Part shown: in pieces, positions 1 to 50,934 of the stretch
Numbering within the stretch: position 1 is the stretch's first letter
Layout of the letters: the number at the start of each line of letters is the position of its first letter
Source of the DNA: a virus
Taxonomy: Duplodnaviria; Caudoviricetes
Direction: 5' to 3' (one strand)
Length of the DNA stretch: 50,934 nt
Virus record (IMG/VR): IMGVR_UViG_3300030382_002670
Location: 1-50,934 of that record
Program-made: the position numbers and the translations under genes
Notes under the pieces: generated by a model
Databases searched by the model: none
Seen by the model: only the letters and a program-made list of their open reading frames with translations
Told to the model about the DNA's origin: nothing

Positions 1-64
1 CACATGCACCTGTGTCTAGGGCGCTCCTTCCCTTTAATCCTGCTCTCGGCGAGACATGCCAAAC

Positions 65-235
65 TTAGTGGTTTAGCTTTCTCTCTAATCTAAAACCTAA
101 CGAAGCGATAAAACCTATAAGAGCTACATCAGGGCTTTGTATCCAATCCATCATCCATGCGAATAATGATAACATTGCACCATCATATATAGCTAGTCTA
201 AAGTCATTTAAAAACGATATAATCACCTTTTTCAT
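65..235 (-). CDS. small putative membrane protein (56 aa, MKKVIISFLNDF...ERKLNH)
   Basis: Translated by hand; below the ORF-track cutoff. ATG overlaps the deformylase stop (TAATG coupling); hydrophobic stretches. Confidence 0.6.
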   Translation of the reverse strand: MKKVIISFLNDFRLAIYDGAMLSLFAWMMDWIQSPDVALIGFIASLGFRLERKLNH

Positions 236-723
236 TAGTTTGTCTCCTTATGTTGTTGCCATTCAGCAGACCTATCATGTATTGTAACTCCATTCAAATG
301 GTCTACTTCATGTTGTATTATTTGTGCATCAGTTCCACTAAATGTTTCAATAAGATATTTGTCATTAAAGTAACAATAGTAATTAAGTGTAATAACTTTA
401 TGTCTTTCTACCATGTATATCTTCTTGCCCTTTTTAATAGATAAACAACCTTCAGCTACTACTATTGGGTCTAAGTGATACTTAGTAATTGTTGGGTTAA
501 TAAACACTTTACCATCACCATTTATCTTAGCAATAAAAGCACTATAATGACTGTTTAACTGATTCAATGCAATACCTGCAGCGATGCCTTTACGACCTCT
601 AAACTCATTCATTAGCATGTTAACTAATCTCTTGATTTGAGGCTTATTATCTGATTGTATAGTAGCTGTAGGTCGCTGTAAAATAGCTTCCTTTTTACTA
701 CCAGTTTGAACGATTGAGCGCAT
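235..723 (-). CDS. def: peptide deformylase
   Basis: All three PDF motifs: (A)GIALNQL (variant of GxGxAAxQ), EGCLS and QHEVDHLNG; also FINP. Start placed at ATG 723 (MRSIVQ) behind AAGGAGA rather than at 807. Confidence 0.95.
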   Translation of the reverse strand: MRSIVQTGSKKEAILQRPTATIQSDNKPQIKRLVNMLMNEFRGRKGIAAGIALNQLNSHYSAFIAKINGDGKVFINPTITKYHLDPIVVAEGCLSIKKGKKIYMVERHKVITLNYYCYFNDKYLIETFSGTDAQIIQHEVDHLNGVTIHDRSAEWQQHKETN

Positions 724-771
724 AATAATATCTCCTTTCCCGCTTAATGCGGTACGCTGTGTAGTACTAAT

Positions 772-813
772 AAAAAACATTATGTGTGGTATACTATGTA
801 TACACACACATAA
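772..813 (-). terminator. intrinsic terminator-like hairpin after the 835..1140 gene
   Basis: TTATGTGTG-GTATAC (780-794) pairs with GTATAC-A-CACACATAA (798-813); followed on the minus strand by TGTTTTTT. Confidence 0.65.
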
Positions 814-834
814 CGTCTCATATGGATGGGGAGC

Positions 835-1140
835 TTAGTCTTTGAGGCCGAAGGACTCAATGGCGTGAGCTAGTGCAGCGTCCACATCATCGTGTCCACG
901 CTTTGCTGGGCCGATGAATATGTGAGGGGGATACTTCTTACCTTGGTAATAAGTGACCTCATCTGTGCACAGTAGGGTCCAACCTAGTTTCTCGGCTAAG
1001 GTCAACGCTTCATCGACCTTATCCTGAGCAAACGTAGTTGGTTCCCAAATGAGGTAACCGACGCCCTTGTTTTTCAAAGGGCTCGTTTTGCCGAATGTCT
1101 GGAACAGATATGTTAATAATTTAAGAAGTAATTCTTTCAT
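835..1140 (-). CDS. hypothetical protein, first gene of the leftward (early) transcription unit
   Basis: 101-aa ORF with AAAGGA Shine-Dalgarno; no recognisable motif. Confidence 0.75.
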   Translation of the reverse strand: MKELLLKLLTYLFQTFGKTSPLKNKGVGYLIWEPTTFAQDKVDEALTLAEKLGWTLLCTDEVTYYQGKKYPPHIFIGPAKRGHDDVDAALAHAIESFGLKD

Positions 1141-1182
1141 TGTATGTCCTTTCGCAATGTAATAATTGCTTGTTTAGTTATT

Positions 1183-1303
1183 GAAAGCGCAGCGTCCGTG
1201 GGACACAGCGAACGTAACTGAGGTTGAGTGCTTTTCAACGAGGCCGAGGGGCCCGGCGGCGCTTTTTCGACGGGTACGGTCGCGCGTATATCGCGTGCAC
1301 GCA
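1183..1303. promoter_or_regulatory. GC-rich multi-hairpin element at the divergence of early and late modules
   Basis: AAAGCGC (1184-1190)/GCGCTTT (1259-1265) encloses three hairpins; TTTTCRACG occurs twice (1232-1240, 1264-1272); GC content far above the rest of the window. Confidence 0.55.
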
Positions 1304-1359
1304 TTCTAGGTAAATTTTTTGAAAGCCGTTCTCATTTCTCATCCCTATAGTAATAAAAT

Positions 1360-1400
1360 GGGGGGAATCAGTGATTTCCCCCTTTTTCCCTATTTTTTTT
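1360..1400 (+). terminator. terminator-like hairpin
   Basis: GGGGGGAATC-AGT-GATTTCCCCC followed by TTTTT and a second T tract. Confidence 0.55.
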
Positions 1401-1424
1401 GTAAAAATTTTCGTAATATTTGTT

Positions 1425-1661
1425 ATGATTTTGACTTTTTATGTAATTGCTACGTTTCTAAGTTTTTCCGATGAGATGTGGAATATTAGTAATCCTAGGC
1501 CTAACCCCTCAAAACCCTATTTTTACCTAAAATGGGAAGAAAAGGACTTTTATAGCTATAAAATCAAGGGAGAGTGGGTTTTAAGGCAGTATAGGAAAAC
1601 TGATTCTCCTCTAAAAAAGCGTATTAGAAGTAAGTATTGGAAAAAAAGGCTTGGAAAATAG
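1425..1661 (+). CDS. hypothetical protein with hydrophobic N-terminus and basic C-terminus
   Basis: The ORF-track start (1371) lies inside a hairpin; the in-frame ATG at 1425 is more plausible. No clear Shine-Dalgarno. Confidence 0.45.
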   Translation: MILTFYVIATFLSFSDEMWNISNPRPNPSKPYFYLKWEEKDFYSYKIKGEWVLRQYRKTDSPLKKRIRSKYWKKRLGK

Positions 1662-1820
1662 TACAATATTCTTATTTTTAATTAGGTACTAAGTAAGGGG
1701 CTAATTTAGTTAAAGATATAACAAATAAAACTACGGTTAGTACCTATTTGAAGTTTTTCTTGCTTTATATAGCTAGTGTTTTGTAAGTTAAGACCATGTT
1801 TTTAGGGGAAAACTAAGATA

Positions 1821-2744
1821 ATGGCGTATAATGATACATTTACGAATAGACCTGTAACTGAAGCGGACTTCAACAGGGCATTATCGTATAAAAATAAGAA
1901 GCCCTATAGCTGGGCCCCCGACAACACTATCCACAGAGATGCATGGGATGCGGTAGAAATGGGTGTAACAGAGTGGCACCCTGCTGCGATACCAAATGCA
2001 CAATCAAAAGGTCCAGTCACTAAGAAAAAGAAGTGGTATGAGACCGACAAAGAACCTTTCAACCTAGCTGATGCAGATATACCTGTTAGTGATATATTGG
2101 CAAATGTGGCTAAAAAGCTTGAAACTGGCTATAAAGATGTTAAAAAGAAGCGTTTGAAGAATAAACAAGAGCGTTTAGAGAATAGACAGGAAAGAATCAG
2201 TAAAAAGCTTAAGGAAACAAAGAAAGATAGGAAGAAGGTTAATGAAACTAAAATCAAGGATAGAAGTGCAAGAATTGAAGAAATACTAGATAAGGTTAAG
2301 AATTTTAACCTAAACCCTGGTCCTAGAGAGGAAGGAGAAACAGTGAGTGGAATAAATCCAGAATTACTAAGAGCGATAGAAAAATTTGGTCAAGGAGTGA
2401 AAGACACCTATAAAGCGGCTAAAGATAACATTAAATCCGGTATAAATGAGGCTGAGGACGAAAACCGATTAGGTGATTTAATAGACGGAGCTATGGCTCC
2501 AGGAGTTAAAGCGCCTGATGCCAGCATGCCTTTACCGAAAAGTAGCTCTATGTACGCTAAGTACGCTCAAAATCTCTCGGAGGGTGAACAAACTCTGCCC
2601 CCAGTACAGCAGCCATCAATGTCTGATATGCTAGGAGATATGGCTAGAAGAATGCCAGCGCAAGAAGCTTTAATGAGATATACACGAGGAGGATTTGGGA
2701 TGGATAAAAGCCCAGAGAATCCATCATATAGGGGGATGGTATAA
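1821..2744 (+). CDS. hypothetical protein, Lys-rich coiled-coil centre
   Basis: 307-aa ORF, AGGGG upstream, stop overlaps the next ATG. Confidence 0.8.
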   Translation: MAYNDTFTNRPVTEADFNRALSYKNKKPYSWAPDNTIHRDAWDAVEMGVTEWHPAAIPNAQSKGPVTKKKKWYETDKEPFNLADADIPVSDILANVAKKLETGYKDVKKKRLKNKQERLENRQERISKKLKETKKDRKKVNETKIKDRSARIEEILDKVKNFNLNPGPREEGETVSGINPELLRAIEKFGQGVKDTYKAAKDNIKSGINEAEDENRLGDLIDGAMAPGVKAPDASMPLPKSSSMYAKYAQNLSEGEQTLPPVQQPSMSDMLGDMARRMPAQEALMRYTRGGFGMDKSPENPSYRGMV

Positions 2745-3274
2745 TGCCAAAATTTGGAAAACGCTCTAGAACAGCTCTATCTACCTGCGATGAAAGCCTT
2801 CAAAGGTTATTTAACGAGGTAATCAAACACATAGATTGTTCGGTCTTGGAGGGCCATAGAGATGAAGATAAGCAAAATGAATATCATAAAGAAGGAAAAT
2901 CGAAACTTAAGTTCCCTGATGGGCGTCACAACGCTAGTCCTAGCTGTGCTGTTGACGTTACACCATACCCAGTTGATTGGGATGATAGGGAGCGCCAAAC
3001 ACTATTCGCTGGCTTTGTTATGGGCGTGGCTCGGTGCATGGGTATCGGAGTAAGATGGGGTGGTGATTGGGATGGAGATTTCCTAGTACAGGATAATAAG
3101 TTCGATGATTTCCCTCATTTTGAGTTGACTAAGAAGGACTTGTATAGAATTTCTTATAAAAAGCAAGTTAAGGCGAGAGCAGAAGAACTTAAAACTAAAA
3201 TGGCGGCAGAGGCTAAAAAGGCCTCTGCTAAGCCAGTAGCTAAAAAGAAGGTCAAAGATGGCAAAAAAGAATAA
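2744..3274 (+). CDS. endolysin, M15-family L-Ala-D-Glu peptidase (T5 endolysin-like)
   Basis: EGHR...Q, SK...RH...AVD, RWGGDWD and DFPHFEL Zn-peptidase motifs. Confidence 0.92.
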   Translation: MPKFGKRSRTALSTCDESLQRLFNEVIKHIDCSVLEGHRDEDKQNEYHKEGKSKLKFPDGRHNASPSCAVDVTPYPVDWDDRERQTLFAGFVMGVARCMGIGVRWGGDWDGDFLVQDNKFDDFPHFELTKKDLYRISYKKQVKARAEELKTKMAAEAKKASAKPVAKKKVKDGKKE

Positions 3275-3671
3275 TTACGAAGACGATAGAAGCTGGTTTG
3301 ATTGGCTTTTCTCCTCGGTAGATTCAGGTAGATATATTCAGTCACAAAAAGATTTAAAAAAGATTACCTCAAATGCAGACCCAAATCATGAGTTTGCAGC
3401 TCTTTTTGATGAACATGGACAAGACATTTTTGGAGATTATCGTAATACATATTATAGGCATCTAAACCCAGCAGATAGTACTGTTTCTTATGTTCAGGGA
3501 CATACGCCAGTTATACATAGTGAAGGCTACGAAGATAGTTATGGATATGGATATCCTAGTTATGATGATAATGCCATGAATTATGCTAGAAAGAATATAG
3601 CAAAGGGAGATACTCTCTCATCTAAAGATATGGCTTTAAAACTGGCAAAACACAGATGGGGGAAGAAATAG
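3258..3671 (+). CDS. hypothetical protein
   Basis: 137-aa ORF tightly packed in the plus-strand operon. Confidence 0.7.
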   Translation: MAKKNNYEDDRSWFDWLFSSVDSGRYIQSQKDLKKITSNADPNHEFAALFDEHGQDIFGDYRNTYYRHLNPADSTVSYVQGHTPVIHSEGYEDSYGYGYPSYDDNAMNYARKNIAKGDTLSSKDMALKLAKHRWGKK

Positions 3672-3674
3672 TGC

Positions 3675-4439
3675 ATGTATACAATCCCTATCAAGCATAA
3701 TGGCGACCAGGAAGCCACCACATATAAAGTTTACAAAAAAGAAGAAGCAGATGCTAAAAGCGTTGAGTACAAGTATTGGAAAGATGCTGAAGTCGGTGAG
3801 TATGGTATAACCGATGACGAGTATGTTGCAAAAGTTATTAATAAAAAAGAGTACGCATCTAACCATAAAACACCTAATATCTATATTCGTTATCCTTGGG
3901 GCTATACCTTTTATAATCCTAAGTATGCTAATAAAAAGCTTAATGCGAGTCATAGAGAGTCTAATCAAACTTTTACAGGGAAACCCCACTTAGAAGTAAT
4001 GGCAGGGCAGGATTTAATGAAAAATCTTGCAACTTACTACGCTTTATCCCCAAATTACGACATGGCTATAGACTGGGCAACGGAAGGTAACGTTAGTCCC
4101 AAAAAGCGTAAGAAGTTTAAAAGAATCATGAGAACGGAGGTATTTAAAGATATGGTAAAGGATGAATTACAAAAGCTCCTACAAGAGCATGGTATGACTG
4201 AAAACTTTACTTTAGACCTATTAGATGAGACTATTCAACTGGCAAAGGACAAAAAGGATGTATCTAACCTGCTTAAAGCAGTAGATAACCTACAAGAGAT
4301 GCACGGCATGAAGGATAAGCATCTTGTCAAAACAGTCGATAGGTTAGAGGCCACTTCTAGCACAAGGCTCTTAGATGAGATAATAGAAGAAGAAAAGTCT
4401 ATTAAAATCCAACAAACTACGGAAAAAGCAGATGAGTGA
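3675..4439 (+). CDS. probable terminase small subunit
   Basis: Lies just upstream of TerL; helical C-terminal region (LDLLDETIQLAKDKKDVSNLLKAVDNLQEMHG) resembles TerS oligomerisation helices. Function inferred. Confidence 0.5.
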   Translation: MYTIPIKHNGDQEATTYKVYKKEEADAKSVEYKYWKDAEVGEYGITDDEYVAKVINKKEYASNHKTPNIYIRYPWGYTFYNPKYANKKLNASHRESNQTFTGKPHLEVMAGQDLMKNLATYYALSPNYDMAIDWATEGNVSPKKRKKFKRIMRTEVFKDMVKDELQKLLQEHGMTENFTLDLLDETIQLAKDKKDVSNLLKAVDNLQEMHGMKDKHLVKTVDRLEATSSTRLLDEIIEEEKSIKIQQTTEKADE

Positions 4440-4800
4440 GTTTGAAGATAAAATATTAGATAATATGAAGTATAAGCAAATACTTAAGGATAATGTGATA
4501 TCTAATCCCTGGTTGTTTAATTATGAACACGAACCTATTAAATTTGAAGGTTCTGGGGATAAGACGGGAACTGTGTATACTCATACTTATGGTGTTGATG
4601 ATGGCGTAATGGTTGTGCCATCTATTATGTATAATGAAGAATCTGGTAAATTAGAACATCATAAGGATGCATGGGGAGAGAGTACGAAAAGAGGTTATGG
4701 AATACACTTTCCAACGGAAGAGGAAGGTAATAAGTTCGCAGAGTGGCTTCACAATTATCACGAGATATCTGGTAAGAATAAAGAAAACTATGAATTATGA
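4432..4800 (+). CDS. hypothetical protein between putative TerS and TerL
   Basis: 122-aa ORF overlapping both neighbours by a few bases. Confidence 0.7.
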   Translation: MSEFEDKILDNMKYKQILKDNVISNPWLFNYEHEPIKFEGSGDKTGTVYTHTYGVDDGVMVVPSIMYNEESGKLEHHKDAWGESTKRGYGIHFPTEEEGNKFAEWLHNYHEISGKNKENYEL

Positions 4801-6289
4801 AGAACAATACGCACAGAAACAGGTATTAAGTAGACTATATAAGAATATGGCCCTTTTTGGGCGCACCTGCTTTCCAACTGCTCTCCACAAAGAAATCCCA
4901 CCCTTTCACAAGGATGTATATGAAAATCTAGCTGATGATAAGAAAAAGCGTGTTGCTATAGCAGCTCCAAGGGGAACAGCTAAAAGTACTACAACTACCC
5001 TCGTATATCCATTATGGAGGGCTGCTTTTAAGAAAAGCAATGAAGACCTCTTTATTGTTATTATCTCAGAATCACAAGCCCAGTCTATTAACTTCCTATC
5101 GCGTATTAAGTATCACTTAGATAATTCCACTATGTTTCATGAACTATTTGGGAATATGGGTAGTGCTACTGCTAGTAGATGGACTCATACAGATATTATC
5201 CTAGCTAACAATACTCGTATAGTAGCTGTTGGTACAGGACAGAGAGTTAGGGGTTTCCTCCAGGGAGATACACGTCCTAACCTTATTATTGTAGATGACT
5301 TTGAATCAGAGCTGAATGCCAATACACCAGAAGCTAGAGCTAAAAATAAGAAGTGGATGACTGAAGCGGTTATACCTTCTCTATCTGATGATGGCAAGAT
5401 AGCTATGATTGGTACGGTTATATCAGAAGATTGCTTTCTTTATTGGATAAAAGAGTCGGCATCCTGGAATGTGTTGTGGTTTTCTATATGGGATGACGAT
5501 GAAAAGAGTTTATGGCCTGAAAGGTTTCCAAAAGAAAGAATACTGCAAATTAAGGATGAATTTGCTAGTATAGGAAATATAAATGGATTCTATCAAGAAT
5601 ACATGAATATTGCCCAATCTCCAGATTCTGCTCCGTTTAAGCCAGAATGGGTGAAAATGCATCATTATGACTATAAGAGGATAAATGGACAGCAATGTTT
5701 AGTCCAAGACCTTGGAGATAAGAATAAAATAATACCTGTAGAACTTTATTGTGGGGTTGACCCAGCGAGTAGTTTATCTATCAGGGCAGACTTTTTTGTT
5801 ATTTCTGTAATTGCAGTGGATAATGATAATAACAAATATATAGTAGATACTTTTAGAGAAAGAATCTCTCCTGCTGAACAGCCGCGTAAGATTATAGATA
5901 TATATAAAAAATATAGGCCTAGAAGGGTAAAAATAGAGACTACTGGATATCAAGAGGCATTAAGGACTGGCACTAGAGAGATAATGAGAGAAGAAGAATT
6001 ATACATCCCAGGACTAGAAGCTGGTGTTAAACCAAGAAATAAGAAGTCAGAAAGGCTATTATCTCTAGTTCCTATGTTTGCTCGAGGGAATTTCTATTTT
6101 AGGCCTGAGGATATTGCTGCTCAACAAGAGTTTCTATCTTACCCTAAAGGACAGCATGATGATGTTATGGATGCTATATGGACAGCTCTAGATGGTGCTA
6201 AACCATGTAGGATTAAAGTTGATGAATTTGACCCAAGTAAAGAAAATATTACAACTATGAAAAAAGTTCTTGATTGGATGACTATGTAA
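4790..6289 (+). CDS. terL: terminase large subunit
   Basis: PPFH Q-motif region, Walker A APRGTAKST, Walker B IIVDDFE, IGT coupling motif, LWPERF, nuclease GVDPA and HDDVMDA. Start placed at ATG 4790 (MNYEEQY). Confidence 0.96.
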   Translation: MNYEEQYAQKQVLSRLYKNMALFGRTCFPTALHKEIPPFHKDVYENLADDKKKRVAIAAPRGTAKSTTTTLVYPLWRAAFKKSNEDLFIVIISESQAQSINFLSRIKYHLDNSTMFHELFGNMGSATASRWTHTDIILANNTRIVAVGTGQRVRGFLQGDTRPNLIIVDDFESELNANTPEARAKNKKWMTEAVIPSLSDDGKIAMIGTVISEDCFLYWIKESASWNVLWFSIWDDDEKSLWPERFPKERILQIKDEFASIGNINGFYQEYMNIAQSPDSAPFKPEWVKMHHYDYKRINGQQCLVQDLGDKNKIIPVELYCGVDPASSLSIRADFFVISVIAVDNDNNKYIVDTFRERISPAEQPRKIIDIYKKYRPRRVKIETTGYQEALRTGTREIMREEELYIPGLEAGVKPRNKKSERLLSLVPMFARGNFYFRPEDIAAQQEFLSYPKGQHDDVMDAIWTALDGAKPCRIKVDEFDPSKENITTMKKVLDWMTM

Positions 6290-6305
6290 TGCTTAAATTA
6301 TACGC

Positions 6306-8477
6306 ATGGCGCACGAAGAAAAACAAATGACAGACGACCAGTTTGTCACTGAAACGAAAGAATTATTTAGAACCTATTCTCAAGCCCGACAAAGATGGGC
6401 TACTCATGCAAAAGAAGACAAAGAGTTTCGTCTTGGAAAGCAATGGAGTAAAGAACAACAACAAGTTCTAGAGAATAGAGGACAAGCGCCTGTAGTTGTT
6501 AATCGTATCCACCCAGCAGTAGAAGCAGCAAAAGCAATGCTGACAGCTAACCGACCCTCATTTAGATGTGCCCCCAGAGAAGATTCAGATAACAAAATGG
6601 CAAGTGTAATGAGTGCGCTTTTAACCTATATGTACGATATTAGTGACGGTAGAACCGTTGTGCGCCAAGTAGTCGATGACTACTATGTATGCGGGGTTGG
6701 CTATATGCAAATCTATCAAGACCCTATGATGGATATGGGAAAGGGTGAAGTCTGTATACACGATTTAGACCCTCTCGACGTATATGTTGACCCCAATTGC
6801 AGGAGTAAGTATTTTGATGATGCAGAAAATATTATAGTTTCTAGATTATTTACAAAGGAACAGGCTAAAAGATTATACCCTATGTATGCAAAAGCTATTG
6901 AGAATGCATCGGGTGGTGGTATAAACGTAGACTTTGATAGACCAGATACTGGTAAGTATAATGATGATTCAGTACACTTCCCTGAAGATGTTGGAACTGT
7001 TCAAAATCAAGAATACATCAGAGGGTATGAAAGGTATTATCCAGTTGTTGTAGATAAGATTAGAACATTTGAGAAGTTCTCTGGAAAAGAGGAGCTCTTA
7101 GAGGAAGAATCATTCGAACAGTATGTACAAAGACCTGCTTGGATTATCGAAGGGCAAATATTTTCTGACCAAGATAAGGCTATGGAGTTATACGCTCAAC
7201 TACAAGAGCAAATACAGATGCAGCAACAACAAATAGCTGAACAGATGGCAGCAGAGGGTTTCGACCCTGCTGATGCTCCACAAGCTGCTCAGGAAATAAA
7301 AATAGAAGAGACTACTTTTGCCCTACTAATCGAAGCAGGACAAATTGAAATAGTGCGAACAAGCGTAAGAAGAATCAAACAATGCGTTGTCATGGGAGAT
7401 GTAAAGTTATATGAGAGAATACTCCCAATTGAAAAGTACCCTGTAGTTCCATTTGTTAACACACACACTCGTACGCCATACCCAGTAAGTGATGTTAGAA
7501 TGGTAAAAGGAGTTCAAGAGTATATAAATAAGACTCGTTCGCTAATAATAGCTCATGCTACTACTAGTACGAATACAAAGATACTAGTACCCGAAGGCAG
7601 TGTTGATATGAGAGAGTTTGAACAAAAGTGGGCACAACCAGGGGTTGCTATACCTTATGACCCTACTGATGGTGCACCTATGCCAGTTCAACCTTCTCCA
7701 TTACCAAATGAATTGTATAACAATGAGACTACTGCTAAGAATGATATAGACCATCAACTAGGTTTATATGAAATGATGATGGGGAATAGTTCAGTCGCCC
7801 CACAAACTTATAAAGCTACTATATCTATAGACGAATTTGGCCAGAGGAAAATGAAGTCCAAATTAGCAGATATCGAAGGTAGCCTTGTTAGAGTTGGCGA
7901 AATAGCTATACCTCTAATGCAACAACTATATAAGACAGAAAAGACCTTTAGAATAGTTCAACCAAATAATTCTTTAGATGAGTATGTCATAAATAAGAGA
8001 TTAGTTGATGACAAAACACCTGAAATAAAGATTTTTAATGATATCACTGTTGGTAAATATGACGTTATTGTAGTTACAGGCTCGACACTTCCAAGTAATA
8101 GATACGCGGAACTTGAGTTTTATATGGAAGCTTACAAGAATGGTCTTATCGACAGGGTTGAAGTGCTTAAAAAGACAGAGATTTTCGACAAAGAAGGAGT
8201 CATGCAAAGATTTGATTATATCACTCAGCTTGAGCAACAACTTGAAGAAGCTGCAGAGCAAATCAAAGACCTTGAAGGTGACTTGCAAACTAGAGATAGA
8301 GAAAATGTTAACCTTAAGCAAAAAGTTGAAGTTGAAAAGTTCAAGTCAGGCCTTGACAAAGTTAGCAATAAAGCTAGCGCAGCAGGTACCCTGTACGAAA
8401 AACGACTTGATGACAGTCTAGCTAGTGTTAGAAAAGATATATCTGATGCTAAAAAACCAGATTCACCCCGAAGCTAG
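6306..8477 (+). CDS. portal protein (P22-like)
   Basis: Follows TerL; G-Q-W...RGQAPVVVNRI N-terminus, Q.YINK.RS motif, GKYDV, long C-terminal coiled coil (barrel). Confidence 0.92.
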   Translation: MAHEEKQMTDDQFVTETKELFRTYSQARQRWATHAKEDKEFRLGKQWSKEQQQVLENRGQAPVVVNRIHPAVEAAKAMLTANRPSFRCAPREDSDNKMASVMSALLTYMYDISDGRTVVRQVVDDYYVCGVGYMQIYQDPMMDMGKGEVCIHDLDPLDVYVDPNCRSKYFDDAENIIVSRLFTKEQAKRLYPMYAKAIENASGGGINVDFDRPDTGKYNDDSVHFPEDVGTVQNQEYIRGYERYYPVVVDKIRTFEKFSGKEELLEEESFEQYVQRPAWIIEGQIFSDQDKAMELYAQLQEQIQMQQQQIAEQMAAEGFDPADAPQAAQEIKIEETTFALLIEAGQIEIVRTSVRRIKQCVVMGDVKLYERILPIEKYPVVPFVNTHTRTPYPVSDVRMVKGVQEYINKTRSLIIAHATTSTNTKILVPEGSVDMREFEQKWAQPGVAIPYDPTDGAPMPVQPSPLPNELYNNETTAKNDIDHQLGLYEMMMGNSSVAPQTYKATISIDEFGQRKMKSKLADIEGSLVRVGEIAIPLMQQLYKTEKTFRIVQPNNSLDEYVINKRLVDDKTPEIKIFNDITVGKYDVIVVTGSTLPSNRYAELEFYMEAYKNGLIDRVEVLKKTEIFDKEGVMQRFDYITQLEQQLEEAAEQIKDLEGDLQTRDRENVNLKQKVEVEKFKSGLDKVSNKASAAGTLYEKRLDDSLASVRKDISDAKKPDSPRS

Positions 8478-8506
8478 TAACGGGCAATCTAAAGGAGATA
8501 ACTCAA

Positions 8507-9445
8507 ATGGCAGAAAATACACAAGATACTCTACAAGATACATTAAATGAAGTGATTGAACCATCTACTACAGCAGAAGATGCATTCGCATTTCCAATGA
8601 CACCTGAAGACTCTAGTGAAGAAGTAAGCAATGACCCAGTAACATCGGCTTTTACAGAGCCAGAAGGAGCAGAGCCCTCTACTCAAGAGGCACCTCAAGA
8701 AGAAATTAAAACTGAGGACAATGAAGAGCGCCGATATCAGTATTGGCAATCTGAGGCTGATAAAGCTAAGAATCAGTTAGCTCAAAGAGAAAATGAAATG
8801 CGAGAGATGCAGCAAAGATTATATGCTGGCAATCAACCAAATCAACCTCAAGAGCAAAAACAAGAATTTCCAGACGCTCCAGGAAGGCCTGAAAAACCAC
8901 GGGGATTCAGTAGGGAGGAAGCATTTACTGACCCAAATAGTGAGAGCGGACAATATTTGGACGCAATGGAAGATTGGCGAGACAAGATAGATGAATATAG
9001 AGATTTAAGAAATCAGTATGATACTGCTGTGCTCCAAGAGCGGTTTGAAGCTCAAGACGAGCAGAGAAAGCAACAGGAGATACAGAGACAACAGTATGCA
9101 TCTGAAATGGCTAAAAAACAAGAAGTATATGAACATGTTCAAGGTCATTACGGATTAACTGATACAGATGCTCGAGAATTTATTGAAACTATGTCACAGC
9201 CAGAATCCCTTACTATGGATAATCTTGTAGCACTTTATAGGATACAAAAGGGTAATGGACAAACAGTAGCGCAGAATGCACCTGCACAGCCAAGTGATGC
9301 TTTTAAGCAAACACAAAATGCTCAACAAGTGCCTTCTCCTATGGGCGTTATCCCTTCAAGCAATACTAGCGTAGACGGTAAAAGTGCTGAAGATAAAATA
9401 ATGGATAATATAATAGGTGACTTTAAGTCACGCAACCCGTTCTAA
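8507..9445 (+). CDS. capsid scaffolding protein
   Basis: Acidic, Q/E-rich coiled coil between portal and capsid genes; YWQSEADK motif; AAGGAGA Shine-Dalgarno. Confidence 0.8.
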   Translation: MAENTQDTLQDTLNEVIEPSTTAEDAFAFPMTPEDSSEEVSNDPVTSAFTEPEGAEPSTQEAPQEEIKTEDNEERRYQYWQSEADKAKNQLAQRENEMREMQQRLYAGNQPNQPQEQKQEFPDAPGRPEKPRGFSREEAFTDPNSESGQYLDAMEDWRDKIDEYRDLRNQYDTAVLQERFEAQDEQRKQQEIQRQQYASEMAKKQEVYEHVQGHYGLTDTDAREFIETMSQPESLTMDNLVALYRIQKGNGQTVAQNAPAQPSDAFKQTQNAQQVPSPMGVIPSSNTSVDGKSAEDKIMDNIIGDFKSRNPF

Positions 9446-9457
9446 AGGAGATAAAAA

Positions 9458-10849
9458 ATGGCTGATAGTACATTTTTCAGTGGACAAGCGGGGGGTCAGG
9501 TACAAAGCGGTGTCAGTATTGACAACAACCGCCGAATATTTAATTTTGGTGAAAGAGTAGCTGAGTTAGCTCCCCAACAAAGTCCATTTTTCGTATATCT
9601 TAGCAAGGTAGCTAAGAAGACCACGGATGACCCTGTTTTCAAGTTTCTTGAGCAGAGACATCAATGGCAAAGGCGTAACTTCGAGACAGTAACTTGGACC
9701 TGGGATAAAGCCTCAGGCGAAGGTGCTGAAACGACTAACGACTTAACAATTAAATGTAAGTATGACAAGTATGGAAAGATATCAACAGGCAATGAATGCG
9801 TGTTTGTTCTTCCAGGTCAAATACTTGCAGTAAAACACCAAGACGGCTCCGTATATAGAGTTAAGATAGGAAACAGTGCAACAGTAGTACATGGTGCTAC
9901 TAATGCTGCTGGTATCGCACACAATGATACAGTAACTATTATTGATGGTGCACACCTAACAGCTCTTGATGACGCTTCTGTCGTTTCAGCAGCTGCGTGG
10001 GATGCAGCTGGTGCTGGTCAAGTAATTGGCTCAGCATTTGCTGAGGGTACTGGTTCTGGTGTTGGTTGGGAAGACAAACTATATGATAGAGAAGGATATT
10101 GTCAAATATTCAAGACAGCAATGTCTCTATTCTCTAACACATCTTTGGCTACCCGATATAGAGGTATCTCAAACGAATATCAAAGAGTATGGCAAGAAAA
10201 GCTAATGGAGCATAAGATGGATATCGAAACAGCAATGTTATTCGGTGTTGGTTCTGCTCACTCAGCTGATGGTGCAACTGATGTTTCAGGAGACCAGACA
10301 GGCCAACCTATGAGATATTCATGGGGAATCTTACCTTACACTGAAAAGTTTGGTAAAGTATATAACATGAGCTATGCTTCATCTGGATATGACTCATTCT
10401 TAGATGCAATGGAAGATTTCTTTGCTATCGAAGGTGCTAATTCTGGAAACAAGCTTGTTCTAGCTTCAAGAAAAGTTATTACTTATCTTAATAAGATAGG
10501 TGCTGGCTCTTTCTTAAACAACTCTGTTGGTTCAGAGCAGTATAGACTAGACGTGCAGAATATTCAAGGTTCATTTGGCCATCAGGTAACTATGGTTAAT
10601 ACAATCTTTGGTAATCTACACTTCGTTCCAGAGCCTCTTTTAAGGGGTCCTTGGGAAGATTACTGCATAGCTATTGATATGGCTAATGTATCTTACAGAC
10701 CACTAGCGGGTAATGGTGTTAGTCGAGACACCTTCATTGAGACAAATATCCAGGGCAACGACATTGATGGTAGGAAAGACCAAATCATCACAGAGTCTGG
10801 CCTAGAGATTAGTCTTCCTGAAACTCACGCAATCATCAAATTCAGTTAA
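9458..10849 (+). CDS. major capsid protein (SU10/DUF5309-like, HK97 fold)
   Basis: Position after scaffold, 463 aa; YCQIFKT, EHKMDIETAMLFG, TIFGNLHFVPEPLL, DGRKDQIITESGLEI...H motifs. Confidence 0.9.
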   Translation: MADSTFFSGQAGGQVQSGVSIDNNRRIFNFGERVAELAPQQSPFFVYLSKVAKKTTDDPVFKFLEQRHQWQRRNFETVTWTWDKASGEGAETTNDLTIKCKYDKYGKISTGNECVFVLPGQILAVKHQDGSVYRVKIGNSATVVHGATNAAGIAHNDTVTIIDGAHLTALDDASVVSAAAWDAAGAGQVIGSAFAEGTGSGVGWEDKLYDREGYCQIFKTAMSLFSNTSLATRYRGISNEYQRVWQEKLMEHKMDIETAMLFGVGSAHSADGATDVSGDQTGQPMRYSWGILPYTEKFGKVYNMSYASSGYDSFLDAMEDFFAIEGANSGNKLVLASRKVITYLNKIGAGSFLNNSVGSEQYRLDVQNIQGSFGHQVTMVNTIFGNLHFVPEPLLRGPWEDYCIAIDMANVSYRPLAGNGVSRDTFIETNIQGNDIDGRKDQIITESGLEISLPETHAIIKFS

Positions 10850-10860
10850 GGGGGATTATT

Positions 10861-11349
10861 ATGGCTTTTACAAAGAAATCATATAACTCTGGAGCTAAGG
10901 AGTATATCCTTTATACTGGAGAAGAGATTAGTCATACTGTTGCTGGAAATGCTATAGCTGCTGGAAATGTATATTCTACATTACCAATAGATGTAAGCGG
11001 AAAAAAGCTTCAGTTTATGATTAAATGCACAGTTGCAGGGGCAGATGACCTTGATTTAGGAGTTTCATTAGAAGGTAGTATAGATGGAACTAATTGGGTA
11101 ACTGTTGTTGCTGATGGTACTATGGCGATTGACGTTGCAGGTACTAACGTTAGTAACGTAGATACAATACTTGTTGATTGTTCTAGTGCTTCATTTCCTC
11201 ATTGGAGATGGAATACTTCGAATATATTAATCAGTACTGGTGGTACTAATGGTACAACTAAGCATGAGTTACAAATGGCTGTTGAAGTTTCTGACAACAT
11301 GAGTATGGTTGCAGCAGACTTTGGTGGTGTTGGAGTAGACCCAAGCTAG
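10861..11349 (+). CDS. putative capsid accessory/decoration protein (beta-rich)
   Basis: Directly after the MCP; V.LEGS.DG.NW motif shared with the next gene. Confidence 0.6.
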   Translation: MAFTKKSYNSGAKEYILYTGEEISHTVAGNAIAAGNVYSTLPIDVSGKKLQFMIKCTVAGADDLDLGVSLEGSIDGTNWVTVVADGTMAIDVAGTNVSNVDTILVDCSSASFPHWRWNTSNILISTGGTNGTTKHELQMAVEVSDNMSMVAADFGGVGVDPS

Positions 11350-11358
11350 ATAAAAAAT

Positions 11359-11385
11359 ATATACCCCTCTTCGGAGGGGTATATT
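11359..11385 (+). terminator. hairpin terminator/attenuator after the capsid operon
   Basis: Perfect 11-bp stem ATATACCCCTC / GAGGGGTATAT with a C(TTCG)G tetraloop; weak U tail on plus, A6 tract on the left. Confidence 0.8.
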
Positions 11386-11399
11386 AACTAAGGAGAGAC

Positions 11400-11858
11400 A
11401 TGGGAGATATAAGCTCAAAGGTAGGGAAGTGGTTAACTGTCTCTGCCGACAAAAGTGGCAATGGAGTAAAACATCAATGTAAGGCTTCTTTTGCCAATAA
11501 TGATTTAAATGGTGCTGGAGACTATGCATATACAAAATCTTTTGATTGGCCTGTTATGTCTGATTTTTCAGTATATTACGAAACAAAAGATACTAATGGT
11601 GATGCACAAACGTTAGTTTTAGATGGAACAGATTCTGATTTAAACGTTACAGTACAAGGTTCAGTTGATGGAATTAACTATGTAAATATGCATGATACTA
11701 ATGATATCATTAGAGAAGGTGCAGAGGTAGGTGTATTTGTCTATGATATTGATGGTTCAGGAATAGCTCCATTCATAAGGCTTAAAATAACAAGTGATGA
11801 TGGTTTTGTAGGTACTCATGATTTATATGTAAGTGTAATTCCTCACGTTAGCGCATAA
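11400..11858 (+). CDS. putative virion accessory protein, paralogue of 10861..11349
   Basis: DLNVTVQGSVDGINYV vs DLGVSLEGSIDGTNWV; AAGGAGA Shine-Dalgarno. Confidence 0.65.
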   Translation: MGDISSKVGKWLTVSADKSGNGVKHQCKASFANNDLNGAGDYAYTKSFDWPVMSDFSVYYETKDTNGDAQTLVLDGTDSDLNVTVQGSVDGINYVNMHDTNDIIREGAEVGVFVYDIDGSGIAPFIRLKITSDDGFVGTHDLYVSVIPHVSA

Positions 11859-11859
11859 T

Positions 11860-12756
11860 ATGCAAGTTATAAAAACATTTGATGAAATTCCTGCGGATGA
11901 TTATACTAATTGGTATAAATTAAATTGGACAAATACTTTTGTTTGCAGAACATTTCTTCCTGGATTGAAAGATGCCCAGGATGTTCTATTAGATGTTGAT
12001 AGCGTATTTTCAGCTGGAGCATGGAACCCGGCTTCTAGTCTATGGAATCCTATTAATTTTAATAACTTAGATGGACTTGGAAGAGGTTATCCAAGAAATT
12101 TTACTGGAGTAGGTTCAGATGATTGGCAGAATTGTACTACTGACGAAGCTGATATAACATTGAAAGTAGAAACAAATCCAAATGGAACACTGCCTGTTGG
12201 AACATATACAAATGCTACGCATGCGGGAATTTTTATAACTGGTAGTTCAACTAATACTGGAAGATTCGCATTAGACCCACTTATTGCTGGTACTTTAGGT
12301 GCTGAATGGACAGGAGTAATAACTTGGAGTAATGTTGACTTACATGGTCCAAATGGTGGAGCTTATGCCATAACTCCAATGTTTAGATATTCTGAAATTC
12401 CTGCTAAATTTACTGAGGGAACTTTTTTTTATAACTGTAAAAGGGGTAATTGTGGAGCCGCAGCTAGTTCTAATTATGGGGCGACAACTAGATGGCATAT
12501 ATATGACAAGGAAGATAAACTATTAATGGGAGAGTTATACGGAGAAGTTACTTCTGACATAGCATTATATCAGCAACAGCAAGTGGCAGTTATGGATATG
12601 GATGCGTCAAATTCTTCAATGGTAATAGGTAGTGCTTATAATATACTTCCAGCCGCAGATGGTATCAAATGGGCTTTTTTGTGCAAAAGCAACTCAAACA
12701 AGAGTACCACAGACTCAAGCATGTTCTGTGCATTTGTTAAAAGTTATCAAATATAA
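11860..12756 (+). CDS. putative virion structural protein
   Basis: 298 aa, G/T/N/W-rich beta-type composition in the structural block. Confidence 0.65.
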   Translation: MQVIKTFDEIPADDYTNWYKLNWTNTFVCRTFLPGLKDAQDVLLDVDSVFSAGAWNPASSLWNPINFNNLDGLGRGYPRNFTGVGSDDWQNCTTDEADITLKVETNPNGTLPVGTYTNATHAGIFITGSSTNTGRFALDPLIAGTLGAEWTGVITWSNVDLHGPNGGAYAITPMFRYSEIPAKFTEGTFFYNCKRGNCGAAASSNYGATTRWHIYDKEDKLLMGELYGEVTSDIALYQQQQVAVMDMDASNSSMVIGSAYNILPAADGIKWAFLCKSNSNKSTTDSSMFCAFVKSYQI

Positions 12757-12774
12757 AAAAAAGGATGGTGAGAC

Positions 12775-12879
12775 ATGAAAAGAAGAAGAGGAAGAAAGGC
12801 AACAAAGAGTAAAAGCAGAGGTAGAAATAGAAAGTCATTGAAGTCTCGTTCTAAAAAGAGACCATTAAGAAGAAGATAA
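12775..12879 (+). CDS. protamine-like basic peptide (34 aa, MKRRRGRKATKSKSRGRNRKSLKSRSKKRPLRRR)
   Basis: Translated by hand; GGTGAG upstream; fills the operon gap; 20 of 34 residues K/R, none acidic. Confidence 0.7.
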   Translation: MKRRRGRKATKSKSRGRNRKSLKSRSKKRPLRRR

Positions 12880-12888
12880 GGAGATTCT

Positions 12889-13059
12889 ATGAAAATAGCG
12901 ACAGTATTAAAGGTAGCTAAAGTAGGATTAAGAGTAGCTAAACCTGTGTGGGAAACTGCTACTAAAGCTGCAAAGAAGGTAATTAAGAAAAAACCTGTTA
13001 AAAAAGTAGTTAAAAAAGCAGTAAAAGCAAAGGGTAAAAAATGGCTGAAGAAAAAGTAG
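12889..13059 (+). CDS. Lys/Ala/Val-rich basic protein (56 aa, histone H1 tail-like composition)
   Basis: Translated by hand; TAAGGAGA Shine-Dalgarno; KAAKKVIKKKPVKKVVKKAVKAK. Confidence 0.75.
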   Translation: MKIATVLKVAKVGLRVAKPVWETATKAAKKVIKKKPVKKVVKKAVKAKGKKWLKKK

Positions 13060-13145
13060 TGTGCTCTACAAGTATAGGAGAGCCATTTCATGGAGTTCCT
13101 AATAATAATAAGAGACGTAAAAACAACTTAAAGGCTAAAAAGTAA
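13041..13145 (+). CDS. small basic protein (34 aa, MAEEKVVCSTSIGEPFHG...)
   Basis: Translated by hand; stop coupled by TAATG to the 13145 gene. Confidence 0.55.
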   Translation: MAEEKVVCSTSIGEPFHGVPNNNKRRKNNLKAKK

Positions 13146-14359
13146 TGAGCCAAGTAACAGATGAATTAAATTCATTACTAGGGGGACTCACTCAATTAGA
13201 TTGGGATGATGCAAGTGATGTTAAGTATTATCCTGGAAGCAGTGAAATAGAGAGTTTTTGGATAGAGTCCTACAATCAAGTAGCTTTAATGGCTAGTGAT
13301 GACCCCCATCTTCTGGACGATTTAACCGCTAGTGTAGATTTTGGTTGGATTCTTAATTCACACGATGGAGGAAAGTATTGGCAAGTTAGTAGTGATATTC
13401 AATTATTAAGAGTAGTTGAACTTGGTGTAAAAAGAGATATTGCAGTTACTGATGCATTGCAGGGTTCGGGACCTTTCCAAAAGCGAAAAGCAAAAGTTGT
13501 TGATACGGAAGAAGAATGGAGCATGGCTAATGATGTAGATAGTTTATACGCATGTGATGTAAGTACTCCAGTAGCTCATATAGGAGGTGATTATATCCAA
13601 ATACATGACGGTACAACTGATAGTTTGCCTTATGCTAAATTTATATGGGGATATAAACCTGGTGAAATCACTTACGCTGGTAATTGGGCTTCATCTGGTG
13701 CTTCTGCTACATATGTACCACCTGAATGGGCTAAAAATCCTACATTAAATTTAATAGCTGCTAAAATATGTAGATGGGCTGCATCAGTATGGATGGCAAA
13801 TTTACCTGATGATTTAGGAACAAAAGCTTATATGGTGGATTCTGGCACTGGACATGCAGGGTCATCTTTTGATACTGTCGCTGATTTAGGTACTTTAGCA
13901 TCTGTTGTAGAAGCTGCTATTAACACTGGAGGTATTACTGGTGATGCAGGAGCTCCGATAGATATGACTATGAGCGATACTGTTGAATCTTTAGATGTAT
14001 GGCAGAATGCAAGCGATACGGGTGTATTTGACTATATTGATGCTCAAGAAGACATCGAGTTAGCTGGAGCTAAACTTCAAGCTATAGGGGGCAAATTGAA
14101 TCATATAACACAGGAATATAATAACTATATGACTCATAATACAGCAGCTACTAATGAATATAATATCAATTTACAAAAAAAACTAACAATGTATCAAACT
14201 ACTATAGCTGATGTAAATGCAAGAGTTTCTGCTTTAATGGCTAGAGCTGAGATACTAGATGCCGAAGCGGGTAAAACACTTTCTTTATTAATGGGAACTT
14301 CAGTTGTTGCTCCAGTAAAAGGAGCTTCTGCTCAATTATCAGAAGGAAAGAATAAATGA
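13145..14359 (+). CDS. putative virion structural protein (head-tail adaptor-like with coiled-coil extension)
   Basis: 404 aa in the neck region; EDIELA...LQ helical C-terminus. Function inferred from position. Confidence 0.55.
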   Translation: MSQVTDELNSLLGGLTQLDWDDASDVKYYPGSSEIESFWIESYNQVALMASDDPHLLDDLTASVDFGWILNSHDGGKYWQVSSDIQLLRVVELGVKRDIAVTDALQGSGPFQKRKAKVVDTEEEWSMANDVDSLYACDVSTPVAHIGGDYIQIHDGTTDSLPYAKFIWGYKPGEITYAGNWASSGASATYVPPEWAKNPTLNLIAAKICRWAASVWMANLPDDLGTKAYMVDSGTGHAGSSFDTVADLGTLASVVEAAINTGGITGDAGAPIDMTMSDTVESLDVWQNASDTGVFDYIDAQEDIELAGAKLQAIGGKLNHITQEYNNYMTHNTAATNEYNINLQKKLTMYQTTIADVNARVSALMARAEILDAEAGKTLSLLMGTSVVAPVKGASAQLSEGKNK

Positions 14360-14646
14360 TATTGAAAAATATGTTAGAGGAAATTAAAAAGCATCATCCT
14401 CATGTAGGAAAATCAGAGATATTAAAGGCTTTAAATAGATTTTCTGAAGAGTTTGCAGAGGAAACTGAATGTATAGAGAGTACATTTACTGTATTAACTA
14501 CAGCAGGAGTTAGATATTATGGATTATCTCAAAGTGTTAGTAATGAAGCAGACCATGATATTATAACAGTTAAAAGAATAGATTTAGATAACGAGCCAAT
14601 TCCTAAATTAATAGGATGGCCAGACTATATAGATACGGACGCATAA
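14356..14646 (+). CDS. head-tail adaptor-like protein, N-terminal part
   Basis: EILKALNRFSEEFAEET...T.AGVRYYGL pattern typical of the start of P22 gp4/T7 gp11-like adaptor proteins. Confidence 0.55.
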   Translation: MILKNMLEEIKKHHPHVGKSEILKALNRFSEEFAEETECIESTFTVLTTAGVRYYGLSQSVSNEADHDIITVKRIDLDNEPIPKLIGWPDYIDTDA

Positions 14647-15026
14647 TGGCTTTAACAAAAAAATACGCATGGTATCCAGAGAGAGAAAGAATTGGCTTAG
14701 TTATAATTGATGGAGCCGACAATAGAGATTTTAAAATATCTAGTGTAGATACTACTGGAATGAAAATGAGGATACTAGGGACATCGAAGCCATCTGAATT
14801 TACAATGGTTCAAGATGAAAGAACTACTACAAGTGCTTTTCCACCACAATTTCATGCTGCTTTGCCATATAGATGTATTGCAGAATTTTATAGAGACCCT
14901 AGGAATTTAAATTTAGAATTAGCTGAATATTATCAAGCTCAATATCAAAAGATAGTTAAGCTTGCCAAACATTATGGTAAAAGAGGACATATAGGATTTG
15001 GAACATTGAAAGGATTTAGTTTCTAA
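14646..15026 (+). CDS. head-tail adaptor-like protein, C-terminal part
   Basis: FPPQFHAALPYRCIAEFY...AEYYQAQY pattern typical of the end of such adaptors; start at ATG 14646 by TAATG coupling. Confidence 0.55.
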   Translation: MALTKKYAWYPERERIGLVIIDGADNRDFKISSVDTTGMKMRILGTSKPSEFTMVQDERTTTSAFPPQFHAALPYRCIAEFYRDPRNLNLELAEYYQAQYQKIVKLAKHYGKRGHIGFGTLKGFSF

Positions 15027-15511
15027 TGTCGAGTTTTTCTAAAGAGAATCAAGGGTCTCGTCCCGTTTTTGCAGAAGAAACACCAGGAACACCTGCTGGA
15101 GGTTTTCTTGAGGGTGAGGCTACACCAAGTAGTGGATTAGCTCCTGTCAATATTACTACTACAGATTATTTTAAGTATATAAATAATCAAGCGGCTACCC
15201 CATTTCAATTCGAAGATGTTCCTGGGAATATTATGCTAGATTTTACTGGGCAACAATTTGATGATGATACGTATTTTAGATTTGGCGCAGATGCAGATTT
15301 TAATATAGGATATAATTCTAGTGATGACCAAATAGTTGTTACAGATAGTAGTAATCAAATATTATTTGGAATAGACAAACAAGGTCGATTAAAGATGAAA
15401 CCACAAACAACTATTCCTCAAGACACTGAAATAGATACAGATATAGCAAAAGTAGGCACTGAATATTATCTACGCAAAGATGATACTGGTGATACTTACA
15501 ACATGAGTTAA
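15026..15511 (+). CDS. putative tail-associated protein
   Basis: 161 aa; FGADADFNIGYNSS motif common in tail-fibre repeats. Confidence 0.55.
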   Translation: MSSFSKENQGSRPVFAEETPGTPAGGFLEGEATPSSGLAPVNITTTDYFKYINNQAATPFQFEDVPGNIMLDFTGQQFDDDTYFRFGADADFNIGYNSSDDQIVVTDSSNQILFGIDKQGRLKMKPQTTIPQDTEIDTDIAKVGTEYYLRKDDTGDTYNMS

Positions 15512-15520
15512 GGAGATATA

Positions 15521-16018
15521 ATGGCAATAACAAATAAAAATCTAAAAATGGAAGCATTAAATGATGCAGGCCTTCATAGGAGGACAAAAATAAAGAATTG
15601 GAACTCTACCTTACAAGCTGCTGTAACCGATGTTTTAACTAGGTGGACAAATGGCAAATCAACTTATGAAAAAGCATTAACAGTAGACGCAACTTCTGGA
15701 TTAGACCAAATTGGTGTTAGTTATTGGAGAAATCTAATAAAGAAAGATGGTTCTTTTGCTGTGGTGGACAGTGGAGTTGCAAAGCCTTTTATAGTACATG
15801 GTGGCAAATCATACTTATTTGATGTTTCAAATGGTTCACAAAAAACAGATTGGGAGAATTTCCAGATAGCTATAGCAGCTAAGGCTGGAAATTTAATTGC
15901 AATACAAAAACAAAAAGCATCAGGTGTTAAGAAGAATGCCTTGATGTTAAAAAAAGTTAAAACAGCTGTGACAACGTCAGCTTCAAAAGCAACTGCAGCA
16001 CTAAATAACTTAAACTAA
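15521..16018 (+). CDS. hypothetical protein (basic)
   Basis: 165-aa ORF with AAGGAGA Shine-Dalgarno. Confidence 0.75.
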   Translation: MAITNKNLKMEALNDAGLHRRTKIKNWNSTLQAAVTDVLTRWTNGKSTYEKALTVDATSGLDQIGVSYWRNLIKKDGSFAVVDSGVAKPFIVHGGKSYLFDVSNGSQKTDWENFQIAIAAKAGNLIAIQKQKASGVKKNALMLKKVKTAVTTSASKATAALNNLN

Positions 16019-16028
16019 GGAGATAATA

Positions 16029-16730
16029 ATGGCAAAATGGAAGAAAATTGCTACTGTTGATAGTGATGGGGCGTTAAACTACCCCACTACTGGTGCTGCA
16101 CTAAGTGTTTCTATAGACACAAGTTTGGGCAATGGCGGTACAGGACAAGACTTATCATCAGCAGGTAATTCATTAATGTATATAAAAGATGGAGCAATGA
16201 AAACATTAGCAGCTCCATCTGCAGGAGAGAACTTGATATTAGCATGGACATCGTCCTCATCTGACCCACATTGGCAAGATGTAACAGCTATTACGCATAA
16301 TCACGAAGGTGAGTACTTTGACACAGTAACAACAGATGAGCAAACTATAAATGGATTTGTTTCATTTGCTGGTGCTTTAGAAGTTACTGGAACTGTTAGT
16401 TTTGCAGCTGTTGATACCGCAATTATAACAAGTGGTATGATAGAAATAACTACACCCGATACAGGAGCTCCAGCTACTGATTTCAATAATAAAGGTATAA
16501 CTTTAGATGATGGTAATGCAGGAACAGATAATCCAGGTATATTTTGGAGCACTACTGCTCAAAGATGGGGAGTTGGAGAAGCCGGAGCCTATCAACATCC
16601 GCTAATGCTTTGTGATTTTACAATTAATCCGACAAATGGAGCCACTGCCTCAACAGATTATACTGACGCTATAGGTACTTTAGCTTTCAGTTCAACTGGT
16701 GACGAAGTATTCATTGTAACGTCATCTTAA
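16029..16730 (+). CDS. putative tail fibre component
   Basis: T/G/S/A-rich; GNGGTGQ and GITLDDG...IFW...RW fibre-like motifs; MAKWKK N-terminus. Confidence 0.6.
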   Translation: MAKWKKIATVDSDGALNYPTTGAALSVSIDTSLGNGGTGQDLSSAGNSLMYIKDGAMKTLAAPSAGENLILAWTSSSSDPHWQDVTAITHNHEGEYFDTVTTDEQTINGFVSFAGALEVTGTVSFAAVDTAIITSGMIEITTPDTGAPATDFNNKGITLDDGNAGTDNPGIFWSTTAQRWGVGEAGAYQHPLMLCDFTINPTNGATASTDYTDAIGTLAFSSTGDEVFIVTSS

Positions 16731-16742
16731 GGGGGTTTAGAA

Positions 16743-18815
16743 ATGGCTAATTGGAAACAAGTACTAACTTTAAATAGAGCAACAGTAGATGTTACATATC
16801 AAGACCTTATAGATGCTGGATGGATAGCCCAAGGAGATGTTCCTAACAGTCTGGTAACTGGGGAACCAGATAACACTATCACAGTTATTGGAGCTGGAAC
16901 CGATTTCATACCTGGTAAACTGAATGATGCTGTAGGATATTCAGATTTTGATTTAACTGTAACTTCTGCTTCAACTAGAGCAGGAGTTCCATTTAATCAC
17001 ACTGATGGATTCCTTGGGACTCATGGTGTTTCACAGCTTGATGTGCTTAGGCCCATAGCTGAGCAAAATATCCTTACTGCAGCAGCAGGTGGGCCTAGTT
17101 TAGGAACAGATTTAGGAGACCCTCACGTAAATCAAGCATTAGGTTTACCTATATTTACAAATAATACTGTTTGGGGATATGAAGAAGTTGAATATTTTGG
17201 CGGCGCTGAATTAGGTATTAGTATAGACTTAGATGCTGATGGTGTAAATGACCCTTATTGGGATAGCAATACAATGTATATTGGTGATAATTCTAGTAAT
17301 ACCACTAAGCGTTTATCAGAGTTTAAGGTATACGATGGAACTAATGGTGGATATCAAGGAGAATATGCTGAATACAATGATACTCATAGTGCCCCATTTC
17401 TCGTATTAAGCCCATTCGGAGACCATGGCTCTTCTACTATAGGGGCAAGTGCAAAAGCTTATATGGGTGCATATTTGAATGAAGATAATCCTCATATAAC
17501 TACAGTAATGCCAATGAAGTCAAATTACCAAACATATAGTGATGGTAATGCTATATTCTTTGGAAATCATGACCATTCCCAATATATGCCTGCATCTGGA
17601 GGTTCTTTAGGTAATGCCACTATGACTGCAGATGGGGTTATGGATTCATCTAATCATGCTGGATTTTTAATAGGTCCTGATGATGTAATAGCTGCTGTTG
17701 GAAATACAGTTGTATGGAAATTGAATACAGATGCTCTTGCTTTGTCGACATATATTGACAATGGTTCATTGCAAGCTCTTGCTGGTTTTGATGTAGTACC
17801 ATCAAACCTTTCTTATGTCAGACTTGTTGAGGATGTTTCAACTAATGATAATTATTATCAACATGCAGGTTCAGGTGCTACAGGAAATTATGATGGTGGT
17901 GATGGATTTAAAATTGTTGGTGGTAAGTATATAGTAGTTAAGGATAAGACTGATTTAGTAGAAGCTGCTGGTAATGGTGCTACAGTTACTGCTGACCCAA
18001 CTGTTGCTAAATTTAATCTTCGATATTTTTCAGATGATACTGGAATAGCTGACCATCCAGGTTTTATTACTAATGCAGGATTAGAAGATACAATAGTAGA
18101 AGATAGATTGCCAGAGCATTCTAATCTACCTATAGCAGTAGCATCATCTTTGGTTACAATCGATGATAGTTGTTCAATTAATACTTTGAATAACTTGTCA
18201 GATGATTTGGGAATATCACTTGGTTCTTATGGAGATATTGCTATGTATGCTAATTCTTCTCATTTAATGACTGGTGCAACATCAGGTATAGCAAATGTTG
18301 CTGAAGCTGATGAAACCGTAACTGAAAATTCATTTTTGCTGAAATTGGGATATACAGAGACTCCACTTCAAGTTGCATCGTTAGAGATGAAATTTGATAA
18401 TGGTCACTATTATCCAGGTGATGTAAGTATGTATGCAGCAGTAAGAAATACTACTTCTGAAGTTGAAACTCTAGAAAATGATAATAGATTATATAGGGCT
18501 AGAACAAATATAATCATGCCAATAGCTAATGTTGCTAATTTGGCTGCAATTTCATCAAGTACTGCTGCACAATTAGAAGAAGAATTTGATGCTCATCCTA
18601 GTGCAATAAGTAACCAAGTAGAAGCTTTTTCTGACATGATAAATGCTAGTGTAGATGGTAGTGCTATAGGAAATGTGATGGAGGTTAAAGCTGGTAATGG
18701 GTTCTTTGAAGCACATCATTTAGATGCTACTTCAGACGCTGAAGCTGTCTCAACAGTATGGATATTAACTGATGAAGATAACGGTGGCGATGATGGTGGA
18801 GAAAATGATTTCTAA
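16743..18815 (+). CDS. putative tail fibre/spike protein (acidic)
   Basis: 690 aa, D/G/N/T-rich; MANWKQ N-terminus. Confidence 0.6.
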   Translation: MANWKQVLTLNRATVDVTYQDLIDAGWIAQGDVPNSLVTGEPDNTITVIGAGTDFIPGKLNDAVGYSDFDLTVTSASTRAGVPFNHTDGFLGTHGVSQLDVLRPIAEQNILTAAAGGPSLGTDLGDPHVNQALGLPIFTNNTVWGYEEVEYFGGAELGISIDLDADGVNDPYWDSNTMYIGDNSSNTTKRLSEFKVYDGTNGGYQGEYAEYNDTHSAPFLVLSPFGDHGSSTIGASAKAYMGAYLNEDNPHITTVMPMKSNYQTYSDGNAIFFGNHDHSQYMPASGGSLGNATMTADGVMDSSNHAGFLIGPDDVIAAVGNTVVWKLNTDALALSTYIDNGSLQALAGFDVVPSNLSYVRLVEDVSTNDNYYQHAGSGATGNYDGGDGFKIVGGKYIVVKDKTDLVEAAGNGATVTADPTVAKFNLRYFSDDTGIADHPGFITNAGLEDTIVEDRLPEHSNLPIAVASSLVTIDDSCSINTLNNLSDDLGISLGSYGDIAMYANSSHLMTGATSGIANVAEADETVTENSFLLKLGYTETPLQVASLEMKFDNGHYYPGDVSMYAAVRNTTSEVETLENDNRLYRARTNIIMPIANVANLAAISSSTAAQLEEEFDAHPSAISNQVEAFSDMINASVDGSAIGNVMEVKAGNGFFEAHHLDATSDAEAVSTVWILTDEDNGGDDGGENDF

Positions 18816-18958
18816 TGATTGACTCTAATGATGCAAAATGGGTTTTGAAAATTATCCGAGAAAGTTGTAACTTACGCGGTATGGATTTAGAGCAAGCTGT
18901 ACATACTATACAGAAATTGCAACAAATCGCAACCGAAAAGGAGTTACCAGATGAGTAA
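18815..18958 (+). CDS. small helical protein (47 aa, MIDSNDAKWVLKII...)
   Basis: Translated by hand; TAATG-coupled; resembles the next ORF. Confidence 0.7.
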   Translation: MIDSNDAKWVLKIIRESCNLRGMDLEQAVHTIQKLQQIATEKELPDE

Positions 18959-19151
18959 AAAGACAGACCTAGCAAGCACAATAGAGGTAAATGAATGGAT
19001 GTTTATATTTAAAGCACTTGAAAGTACAAGGGTTTTAGGTAAAGAGGTTCAAGACTTCAGTAAGTTAATGGCTAAATTGGATTTAATTATATGCGATTTA
19101 ATGCCGCAGAATAACCCTGAAGGCTCTTTGACAGATAAAATAGAGGGTTAA
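18951..19151 (+). CDS. small helical protein (66 aa)
   Basis: AAGGAG Shine-Dalgarno; packed in the operon. Confidence 0.75.
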   Translation: MSKKTDLASTIEVNEWMFIFKALESTRVLGKEVQDFSKLMAKLDLIICDLMPQNNPEGSLTDKIEG

Positions 19152-19152
19152 C

Positions 19153-19752
19153 ATGGCTAAATGGAAACAGTTAGCTACTGTTGATATGCTTAATAACGCT
19201 GGGAGTATTCAATACCAATCTTTCAGCGTTATGGTAGCAAAAAGAAAGTTTGTCACTAGTTCAAATTGGCACTGGCTAACAGTGAATAACGGTCAAGGTC
19301 TCGGCACTGCTGATATGATAGATACTGGGCACTCTAATGCAGCAGATGTAACAAGTATTACTTCAGCAAATGCTGCAAATGGTGTGTTTTGTCATAATTT
19401 ATATCCTTTAGGTGGAACTATGACTTTAAAAAGAGCGCAATACTCTATACAAATGCCTGGATGGAGTGGCTCTGGAACAGATGTTATGTATGCTATGCCA
19501 GTATTTTTTGAAATTAGTGGTGGAGAAACAAGTTACGATGTAACGCATAGGTGCCAGAGCATAACATCTTTTTTAAATGCCTCTGGACCTGATATAGCTT
19601 TTGGTAGTGATAGTACTTCTGAAACCTTAACAGGATTGAATCATTCTAAAGGACTGTATATGGGAATTTTAATGAGAGCTAATGACGCAGATTGTATAGA
19701 TGAGTATTTTAATTTTACATTTCATATGACATATGATGCAATAGAGGGATAA
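19153..19752 (+). CDS. putative tail fibre tip/receptor-binding-type protein
   Basis: MAKWKQ N-terminus followed by a beta-rich domain. Confidence 0.55.
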   Translation: MAKWKQLATVDMLNNAGSIQYQSFSVMVAKRKFVTSSNWHWLTVNNGQGLGTADMIDTGHSNAADVTSITSANAANGVFCHNLYPLGGTMTLKRAQYSIQMPGWSGSGTDVMYAMPVFFEISGGETSYDVTHRCQSITSFLNASGPDIAFGSDSTSETLTGLNHSKGLYMGILMRANDADCIDEYFNFTFHMTYDAIEG

Positions 19753-19753
19753 A

Positions 19754-19954
19754 ATGAAAATAGACCAACATAGAAAATTAGTTCTACAGCATTTAGAATT
19801 TATCAAGGAAAGAGTAGATGACAATGCTGCAAAGCTTGACAGGATAAATGGAAGAGTTAGAAAGAATGAGAAAGAATTGTCCTTTATGAAAGGCATAGGA
19901 AGTGTTATAACAATGATATTTGGATTTATAATGTATATAATAAAAGGGGACTAG
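19754..19954 (+). CDS. small coiled-coil plus C-terminal transmembrane protein (holin/XhlA-like)
   Basis: LDRINGRVRKNE coil followed by a hydrophobic C-terminal helix. Confidence 0.55.
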   Translation: MKIDQHRKLVLQHLEFIKERVDDNAAKLDRINGRVRKNEKELSFMKGIGSVITMIFGFIMYIIKGD

Positions 19955-19955
19955 A

Positions 19956-20129
19956 ATGAAAGAACTTATTGCAAGTTATTTGTTTAATGATGAAATGAAA
20001 GCAAAGGTTGTCAAAGAGTTAAATGACAATGTAAATATACCTATATTGAATGAAAAGACTGAAGAGAAGATATTTGAAGCTATATACGAAACTGTTGAGC
20101 AGTGCGTTAAAAAAGCTATAATGAAATAG
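19956..20129 (+). CDS. hypothetical protein (57 aa, MKELIASYLFNDE...)
   Basis: Translated by hand; AGGGGA Shine-Dalgarno; exactly fills the gap between neighbours. Confidence 0.75.
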   Translation: MKELIASYLFNDEMKAKVVKELNDNVNIPILNEKTEEKIFEAIYETVEQCVKKAIMK

Positions 20130-20480
20130 ATGTGCGGAGTTTACATAAGAGCTAAGAATGGTCGTAAAAAATTAAGAATGATATCAATAGATGACCTTAG
20201 AAATCATAGAACTGATAATCTAATAAAAGATATTAATCTTGGCTCTTATGAAGTTTTTAGTAAAAAACCAAAAACCTGCTGCTCTTGCGATAGTAAGTAT
20301 ATTTACAATATAGAAATATTCGGAGCAATAAAAGCTCCTTTACTTTGGGAATGTGGGAAATGCGATAAAACATTTCTAAAATACGAAGTAAGTGAAACTT
20401 TAACTAATTTCCGCTTAGCATCCAGAGTATGGACTAATCCCCAAGATTGGGGATTCCAAGACCCAGCAGACTTCAGTTAG
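20130..20480 (+). CDS. Zn-ribbon protein
   Basis: CxxC pairs (CSC / CGKC). True start may be the downstream ATG (MISIDDL). Confidence 0.65.
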   Translation: MCGVYIRAKNGRKKLRMISIDDLRNHRTDNLIKDINLGSYEVFSKKPKTCCSCDSKYIYNIEIFGAIKAPLLWECGKCDKTFLKYEVSETLTNFRLASRVWTNPQDWGFQDPADFS

Positions 20481-20487
20481 GAGATAT

Positions 20488-21255
20488 ATGGGTAAATTAG
20501 TAAAGCGTGCGATTGTCACACCAGACAAGCATGCACCCTTGCAGGACAAGAAAGCTATAAATGTTGTCTGTAAGGCTATTGAGATGATAAAGCCTGATAT
20601 ATACGTAGATTTAGGCGATTTAGGAGAATGGGGTAGTGTATCCCACTGGCAATGGAAACGTAAGAAGAAACCGCCATTAGAGTACCTTATACCTAATGTA
20701 GATGCAGATATAAAAGCAGTTAATGATTTGCTTGACCAGATAGACGAATCATTAGATAAAGCAGGATGCAAGACTAAGCACATGTGTGCGGGTAACCATG
20801 AAGATTGGTTAGAAGGATTTGTCTCAGAGCATCCTTATTTAAAAGAGTATAAATTTGCTAATGCATGTAAGCTTAAGGAGAGGGGATACAAGTATCATGA
20901 GTCAGGACGCATGGTCAAGATTGGTAAACTTTATTATTATCATGGTCACCACTTTGGTGGTCAATATCACGCTGCAAATCATCTTCGCAAACTGGGATGC
21001 AACATAATGTATGGGCATCATCATAGTATGCAGCAAGATAGTATAACTCATATGGAAGGTCCTAAGTCAGCATGGAGTATAGGATGCTTAAAAGATATGA
21101 GTAGCGAGAAAAATAGTTGGTTAGGAGGAAGGCAACATAAATGGGCTCATGGTTTCGCAGTAGTAGATTACTTTACAGGGGGAAACTTTACAGTCCATCC
21201 AATACAAATTATAGATGGCAAGGCATCGATATGGGGAGAGTTAGTTAAGGGATGA
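20488..21255 (+). CDS. calcineurin-like metallophosphoesterase
   Basis: All five motifs: PDKH, LGD, GNHE, HG and GHHH. Confidence 0.92.
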   Translation: MGKLVKRAIVTPDKHAPLQDKKAINVVCKAIEMIKPDIYVDLGDLGEWGSVSHWQWKRKKKPPLEYLIPNVDADIKAVNDLLDQIDESLDKAGCKTKHMCAGNHEDWLEGFVSEHPYLKEYKFANACKLKERGYKYHESGRMVKIGKLYYYHGHHFGGQYHAANHLRKLGCNIMYGHHHSMQQDSITHMEGPKSAWSIGCLKDMSSEKNSWLGGRQHKWAHGFAVVDYFTGGNFTVHPIQIIDGKASIWGELVKG

Positions 21256-21818
21256 GTTATTCATCATCAGATAAGTACAAAAAATCAAGGTCTACTGGCT
21301 TTAGGATGAACTATTCTTCTCCTAGTCAAGATAGAGAAGAGAAGAATGATGCTATACTTAATCCTCAAAAATCTATTGACAGAAGAAATCTATTAGATTA
21401 CACTGACATCTCAGATGTTATAGGTAGTCAAGAATATAAAGACTATTCTAGGAAATTACAATCAAGAGTTAATGACATGGGGTATACTTCATATCAAGAT
21501 ATTCCAGAAAATATCTTTAACTCTCTACATAAACAAGGGCATAGTCAAGGATATCCTACTCCTAAGTGGATGACTAAACATGATTTTGTATATGATGATA
21601 TAATAAGAGATACTGGAATCGAAAAGGATATTCCTTTATCTAAAAAGAATAATTATTTAAAAGCTTATTATTCTATTGACCCTTATTCTACAAGAGAGAG
21701 AAGAATGGGCAATCCATTTCCTTGGTTCTTCGCTTCTTCTGAAGATGAAGAATCTGCTGGTTCGACAAAAACAATGCAAAAAATGAATAGCATAATGGAT
21801 ATGCTAAATTTCTATTAA
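21252..21818 (+). CDS. hypothetical protein
   Basis: 188-aa ORF, ATGA-coupled. Confidence 0.7.
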   Translation: MSYSSSDKYKKSRSTGFRMNYSSPSQDREEKNDAILNPQKSIDRRNLLDYTDISDVIGSQEYKDYSRKLQSRVNDMGYTSYQDIPENIFNSLHKQGHSQGYPTPKWMTKHDFVYDDIIRDTGIEKDIPLSKKNNYLKAYYSIDPYSTRERRMGNPFPWFFASSEDEESAGSTKTMQKMNSIMDMLNFY

Positions 21819-21828
21819 AGGGGAAGTT

Positions 21829-22761
21829 ATGTTTAACAAAAATAAACAAAAATATAGTGCAACATCAGGTAATATATATAGTCCTTCTGGCGAGGTAGTT
21901 GGAATGAAGGGTAATAATGGAGAAGTCTTTGGAAGAGAAGAGTTTGATGTTAGGAATAAATGGTACACAGGTCAGTCTGAACATTCCTCCCGTTTGCCAG
22001 AGACAAGTACAGTTGGAGCTCCAGCGTCAATGTCTCCTATGTATACAGATAGGCAATATCTTGCAGACACAGGTGATGGTGATACTTGGCTGCATCACGT
22101 CCAAGAGAATCCTTATGGTCAAGAGACTTTTAATAAAGAGTTAGATGTTCAAAAAGGTGGTGGGCTTATGAGTTACTTGAAAGGTATATTTGCACCTAGG
22201 TCTCAAGCATCTGGGCCTGACGCTAAATTTAGAACTGCATATTCAGCTGATGAGGGAAGAATGTACGAATCGGCTCCTAAGCATTTAGGTGAGATGGAGC
22301 AGCGTAGTTGGTCGAGAGATAGAAGCAGTAGAGATTATGAACCAGGCGGAGCTTATTCTTTAGATGTAACTAGAAGAGGAAGTGAAGGCTATGATACATT
22401 ATATGGTGCTGCAAATGTTAATTCAGGATTAAAAGGATTGCTCCAAAGAGCTTTACCTGGTGGCGAATCTGGCTATAGTGTTCAAGGTACAGACTTAGGT
22501 TCTGGAACAATGTATCATGATAATATACCTGAATTTGGATATGAGTCACAGGATAATAGACAACCTGATGAAATGGGGTATTCAGCTAATAGGTACCCTG
22601 GATTAAGAGAATTTGATTGGGATGATAAAGCTACAGCTGTTAACAGGCACCTTCGAGAACAAGGAAGGTTATATGATGACGAGTATTTTGGAGATAGATT
22701 TTCTATGCCAGACTATAAGTTTAGTGGTATAAGCGGTGGTGATACTTATGGCAATAAATGA
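21829..22761 (+). CDS. hypothetical protein (G/S/Y/D-rich, likely disordered)
   Basis: 310-aa ORF with AGGGGA Shine-Dalgarno. Confidence 0.75.
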   Translation: MFNKNKQKYSATSGNIYSPSGEVVGMKGNNGEVFGREEFDVRNKWYTGQSEHSSRLPETSTVGAPASMSPMYTDRQYLADTGDGDTWLHHVQENPYGQETFNKELDVQKGGGLMSYLKGIFAPRSQASGPDAKFRTAYSADEGRMYESAPKHLGEMEQRSWSRDRSSRDYEPGGAYSLDVTRRGSEGYDTLYGAANVNSGLKGLLQRALPGGESGYSVQGTDLGSGTMYHDNIPEFGYESQDNRQPDEMGYSANRYPGLREFDWDDKATAVNRHLREQGRLYDDEYFGDRFSMPDYKFSGISGGDTYGNK

Positions 22762-23063
22762 TGGAAGTATTTGACTTATTAGAACGCTTTGGGCTACCAG
22801 TTATGATGGTTGTAGCCCTTGGATGGTACGTTAAAGCCCAAAATGCATGGATTCAGAACGAATTACAGACTGAACTTAGGGAGTCCTTTGGTAGACTAGA
22901 AGCTATCTTAATTAAGCTAATAGACGCCCAGAAAGGGATGCAATTAAATCAAAGTGAAATTAAAGCTAAAATTAGCGCTGTCATAGAAATCATGGCTAGC
23001 CTTAGTGGGAATGGTTTAAAAGATAAATTTGTCAAAAATAAACATAATGATAGAGGATGGTAA
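22758..23063 (+). CDS. putative holin-like membrane protein
   Basis: N-terminal transmembrane helix (FGLPVMMVVALGWYV) followed by a coiled coil and basic tail. Confidence 0.5.
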   Translation: MMEVFDLLERFGLPVMMVVALGWYVKAQNAWIQNELQTELRESFGRLEAILIKLIDAQKGMQLNQSEIKAKISAVIEIMASLSGNGLKDKFVKNKHNDRGW

Positions 23064-26000
23064 ATGCCTAAAGAAATAAAACAGATAACAAATTTCCATC
23101 AAGGCACTATAAATACACCTTCAGCTGAGACTGTTCCAGATGATGCTAATGTAGAATCTTGGAATGTAAATCCAATGGCTCAAGATGGCACATTATTCCC
23201 ATTGAAGAAAGAAAAGGATTTATTCGTAAATGCAATTGGTAATGATGAAGCGGACGTAGAAGGAATTACACGAAATGCAATCATTGAATATCTAGATGTT
23301 CAAACTCATAAAATTGAGCATATAGGATATTCTCAGAGACAAGGGAAGATATTAGTTATTACAGGTGCTGATGCTCCTGCAAGAGCTACGGCTATGATAG
23401 ATATGGGTATGGTTTCTTGGCCTAATCATGCAGATTGTACGTTTGAAAATAATAATACTGAGGTCCATATAGGATTGGGCAATTATGCTTCTAAATGGAT
23501 TGGCAAAATATCACATACGCAATTTGGTTCTGAGGTTCCTACTGGTCTTCAGATTGAAGATGCTGAACTAATTAAGCCAGGGACATTTGGCGATATATAC
23601 AAATGCGTTACTGTTGGAGACTATCACTATGGAATCAGTTATAAAGGTAATTATGTATATAAATTCAACCATACTACCAAAGGATATATAGGTAGGTCTT
23701 TAAAGAAATTTGATTCTACTCAAGGTATATGCTATAGAGATGCTGGTAGCCCAAATGATGGTGCTAAATTATGGGTTTATGAAGGTGGAACTAATAGTTT
23801 ACATGCATATGATGGAGTTGGTCTTGGCAGTTTATTTAAAATGAAAGTATGGGATGAGTCAGATGGAGTCCCATTACATGAAAATACTAGTGATATATAT
23901 TCTGGACCTGGGAAACTATTCTTTCTTAGAGGTATGGATGATGAACCTGTAATAGATATGGAAAATTCATCTGCCACTGACATTGCTACTTCAGGCAGTA
24001 GTTATAATGAAACTATGAAATTCATGGGAGGTTTAAATAAATCAGAAGGCAGTACGATTAAAATGTCTAAATTCTTATGGAGGATTTCTGTTCCTGCAGA
24101 TGGTAGTATTGATAAGATAGCAACAAATGTCACTCCTTTTATAGGAGAGAAATTTATACAAGATGATGCTCCTGAAGCTGATTCAATCCCATATCATTAT
24201 GCTGCTGATGGTTTAACTGGAACAGCTGAATGGGCGGATGAGCCTGATAATTTAATATCTCCACCTCCTTCTCAAATACACGGAATATTTAAAGATGGTT
24301 TATATGAGCATGAGCCAAATGGCGATGGAACTGATGATAATTGGGAACATATAAGTACAAAACCATTAAGCCCTAATTCTCTCGGAATAGAAATGACTGG
24401 TAGTTCATTTTCTGGTGGGCATGAAAAAGCTTGGCTAACAAATAGTTCAAATAGTACTATTACTAATGGAGGTGTAGCTGGTGAAGAATTAGTACAAAAG
24501 ATTGGTTTGACAGCAGAAACAACTAATAATCCTCCTGGTACATCTAGGCATGTAAGTTGTGTATATGAAGACTGGGGAAATATAACTGGAGGTGGTACTC
24601 CACCTCAAAGAGTTCTCATGGAATTTCCTTTATTTGGCGATATTTGGGAAGATGCTGAAGACCAACAAAGATTAAGCATGGCTGGAAAATATTATCTTAT
24701 AGAAGGTTATATAAAGATTGAGGGTACTACATCTAATGGTACTGTTTTAGATGGGGGAGGAGCAGGTACTACTTCTGAATTATGTTATGAGTCAAATGGA
24801 ATGGTAACTGTAGTGGCTAATACTACTGGAGCTGGTGCTAAAATGTCTGAAAAGCTAGAGATATTAGATGGTTGCACTTCTGTAGATATGGATTATCAAT
24901 TTAATGGTAGTTATAACTCTTTTCGAACATGTGAATGGGGTATTTTTTCCAATTTAACTGGATGGCCTAGAATTGTAGGATATGATGGTGCTGGTGATGT
25001 GTTTAGTACTACACCTCAAGATGGTACTGCTGAGCGAGGAGCTCCATTTAAAAACTACAATATTAATGGAACTATTGTAGATAATAGTGATAGACCTTTA
25101 TATACTAATGATGGAAAATGGACTGATGATGGAACAGCTCAAGGAGCTCCAGAATGGAGAAAAGTTTCCTTTATACATAAAATGTTGCCATTTGCAGAAG
25201 AAGGTTCACCTGACCTTAGCGCTGGAACACTTTCATTTATGTTTACAGATTTGATAGGAGATGATAACAATGTACATACCTATGGAGATGGAACTACTAC
25301 TGAAACTTTTAAATCCAATGATGGAAACGCTGTCTCAGGGAAAGAACTTAAAATAAGTATTGGCGGATTATCTGTAAAAAGAATGTGGGGATATGAGTCA
25401 AATTATATTTCAAAGCCTGTATTTGACTATAAGAATAATTTAGTATTTTATATGGATACTAAGAATACAGGTGTAGGTACTAGTTCGCAATCAATAAAAC
25501 ATAGAATAATGGCAGCTAGATTAGATAGGGATAAAAATGGTTCTGCTACTACTCCAGGGGGCCCAACAACTATAGCAAACCAAGGTGATGCTACTGATGA
25601 GAATTTCGGAGCTTTTGAAGTTAATGGTCCTGGTGTTTTAGCTTTACACCCTACTGAGAATACTTTATATTTCGCTGAAGATGATTATGGAATACGTAGT
25701 TTTAATTATGTGAATAATGGTTCTGTATCGCAATATGATAAAACTGATTTATTTGAAATGGATACAACAGGTGATGCATATTTAGGACTAGACTATGGTG
25801 AGTTCATTGGAAGTACAATGAGCACAATTAATATTGAAAAATTATATCCAGATGAATTAGATGACCCATTTGTTCTTGCTGGAAGTGCTCAAGGTATAGT
25901 CAGGACTGGACAAATATGGCCACATCAATTTAGTGGTTTATGGCCTTCTCATAAATATACTCATGCTAATTTAAGTAGAGATATTTTGGCATTACCTTCA

Positions 26001-29000
26001 TTAATGTGGGTAGATACAAATATGCCTGAAGGAGCTACTATAAATGTAGGTGAATTTGGCCTAAATGGGACAGATTCACTCCCAGCAGGTTGGGGTGCGA
26101 AAAGTGCATTTAGCTCTTGGAGGATAGAAGGAACAGAAGATAGAAATTTCGGAGACCAAGTAAGAGATATTAGCTGGGAAATGAAATATCAATTATTTCA
26201 AGAAGGATGTAGTAAATTTATAGATAATAATACTGTTATAGGATATGGCCCAGGAGTGCATCAGCGATATACTGCAGCTCCTTCTGCTAGTTTGCAAAAT
26301 CTTTTAGATGTAGATTTTAATTTCTTTCAAGATATGTGTCCATGGTTATGGCATTATACCTATACTGATAATGGTGATAATATAAACGAACATGACCCAT
26401 TATGTCCTTGGGAAGATACTAATGCTAGTCCAGTTAAAAAATATGGGCAATTTAAAAACATGGTCTTTGATGGAATACTTCTCTATGATAATAATAGACA
26501 AATACTATTCCAAAGATTTGATAATGCTATTGGGACTAGAGATGAGTCAAATCATATTCAAAATGGATGTATTATGAGGGCAGCAAAACTTGACTTTTCT
26601 CACAGTTATTTTATGGCTGATGAAATACAGCCTTGGAAATATTGGAGACCTGGACAAATAGTTAATCCTGATGTGACCCATGGTACTCCTGGCACATTTC
26701 ATATATCTAGCCAAATTGATTGGGATAAAAAATTACGAGGGAAATCTGCTTATGTTAATCCAATAGATTCTTCTCTTGTTGTTCATATGCCTACATATGC
26801 TATAGACTCACCACATACAGGTTCTCCTTGGGGAGGCGCTCAAGTTACATTTAAGTATTTCGATGATGCTAGTGGTGTACCTACAAATATAAAATACTAT
26901 GGAATTGATATTTCAACTTTAAGTCCTGATGCCGACGATGAAAAGAATAATTTTGTAAAAAATACTACTGGATTATGGCCTTTAGAATATGAATGTTCTT
27001 CAATACTTAAGGGAGAAATAACTAAAAGTCAATATGTTTGGGCGGATGCAACAGTCCCATCTGACGAAGCACAAGCTACGGATACACCTATGACTTATAC
27101 TCGCAAAGCTGTTATATATAGGCCTTATAATAAGGCTTCGTATATATCAATACCTAAGGTATGCTTGACAGGAGTAGCGGATAGTGATGGTGCATGGATA
27201 GATGATGAAAATCCAGCTATAGACCCATATGATGCAGTAAGTTTTATCTTTCAATTAAATCCAGGTGGACAGTCAAATCAAAGAGCTATTAAAAATAAAT
27301 TAATACCTAATAAATTTATACTAAGTGATGAAGCTAGTTGGGCAGATAGAAAATATGAAATGCGAGATTCTAGTGGCACTTTACTCGATATGAGAAGTAT
27401 ATTATGGGGTTATGGTGTACTTGGTCCTGACTATCCTTTTGATTCAGCGAAATATGGAAATGTATTAAGGCCTGCTAATGGTGGTAAAGTATATACATTT
27501 AAAAGTCATCATAGAACAGGAAGATATGCGTCTGTTGAAGCTATAAGTAGATTTGCAGATGATGACTACCAAATGGAAGTATTTAATCGTCATGCTGATA
27601 ACGAAATAGATGGATATATGAAAATAACAGGTAGGTTTCCTACAAAGCAAACTAGTGAACTTAATCAATATGAAAATGGACTTCAGGAGTATAATCATGG
27701 AAATTATAACTTATCTCCAATTCTTACACCAGATGCACATTACATGGTAGGAACTTGGAGTGATGATATAACTCCAGAAGGAGGATGTTTAATTAAGGTA
27801 AATCCTCCTATATGGGGACCATATGATACTAAAGGAAGACCAAAAACATTTACTGAAAGTATTACTTTTAATACTACTTGGACTCATACTGGTCCTGCTG
27901 CTCATAATATAAATGATATCGAAACAACAGGTGGGAGTGGTTCTGGATTAACAGTTAGAATAAATTTCTTATCTTCTCCTACTCCTCCACATGGTCCAAC
28001 CAGTGGCTCTATTACTATAGTACAAGATGCAACAGCTACAGGAAAAAATTATGAAGTGGGAGATACTGTTACTTTATCTGGATTAAATACAGCTGCTAAT
28101 GCACAAGGTTTTACTGGTACATGGCAAAATACTCATACTATTACAATAGCTAGCCTAGAGCCTGATGGAGCAGCAGAAATGGAGGATTCTATTGGTGGAC
28201 AAATCATTTCATTGGGAGCTGTCCCTTGGGTGCCAAATCAAACACATAAGGATGCATTTACAGAAGGTGCTTTCACCCTTGATGATATGCCAAGCGCAGT
28301 AAATTGGCCTCCAACCACTGCAATCAGTTGGTCTACATCATATGGTGAATATCCTCAAGCATATGGGCTTGGAGATGCAAAATATTACAATAGGCATTTA
28401 AGAAAATTATCAAACGATTCCACATTTACTACAGGAACGCCATGGACATTTGGAACTGGATGGAGTCATAATACAAGCTTAGATAATGCTACAAGTGTAG
28501 CAGCGTCTGGATATTTAGAACAGACTATAAATGGGTTAAACGATGATATACCACTAGTGGCTAATGCTACATATACTATTAGATTTAAAGTAGTGGTAAA
28601 TGTTGGCACTGGACTAACCTTTTCATTAGGTGGTTCTGGTGATACTCCAGCACCTACTGGAATGAATAATGGTAATGAATATCAAGTCTTTGTTCATACA
28701 GTCAATGATACTGGCAATCTAAAGGTTGGTGCTAGTAGTAGTTGGGGTGGTTCTATTACTGATATAGAAGTGTATCAAGGGTATTATTTTTCAGATTATT
28801 ACACATCCAGTACATCTCACTATGGATTAATAATTCCAAATATTACAGAAAGAAACTTTTGTATGATAAGTAGACCAGCACCTACAGCTGAGACAGTAAG
28901 ATTTGATTATGGAGTGGATGGAGAATTAGGTCCTACTGTGTATTACGGACAACCTGAAGTAGAAGGCGCTACTTTAAAGATAGAACCTGCAGCTGCTGAG

Positions 29001-31145
29001 GCATTTGGAGGAGCTTGGGCACCTAATACATTTAAACATACTACACTAGGTGGAGTAACAGACTCTTTGAAAGATTGTGTAGTTAAGAATTATACTGATG
29101 GTTCTGAAGCTACGATAACAGCTGTAGATATTAGCGATACTAGTGGAAATGGTTATATAACCTTGACAGCTCCTTTATCTGGTGGTATAACTGATATATA
29201 TCATGAAGGAGATATGGTCAGGATTATGGTTCCTATGGGTCCACTTACTTCAGGAGCAAAAGCTAGATTTATGGATTGCTTTAGTTCAGAAGTTAATCAG
29301 GGAGAGCATTGGTTTTCTTATCCTTGTAATATTAAACTACCACATTTTAAACCAAATACAACTAGTGACGACGCAGTTGGAAACTTTTTAGAATTACCTA
29401 ATACTGGATTTCATTCTGTCATAGGTCCTCAAGCAGAACTAAATATCAAAACAACTGGAAATGGTTCAAATTCAATAAATAATGCAAAGTACTGGTATGC
29501 CGTATCATGGGTATATGATGGATATCAAGATGGTCCATTAGGAGCATTTAGTAATGATAACGAAGGATTATTATCAGATGGTACAGATATAGAGATTTCT
29601 TTGCAACTTGGAAATACAACTTCATTAAGTAAAAGAATTAGCGGGATTAAATTATGGAAAGCTTGGGCTGAAGGAAAGAATGGCGAGCCTTCTATTGCTA
29701 CTGCTCCAGAAGGATTATATAGATTAATTAAAGATGTGTCTTTAGAATCTTCTTTTGAAGTAGAAACCATCCCTACTTTTATCGGTATGGGCCCAATGAC
29801 TTCAGAGGATAGAACAGAAACCTTTATAGATAATGGTCCATTAGGAGGTTCATATGAATCAGTGACTGGTATTAGTCAAGTTATTGAAGACTTTAGAATG
29901 AATTATTCGTTATCTTGTCAATTAAATAACTCGTTATTTATTGCGGATTTAGAAAATTCCTACCTTGGATTAGAATCTTCTAATTATATAGCTAAATCTA
30001 TGCCTTATAAATTTAATCAATTTGACGTAACTAGAGATATATTAAGAATGCCATTTAAAGCTACTGCTATTGCAGCATTCCAAGGTAGAATATATGTGTT
30101 TGGTAAAAATAAGATGGCAAGAGTTGAGCCAAATACATTATTTATAGAAGATACATTTGACGGGGTAGGATGTCTTGGTCCTAATGCTGTTTTAGTTAAT
30201 GATTATGGTATGTTCTTTGCTGACCAAAATGGAATATATCTACACAATGGACAAATGCCAGAAGATATTAGTTATGTTATTAAGGATGGGATAGTTAGGG
30301 ATTTATCTGGTTCAGCATATTCTCCAGACTTAAACTTAAGAACTTGGAAAAATATGTTGAAAAGTCATCAATTTGGTTCGTCTACTTATGATACTGTATG
30401 TCTTGGATTTGATAAGGATAATAAATCTTTACTAGTATCTGCAGGGATTGGTCAATTGACAGATAGCACCTCTAGTGGCGACACACCATTGCATGGAGAA
30501 GTAGGTACTGGTGTACATACTCCAATATTACTTAGGTATTGTATTTTAAAGAAACGATGGGATATAGAGCATGCATTAGATGTTTCGTTGGAGGGTAATA
30601 CTAAATATGGGATTACTTCTATTTTTAATAACTATGACAATAAAACTGCATATTGGGTTGTTCTAGATAGTGCGTCAGAAAGACAGCCAAAAGAATTGCA
30701 AGGTAGTGAAGCAAATATAGCACTATATAAGAAAATGGCTTGGAAATCAAAAGATTTTCATATGGGAACACCTACATTAAATAAGATATTTAGTGAAATT
30801 GTTATAATTAGCAAGAAACTTGAAGCTGATGAAGGCTCAGAGCAATTATTAAAACAAAAAGTTTATGTTGAAGTATGGGTTGATGGAAAGAATTTAGGGA
30901 TTCTAAATGGAGCTACAGGTGGTGCAGCAGCTAATGAAACGGTTGCTGAAGATGGTGATGGGGTCTATATGACTCAGAAGATTAAAATTCCAGCTGCAAG
31001 CAAGAAAGGCAAACATATAGCAGTAAAAGTGTATACTGCTAATGCTATGTATGATAAAGATGATGCTGAAAACATACATAATGACTCTAAAGCTTGTATA
31101 ATAGAGTCTATAGGTATAAAATATAGACAATTGAGGACATCATAA
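23064..31145 (+). CDS. giant tail nozzle/stabilisation-type protein with inserted domains
   Basis: N-terminal I.NF..G and C-terminal G.GC.GPNA...YGMFFAD.NGIY.H.G, WKSKDF, SIGIKYR patterns typical of P22 gp10/T7 gp12-like nozzles; position just before the ejection genes. Confidence 0.75.
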   Translation: MPKEIKQITNFHQGTINTPSAETVPDDANVESWNVNPMAQDGTLFPLKKEKDLFVNAIGNDEADVEGITRNAIIEYLDVQTHKIEHIGYSQRQGKILVITGADAPARATAMIDMGMVSWPNHADCTFENNNTEVHIGLGNYASKWIGKISHTQFGSEVPTGLQIEDAELIKPGTFGDIYKCVTVGDYHYGISYKGNYVYKFNHTTKGYIGRSLKKFDSTQGICYRDAGSPNDGAKLWVYEGGTNSLHAYDGVGLGSLFKMKVWDESDGVPLHENTSDIYSGPGKLFFLRGMDDEPVIDMENSSATDIATSGSSYNETMKFMGGLNKSEGSTIKMSKFLWRISVPADGSIDKIATNVTPFIGEKFIQDDAPEADSIPYHYAADGLTGTAEWADEPDNLISPPPSQIHGIFKDGLYEHEPNGDGTDDNWEHISTKPLSPNSLGIEMTGSSFSGGHEKAWLTNSSNSTITNGGVAGEELVQKIGLTAETTNNPPGTSRHVSCVYEDWGNITGGGTPPQRVLMEFPLFGDIWEDAEDQQRLSMAGKYYLIEGYIKIEGTTSNGTVLDGGGAGTTSELCYESNGMVTVVANTTGAGAKMSEKLEILDGCTSVDMDYQFNGSYNSFRTCEWGIFSNLTGWPRIVGYDGAGDVFSTTPQDGTAERGAPFKNYNINGTIVDNSDRPLYTNDGKWTDDGTAQGAPEWRKVSFIHKMLPFAEEGSPDLSAGTLSFMFTDLIGDDNNVHTYGDGTTTETFKSNDGNAVSGKELKISIGGLSVKRMWGYESNYISKPVFDYKNNLVFYMDTKNTGVGTSSQSIKHRIMAARLDRDKNGSATTPGGPTTIANQGDATDENFGAFEVNGPGVLALHPTENTLYFAEDDYGIRSFNYVNNGSVSQYDKTDLFEMDTTGDAYLGLDYGEFIGSTMSTINIEKLYPDELDDPFVLAGSAQGIVRTGQIWPHQFSGLWPSHKYTHANLSRDILALPSLMWVDTNMPEGATINVGEFGLNGTDSLPAGWGAKSAFSSWRIEGTEDRNFGDQVRDISWEMKYQLFQEGCSKFIDNNTVIGYGPGVHQRYTAAPSASLQNLLDVDFNFFQDMCPWLWHYTYTDNGDNINEHDPLCPWEDTNASPVKKYGQFKNMVFDGILLYDNNRQILFQRFDNAIGTRDESNHIQNGCIMRAAKLDFSHSYFMADEIQPWKYWRPGQIVNPDVTHGTPGTFHISSQIDWDKKLRGKSAYVNPIDSSLVVHMPTYAIDSPHTGSPWGGAQVTFKYFDDASGVPTNIKYYGIDISTLSPDADDEKNNFVKNTTGLWPLEYECSSILKGEITKSQYVWADATVPSDEAQATDTPMTYTRKAVIYRPYNKASYISIPKVCLTGVADSDGAWIDDENPAIDPYDAVSFIFQLNPGGQSNQRAIKNKLIPNKFILSDEASWADRKYEMRDSSGTLLDMRSILWGYGVLGPDYPFDSAKYGNVLRPANGGKVYTFKSHHRTGRYASVEAISRFADDDYQMEVFNRHADNEIDGYMKITGRFPTKQTSELNQYENGLQEYNHGNYNLSPILTPDAHYMVGTWSDDITPEGGCLIKVNPPIWGPYDTKGRPKTFTESITFNTTWTHTGPAAHNINDIETTGGSGSGLTVRINFLSSPTPPHGPTSGSITIVQDATATGKNYEVGDTVTLSGLNTAANAQGFTGTWQNTHTITIASLEPDGAAEMEDSIGGQIISLGAVPWVPNQTHKDAFTEGAFTLDDMPSAVNWPPTTAISWSTSYGEYPQAYGLGDAKYYNRHLRKLSNDSTFTTGTPWTFGTGWSHNTSLDNATSVAASGYLEQTINGLNDDIPLVANATYTIRFKVVVNVGTGLTFSLGGSGDTPAPTGMNNGNEYQVFVHTVNDTGNLKVGASSSWGGSITDIEVYQGYYFSDYYTSSTSHYGLIIPNITERNFCMISRPAPTAETVRFDYGVDGELGPTVYYGQPEVEGATLKIEPAAAEAFGGAWAPNTFKHTTLGGVTDSLKDCVVKNYTDGSEATITAVDISDTSGNGYITLTAPLSGGITDIYHEGDMVRIMVPMGPLTSGAKARFMDCFSSEVNQGEHWFSYPCNIKLPHFKPNTTSDDAVGNFLELPNTGFHSVIGPQAELNIKTTGNGSNSINNAKYWYAVSWVYDGYQDGPLGAFSNDNEGLLSDGTDIEISLQLGNTTSLSKRISGIKLWKAWAEGKNGEPSIATAPEGLYRLIKDVSLESSFEVETIPTFIGMGPMTSEDRTETFIDNGPLGGSYESVTGISQVIEDFRMNYSLSCQLNNSLFIADLENSYLGLESSNYIAKSMPYKFNQFDVTRDILRMPFKATAIAAFQGRIYVFGKNKMARVEPNTLFIEDTFDGVGCLGPNAVLVNDYGMFFADQNGIYLHNGQMPEDISYVIKDGIVRDLSGSAYSPDLNLRTWKNMLKSHQFGSSTYDTVCLGFDKDNKSLLVSAGIGQLTDSTSSGDTPLHGEVGTGVHTPILLRYCILKKRWDIEHALDVSLEGNTKYGITSIFNNYDNKTAYWVVLDSASERQPKELQGSEANIALYKKMAWKSKDFHMGTPTLNKIFSEIVIISKKLEADEGSEQLLKQKVYVEVWVDGKNLGILNGATGGAAANETVAEDGDGVYMTQKIKIPAASKKGKHIAVKVYTANAMYDKDDAENIHNDSKACIIESIGIKYRQLRTS

Positions 31146-31405
31146 TGGCAAAGTTAAAGTTAAAAAAAGCTTCTTTAGGTAAGATTAATGATGGGAATAT
31201 TGGTCAAGTTATTCGTAAAATATACGATGATATTAATGAACTTATAAATGAAGTTAATAATGAATTTGGCAACCTTAATACACAAAAAGGTAAAACAGGT
31301 AATATAAGAATTAAAAAAACAGATACAAATAGCTATAACTTAGAAGCGAAGACATCCGATGGATGGGCTTCTATACCATTAGCATTAAAGGACACGGAGG
31401 GTTAA
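31145..31405 (+). CDS. small virion-associated protein
   Basis: 86 aa; IYDDINELIN helix followed by short beta strands; TAATG-coupled to the nozzle gene. Confidence 0.7.
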   Translation: MAKLKLKKASLGKINDGNIGQVIRKIYDDINELINEVNNEFGNLNTQKGKTGNIRIKKTDTNSYNLEAKTSDGWASIPLALKDTEG

Positions 31406-31406
31406 T

Positions 31407-32246
31407 ATGCCACTAGGAAAATGGTTAAGTACACAATTAGGAACACAATCTTTAAGCCATAAATTTGGTTATAATGCCGAGGGGGCTGATTACTCTATGA
31501 GCGGTCCATTAGGAGAAGCTATAGGTGGTTTAAGTGGAATGGCTGGAGATATGAGAAATCAAGGCATGGATATGCTTTCTGGTACTGGAGCTTGGTATGA
31601 CCAGCAAAGAAGAACTATGGAAGGCCAAACTATGAGTGCCGCTGAGAGACAATCACAGCAAATAGGTTCTCAAATGGCTTCAAGAGGTATGGGTGGAGGA
31701 GGACTTAGAGGTCTCCTTGACGCCTCTGTTAATTCAAATGCGATGGAAAGTTTAAGAGCTGGAGAATCTGCACTTGCCACTCAAGGTATGACAATGGGTT
31801 CTGCTATGATGGGTCAAGCTATAGGAGCGCAAGGTCAAGCTGGTGGATTAGCCGCAGGAGCTGAAGGTAGAGGTCTTCAAGCACAGATGTTTAGTGCTGA
31901 ACAAGCTAATCAACAAAATCAATTTCAACAAACTGCACAATATAATCAAGCTGCTGGTAATAGAGCTGCTAAAGGCTCATTTATGAACTCACTGTTAGGT
32001 GCTGTCGGTACAGCTGCTGGATTAGCTATGTCAGATAAAAATATAAAAGAAAATATCGACTTAGTCGGAGTATCTGATTCAGGAATTAATATATATGAAT
32101 TTGACTATAAAGACAAATCAAATGGAGAAGGTAGGTATAGAGGTGTAATGGCTCAAGAGGTTCCTGAAGCTAGTATAATGGGAGCGAAAGGTCATCTTCT
32201 TGTTGATTACTCTAAGGTCGATGTAGAATTTGAGAGGATTTCATAA
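31407..32246 (+). CDS. ejection/pilot-type internal virion protein with C-terminal peptidase S74-like autocleaving domain
   Basis: G/A/Q/M-rich helical body; SDKNIKENI...IYEFDY...GVMAQEV...VDYSK chaperone-domain motif. Confidence 0.8.
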   Translation: MPLGKWLSTQLGTQSLSHKFGYNAEGADYSMSGPLGEAIGGLSGMAGDMRNQGMDMLSGTGAWYDQQRRTMEGQTMSAAERQSQQIGSQMASRGMGGGGLRGLLDASVNSNAMESLRAGESALATQGMTMGSAMMGQAIGAQGQAGGLAAGAEGRGLQAQMFSAEQANQQNQFQQTAQYNQAAGNRAAKGSFMNSLLGAVGTAAGLAMSDKNIKENIDLVGVSDSGINIYEFDYKDKSNGEGRYRGVMAQEVPEASIMGAKGHLLVDYSKVDVEFERIS

Positions 32247-34810
32247 TGGCACTACAAATGCACACACCAATAGTTAAGTATGATTTTGGAGATTCCTTCT
32301 CTTCTGCTATGGTAAAAGGAAAGCAAGAAGAATGGCGAAAATCAGAAGCTATAAGAAAAGAAGCTGCAGCTCTTGATACTTATAAAGAAAAGTTAAAGGC
32401 TCAAAACGAACTTGCTACTGACCTTGAAACTAAGAATATTAATAAGCAGAATAATTTCATGGAGCATTGGTATAGTCAGTTAAGTACTATAGGTCCTTAT
32501 GGTGGACTAGAAAATGGTGTATTTAAACCTAACTATGACTTAAATCAGGGAACTTTATCTGCTCCTGAAATGTGGAAAAATATAGTTAGTCATGCTAGAG
32601 AAACTGGAGTCCCTATTAAGCCTGGGGATTTCAAATTCTTTTTAGAAGAATATTCAGGGAATGAGCAGCTTAGAGATGAGCATATGATAGGTACTCTTAA
32701 TATAGCTATAAATAAATTAAATAAGCAATTTGAGGGCATGCCAGATGGTGACAAGCGTCAAGCTGTGATGGATGGCTTAAATGAAATGGGATTAACTCCA
32801 TATTTCAACAAATATCAAGGTATGTTTAGTACTGAAGATTTTATTGAAACATTTGCAAGTTTACCTCCAGAAACTCTTGGAGATGAGGATGATGGCTCAT
32901 GGGCAAATTCAGAGTCTACATTAGGTTGGATGGGAGAAAAGATAGGATATGACATACCTACAAGTGGAAATGATTACTTTGACGCTGCAGTTATATTAGC
33001 ATCAAGAGCTGGTTATAAGAGGCTAAAAGGCTTCATGGGCGATAAATATAGAAATGTTAAGGCTAAGTATGGATGGGGTCAAAATGTTAAATCTAAGACA
33101 CAAATAGCTGCTGAAGAGGTTTCAAATAAAGTAAATGCTACAGTAAAGGCTAAAGGAGATACGAAGTCTGTTGTAAAGAAATCTGAGGAGATTGTAAATA
33201 AAACTTTAAATTTAAAGAGGTCTGACCTTCCTAAGGGTACAAAAAAGACAACAATAGATAATCTAGTTAATAAATTAAACTCAGATAAAATCAATTTGAC
33301 AAAAGGTGAGAACAATGTATTAAAACACTTATTGCAGACAAATAAAAGTCCTAGCTTTGTAAAGAATATAGCTAATAAAATACAGCCTAATCCAGTCAAT
33401 CCTATAAGTTTTAAGATGAATTATAGAAGGAATATGGATGTATTTGATAATCATATTAAATTCTTAGACAAAACAGCTAAAGGCCTAGATAAAAGAACTA
33501 TAAGTTATAAGAATATGATAAGAGAATTAGATGAAGTTAGAAGTATGAAATATAGTTATAAGCAACTTGAAAATATAATGTGGAGAGATAGAATAAAACA
33601 GGGTTTTAACCAAATGAACTTTTTAAAGGATAGTAGATTTGGCAAATGGTTAAATAGAGGCGGTGGACCTGGACTTCATATGCTTGTTGCACCTGGTGTT
33701 GTACATAAAGTATATCAAGATTCTTTTAAGGAGTCTGGAGGAAATGAATTTAAGGCAAATTGGGATGCCTCTTTGTCTATGATGATGTTTGATATACCAT
33801 TAGCTTTTCAATCTAAAGGTTTAATAACTAATTTAATGAATTATGGTGGACCTAAACTAGCTTCTAGGCTTGGTATTAGTACAGCATTGGCTAGTTCGGA
33901 TGCTACTCTTCCTATAGGAGATGCAGCAGCGGTAGGTTTAAATGCATATTGGATAGCTAAAGATACTAATGCTGCGGTTCAATCTAATAGAATACATAAC
34001 TATTATAAGAAGAATGGAGTGCCTCCTGAAGATGTTTTAGATGATATTGTTGATGACATGTATACTAATGTGGCTATGGAGTCATTAAAGGCTGATTATA
34101 ACCCATTAATGTGGCAAAATGATATAAGTATAAAAACCTTAAAGGATTTACTTGACAAAGGTTATGAAAGAAAGATATTGACAGATGAAAATGGCAATAC
34201 TAAAAGTTATGGATTATGGTCAGATAAGCAAAACTTAGCTGGAAGACCTGCTCCATCACCTGGAGAGCAAATTGAATTAACCAAGAAAACAAAATTAACA
34301 GGTAGAAATCCTGAATTTAATTTGAATACTGGTTTTTATAGTACAGCGATTGAATCTTCAGCGCAGAACTTAGGTGAGTTTGACAATGCAATGCCTGTTA
34401 CAAATCAGTTAGCTGAAATGACCATGGAAAATCCACCACCAGAAGATATTAAAGAACTTCTAGTAGATAAATATGGAGATGATTGGGCTAGAGTATGGCA
34501 AAGTAATGTAGGCTATGTTACTAATCCATATGCTGATGCTGGCGTATCTAATTATGACGGCAAAGACAATGAAAGAGCTTTAGAACTCTTCATGAATAAG
34601 AAGTGGAATGGTGATTTATTTAAGAAAATGTTAAAAGCTTCACTATTAGAATCTTTCTACAATCAAAGTGATTTTAAAGAAAAGTATCCAAAGCAATGGG
34701 AAAATAAAGCATCAGATGCATATAATAGGAAGTTGTCAATTATAAAGCAACTTGAAAATATATCTGGAGAGGATATACCAGACGCGTACGAAGAACGTAT
34801 AGGAAGCTAA
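32246..34810 (+). CDS. putative internal virion (ejection) protein
   Basis: 854 aa between the pilot-like gene and the giant gene; G/A-rich hydrophobic segment (LPIGDAAAVGLNAYWIA). Confidence 0.65.
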   Translation: MALQMHTPIVKYDFGDSFSSAMVKGKQEEWRKSEAIRKEAAALDTYKEKLKAQNELATDLETKNINKQNNFMEHWYSQLSTIGPYGGLENGVFKPNYDLNQGTLSAPEMWKNIVSHARETGVPIKPGDFKFFLEEYSGNEQLRDEHMIGTLNIAINKLNKQFEGMPDGDKRQAVMDGLNEMGLTPYFNKYQGMFSTEDFIETFASLPPETLGDEDDGSWANSESTLGWMGEKIGYDIPTSGNDYFDAAVILASRAGYKRLKGFMGDKYRNVKAKYGWGQNVKSKTQIAAEEVSNKVNATVKAKGDTKSVVKKSEEIVNKTLNLKRSDLPKGTKKTTIDNLVNKLNSDKINLTKGENNVLKHLLQTNKSPSFVKNIANKIQPNPVNPISFKMNYRRNMDVFDNHIKFLDKTAKGLDKRTISYKNMIRELDEVRSMKYSYKQLENIMWRDRIKQGFNQMNFLKDSRFGKWLNRGGGPGLHMLVAPGVVHKVYQDSFKESGGNEFKANWDASLSMMMFDIPLAFQSKGLITNLMNYGGPKLASRLGISTALASSDATLPIGDAAAVGLNAYWIAKDTNAAVQSNRIHNYYKKNGVPPEDVLDDIVDDMYTNVAMESLKADYNPLMWQNDISIKTLKDLLDKGYERKILTDENGNTKSYGLWSDKQNLAGRPAPSPGEQIELTKKTKLTGRNPEFNLNTGFYSTAIESSAQNLGEFDNAMPVTNQLAEMTMENPPPEDIKELLVDKYGDDWARVWQSNVGYVTNPYADAGVSNYDGKDNERALELFMNKKWNGDLFKKMLKASLLESFYNQSDFKEKYPKQWENKASDAYNRKLSIIKQLENISGEDIPDAYEERIGS

Positions 34811-34964
34811 ATGGCTAAACAACCTGAGGTAAGATGGTCAGAAAACCAGGCGTTTTATAGGTGCCTATGAAGCCAATCCCGGTCAATTTAATGAAGCAAC
34901 ATTAGAAAGTATACAGGCGCATGCTTATCATCATGGAATAGCATTTTATCCAGGTGAGTTTAAT
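34811..34964 (+). other. probable true N-terminal segment of the giant protein, interrupted by a +1 frameshift
   Basis: ATG 34811 directly follows the previous stop and reads MAKQPEVRW... to TGA 34868-34870; the giant gene's frame is open from 34833 (DGQKTRRFIGAYEANPGQF...) with no start codon before GTG 34965. Confidence 0.65.
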
Positions 34965-37900
34965 GTGTTAGATGCAATAAAACAAGCTGGAGGAGGGTTC
35001 CTCTCTGGATTTACTGCTTCAATATCTTCAGAGCTAGGTCTTGACGTAAAAGATGCTCCAGACAATGAGTATGAGGCTATTGCTAGAAAAATGGGTGAAC
35101 TAGCTGGATTTGCTCCTGGTATATTGTCTGCTCCTCTTAAGACAATTGGTTTAAAAGGATTAGCAGCTAAATCTGCTGCACTTAATAAAAAATCACTTCC
35201 AATGGCTGGTGCTGACTTAGCACAAAAGCAAGTTAAAAAAATAATAAAACCTATCCTTGAAAAAAGCTTACAAAATTCACATGGAGCTTCAAAAACTGCA
35301 ATGGATTTTATTACAAGTGGACCTGGTATGCATATGGCAGAGGGAGCTTTTCACTTAGGTGTAGCTTCTAGTATCTCTAACTGGAGAGGTATTGTAGACG
35401 GAGGTATGGAAGAATTTGTCAATACATTTAAGCATGGAGCTGAAGCTGGTGCGGTATTTAGAGGGCTAGGTAATTTAATTCCAGGAGATAAAGCTGCCGA
35501 TTTATGGCTTAGAAGAGTATCTGGTAGTTTGTATATGGGTATACCTTCAACAGAAAGAGGAGATTCTACTCCAGAACAAGTATATGAATATCTACTTGGC
35601 GCATATTTTGGAGGAGCTGAAAGACCTTGGTATGTAGCTAAAGCTGGTAAATTTAATAAAAGAATGTATGAGCAAAGTGAGAATGACCCAGAATTAAGAA
35701 GGACTCAAGACCCTACCTTAGTTAAGGGATGGCAAAGCCTTGACCCTATTGTTCAGAAAGAAGTAGTTAGAATGACAAATAAACGTTTAGGTGGTTCTAC
35801 TGCTGATGAGCGAAGAGGTGACGCTTATGAGCTTATGCGTGAATTTGGCATTATTGATAAACTTGAAAAAGCTGAGGATATAAATACTAAAGGATTTAAG
35901 TTATTAAATCAAGTTATTGATGGAGAAGTTCAACCTGATAAAAATGCACCTCCTAGTGAGAAGTTACATCATATGCTTTCTTTGGGAAATAGAGGAGTAA
36001 AGGGTACTAATCGTAATTCAGCTGATGAAGTTTTTGCGGATAAATCTGTTGAATATGGTAATCCTATTTATCATTATACATTTGGTACCGTAAAGGGAAA
36101 GCCTGGGCACTCTAAAACTATTAAAGCCAAGGGTGGCAAAAGAGAATTATCTCAAACAGAATTAAATGAAGCCACTGAATTTGTCGATAAAGCTAATCTA
36201 AGTTTAGGTAAGATTATAGGTAGATTAAATACTTATAAGCGTAATTTAATTAGAAGAGCCCATGCAGCTACTAAGCATGCTAGTAGTATATATGCTATAG
36301 ACAATTTAAGGCCAGATATGAAAGGCGTTCAGAGTAAATCTGCTGAATGGACTGTTCAAATGGCTATTGATAAGAAAAGACCTGTATATGTATACGACCA
36401 ACAGGCTCGAGCTTGGTATAAATATAACTACAATAAGAATATACAAAGATTTCAAGCAATAGAAGGAACTCCTAAATTAAAGAAATTTGCTCTCGGCACA
36501 GGGACTAACGATATAAACAAATATGGCAAAGCAGCTATAAAGGACTTATTTAAAGTTACTTATGGAGAAATGGAAGGTGCTGCGGAAACAGAATCTGTTC
36601 CTAGAGGTAAAGAAGAAACTTGGATGACTATCCAGTCTGAAATAGAAAGATTGCAAAAGGAAGACGTCGATGACCCTCAGATAAAAAAATTAATGAAAAA
36701 ACAAGCTGATATCTTAGGGATAAAGTCCAAAGAATATTTAGATGCTGCAACTGGAGAGGTAAAAGAAGACGTTGAAGTCGATATAGATATCGGGCAAATG
36801 ATTGACGCTGGTATTGGTAAGCGTTCAAAGAGATGGATAGATGCATGGTATGATGACATGTTTCCCAAAGGACGAAAAGGGACACAAGTAAAAAAAGGCG
36901 TAGACAAATTATTTATTTCAAGTAGAATAGAAAAGTTACTTAGAGAGCATTTACCTGCTGGAGAAGAGGCATCTACACTTATTGCTAGAGATTTTAAGAA
37001 ACTATTTAAAAAGAATATACCTGATGCTGCTCTTGGCGAGATAAGACAATGGGTGACTGCTGCAACTCAAGGCAAGCCAGTTAGATTTTTAAAGTCTGAT
37101 GGTGGGAAGGTTTATTTAACAAGAAGAGATAAACCTTTTACAATGGGTGGTAAAAATAAGCTAGTAATGGCTCCTCCTTCAGCATTAGAAGAAGCATTTC
37201 TTGAAGCTACTAATACAAAACTGAAAGAATTTGACAAGAAAAACCCTGCTGGTGTTGAAATAATACTTGACGAAGTTACTGTTAGAGATAGAAACGGGTT
37301 TCAAGTAGATATTCCCTTGTCAAGATATGAGTCTCATCTTGTACAACATGGAAAGAAAGGTAAGAAAGAAGCTGCTCAAATAGTAAATAATTTTATTGGC
37401 AGAACTATCAAGTTTATGTATGATAAACATGGAATGGTTCCTCACGCTGGTGTAGGGGATAAGGATAGAATTATCTTTGCTAAAAATATGTATGATTTTG
37501 CTGATAAAATGCCAAAAGCCTCTAGAAAGCTCGTATTTGACGTTTTAAAGCAAAAAAATGTAAAGACTGATAAGTTACTGTTTAGAGTTAAATTTGGCTT
37601 AGATAAGAAATTTGCAGATAAAATATACAAAGAGACGTTTATTTCTAACCTAACTTACGATGCTTTAATGAACTTTGGAAATAAGGTTAAGACTCCTGTT
37701 TTAAAGAAATGGATAAACTCTAAGTTTGGAAAAGGTAGGGGTGATTTCATAAATAATGCAGTGGCATTAAATAAAAGAAATCAAATATGGTTCACTAATT
37801 CATTTAGAGCTAGTGATAAACATATAGAAAATTATTTAGAAGATTTAGGGACTAATGATATAGTCGATGGTAAGACAAAAGGTATTATAGTCAATGAGCT

Positions 37901-40900
37901 ACCTAAAGGATTTAAAGAGCCAAAGAATCCTAAGAACTCTCAAACTGCAGAATCTACTGATGGTGGTGTTATATTGAGAGATGATTATGTCGAAGCAATG
38001 AATAGCGATGGTGGTTATCCTACAGTAAAAGAAGCTGGACAACTTAAAGCATTCATAGTATCTCCAGATGCTACATTAGGTGCATTATTAACTAAAAAGA
38101 TGTATCATAGTGCTGGACCTGCTCAGAGTGAAGCAATGAAAAAGGCTGGAATTTCTCATATTATATATGGAAGTTCAGCTAAACAGCGTGGCTTTAGACC
38201 ACAGATTGACCATGATGTGGTTAATGGAGAGCTTGTATTTGACAAAAAAGGTATGATAGATATACCTCTTAAGGATATTAGATATACTTATTCTACTAGA
38301 CAAGGTCAAGATATGCTAGAGAATAGAATGATTGTTAAACAGGCTCTTATGCATATACATCCTAATGCTCAAACTCCAATTGACAATGACGTAATTGATG
38401 ACTTTTTTAAAGGAACTATTGGAGAACGATTCACTGGTACTCATAGGGGTAGTAGAATAATTAATGATTACCTTCAAGATTTTAGTGACAAGAAGATTGA
38501 TAAGATAATAGATAATTTTGATGAAATAGGTATCCCTGATATTATAAAAGCTTTAAAAACTAATGGTGCTGAGACATTAGCTGAACAAATATATGTAAAA
38601 ATGTTAAAAGTTAATAAAAAATCATTACAAGAGGCATTTGCTAGGGGAGAGTTGTCTAATGAAGATGTGAAGATATTAGATGCTGAGCTTGAAGATTCAT
38701 TTAGTGATGTAGATAGGATGATAACTCAGTCAAGAATATTCCAAATGCAAAATCCAGATGCAGCTTCTTTTTCTATATTTGACCATAAGTATGTAAGAGG
38801 TTGGAGAGAGCAATCTATGAGGAATGCTATTGTTCAGACAGCAACACAACCTATAATGTCAAATTCTTTATTGACTAGAATGAGACCTTATGACAAATGG
38901 GCTCAACAAGGATTAGATAATCCAGAGACTAAAAGATTAGAGAAAGAACAAGATATATTCTTCTTAGATAATGCATTTAAAAATAAAGAAATGAGAACTA
39001 TACTTAAAGGTTATGAAAGGACTACGTTAGAAAAACTTTGGAAATTCTATAATAAAAGCTCTACAAGTAAAAAAGACAAAGCATACTTAGAAGATGTGTT
39101 TAATGCAGTATCCTTAAGGGTACCTTTAGACTCTATCTCTGGCGCACAGGTTTTAAAGTTTGCTGGGTTTTCAGGACGACCAGGCCATGGAGTTATGCTT
39201 CATGGCAAGGTTATGAGAAGAGAAGGCGGTGCTGACCTTGATGGAGACGAATCTTTTATCTATTTTGGTGGAAAACTAGAAGATGGTACTGGATATGGCA
39301 TGAAAAATAGTTGGAAGAAAATGTACTCTTCAAATGCTAATGAATTTATGAATGAAAAAGGATATGAAACAGAAGCTAAGACTAAAGAAATGAGGGATTT
39401 GTTTACATTGGATGTTTCTGAATCAATGAAGGAACGTATGATGAGCCCTGAAATGACATATTCACCTAATCAAAGAATGTTCGTTGGGATGGAAGCAGCT
39501 AAGGGTAGAGATATGCTTAAAAACATCATATCTAATTCTCAAGTAATGAAATCTGCATGGAACTCTGTTATGGCAAAGCCAGGTAAAGAAGATATGTGGA
39601 CATTTACTAGGAGAGAGCAGAAAGGGAAGAAAGGTAAGTCTTATACAGTTACCTATAGAATAAAAGTTAAAGCTAATGATACTACTGAAGCAATGAAACT
39701 TCAAAGAGATATGACTAGAGCTCAAACTGCATTTGGAGCTGACCCTTTAGATGAGCTTGGCTTAAAGGAAGCGGATGTTTTTCATTCTACATTATGGAAT
39801 GCCTATTTCACTCCTGTTAAAATAGAAAAGATGGGATTTGCTGGTACTAGGTGGAAAAATGTCAAATTAGATAAATTTAAATTAAAGCGTTGGGAGATGA
39901 ATGGTGGTGCTATCAATACATTTAGAGACCTTAATAGCGCTCTTTATAGTAAGAATTATACTGCAAATAGAAAATGGTCTGCTCAAGAAATAGCTAATAA
40001 AGTATTAGCTGCAGGCGATATCTTGCCTGGTGAAAGCAATACAATGCTTCCAAAAATTGGTAAATTATTTTCTGGACTAGATTGGTCTGATAATATCTTT
40101 AATAGAATAAACAAGAAATTACTTGTAAAAGTATATGATAGTCACGACACATATGCACTTAAAAAAGACTACATGAAGGATATACTTGGCCGTAACACCT
40201 TAAGAGCTCCATTTAATAATTATGTTGAAAATGTCATGGGTGGTACTAAGGAGCTAAAGAATGGAGAGATTTTTGACTATGGATATAAAGATTTACAGGC
40301 TCCGGGTGTTATAGAAGCTGTAGCTAGGAGTAGAAGGTTATTCCAAAACGCATTGTCTGGATTAGATTATTATAAAACTGATAGACCTCGTATTAAAGAA
40401 GCTTTAAATAGTATCCCAAAAAGAGAAGCTATATTAAGGGAAATAGTTAGAGAAGGCAATAACATGATTTATGAGGACATGACTGATATGACGACTGTCC
40501 AACTAGCTGTGGAAATGATAGAGAAGACTAAAACATCAGGCAAGCTTGTTAAAAAGATGATGGATTTTGAAAACACTGTAAAAAGAAAAAGTTATATTCA
40601 AGCTAGGAAGAGGAAAGATAGGGGTACATATGAAGGTCCTGAGACGCAATCAGATGTAGAGAATGAACGTAAAATGAAGATAGCTGAAGACATACTTACT
40701 AAAGTATTTGGTACAAAAAAAGAAGCTCGAGAAAAACTAGGTATTGGAGAGCAAAGAACTGCAGAGCTAGACCAAGCTGAAATAGACCAGCTAATTAAAG
40801 ACTTTAGGAAAGATAATAAGCTAAATAAAGGACAAAATCTATTGTTGGATTATTTCTTATTAGGTAGCTTAAGAAGAGGTGATGTCCAAAAGCTTAATGA

Positions 40901-43900
40901 TATTATATCAAAGATACCTCCTAAGGAATGGAACTCAGCTTTATATGATGTTGTTAGATATTATCAAAAACAAGCTTCTGATACTGGTATGTCTAAGTTA
41001 GCATTTAATTCCTCAGAGGTTTCTAATCTTGCTATACAGAATTTTTTAGGTAAAATGAATGGCTTATTTTCAAAATCTTTTCAAGGGGATAAGGTTGATG
41101 TTGAAGCTGAGATAGCAGAGCATGACAAAGAACGTGTTATAGAAACTGCTGATGGTAAAAAAATGAAAGAATCATTAGTTGAAAGAACTGTAGATGACCT
41201 TTTAGAAGAAGAATTTGCTCCTGATGGGACTGGATATACTGGTCTTAAGAAAGTTAAAATAAGTAAAGAAAGAAGACAAGTAGTACAAGAGTTAGCCGAT
41301 AATCTAAAGGCTTTAAATCCTAATGTCGCTAAGCATTTAAATGAAATTGTTAGAGGGACAATGGAGAAGGATTTGAATGCTATGACAAAAGAAGATTTTG
41401 AGGTTATGAATAATATCTTTAAAGAATTTAGAAGAGGTACCTTTTGGCAGCGTGTAGAAAGCTGGGTAACAGGTGATGTCTCTGGGAAAACAGACCCTTT
41501 GCAAAGAGTTCAAAAAAGAAGCTGGTGGGAAATGCCTTTAACTGTCAATAGAGAACTTATGCAAAAACATATAATGTTCATGAAGCAGAAGGGTATTTTC
41601 TTTGATAAAGATGGAGAGGTTAGAAGTGGATGGATTAGAAAACCTACTCAAGCTATTGGCGTTCTAAATGAGTATATCAATAATGCTTTAGGTAAAGCTG
41701 TTGGAGTATCTGATGATTTAATTAGACAGTTTAGAGAAGAAACTTTATTTTTAAAAGATATTAAAGAAGGTGATGAATTATGGGAAATAGCTGTAAGAAA
41801 GCGTGAATTAGGAATAATGAATGAAATTTGGTCTGATGCATCAACTCCTGAAATTGTAAGAGCATATTGGGCTAGTAGGTACAAAAATGCTTATAATGAT
41901 GCTCTTAAAAAACATAATTGGGATAGGCTTAAAACAAGAGAATATGTTATAGAAGAGAATGGTGAGAAGGTAAAGAGAAGCTCGGAAGAGATAGTAGAAA
42001 GAATTAATTCTCAACTTACTGAAAGATTTGCCAAGATGCATGATTTTATAAAGGGAGATAAAGATGCTTTAGAGCCATTTAGAGAAGGATGGTATGACCC
42101 TAAAGGCGAGACTCAACCTATCATTAATACAGAAAAGTTTTTAAAGTATGCCGCTAACAAGTTTGCTAAAGGAGAAGATATCTCTTCAAAGTTTGGCATA
42201 GATGGATTAAGGCATATAGCACGCTCTATGATGATTGAGTTAGCTCCTAATGCTAAGGAAAAGAAAAGATTATTAGAATTTATCATAGAAGATACTGGAA
42301 AGCTTGATTATCAGCACTATTTTCCTCATATGCACTTTAGTAGAACAGAGGCAAATAACTCTTTAAAAGAGGCTATTAGAGCTATTAGAGAAACTCCTGA
42401 TTCTATTATGGATGCTGAAACCAAAGATTCAGAAGTAGATAAAATCACCTTAAGACACAAATCATTAACTGGTGATTGGGACTTTTATGATATAAAAGAT
42501 TGGGATAAGCATGATGCTGCTGTTATGAAAGCAAGCCTTGAAAGAATTGGTTCTAAAAGAGCTGAAAAAGGTGACCAACTTAAGTGGTATAATGCGAATC
42601 AGCGTTCTGGTAGTATGATGTCAAGGAACTCTCACGTTCCTGGATGGGCTGTAGGTCAAGAAGTGGTTGAATCCTACATGAGGAATTTGTCAAATACGTA
42701 TTATAGGCAGTTATCACAAATAATGTCAAGACATGTTATAGAACAGTTTAAAGACCAAGGTAAAAAGCTTGGATGGGATAAGGTACATTATGGTAAATCC
42801 TCTGAGTTTTATCCAAAAGGTCGCTCCCTAATGGATAGATGGGTAGATTGGCTAAAGCTTTATGTGCAAGATTCTATAGGAAATCCATCTGTAATACCTG
42901 AAGAAATGTATAAAGACCCTGGAATGAAACTAAAGGGCAATGTATATGGCTGGTTTGCAGATAATCATGTTAGAGATGTGATAAACAAGGTGGGTGAGAA
43001 CCTAATGCCAGCAGGTAAGAATTGGTCTAAAGATTTACCTCCAGAAATGAGAGGAATTGATTTGGCTACTATAAGAGATTGGTCTAATCTCGAAGCTAAA
43101 TATCAGCTTATGACTTTATTGGCGCATCCTAAGTCTACTATTACAAATGTTTTTGGTGGCGCAATGCATACTATAGAGTCTGTAGGTGTTGGAACATTTA
43201 GAAAAGCTAGGGATTTAGAGTATTTAAGACAAATTAATCCTGAGTGGGACTCTATGGACAAGGTGAAAGATTTTGTTGTAAAACATGGAGTATTGCCTGA
43301 GTTTATCTTAAATGAAGCTGGATTAGATAGGTCCTTCAAGTCTGCTAATGCTAAAGCTTTCATAAAGGACGTTGTAGACAAGTATACCAATGAGAAATAC
43401 TCTTTTGAGACTCTTCGTGGTTTAGCTAAAAAGCATGGTGTAAGTAATGCTATAATGAATAAAGCAGGTGCTTTTATGTCTAAGCCAGAACTTATGCTTA
43501 GAAGGGATGCTTTTATGGCTCATTATATTAGAGCTTATGAAAGTTTTGGTGGTGCTATTAAAGATATAAATCATCCCTTTTTAATACAAAAAGCTAAAGA
43601 AGGTGTAAAGGCAACTCAGTTTTTATACAACGCTCCTAATCGTCCTGCTTTTGCAAGGACTGCTCTCGGTAAAGTAATGACAAGATTCCAGCTATGGGCT
43701 TGGAACTCTGTTCGTTTCAGAAATGATGTATTGAGACAAGCTAAGATATACGGCTATAAAGAAGGTACTGAAGCTATGAAGAAGTTTGAACGTACTGCTC
43801 AAATAGATATGTTTGTCATAGCTTTGGCTAATGCTTATCAATTTTCTATATTTGAATTTGCCTTACCTGCTCCTTATAATTGGTTACAGGACACAGCTGA

Positions 43901-44312
43901 TTGGGTGTTTGGCGACGAAAAGGAAAGAGACCGTGCATTTTATGGTGCATGGCCATCTACGGTAGCTCCGCTTCAGATAGTTACTCCGCCAATCGCTAGA
44001 GTTCCTTTAGGTTATTACAAGGGGTGGGTATCAGGTGATTATAGTCATATGACAGACTATATTCTACCTGTATCTTTTCCTTTTGGAAGAATGGCAAGAG
44101 ATATTTATAATCCATGGAAACCAGAGGATGGTTTACTTATGAATCCTTTGAAAGCTGTAGATAAAATTACTGGATTTCCATTGCAATCTATCTCTTGGGA
44201 TGTTTCTGATTATAAACGTAGACATGGTATAGGTAGAAAACCTAAGAAAGAGAAAGTTAAAGAGAAGAAAGGTACTGCTCTAGGGAGATATTATGAAAAG
44301 AAAAACAAATGA
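34965..44312 (+). CDS. giant virion protein containing a two-barrel (DPBB) RNA polymerase; putative virion RNA polymerase
   Basis: GGADLDGD at 39225-39248, preceded by SLRVPLDSISG (RxP motif); upstream ESTDGG motif; SLOG-like domain at about 35960-36560; last large gene of the virion block. Confidence 0.82.
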   Translation: MLDAIKQAGGGFLSGFTASISSELGLDVKDAPDNEYEAIARKMGELAGFAPGILSAPLKTIGLKGLAAKSAALNKKSLPMAGADLAQKQVKKIIKPILEKSLQNSHGASKTAMDFITSGPGMHMAEGAFHLGVASSISNWRGIVDGGMEEFVNTFKHGAEAGAVFRGLGNLIPGDKAADLWLRRVSGSLYMGIPSTERGDSTPEQVYEYLLGAYFGGAERPWYVAKAGKFNKRMYEQSENDPELRRTQDPTLVKGWQSLDPIVQKEVVRMTNKRLGGSTADERRGDAYELMREFGIIDKLEKAEDINTKGFKLLNQVIDGEVQPDKNAPPSEKLHHMLSLGNRGVKGTNRNSADEVFADKSVEYGNPIYHYTFGTVKGKPGHSKTIKAKGGKRELSQTELNEATEFVDKANLSLGKIIGRLNTYKRNLIRRAHAATKHASSIYAIDNLRPDMKGVQSKSAEWTVQMAIDKKRPVYVYDQQARAWYKYNYNKNIQRFQAIEGTPKLKKFALGTGTNDINKYGKAAIKDLFKVTYGEMEGAAETESVPRGKEETWMTIQSEIERLQKEDVDDPQIKKLMKKQADILGIKSKEYLDAATGEVKEDVEVDIDIGQMIDAGIGKRSKRWIDAWYDDMFPKGRKGTQVKKGVDKLFISSRIEKLLREHLPAGEEASTLIARDFKKLFKKNIPDAALGEIRQWVTAATQGKPVRFLKSDGGKVYLTRRDKPFTMGGKNKLVMAPPSALEEAFLEATNTKLKEFDKKNPAGVEIILDEVTVRDRNGFQVDIPLSRYESHLVQHGKKGKKEAAQIVNNFIGRTIKFMYDKHGMVPHAGVGDKDRIIFAKNMYDFADKMPKASRKLVFDVLKQKNVKTDKLLFRVKFGLDKKFADKIYKETFISNLTYDALMNFGNKVKTPVLKKWINSKFGKGRGDFINNAVALNKRNQIWFTNSFRASDKHIENYLEDLGTNDIVDGKTKGIIVNELPKGFKEPKNPKNSQTAESTDGGVILRDDYVEAMNSDGGYPTVKEAGQLKAFIVSPDATLGALLTKKMYHSAGPAQSEAMKKAGISHIIYGSSAKQRGFRPQIDHDVVNGELVFDKKGMIDIPLKDIRYTYSTRQGQDMLENRMIVKQALMHIHPNAQTPIDNDVIDDFFKGTIGERFTGTHRGSRIINDYLQDFSDKKIDKIIDNFDEIGIPDIIKALKTNGAETLAEQIYVKMLKVNKKSLQEAFARGELSNEDVKILDAELEDSFSDVDRMITQSRIFQMQNPDAASFSIFDHKYVRGWREQSMRNAIVQTATQPIMSNSLLTRMRPYDKWAQQGLDNPETKRLEKEQDIFFLDNAFKNKEMRTILKGYERTTLEKLWKFYNKSSTSKKDKAYLEDVFNAVSLRVPLDSISGAQVLKFAGFSGRPGHGVMLHGKVMRREGGADLDGDESFIYFGGKLEDGTGYGMKNSWKKMYSSNANEFMNEKGYETEAKTKEMRDLFTLDVSESMKERMMSPEMTYSPNQRMFVGMEAAKGRDMLKNIISNSQVMKSAWNSVMAKPGKEDMWTFTRREQKGKKGKSYTVTYRIKVKANDTTEAMKLQRDMTRAQTAFGADPLDELGLKEADVFHSTLWNAYFTPVKIEKMGFAGTRWKNVKLDKFKLKRWEMNGGAINTFRDLNSALYSKNYTANRKWSAQEIANKVLAAGDILPGESNTMLPKIGKLFSGLDWSDNIFNRINKKLLVKVYDSHDTYALKKDYMKDILGRNTLRAPFNNYVENVMGGTKELKNGEIFDYGYKDLQAPGVIEAVARSRRLFQNALSGLDYYKTDRPRIKEALNSIPKREAILREIVREGNNMIYEDMTDMTTVQLAVEMIEKTKTSGKLVKKMMDFENTVKRKSYIQARKRKDRGTYEGPETQSDVENERKMKIAEDILTKVFGTKKEAREKLGIGEQRTAELDQAEIDQLIKDFRKDNKLNKGQNLLLDYFLLGSLRRGDVQKLNDIISKIPPKEWNSALYDVVRYYQKQASDTGMSKLAFNSSEVSNLAIQNFLGKMNGLFSKSFQGDKVDVEAEIAEHDKERVIETADGKKMKESLVERTVDDLLEEEFAPDGTGYTGLKKVKISKERRQVVQELADNLKALNPNVAKHLNEIVRGTMEKDLNAMTKEDFEVMNNIFKEFRRGTFWQRVESWVTGDVSGKTDPLQRVQKRSWWEMPLTVNRELMQKHIMFMKQKGIFFDKDGEVRSGWIRKPTQAIGVLNEYINNALGKAVGVSDDLIRQFREETLFLKDIKEGDELWEIAVRKRELGIMNEIWSDASTPEIVRAYWASRYKNAYNDALKKHNWDRLKTREYVIEENGEKVKRSSEEIVERINSQLTERFAKMHDFIKGDKDALEPFREGWYDPKGETQPIINTEKFLKYAANKFAKGEDISSKFGIDGLRHIARSMMIELAPNAKEKKRLLEFIIEDTGKLDYQHYFPHMHFSRTEANNSLKEAIRAIRETPDSIMDAETKDSEVDKITLRHKSLTGDWDFYDIKDWDKHDAAVMKASLERIGSKRAEKGDQLKWYNANQRSGSMMSRNSHVPGWAVGQEVVESYMRNLSNTYYRQLSQIMSRHVIEQFKDQGKKLGWDKVHYGKSSEFYPKGRSLMDRWVDWLKLYVQDSIGNPSVIPEEMYKDPGMKLKGNVYGWFADNHVRDVINKVGENLMPAGKNWSKDLPPEMRGIDLATIRDWSNLEAKYQLMTLLAHPKSTITNVFGGAMHTIESVGVGTFRKARDLEYLRQINPEWDSMDKVKDFVVKHGVLPEFILNEAGLDRSFKSANAKAFIKDVVDKYTNEKYSFETLRGLAKKHGVSNAIMNKAGAFMSKPELMLRRDAFMAHYIRAYESFGGAIKDINHPFLIQKAKEGVKATQFLYNAPNRPAFARTALGKVMTRFQLWAWNSVRFRNDVLRQAKIYGYKEGTEAMKKFERTAQIDMFVIALANAYQFSIFEFALPAPYNWLQDTADWVFGDEKERDRAFYGAWPSTVAPLQIVTPPIARVPLGYYKGWVSGDYSHMTDYILPVSFPFGRMARDIYNPWKPEDGLLMNPLKAVDKITGFPLQSISWDVSDYKRRHGIGRKPKKEKVKEKKGTALGRYYEKKNK

Positions 44313-44526
44313 TATATTAAAGGCAGCTATAGAAAAGTTTAATCAGCCTAAGGAAAGGCCAATTCACTCTATACAGGATATTGTATCTGCTAATCAAATG
44401 CAGTATGCTAAGGAAGGAAGACAGATTGGTGGACCTTGGGATGTTCGTAAGTTTATTACGCCTAGAATTAAGGACAATGAAGGTGATTTAGGGTTTAAAG
44501 ACTTAGCGTCTCAATTACTATCTTAA
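44293..44526 (+). CDS. hypothetical protein, last plus-strand gene
   Basis: 77 aa with GGGAGA Shine-Dalgarno; stop overlaps the convergent minus-strand gene. Confidence 0.6.
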   Translation: MKRKTNDILKAAIEKFNQPKERPIHSIQDIVSANQMQYAKEGRQIGGPWDVRKFITPRIKDNEGDLGFKDLASQLLS

Positions 44527-44717
44527 ATTTCTCCAATTCCCTTCCTGTCGTGCTTTTCTAGACACATAGAGACAAGTGCTGTACTAGAGCATTCTTTTAA
44601 TGCTACTACACACTCATCCTCAAAGAAATTCCCATCTGCGTCTAAGAATCCTACTGATACTTTTATTAATGGCTTAGAAGAAGTCAATATTTCTCCTGTT
44701 AGCTCGCATAACTTCAT
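44523..44717 (-). CDS. hypothetical protein
   Basis: 64-aa ORF ending the minus-strand block. Confidence 0.6.
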   Translation of the reverse strand: MKLCELTGEILTSSKPLIKVSVGFLDADGNFFEDECVVALKECSSTALVSMCLEKHDRKGIGEI

Positions 44718-44744
44718 GTTTCGTCTCGCTTTTAATTAACTAAT

Positions 44745-45161
44745 TTAATCATTATCCTCCTCAAATCCTACTAATTTTGTGGCATTGCTCACAAAAGTGG
44801 TACCTATAACAGCTCTACAGGAACACCCTTGTCTATGCATAGTGCATTGAGAACACATTCCAGTATCAGTCATAGCCCAAAGTAGCATTAGATATACCAT
44901 AGCATCTGTTATTCTCCCTGTGACATCTTCTCTTTGAGATTTATGTCCCTTTACATATGCTACAATTCCATCTATATGCTTTAATAAGTAGGTCATTAAG
45001 ACTTCTTCTCTTGACTGGTCTAAAGCATCTGCTATTCTTTCAAAGTTGGCAAATACATTATCCTTGTCTTGTGCGTATTCTTTTTGTCCAGCGTCTCTAT
45101 TCTTCGCTATCGCTGGTAGAATCACTTCCTTTATTAACTTCTTCATTGTTGAGTGCTTCAT
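44745..45161 (-). CDS. Nmad1/DUF1599-like all-alpha nucleotide-modification-associated protein
   Basis: KEYA...NVFANFE...KH.D.I...GRITDAMVYL pattern of the MazG-like alpha-helical superfamily; AAGGAG Shine-Dalgarno. Confidence 0.6.
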   Translation of the reverse strand: MKHSTMKKLIKEVILPAIAKNRDAGQKEYAQDKDNVFANFERIADALDQSREEVLMTYLLKHIDGIVAYVKGHKSQREDVTGRITDAMVYLMLLWAMTDTGMCSQCTMHRQGCSCRAVIGTTFVSNATKLVGFEEDND

Positions 45162-45405
45162 TTTCTAACTCCTTTATTCTTATATCCATATATTTATTAA
45201 ACTCTTCTTCCTTCCCTAGGAATTTAATGAGCTCCATTACTACTCCCTCTGTGGATTTTAATTGATTTTCCAAGAACTGTATATGCATCTGTAATCCACC
45301 TATCATTTGCATTTGTTCTGCCTTAGTTGGTGCTTTCTTTTTCAAGTGCTTTCTCCTTTTTCTTTTTTCTCCAGAATTTATTACCAAATTCTTCTTTATA
45401 GGCAC
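45097..45405 (-). CDS. hypothetical coiled-coil protein
   Basis: 102 aa, basic N-terminus, overlaps neighbours. Confidence 0.6.
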   Translation of the reverse strand: MPIKKNLVINSGEKRKRRKHLKKKAPTKAEQMQMIGGLQMHIQFLENQLKSTEGVVMELIKFLGKEEEFNKYMDIRIKELENEALNNEEVNKGSDSTSDSEE

Positions 45406-45535
45406 ATTCTACACATACTTCTAGTTCATGGCCTGTTATCATACCTATCCATAAAAATCTCTCAGAAAGCGCCATTTTCTTACACATAGGGCAAGTATCG
45501 TGACGCTTTCCAAGATGTTTGTGAATGTGAGACAC
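45323..45535 (-). CDS. small Zn-finger protein
   Basis: CPMC and CVEC pairs; GTG start. Confidence 0.6.
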   Translation of the reverse strand: MSHIHKHLGKRHDTCPMCKKMALSERFLWIGMITGHELEVCVECAYKEEFGNKFWRKKKKEKALEKESTN

Positions 45536-45859
45536 CTATTGAGATTTTCCTCGGTCTTCTGGCTCTGACCATTTACTCATAGCTTTGTCGGCTTCTTGTA
45601 TATGGCGGCTAACAGACACTGTGGGACCACTCTTTTGTGTTGCATTCACTTTGCTTTCAACAGGAACTGATGTCTGGGATGGCTCTTCATCAAACAAGTC
45701 ACCATTAAGACAAGTTCCTCTAAACTTAGACATATCTAAGTCATACTCTCCTGCAAAATATTCTGCAAGAGAGTTGGTTATAGGGCCAATCCATCTTGTA
45801 TTAGATAGGATTCCCTTTATTATCTGTGCTATCGCGTTTAAATCCTTGTCGCTTATCAT
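45536..45859 (-). CDS. hypothetical protein
   Basis: 107 aa with GGAGA Shine-Dalgarno. Confidence 0.7.
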   Translation of the reverse strand: MISDKDLNAIAQIIKGILSNTRWIGPITNSLAEYFAGEYDLDMSKFRGTCLNGDLFDEEPSQTSVPVESKVNATQKSGPTVSVSRHIQEADKAMSKWSEPEDRGKSQ

Positions 45860-45904
45860 AGATTCTCCATTAGTTGTTTATTTGTCTTTTCATTCATTTC
45901 AAAT

Positions 45905-46636
45905 CTATACTTGCACTCTTTCTTTGGGCCATGGTTTAGACCTAGTTGTATTAAGCCAAGTCCATGTATCATACACTGAGTGCATAATATCGCTTGGTTT
46001 GGCTTTCTTCATCTTATAATTAGGCTCTCTAATCCATTTACCCTTAGTGTATAAAGCATACATTTCTATCTCTTCTATATCAAATGTTTTTCTTATTAGT
46101 TCTGCGTACATGTTTAGCTGTATTTCATGAGTTTTATGTTCTTTGCCTGTTTTTAAGTCGATTACTGCTAGCTTTCCATTGATTTCACATATAATATCAG
46201 GCGTTCCTGCCCAATTTACATCTTCGTGCCATAGGAAGAGCTCTGTTTTTAATACTGTAAGATTGTTTTCTTTCCAGAATCGTTCAAAACTCATCATATG
46301 TTTAGCTAACTCATCATCTACTTCCTCTGTCTCATCGTCATAATTTGATACAACAACTTCTCCATTGAGAAATTTCTCTACCATGTTATGAACTTGTGTA
46401 CCTCTCCAGGCAGCCTTATCTCTTTCTTGGCAGGCTATATTATAGCTAGGATGATTACCTAGCCATTTCTCAAAACCTATACCCTTAGTTATGGTTCCAC
46501 CTATAATCGTAGTTACAGAAGGTTTCCATTGGTTACTCTTTTCAGGAGCATACCATCGAACTCCAGAGGTATGCCTTTTAATAGGTCTACCTTTGTATTC
46601 TTTTATGTGGTTATATAAGCCATTCTCCATCATCAT
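45905..46636 (-). CDS. PD-(D/E)XK exonuclease (Cas4/RecB-like phage family)
   Basis: PSVTTI, RGTQVH, E...AGTPD...IDLKT and QLNMY motifs. Confidence 0.9.
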   Translation of the reverse strand: MMMENGLYNHIKEYKGRPIKRHTSGVRWYAPEKSNQWKPSVTTIIGGTITKGIGFEKWLGNHPSYNIACQERDKAAWRGTQVHNMVEKFLNGEVVVSNYDDETEEVDDELAKHMMSFERFWKENNLTVLKTELFLWHEDVNWAGTPDIICEINGKLAVIDLKTGKEHKTHEIQLNMYAELIRKTFDIEEIEMYALYTKGKWIREPNYKMKKAKPSDIMHSVYDTWTWLNTTRSKPWPKERVQV

Positions 46637-46881
46637 TCTCCCGTTCTTGCCGCAGAAGTTTGTATATTCTCTGGTTTATATTCTTCATTTCCTTCAGTAT
46701 CTCCTTCAGGACTTTCTGGGTTGTTGGTTTCCTCTTTGGTGGCATCTACATCCTCCTTAGTTTGAAAGGTTAATTTCCGCCAACGCTCAAGAGTATTAAC
46801 ATAGGCGACAACATCATTTACTATTCTAGTTACTTCTTTTATCTTCTCGTCTAAGTTATCTATCCTTTCTTCGGTTTTCAT
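46633..46881 (-). CDS. hypothetical protein
   Basis: 82 aa; AAGGAGG Shine-Dalgarno upstream. Confidence 0.65.
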   Translation of the reverse strand: MKTEERIDNLDEKIKEVTRIVNDVVAYVNTLERWRKLTFQTKEDVDATKEETNNPESPEGDTEGNEEYKPENIQTSAARTGE

Positions 46882-46996
46882 TACTCATACCTCCTTTTCT
46901 TCGTGCGTTCATATATTCTTCGCCTACAATAACATTCATAGGCCAAGTATACATATTTCTATACTTCTTAATTAAACTCCAAGTTATATTGCTCAT
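46856..46996 (-). CDS. hypothetical small protein (46 aa, MSNITWSLIKKY...)
   Basis: Translated by hand; fills the gap between neighbours. Confidence 0.45.
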   Translation of the reverse strand: MSNITWSLIKKYRNMYTWPMNVIVGEEYMNARRKGGMSNENRRKDR

Positions 46997-46998
46997 TT

Positions 46999-47130
46999 TT
47001 ATTTTACATGTCTATAGATAGTCCTTGTAGTTACATTATAATCTTTAGCAAGATTCTTTACTGATGCTCCGAATGTATACCTTATATTAATCATAACTTT
47101 ATTCATTAAACTTAATTTTCTATTAGCCAT
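46999..47130 (-). CDS. stand-alone helix-turn-helix protein (43 aa, Hin/resolvase-type HTH)
   Basis: Translated by hand: ...GASVKNLAKDYNVTTRTIYRHVK; GGAGA Shine-Dalgarno. Confidence 0.8.
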   Translation of the reverse strand: MANRKLSLMNKVMINIRYTFGASVKNLAKDYNVTTRTIYRHVK

Positions 47131-47146
47131 GTATTCTCCATTTTAT

Positions 47147-47213
47147 GACTATGGGACACGTAAGTGCGGATGTGACGATTGTCACGTGGATGGTTTGTAG
47201 GTGTCCCATAATC
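47147..47213 (-). promoter_or_regulatory. structured intergenic element (long outer stem plus inner hairpin)
   Basis: TATGGGACAC (47150-47159)/GTGTCCCATA (47201-47210) perfect inverted repeat enclosing GTGAC-GATT-GTCAC (47172-47185). Confidence 0.6.
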
Positions 47214-47222
47214 GATTGTAAG

Positions 47223-47459
47223 TTACCTTGCTAGTGTATATCTGGCAAAGGTTTTTCCATTTTCTGTTACATCATTAGTAACAATATCCATTCCATGGTT
47301 ATGTCTTAGCTCCCATATGAGCCCACCTAACCTTGTGATATTGTACATTTCAATGGCCTTCATAGTATCTATAGACCATCCTCTTTCTAACCTTTTTCTT
47401 ATTTTTTGCAAACCACTGTTAGGGTTTACTTGTCCTTTTTTTCTGCCACGTTTAGCCAT
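47223..47459 (-). CDS. winged helix-turn-helix DNA-binding protein
   Basis: LE.G.SI...AI..Y...RL...I.ELR...G..I.T...FARY pattern; AAGGAGG Shine-Dalgarno. Confidence 0.8.
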   Translation of the reverse strand: MAKRGRKKGQVNPNSGLQKIRKRLERGWSIDTMKAIEMYNITRLGGLIWELRHNHGMDIVTNDVTENGKTFARYTLAR

Positions 47460-47474
47460 TTAAGGCCTCCTTTT

Positions 47475-47936
47475 TTAGTTGCGGCCCATAACATCACTTG
47501 TCGCTAGTTTGCGAAGCACGTAATCTCTTGTATGGGCATCTTGTTTGTTTAAGAAATTGAGTATCTTTATATACTCAGTTCCAAGTAACGGTCCTTTCCT
47601 AGTATTACATCTCTTACATATCATCTGAAGGTTCTTAAGATTTGAACCACCACCCATACTAAGGGGGACAATATGGTCGCAGACAATGTTACTAACATCA
47701 AGATGTAGATTACAATATCTACAATGTCTGTTGTAACATTTAAGTAGTAATTCTCGGATTTCTGTGAGTGAGATGTCAAATTCGACTTCATACTCTCTGC
47801 TCCTTCTCTTTAAAGAGGAACGTAACGTTGAAGACTTCTTCATTAAGCGATGAAATGCATGTTTCCAAAGGTGCTTATGTTTTCTTTGTAGTTTTCGCTT
47901 AAATCTATCTTCCCACGTTTTCATTCTCTTATGCAT
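47475..47936 (-). CDS. HNH endonuclease
   Basis: CRYC...DHIVPLSMGG...NLQMICKRCNTRKG. Confidence 0.92.
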   Translation of the reverse strand: MHKRMKTWEDRFKRKLQRKHKHLWKHAFHRLMKKSSTLRSSLKRRSREYEVEFDISLTEIRELLLKCYNRHCRYCNLHLDVSNIVCDHIVPLSMGGGSNLKNLQMICKRCNTRKGPLLGTEYIKILNFLNKQDAHTRDYVLRKLATSDVMGRN

Positions 47937-48166
47937 TAGTTTATGTCTCTTTTTGCGTTTTTAAAGTCGTCTTCTAGCTCTTTTAAGTTTGTACTTTTCC
48001 AAGCGAATACTAGTTGACATTCCGTGTTCAATACTCCGAATATAATGGACAAGTAGGGGCCCATTTCTGAACCCCTCCAGTCCAAACCGAACTTAAATAT
48101 TCGGAATAGAGTAAACCCGATTAATTTGTCAAATAGATGAACTTGGAGTATTAGTCCTTTATTCAT
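47936..48166 (-). CDS. hypothetical protein
   Basis: 76 aa; AAGGAGA Shine-Dalgarno; coupled to the HNH gene. Confidence 0.65.
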   Translation of the reverse strand: MNKGLILQVHLFDKLIGFTLFRIFKFGLDWRGSEMGPYLSIIFGVLNTECQLVFAWKSTNLKELEDDFKNAKRDIN

Positions 48167-49925
48167 ATACTCTCCTTAATCTAAAGCTAGGTCTCCACTC
48201 TAATTTGGCATCAAATAACTCTCCATCTGTATTTTTAAACATTTGAAGTGATTTTGATGTCGAATCGGCCTGACCATTTAGACCGATTACTTTACGACTA
48301 GCATTCTCTATAGCACCAGAGCCTTTACCAGCATATAAGTCTAGTATTTCATTTCTGCTGTAATCTCTGCTAACTTGAGATACTTGAATAATAATCACAT
48401 CCATATTAACCGCCATACTTGATAGTGCGTGTGATATGTATTTTACCTGTTCATACTCTCCTCGTATATGAGGTGGAGTCTCTACTAGGTCTATGTAATC
48501 GACTACAACTAAAGCTGGTTGCAATTCAATGATTTTATTCTGTATCTGGTCTATTGAAGGCGCTATTGTCTGTATCTGTAAATGGTCAACATCTTCTTTA
48601 TGTTTCTCGAAGATTTCCTTGTAGTTTTGATTAACCATTTCTTTAGACATACCTGATACTATCTGCAGATTCCTTCTGTGCATATACCATGCTGAAAGCT
48701 CTAAAGATAAGTATAAGGTAGGTATTTGATACTCTGACTTTACACAATCATCTGCAAAGTCAACACCTAATGCTATACATTGTGCTAGTGTTGTTTTACT
48801 TGACCCAGTAGGACCAAATATCGTCACCAGTTCACCTGGATATATTGACGCATCTAATCCTTCCATACCTAACATTTTAGTCAAGTTGATACTTCTGCCG
48901 CTAAAGTCTGTAGTCATTCGTTCATCGAACTCAACTTGCAGTTCCTTAGCAGTCTTTACACCTATATGATAGTCTTTTCTTTTAAAGTATATACAGTTAG
49001 GTTTACAATGTTTATGCATAATAGTGTCATTACAGCCATAGCGATAATTTCTATTATATACATTTTCAACCTGTTCTATTACATCCTGTTCTTCCATACT
49101 TTTATTATTCCAATGAAGCATAGATACTTTAGCGTAATCACTAGGTATGCCGTGCCTCTTGAAATGACTGACTATTCTCATAGATGTGTTATGTCTACCA
49201 CCTTCGACAGGACCTTGGTTAAGCATAGATTGAACGCAAGGAACTACTTTTGTAGGTTCAGACACAGAAGTCATAGCTCTTAGAGAGGGAGCTTGAGTTA
49301 CTACATACTCCTCTAGCTCTCCCTCTGCTACTAACTCCGAATAGGGATATTCAACCCTATTAGATTTTGCCATTTCCATTATTTCTTCACATTTAAGTCC
49401 AAATACCTCTTTTCTTGTGAGGGGTATCTTGTACAGATTTGTCTTTTGATTAAGAGTATGCTGCACTCTATAGATACCTGTCCTCATATAGACCATAGGG
49501 TCAACCTCTGTAAATAGTTTCTTAATTGTGCTTTTTACTAGATATGGCAAATCTCTGTGCGGAGTGAAGTTAAAGAGCTGATTCGTAAGAACTAAGTGAT
49601 AACCAGAACCAGAAAAATAAGATTGATAATTCTGCTCAGTTATACTTAGTTCTTGCAAATCATATAATATGCTTTGTAGCTTAGCCAAAGTGAACTCATT
49701 AGAGTTACTACCTTTATCTATATCTATCAAAACATTATCAATAGCTCTCTCACCGAAATAGCCTTTTAAAGAACCATGTTCTAACGCATGCTCTTTGGCA
49801 TCCTCGTCATATAAATACATTGAACGATATAAAGGTTCTCCGTTAATAAACTTAACCAAGTCCTTCTTATCTATAACATATCCTCTATTACGTGGAGTGC
49901 CTTTTGCTATTTCGATGTAGTTCAT
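48159..49925 (-). CDS. primase-helicase fusion (archaeo-eukaryotic primase + Cys domain + DnaB-like SF4 helicase)
   Basis: AEP motifs IDID, FSGSGYH and D..VY...IYR; helicase motifs GELVTIFGPTGSSKTT, LYLSLEL, VVVDYID, SQVSR and GSGAIE. Confidence 0.9.
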   Translation of the reverse strand: MNYIEIAKGTPRNRGYVIDKKDLVKFINGEPLYRSMYLYDEDAKEHALEHGSLKGYFGERAIDNVLIDIDKGSNSNEFTLAKLQSILYDLQELSITEQNYQSYFSGSGYHLVLTNQLFNFTPHRDLPYLVKSTIKKLFTEVDPMVYMRTGIYRVQHTLNQKTNLYKIPLTRKEVFGLKCEEIMEMAKSNRVEYPYSELVAEGELEEYVVTQAPSLRAMTSVSEPTKVVPCVQSMLNQGPVEGGRHNTSMRIVSHFKRHGIPSDYAKVSMLHWNNKSMEEQDVIEQVENVYNRNYRYGCNDTIMHKHCKPNCIYFKRKDYHIGVKTAKELQVEFDERMTTDFSGRSINLTKMLGMEGLDASIYPGELVTIFGPTGSSKTTLAQCIALGVDFADDCVKSEYQIPTLYLSLELSAWYMHRRNLQIVSGMSKEMVNQNYKEIFEKHKEDVDHLQIQTIAPSIDQIQNKIIELQPALVVVDYIDLVETPPHIRGEYEQVKYISHALSSMAVNMDVIIIQVSQVSRDYSRNEILDLYAGKGSGAIENASRKVIGLNGQADSTSKSLQMFKNTDGELFDAKLEWRPSFRLRRVYE

Positions 49926-50533
49926 AGAGCGCCTAATCCAGCACTATCTAGATTAACGTTACCACTCTTAGGAACACCATTGATATCAGCTTCAGTAGCT
50001 TCTTTAATGTAACCTTTTGATTTCATCCAATTGATATCATCTGCTAATTTAGCTTTATGTTCAGCTGTATTAGTATAGATTCTTGGATGAACCCTTGTAT
50101 ATACTTTGTCGCCCATTTTCTTTGGCTTCTCTTTATATACATAGGCAATAAAGTTATAATTAAGGTCTGCTCCAGGTATTTCATCTTGAGCGTATTGATT
50201 AAGATGTGTTCCTATATTTGCAATAGGTTCACCACCTTGAGTCTCAAACTCTCCTTTAATGTTAATACCTGCATCACAACCCATTTGCTCAAATGCATGA
50301 TACATTCTTTTGATTACAGAACCTCCTGTTACGTCTCCATTAGGGTCTTTATCTAATGAACCAGCAATCTTCAGAGATTTAGTGTAATCACTTCCATTTT
50401 GCTTTATTTCTATTTCTATGAATATGTCAGCCCAATCATATGTGCCACCTTTGTCAGAGAAATCCAATAATGCGATTTCACATATTCCATAGAAGTTATT
50501 ACTTTCTGCTGCTTTTGGTTTAAATAACGCCAT
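49922..50533 (-). CDS. putative single-stranded DNA-binding protein
   Basis: Position between a Sak4-like ATPase and the primase-helicase; beta-rich N-terminus. Function inferred from context only. Confidence 0.45.
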   Translation of the reverse strand: MALFKPKAAESNNFYGICEIALLDFSDKGGTYDWADIFIEIEIKQNGSDYTKSLKIAGSLDKDPNGDVTGGSVIKRMYHAFEQMGCDAGINIKGEFETQGGEPIANIGTHLNQYAQDEIPGADLNYNFIAYVYKEKPKKMGDKVYTRVHPRIYTNTAEHKAKLADDINWMKSKGYIKEATEADINGVPKSGNVNLDSAGLGAL

Positions 50534-50534
50534 G

Positions 50535-50933
50535 TTATTTGTCTCCTTTATCTTTGTATATGTTATTCCAGTTAAACTGGAGTTGTTTACCTTTAAGATG
50601 AGGACTTCTTGAACCAGCCTCTAATGCACCATTTGACTTAAATGATATCATTAACTCACTCGTTCCATCCTCTTCTTCTTCGCTTCTGTAGACATATCCT
50701 ATAGCATCACAAGCAGACATTAGCATATTCTTTAGTTTACCAGTTATATCTAAACTCTCTGGTTCAACCATTGTTGCGCCTTCTAATATCGCTTTTGCTG
50801 TTTTTCTATGTCCAACTATTATTACTCTAGGGAAGATACTTTTAAGCGTATCAACAGTAGCGAGAACTTTCTCTCTTACCATACCGAAGCCTTTTCCAAA
50901 GGGTAAGTCTGCTATAGACCTTACACTTTCTTC
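50535..50933 (-). CDS. AAA_24 / Sak4-like ATPase (5' part lies beyond the window edge)
   Basis: Frame is open to the window end (EESVRSIADLPFGKGFGMVREKV); IIVGH, LDITGKLK, DAIGYVYR and EAGSR..HL motifs. Confidence 0.8.
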   Translation of the reverse strand, partial: EESVRSIADLPFGKGFGMVREKVLATVDTLKSIFPRVIIVGHRKTAKAILEGATMVEPESLDITGKLKNMLMSACDAIGYVYRSEEEEDGTSELMISFKSNGALEAGSRSPHLKGKQLQFNWNNIYKDKGDK

Positions 50934-50934
50934 A

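What the first reader, a model, noticed from the sequence alone, without database searches (positions are those of the whole stretch)
34965..44312. Giant virion protein hides a two-barrel RNA polymerase with a canonical DxDGD site: a candidate new virion-RNAP system
Seen: the 3115-aa last gene of the virion block contains SLRVPLDSISGAQVLKF followed about 35 aa later by EGGADLDGDESFIY (ADLDGD at 39231-39248), with ESTDGGVILR (about 37950-37980) and lysine motifs upstream. Established: RxP...NADFDGD marks the catalytic double-psi beta-barrel of beta' subunits; GxDxDGD with an upstream DG motif marks QDE-1-type RNAi polymerases and phage YonO. crAss-like phage phi14:2 packages a single-chain two-barrel RNAP (gp66) with the variant DFDID and injects it with the DNA. 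Inference: this phage ejects a single-chain RNAP to transcribe its early, opposite-strand genes. Its DLDGD site and the surrounding gene set (M15 endolysin, AEP-DnaB fusion, SD-led genes) suggest a lineage distinct from crAss-like phages and from N4, whose vRNAP is T7-like.
Basis: partly seen in the sequence, partly recalled or inferred. Interest (0 to 1): 0.92.

Follow-up and report, generated by a model that had tools for sequence, protein, structure and literature searches.

The report
Giant phage protein with RNA polymerase
The 3,115-residue protein that ends the virion gene block of this uncultured ~51-kb marine phage carries a single-chain "two-barrel" RNA polymerase with an intact active site, probably packed in the particle and injected to start phage transcription, as in crAss-like phages but in a separate, undescribed protein family.

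Summary
ORF 34965-44312 (+) encodes 3,115 aa with RVP at 1385-1387 and DLDGD at 1424-1428.

A DxDxD alone is expected about once by chance in a protein this size. Here it is kept in every near-full-length homologue. An AlphaFold model of residues 900-1900 (pLDDT 85) places it in the second of two double-psi beta-barrels.

Every top structural match is a single-chain two-barrel RNA polymerase:
- QDE-1: Z 16.7
- maize RDR2: Z 14.0
- P74 gp62: Z 14.0
- phi14:2 gp66: Z 12.7 (Foldseek E 2e-6)
- P23-45 gp96: Z 12.0

No sequence method links the protein to any of them. It is a new family (333 cluster representatives, mostly about 3,000 aa, marine metagenomes).

Virion packaging and ejection are inferred, not shown. 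The grounds are gene position, conserved synteny, and a C-terminal module weakly like that of giant "polyvalent" podovirus proteins.

The phage is not a Crassvirales member: it has an SU10-type capsid protein, not the Crass capsid. Gene order is nonetheless crAss-like, and one relative is a prophage in a Bacteroidota chromosome.

Verdict: a new variant of a known kind.

The parts
34811..34870 (+). Probable true start of the giant gene: ATG with AGGA upstream, 19 codons, then TGA. A 1-nt frame change near the A4 run 34842-34845 joins it to the giant frame, which is open from 34833.
   Evidence: frame-0 translation upstream of 34965 aligns with homologue N-termini (QTRRLI...AFYPGDFS). SD-like motif.
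34965..44312 (+). Giant ORF as listed: 3,115 aa, 354.8 kDa, pI 9.3. No strongly hydrophobic 19-residue stretch on a Kyte-Doolittle scan (threshold 1.6), so no obvious transmembrane segment. A single DxDxD.
34965..35714 (+). Conserved N-terminal module (aa 1-250), function unknown.
   Evidence: Conservation profile. Pfam and NCBIfam give nothing. Atlas gives only weak leads: LPD22, P22 gp16 at 0.87.
36021..36791 (+). Accessory domain (aa 353-609) similar to 'DprA-like'/SLOG segments of other giant phage proteins. Present in only about 60% of aligned family members.
   Evidence: tblastn: Klebsiella phage Pylas virion RNAP E 8e-16; crAss cr113_1 giant protein E 2e-10.. No Pfam cpYpsA hit in this protein.
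37749..40619 (+). Two-barrel RNA polymerase core (aa 929-1885, the ordered part of the model).
   Evidence: AF2 model pLDDT 85.3, pTM 0.83. Foldseek and VIA-align matches to gp66, QDE-1, RDR2, P74 gp62 and P23-45 gp96.
37872..38285 (+). First double-psi beta-barrel (aa 970-1107, beta-subunit-like). It holds the near-invariant DG of ESTDGG (aa 999-1000). The invariant K1028, K1044 and K1073 lie on its strands.
   Evidence: Strands. Invariant columns. Barrel-fold matches to model residues 44-213.
38385..38846 (+). All-helical connector of about 150 aa between the barrels (aa 1141-1294).
   Evidence: Secondary structure. gp66 and QDE-1 have a connector of about 140 residues (paper passages).
38865..39275 (+). 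Second double-psi beta-barrel (aa 1301-1437, beta'-like). It holds R1385-V-P1387 (nt 39117-39125) and the catalytic D1424-L-D-G-D1428 (nt 39234-39248).
   Evidence: DPBB domain matches to model residues 398-560. hhalign places this stretch on gp66 1315-1383, which holds DFDID (not significant).
42912..44114 (+). Most conserved part of the family (aa 2650-3050), all-helical. Its core (aa 2820-2939, nt 43422-43781) weakly resembles the C-terminal 'PLxRFG/tail-700' domain of giant podovirus proteins.
   Evidence: NCBIfam NF032893 E 6.9e-7, 28 bits against a cut-off of 100. hhalign to the 4,675-aa giant protein of Pseudoalteromonas phage Y7: probability 65%, E 6e-5, 112 columns. Model pLDDT is only 62.7.
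32246..34810 (+). 854-aa lysine- and asparagine-rich protein just upstream, with no family match. A possible companion internal or ejection protein (inference only).
4667..10849 (+). Large terminase (4667-6289), P22-type portal (6306-8477), 312-aa protein, and SU10-type major capsid protein (9458-10849). Together they mark the head end of the virion block.
44523..50933 (-). Opposite-strand replication and recombination block: PD-(D/E)XK exonuclease, HNH/endonuclease VII, primase-DnaB helicase, and a Sak4-like gene cut by the contig end. It continues at 65-1304 (-) with peptide deformylase. These are the presumed early genes.

Best explanation
The giant gene encodes a multi-module virion protein whose central third (aa ~930-1885) is a single-chain two-barrel, Mg-dependent RNA polymerase.

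Shown here:
- Two double-psi beta-barrels joined by a helical connector.
- The second barrel carries an invariant RxP...GGADxDGD.
- The first barrel carries three invariant lysines.
- The fold is that of QDE-1, phi14:2 gp66 and the P23-45 polymerases.

Inferred:
- The protein is made late with the virion proteins and packed in the head.
- It is ejected with the DNA through the P22-type portal and tail.
- It then transcribes the opposite-strand early block before any phage protein is made. This gives a start independent of host RNA polymerase.

The conserved N- and C-terminal modules would serve packaging or ejection. The DprA-like/SLOG domain is an optional add-on.

My odds: about 0.9 that it is a catalytically competent two-barrel polymerase, and about 0.65 that it is virion-delivered and transcribes early genes.
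For: Fold:
- Model of aa 900-1900: pLDDT 85.3, pTM 0.83.
- Foldseek against PDB: all 9 matches at E<=1e-3 are phi14:2 gp66 (E 2.2e-6) or QDE-1.
- VIA-align against 48,161 chains: QDE-1 Z 16.7 (460 aligned), RDR2 14.0, P74 gp62 14.0, gp66 12.7 (586 aligned, rmsd 4.1), P23-45 gp96 12.0. Large subunits of multisubunit RNAPs follow at Z 8-10.
- BFVD: after two members of its own family, the matches are giant proteins of crAss-like phages (E 1e-8 to 1e-4).

Active site:
- D1424, D1426, D1428, R1385, P1387, K1028, K1044 and K1073 are invariant in 44 of 44 sequences.
- 230 of 281 stored proteins have RxP...DxDxD, including every one longer than 1,700 aa.
- Conservation peaks at aa 1001-1050 and 1401-1450 within the core.

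Virion role:
- The gene closes the virion block after terminase, portal, capsid and fibre genes.
- This position is kept in the three relatives checked: G001, G002 and G004.
- phi14:2 places its proteomics-confirmed virion RNAP g066 among giant genes at the end of the same kind of block.
- The C-terminal module resembles that of a 4,675-aa 'DarB-like' giant podovirus protein.
- The DprA-like domain also sits inside the virion RNAP of N4-like phage Pylas and in a crAss giant protein.
- Passages read in PMC5512222 describe such polyvalent proteins as injected with the DNA.

No rpoC-type (PF00623) match was found in G000 or G001, with all 14 controls positive.
Against: - No virion proteomics, no transcription data and no enzyme assay exist for this family. 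Packaging and ejection rest on analogy.
- No sequence method links it to any known RNAP: Pfam, PHROGs and PDB sequences gave no accepted hit (Pfam: three chance-level matches far below cut-off; PHROGs and PDB: none). A profile against PDB gave only spurious hits. hhalign to gp66 gave E 0.14, probability 0.4%.
- No candidate early promoter was found. Sigma-70-like sites are at chance level and no repeated motif appears in the early block.
- The contig lacks part of the early block, so a second polymerase cannot be excluded from this window. The complete relative G001 shows none with the models used, but the T7-type model (PF00940) had no positive control.
- Bridge helix and trigger loop were not mapped residue by residue.
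- The C-terminal model is poor (pLDDT 62.7), and its family link is below the curated cut-off.
- The gene carries a frame change near its start.
Confidence: 0.65

Rival explanations
1. It is an active two-barrel RNA polymerase that is not packaged. It would work inside the cell late in infection, for example on late genes, as the non-virion polymerase of P23-45 does.
For: P74 gp62, the non-virion type, matches as well as most others (Z 14.0). Nothing here shows packaging.
Against: Non-virion two-barrel RNAPs are small (P74 gp62 chain 592 aa) and, in P23-45, are transcribed by the virion enzyme from a pre-early gene (abstract seen). This protein is 3,115 aa, sits at the end of the virion block, and has large conserved non-catalytic modules. 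One of these resembles the tail end of a giant podovirus protein. A polymerase first made with the late proteins cannot start late transcription.
Confidence: 0.12
2. The two-barrel module does something other than transcribe early genes. It might synthesise primers, make RNA from RNA as QDE-1 does, or even make DNA as the two-barrel PolD does, in a phage with no DNA polymerase of its own.
For: No family A or B DNA polymerase was found in G000 or in the complete relative G001, with positive controls. PolD DP2 appears in the structure list (Z 5.5). QDE-1, the best match, uses both RNA and DNA templates (abstract of PMC9508822 seen).
Against: PolD ranks far below the RNA polymerases (Z 5.5 against 12-17). 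The phage has its own primase-helicase. Many phages borrow the host replicase (general knowledge). The gene lies in the virion block, not the replication block.
Confidence: 0.08
3. The barrels are a catalytically dead relic, and the protein is only a structural or ejection component of the particle.
For: The most conserved stretch of the protein is the C-terminal module, not the polymerase.
Against: All three aspartates, RxP and three lysines are invariant across sequences down to about 20% identity. Such conservation is not expected without selection on catalysis.
Confidence: 0.05
4. It is simply an ordinary crAss-like phage, with the protein an orthologue of gp66.
For: Same fold. Similar order of terminase, portal, capsid, a metallophosphoesterase inside the structural block, and giant proteins at its end. 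A relative lives in Bacteroidota.
Against: - The capsid protein belongs to Pfam SU10_MCP. phi14:2's belongs to Crass_capsid at E 8e-200.
- BLASTP of capsid, portal and terminase against phi14:2 gives E >= 0.47.
- No PHROG hit for the giant protein.
- Gly rather than Ile/Val at the fourth motif position in 200 of 230 proteins (rule for crAss phages from passages).
- The genome is about half the size and has no DNA polymerase.
Confidence: 0.05

Closest known systems
[quoted passage not shown]
   Same: - Single chain with two double-psi barrels joined by a helical connector, embedded in a giant protein encoded among the last genes of the virion block.
- Best Foldseek match (E 2.2e-6).
- Longest structural alignment: 586 residues, rmsd 4.1, Z 12.7.
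- RxP...DxDxD aligns to gp66 1315-1383.
   Different: - 9% identity and no significant sequence or profile match.
- DLDGD with the canonical glycine instead of DFDID.
- 3,115 aa against 2,180 aa, with different flanking modules.
- The phage has a different capsid family, half the genome size, no DNA polymerase, and Shine-Dalgarno-led genes.
QDE-1 and plant RDR2, eukaryotic RNAi polymerases
   Same: Highest structural scores: QDE-1 Z 16.7 with 460 residues aligned, RDR2 Z 14.0. Same barrel-connector-barrel order.
   Different: They are cellular enzymes of about 1,000-1,400 aa with no virion context. Identity is 9-13%, and no RdRP Pfam hit was found.
P23-45 gp96 (tape-measure-fused virion RNAP) and gp64 / P74-26 gp62 (non-virion RNAP)
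   Same: Phage single-chain two-barrel RNAPs. gp96 is likewise fused to a huge virion protein (PMC10770324, passages read). Z 12.0 and 14.0.
   Different: Those belong to a long-tailed Thermus siphovirus, where the polymerase is fused to the tape measure. Here the phage has a P22-type portal, I identified no tape-measure protein, and the polymerase sits mid-protein.
N4 gp50-type virion RNA polymerase (Schitoviridae)
   Same: Giant protein of about 3,500 aa carried in the capsid and ejected to transcribe early genes (abstracts seen). The N4-like phage Pylas vRNAP shares the DprA-like accessory domain with this protein.
   Different: The N4 catalytic domain is T7-like, not two-barrel (recalled, and title of reference 36 seen). 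No T7-like polymerase appears among the 50 rows shown by each PDB search.
Giant 'polyvalent' / PLxRFG-domain proteins of podoviruses (Pseudoalteromonas phage Y7 'DarB-like' 4,675 aa; Lastavirus 495-kDa protein)
   Same: Very large multi-domain protein encoded with the virion genes. The C-terminal core is similar: hhalign E 6e-5 and NF032893 E 7e-7.
   Different: Those carry other enzyme domains (methylase or helicase by annotation) and no known polymerase. The similarity is below the curated cut-off. I saw only passages of PMC9505181.
YonO of Bacillus prophage SPbeta
   Same: Single-chain two-barrel phage RNAP (recalled; not tested here).
   Different: As I recall it, YonO is a small non-virion enzyme. 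No YonO structure or sequence came up in any search, so no comparison was made.

Membership tests
Two-barrel (double-psi beta-barrel) RNA polymerase superfamily | Two DPBB domains forming one active-site cleft | tested here: met
   AF2 model with pLDDT 85. Barrels at aa 970-1107 and 1301-1437. The top 6 VIA rows are single-chain two-barrel RNAPs (two are crystal forms of gp96), followed by large subunits of multisubunit RNAPs. Isolated DPBB domains match model residues 398-560.
Two-barrel (double-psi beta-barrel) RNA polymerase superfamily | DxDxD metal-binding motif in the beta'-like barrel, preceded by RxP | tested here: met
   D1424, D1426, D1428, R1385 and P1387 are invariant in 44 of 44 sequences. 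230 of 281 stored proteins carry the pattern, including all longer than 1,700 aa.
Two-barrel (double-psi beta-barrel) RNA polymerase superfamily | Conserved basic residues in the beta-like barrel | tested here: inconclusive
   K1028, K1044 and K1073 are invariant and lie on strands of barrel 1. Their residue-by-residue equivalence to the beta-subunit lysines was not checked, because no coordinates were available.
Two-barrel (double-psi beta-barrel) RNA polymerase superfamily | Bridge helix and trigger loop after the second barrel | tested here: inconclusive
   Long helices follow the barrel (model H602-637 and H675-693, the latter ending at invariant D1593). The structural alignment to gp66 runs to model residue 935. 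The elements were not mapped.
Two-barrel (double-psi beta-barrel) RNA polymerase superfamily | Template-dependent NTP polymerisation | not testable with these tools
   Needs an enzyme assay.
crAss-like virion RNAP (gp66 family, Crassvirales) | Detectable sequence homology to gp66 orthologues | tested here: not met
   0 PHROG families. tblastn of the core against 50,697 phage records gave no match. hhalign to gp66 gave E 0.14, probability 0.4%.
crAss-like virion RNAP (gp66 family, Crassvirales) | [quoted passage not shown] | tested here: not met
   DLDGD here. Across the family: G 200, I 18, A 11, S 1 of 230. The rule is taken from passages of 10.1101/2020.03.07.982082.
crAss-like virion RNAP (gp66 family, Crassvirales) | Genome carries the Crassvirus major capsid protein | tested here: not met
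   The window's capsid protein hits only PF17236 SU10_MCP (E 1.4e-27). phi14:2's hits PF23898 Crass_capsid (E 8.4e-200). BLASTP between the two gives E 0.79.
crAss-like virion RNAP (gp66 family, Crassvirales) | Protein present in virions | not testable with these tools
   Needs proteomics of particles. The phi14:2 record cites MS/MS for g066.
N4-type virion RNAP (T7-like single-subunit) | T7-like (right-hand) polymerase domain | tested here: not met
   The central domain is two-barrel. PF00940 found nothing in G000 or G001, but its control set held no positive, so that search alone is uninformative.
PLxRFG / 'tail-700' C-terminal domain of giant phage proteins (NCBIfam NF032893) | Match to the curated model over its cut-off | tested here: inconclusive
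   E 6.9e-7 but 28.1 bits against a cut-off of 100, covering profile positions 291-405 of 681. hhalign to the phage Y7 giant protein: probability 64.8%, E 6.1e-5. tblastn only E 2.
SLOG / DprA-like domain (Pfam cpYpsA PF12694 and relatives) | Match to the Pfam model | tested here: inconclusive
   No Pfam or NCBIfam hit for aa 330-620. tblastn similarity of 30-32% to segments annotated DprA-like, or lying inside the Pylas vRNAP. Other family members do hit cpYpsA, but at different positions.

The most novel reading that the evidence does not exclude
This family keeps the canonical DxDGD site and scores higher against QDE-1 than against crAss gp66 (Z 16.7 against 12.7). It may therefore be the viral lineage closest to the eukaryotic RNAi polymerases, and may represent the ancestral state of virion two-barrel RNAPs from which the crAss-type DFD(I/V)D enzymes derive. 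If so, injected two-barrel polymerases would be an old and widespread strategy of small podovirus-like phages (about 50 kb) in the sea and in Bacteroidota, not a peculiarity of Crassvirales.
Probability: 0.2. Interest if true: 0.8.

Novelty: new variant of a known kind. Interest (0 to 1): 0.62.

Why it matters
Virion-carried two-barrel RNA polymerases are known from experiment in only two phage groups: crAss-like phages and Thermus phage P23-45.

This finding adds a third, sequence-unrelated family. It has hundreds of members in ocean metagenomes. Its genomes are half the size of crAss phages, have a different capsid lineage and encode no DNA polymerase.

Three consequences follow:
- Injected transcription machinery is more common among uncultured phages than annotation suggests. 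Every source that gives a name calls these proteins hypothetical.
- The ordered core of about 950 residues, with a canonical active site, is a compact candidate for biochemistry and structure work.
- It is a new comparison point for the proposed phage origin of eukaryotic RNAi polymerases.

The integrated relative in a Bacteroidota genome offers a possible route to a culturable system.

Tried and rejected
Sequence searches that gave nothing useful:
- Pfam, PHROGs and PDB-sequence searches of the whole protein gave no accepted hit: three chance-level Pfam matches far below cut-off, none in PHROGs or PDB sequences.
- A profile built from fragment homologues (A3) against PDB sequences gave two spurious hits at E 0.6 and 9.
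- PF00623 (beta' barrel) did not ring in G000 or G001.
- tblastn of the polymerase core against 50,697 phage records gave no match. The whole protein hit only through the DprA-like segment.

C-terminal module:
- The AF2 model is weak (pLDDT 62.7).
- Foldseek against PDB gave no match at E<=1e-3, only helical-repeat noise. I draw no fold conclusion.
- The Atlas searches gave unnamed viral clusters and weak leads only: LPD39 in 28% of one cluster, LPD22, and P22 gp16 at 0.87.

N-terminal module: hhalign against the phage Y7 giant protein N-terminus gave nothing.

Promoter hunt:
- No repeat family with more than two copies in the early block.
- Sigma-70-like sites at chance level.
- The G-rich hairpin at 1360-1382 has no counterpart in G001.

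Host clues: no tRNA genes. The contig has no terminal repeat.

Comparisons with phi14:2: BLASTP of capsid, portal and terminase showed no similarity.

Tools and limits:
- Supplementary files of the gp66 and P23-45 papers were not seen. Extended Data Table 1 of the gp66 paper is an image and was not held. These may list conserved residues or further homologues bearing on the residue mapping and on novelty.

Literature: searches found no paper describing this marine family. Subscription journals are not covered.
Full report
**Observation**

The window is a single-contig virus record of 50,934 bp with 36% GC and no terminal repeat. CheckV estimates 99% completeness.

ORF 34965-44312 (+) encodes 3,115 aa.
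- ESTDGGVILR: aa 996-1005
- SLRVPLDSISGAQVLKF: aa 1383-1399
- EGGADLDGDESFIY: aa 1420-1433
- ADLDGD: nt 39231-39248

A DxDxD is expected about once by chance in a protein of this size and composition. The motif alone carries little weight.

The listed GTG start is probably not the real one:
- ATG 34811 has an AGGA motif upstream and follows directly after the stop codon of the upstream gene.
- The giant frame is open from 34833, and its translation there aligns with the N-termini of homologues.
- A 1-nt frame change near the A4 run at 34842-34845 separates the two frames.
- It may be an assembly error or a real change. I cannot tell which.

**Family**

Whole-protein searches of Pfam, PHROGs and PDB sequences gave no accepted hit (three chance-level Pfam matches far below cut-off; none in PHROGs or PDB sequences). 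The protein nonetheless belongs to a large family.
- 112 proteins of 1,713-5,452 aa match residues 1000-1800 at E<=1e-3. That search scored only the 7,997 candidates sharing most words.
- 333 cluster representatives out of 1.84 billion match residues 900-1900, 101 of them at E<=1e-30.
- Most are about 2,800-3,400 aa, from Tara, ENA and JGI metagenomes, on contigs of up to about 57 kb.
- The few names that sources give are 'hypothetical protein' or bare gene-call descriptors.

In a 44-sequence alignment reaching 19% identity, 13 residues are invariant: K1028, K1044, K1073, P1296, R1385, P1387, G1401, F1402, G1422, D1424, D1426, D1428 and D1593.

Of 281 stored proteins (near-duplicates included), 230 carry RxP...DxDxD.
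- All proteins longer than 1,700 aa carry it.
- The 51 without it are fragments of 1,700 aa or less.
- The fourth motif residue is G in 200, I in 18, A in 11 and S in 1.

**Structure**

An AlphaFold2 model of residues 900-1900, built with 37 aligned sequences, has pLDDT 85.3 and pTM 0.83. It shows:
- a first beta-barrel (aa ~970-1107) bearing the three invariant lysines on strands;
- an all-helical connector of about 150 residues;
- a second barrel (aa ~1301-1437) bearing RVP and DLDGD.

Foldseek against the PDB: the 9 matches at E<=1e-3 are phi14:2 gp66 (E 2.2e-6) and QDE-1 chains.

VIA-align against 48,161 representative chains:

| Match | Z | Aligned residues |
|---|---|---|
| QDE-1 | 16.7 | 460 |
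| maize RDR2 | 14.0 | 437 |
| P74-26 gp62 | 14.0 | 419 |
| phi14:2 gp66 | 12.7 | 586 (rmsd 4.1) |
| P23-45 gp96 | 12.0 | 316 |

Large subunits of Pol IV, Pol I, AR9, vaccinia, ASFV, phiKZ and M. tuberculosis RNAPs follow at Z 8-10. Isolated double-psi barrels come next, and PolD scores Z 5.5.

BFVD: two members of the protein's own family come first (E 6e-56 and 5e-48). Giant proteins of crAss-like phages follow at E 1e-8 to 1e-4.

**Sequence-level links to known polymerases are absent**

- A profile of family fragments found nothing real in PDB sequences.
- PF00623 does not ring in the genome, although all 14 controls do.
- hhalign of the family against gp66 is not significant (E 0.14). Its single alignment does lay RVP...GGADLDGD on gp66 1315-1383, which contains DFDID.

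This is a new family detectable only by fold and motif. The gp66 paper describes the same situation for gp66 against QDE-1 (8.6% identity; passages read).

**Other modules**

Conservation along the protein peaks at four places: aa 1-250, 1001-1050, 1401-1450 and, highest of all, 2650-3050.

Residues 353-609 are the only part that matches GenBank phages by tblastn. The matches are:
- an internal segment of the virion RNAP of the N4-like Klebsiella phage Pylas (E 8e-16);
- the C-terminal end of a 4,328-aa giant protein of crAssphage cr113_1 annotated 'DprA-like';
- Caulobacter phage Cr30, Vibrio phage 2.275.O and several huge uncultured phages.

This segment is present in only about 60% of aligned family members. 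Pfam does not recognise it here. Other family members carry Pfam cpYpsA (SLOG) at quite different positions. It is therefore a mobile accessory domain.

The C-terminal core (aa 2820-2939) has two weak links:
- NCBIfam 'PLxRFG/tail-700' at E 6.9e-7, but 28 bits against a cut-off of 100;
- the tail end of the 4,675-aa 'DarB-like' giant protein of Pseudoalteromonas phage Y7, by hhalign with probability 65% and E 6e-5.

Lastavirus phages also encode a 495-kDa PLxRFG protein (PMC9505181, passages). Iyer et al. describe such polyvalent proteins as injected with the DNA (PMC5512222, passages).

The C-terminal model is too poor (pLDDT 62.7) for fold conclusions. A Kyte-Doolittle scan finds no strongly hydrophobic 19-residue stretch, so there is no obvious transmembrane segment. 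The protein is basic, with pI 9.3.

**Genome context**

The + strand block holds, in order:
- endolysin, large terminase, P22-type portal and SU10-type capsid protein;
- a metallophosphoesterase;
- a 2,693-aa protein rich in Gly, Ser and Thr, likely a fibre;
- a 279-aa protein with an S74 chaperone domain;
- an 854-aa protein rich in Lys and Asn;
- the giant gene.

The convergent minus-strand block holds a PD-(D/E)XK exonuclease, HNH/endonuclease VII, primase-DnaB helicase and a Sak4-like gene cut by the contig end. Past the end it continues with peptide deformylase.

The complete relative G001 (52,686 bp) keeps this order and adds early genes missing here.

Neither genome has a family A or B DNA polymerase or a tyrosine integrase.

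**Relation to crAss-like phages**

phi14:2 shows the same order: terminase, portal, capsid, an internal metallophosphatase, and giant proteins including the RNAP at the end of the block.

Several features differ:
- Its capsid protein is Pfam Crass_capsid (E 8e-200), whereas the window's is SU10_MCP.
- BLASTP of capsid, portal and terminase between the two phages gives nothing.
- The nearest cultured capsids and terminases are below 30% identity and come from unrelated phages.
- SD-like motifs precede 22 of 44 starts here (background 14%) and 3 of 40 in phi14:2 (background 5%).

Against a sharp separation stand the hits in bacterial genomes. A scan of 185,579 species genomes found 5 loci, all in Bacteroidota or Rhodothermales MAGs.

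One of these lies inside a 1.84-Mb contig (G004):
- It is a syntenic island of about 40-50 kb with higher GC.
- Its portal is 39-41% identical, terminase 33%, primase-helicase 31%, and the giant C-terminus 29%.
- A tyrosine integrase lies next to the giant gene.
- The island is flanked by aroA, a MATE transporter and T9SS-sorted proteins.
- The giant frame there is split into several ORFs. This may reflect long-read errors or decay.

The wider family therefore includes temperate phages of Bacteroidota. The host of the marine clade stays unknown.

**Mechanism**

Shown: an intact, strongly conserved two-barrel polymerase module inside a giant late-block protein.

Inferred by analogy with phi14:2 gp66, P23-45 gp96 and N4 gp50:
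- The protein is packed in the head and ejected with the DNA.
- It transcribes the minus-strand early genes independently of host RNAP.

A polymerase first made with the late proteins is useful mainly to the next infection.

I found no promoter candidates. Nothing here tests packaging.

My odds are about 0.9 for a competent polymerase and about 0.65 for the full model.

**Novelty**

The kind is known. The family, its canonical DxDGD site, its flanking modules and its small DNA-polymerase-less podovirus-like genome are not described in the papers I could search.

Noticed in passing
window 34811-34965: The giant gene seems to start at ATG 34811, but a 1-nt frame change near the A4 run 34842-34845 puts a TGA at 34868-34870. 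The listed GTG start at 34965 drops about 50 conserved N-terminal residues. It may be an assembly error or a real change.
   Followed up: partly
window 36021-36791; L014 9001-9612; L015 12001-12498: A DprA-like/SLOG segment of the giant protein recurs in two other giant proteins. One is the T7-like virion RNAP of N4-like Klebsiella phage Pylas. The other is the 4,328-aa giant protein of crAssphage cr113_1, at its end. This accessory domain is thus shared by virion-delivered giants with unrelated catalytic cores. In family members that hit Pfam cpYpsA it sits at different positions (P0064 495-627, P0110 2114-2199, P0095 2649-2803).
   Followed up: partly
window 50535-50933 (-) and contig ends: The right end cuts a Sak4-like ssDNA-annealing gene; only profile positions 154-248 of 382 are present. 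The contig therefore lacks part of the early block despite a CheckV estimate of 99%. There is no terminal repeat.
   Followed up: yes
L018 (G001:C1:12700-19200) 2655-6378: The early block of the complete relative holds four genes absent from the window. These are a 103-aa protein ending GGKK, a 541-aa Cys-rich unknown, a 314-aa protein with a JAB-like HSHH...S..D motif, and a 228-aa protein with a ThiF/E1-like GxGxxG motif. Together they may form a ubiquitin-like conjugation set. This was read by eye only.
   Followed up: no
G004:C12 ~1,734,500-1,776,000 (L025, L027-L031): A relative of this phage is integrated in a 1.84-Mb Bacteroidota MAG contig. A tyrosine integrase lies beside the giant gene, and GC is 0.38-0.43 against flanks of 0.32-0.35. 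Its giant reading frame is broken into several ORFs.
   Followed up: partly
window 235-807 (-): A peptide deformylase gene (PHROG 2890, E 3e-22) lies in the presumed early block.
   Followed up: no
window 20488-21255 (+): A metallophosphoesterase gene sits inside the structural block, as g075 does in phi14:2.
   Followed up: partly
window 23064-31145 and 31407-32246 (+): A second giant protein (2,693 aa; 26% Gly, Ser and Thr combined; few Lys; no family match) is followed by a 279-aa protein with an S74 intramolecular-chaperone domain. They look like host-recognition fibres rather than cargo.
   Followed up: partly
whole window and G001: No family A or B DNA polymerase was found in either genome, with positive controls, although a primase-helicase, an exonuclease and an annealing protein are present.
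   Followed up: yes
window 1360-1392 (+): A strong hairpin (10-bp G/C-rich stem, 3-nt loop, then a T run) lies about 55 nt upstream of the first minus-strand ORF. No counterpart was found in the same region of G001.
   Followed up: partly
window 44293-44526 (+) and 44341-44364 (-): A 77-aa ORF overlaps the end of the giant gene, so the giant may not be strictly the last + strand gene. One terminator-like hairpin on the minus strand lies in the convergent gap.
   Followed up: no
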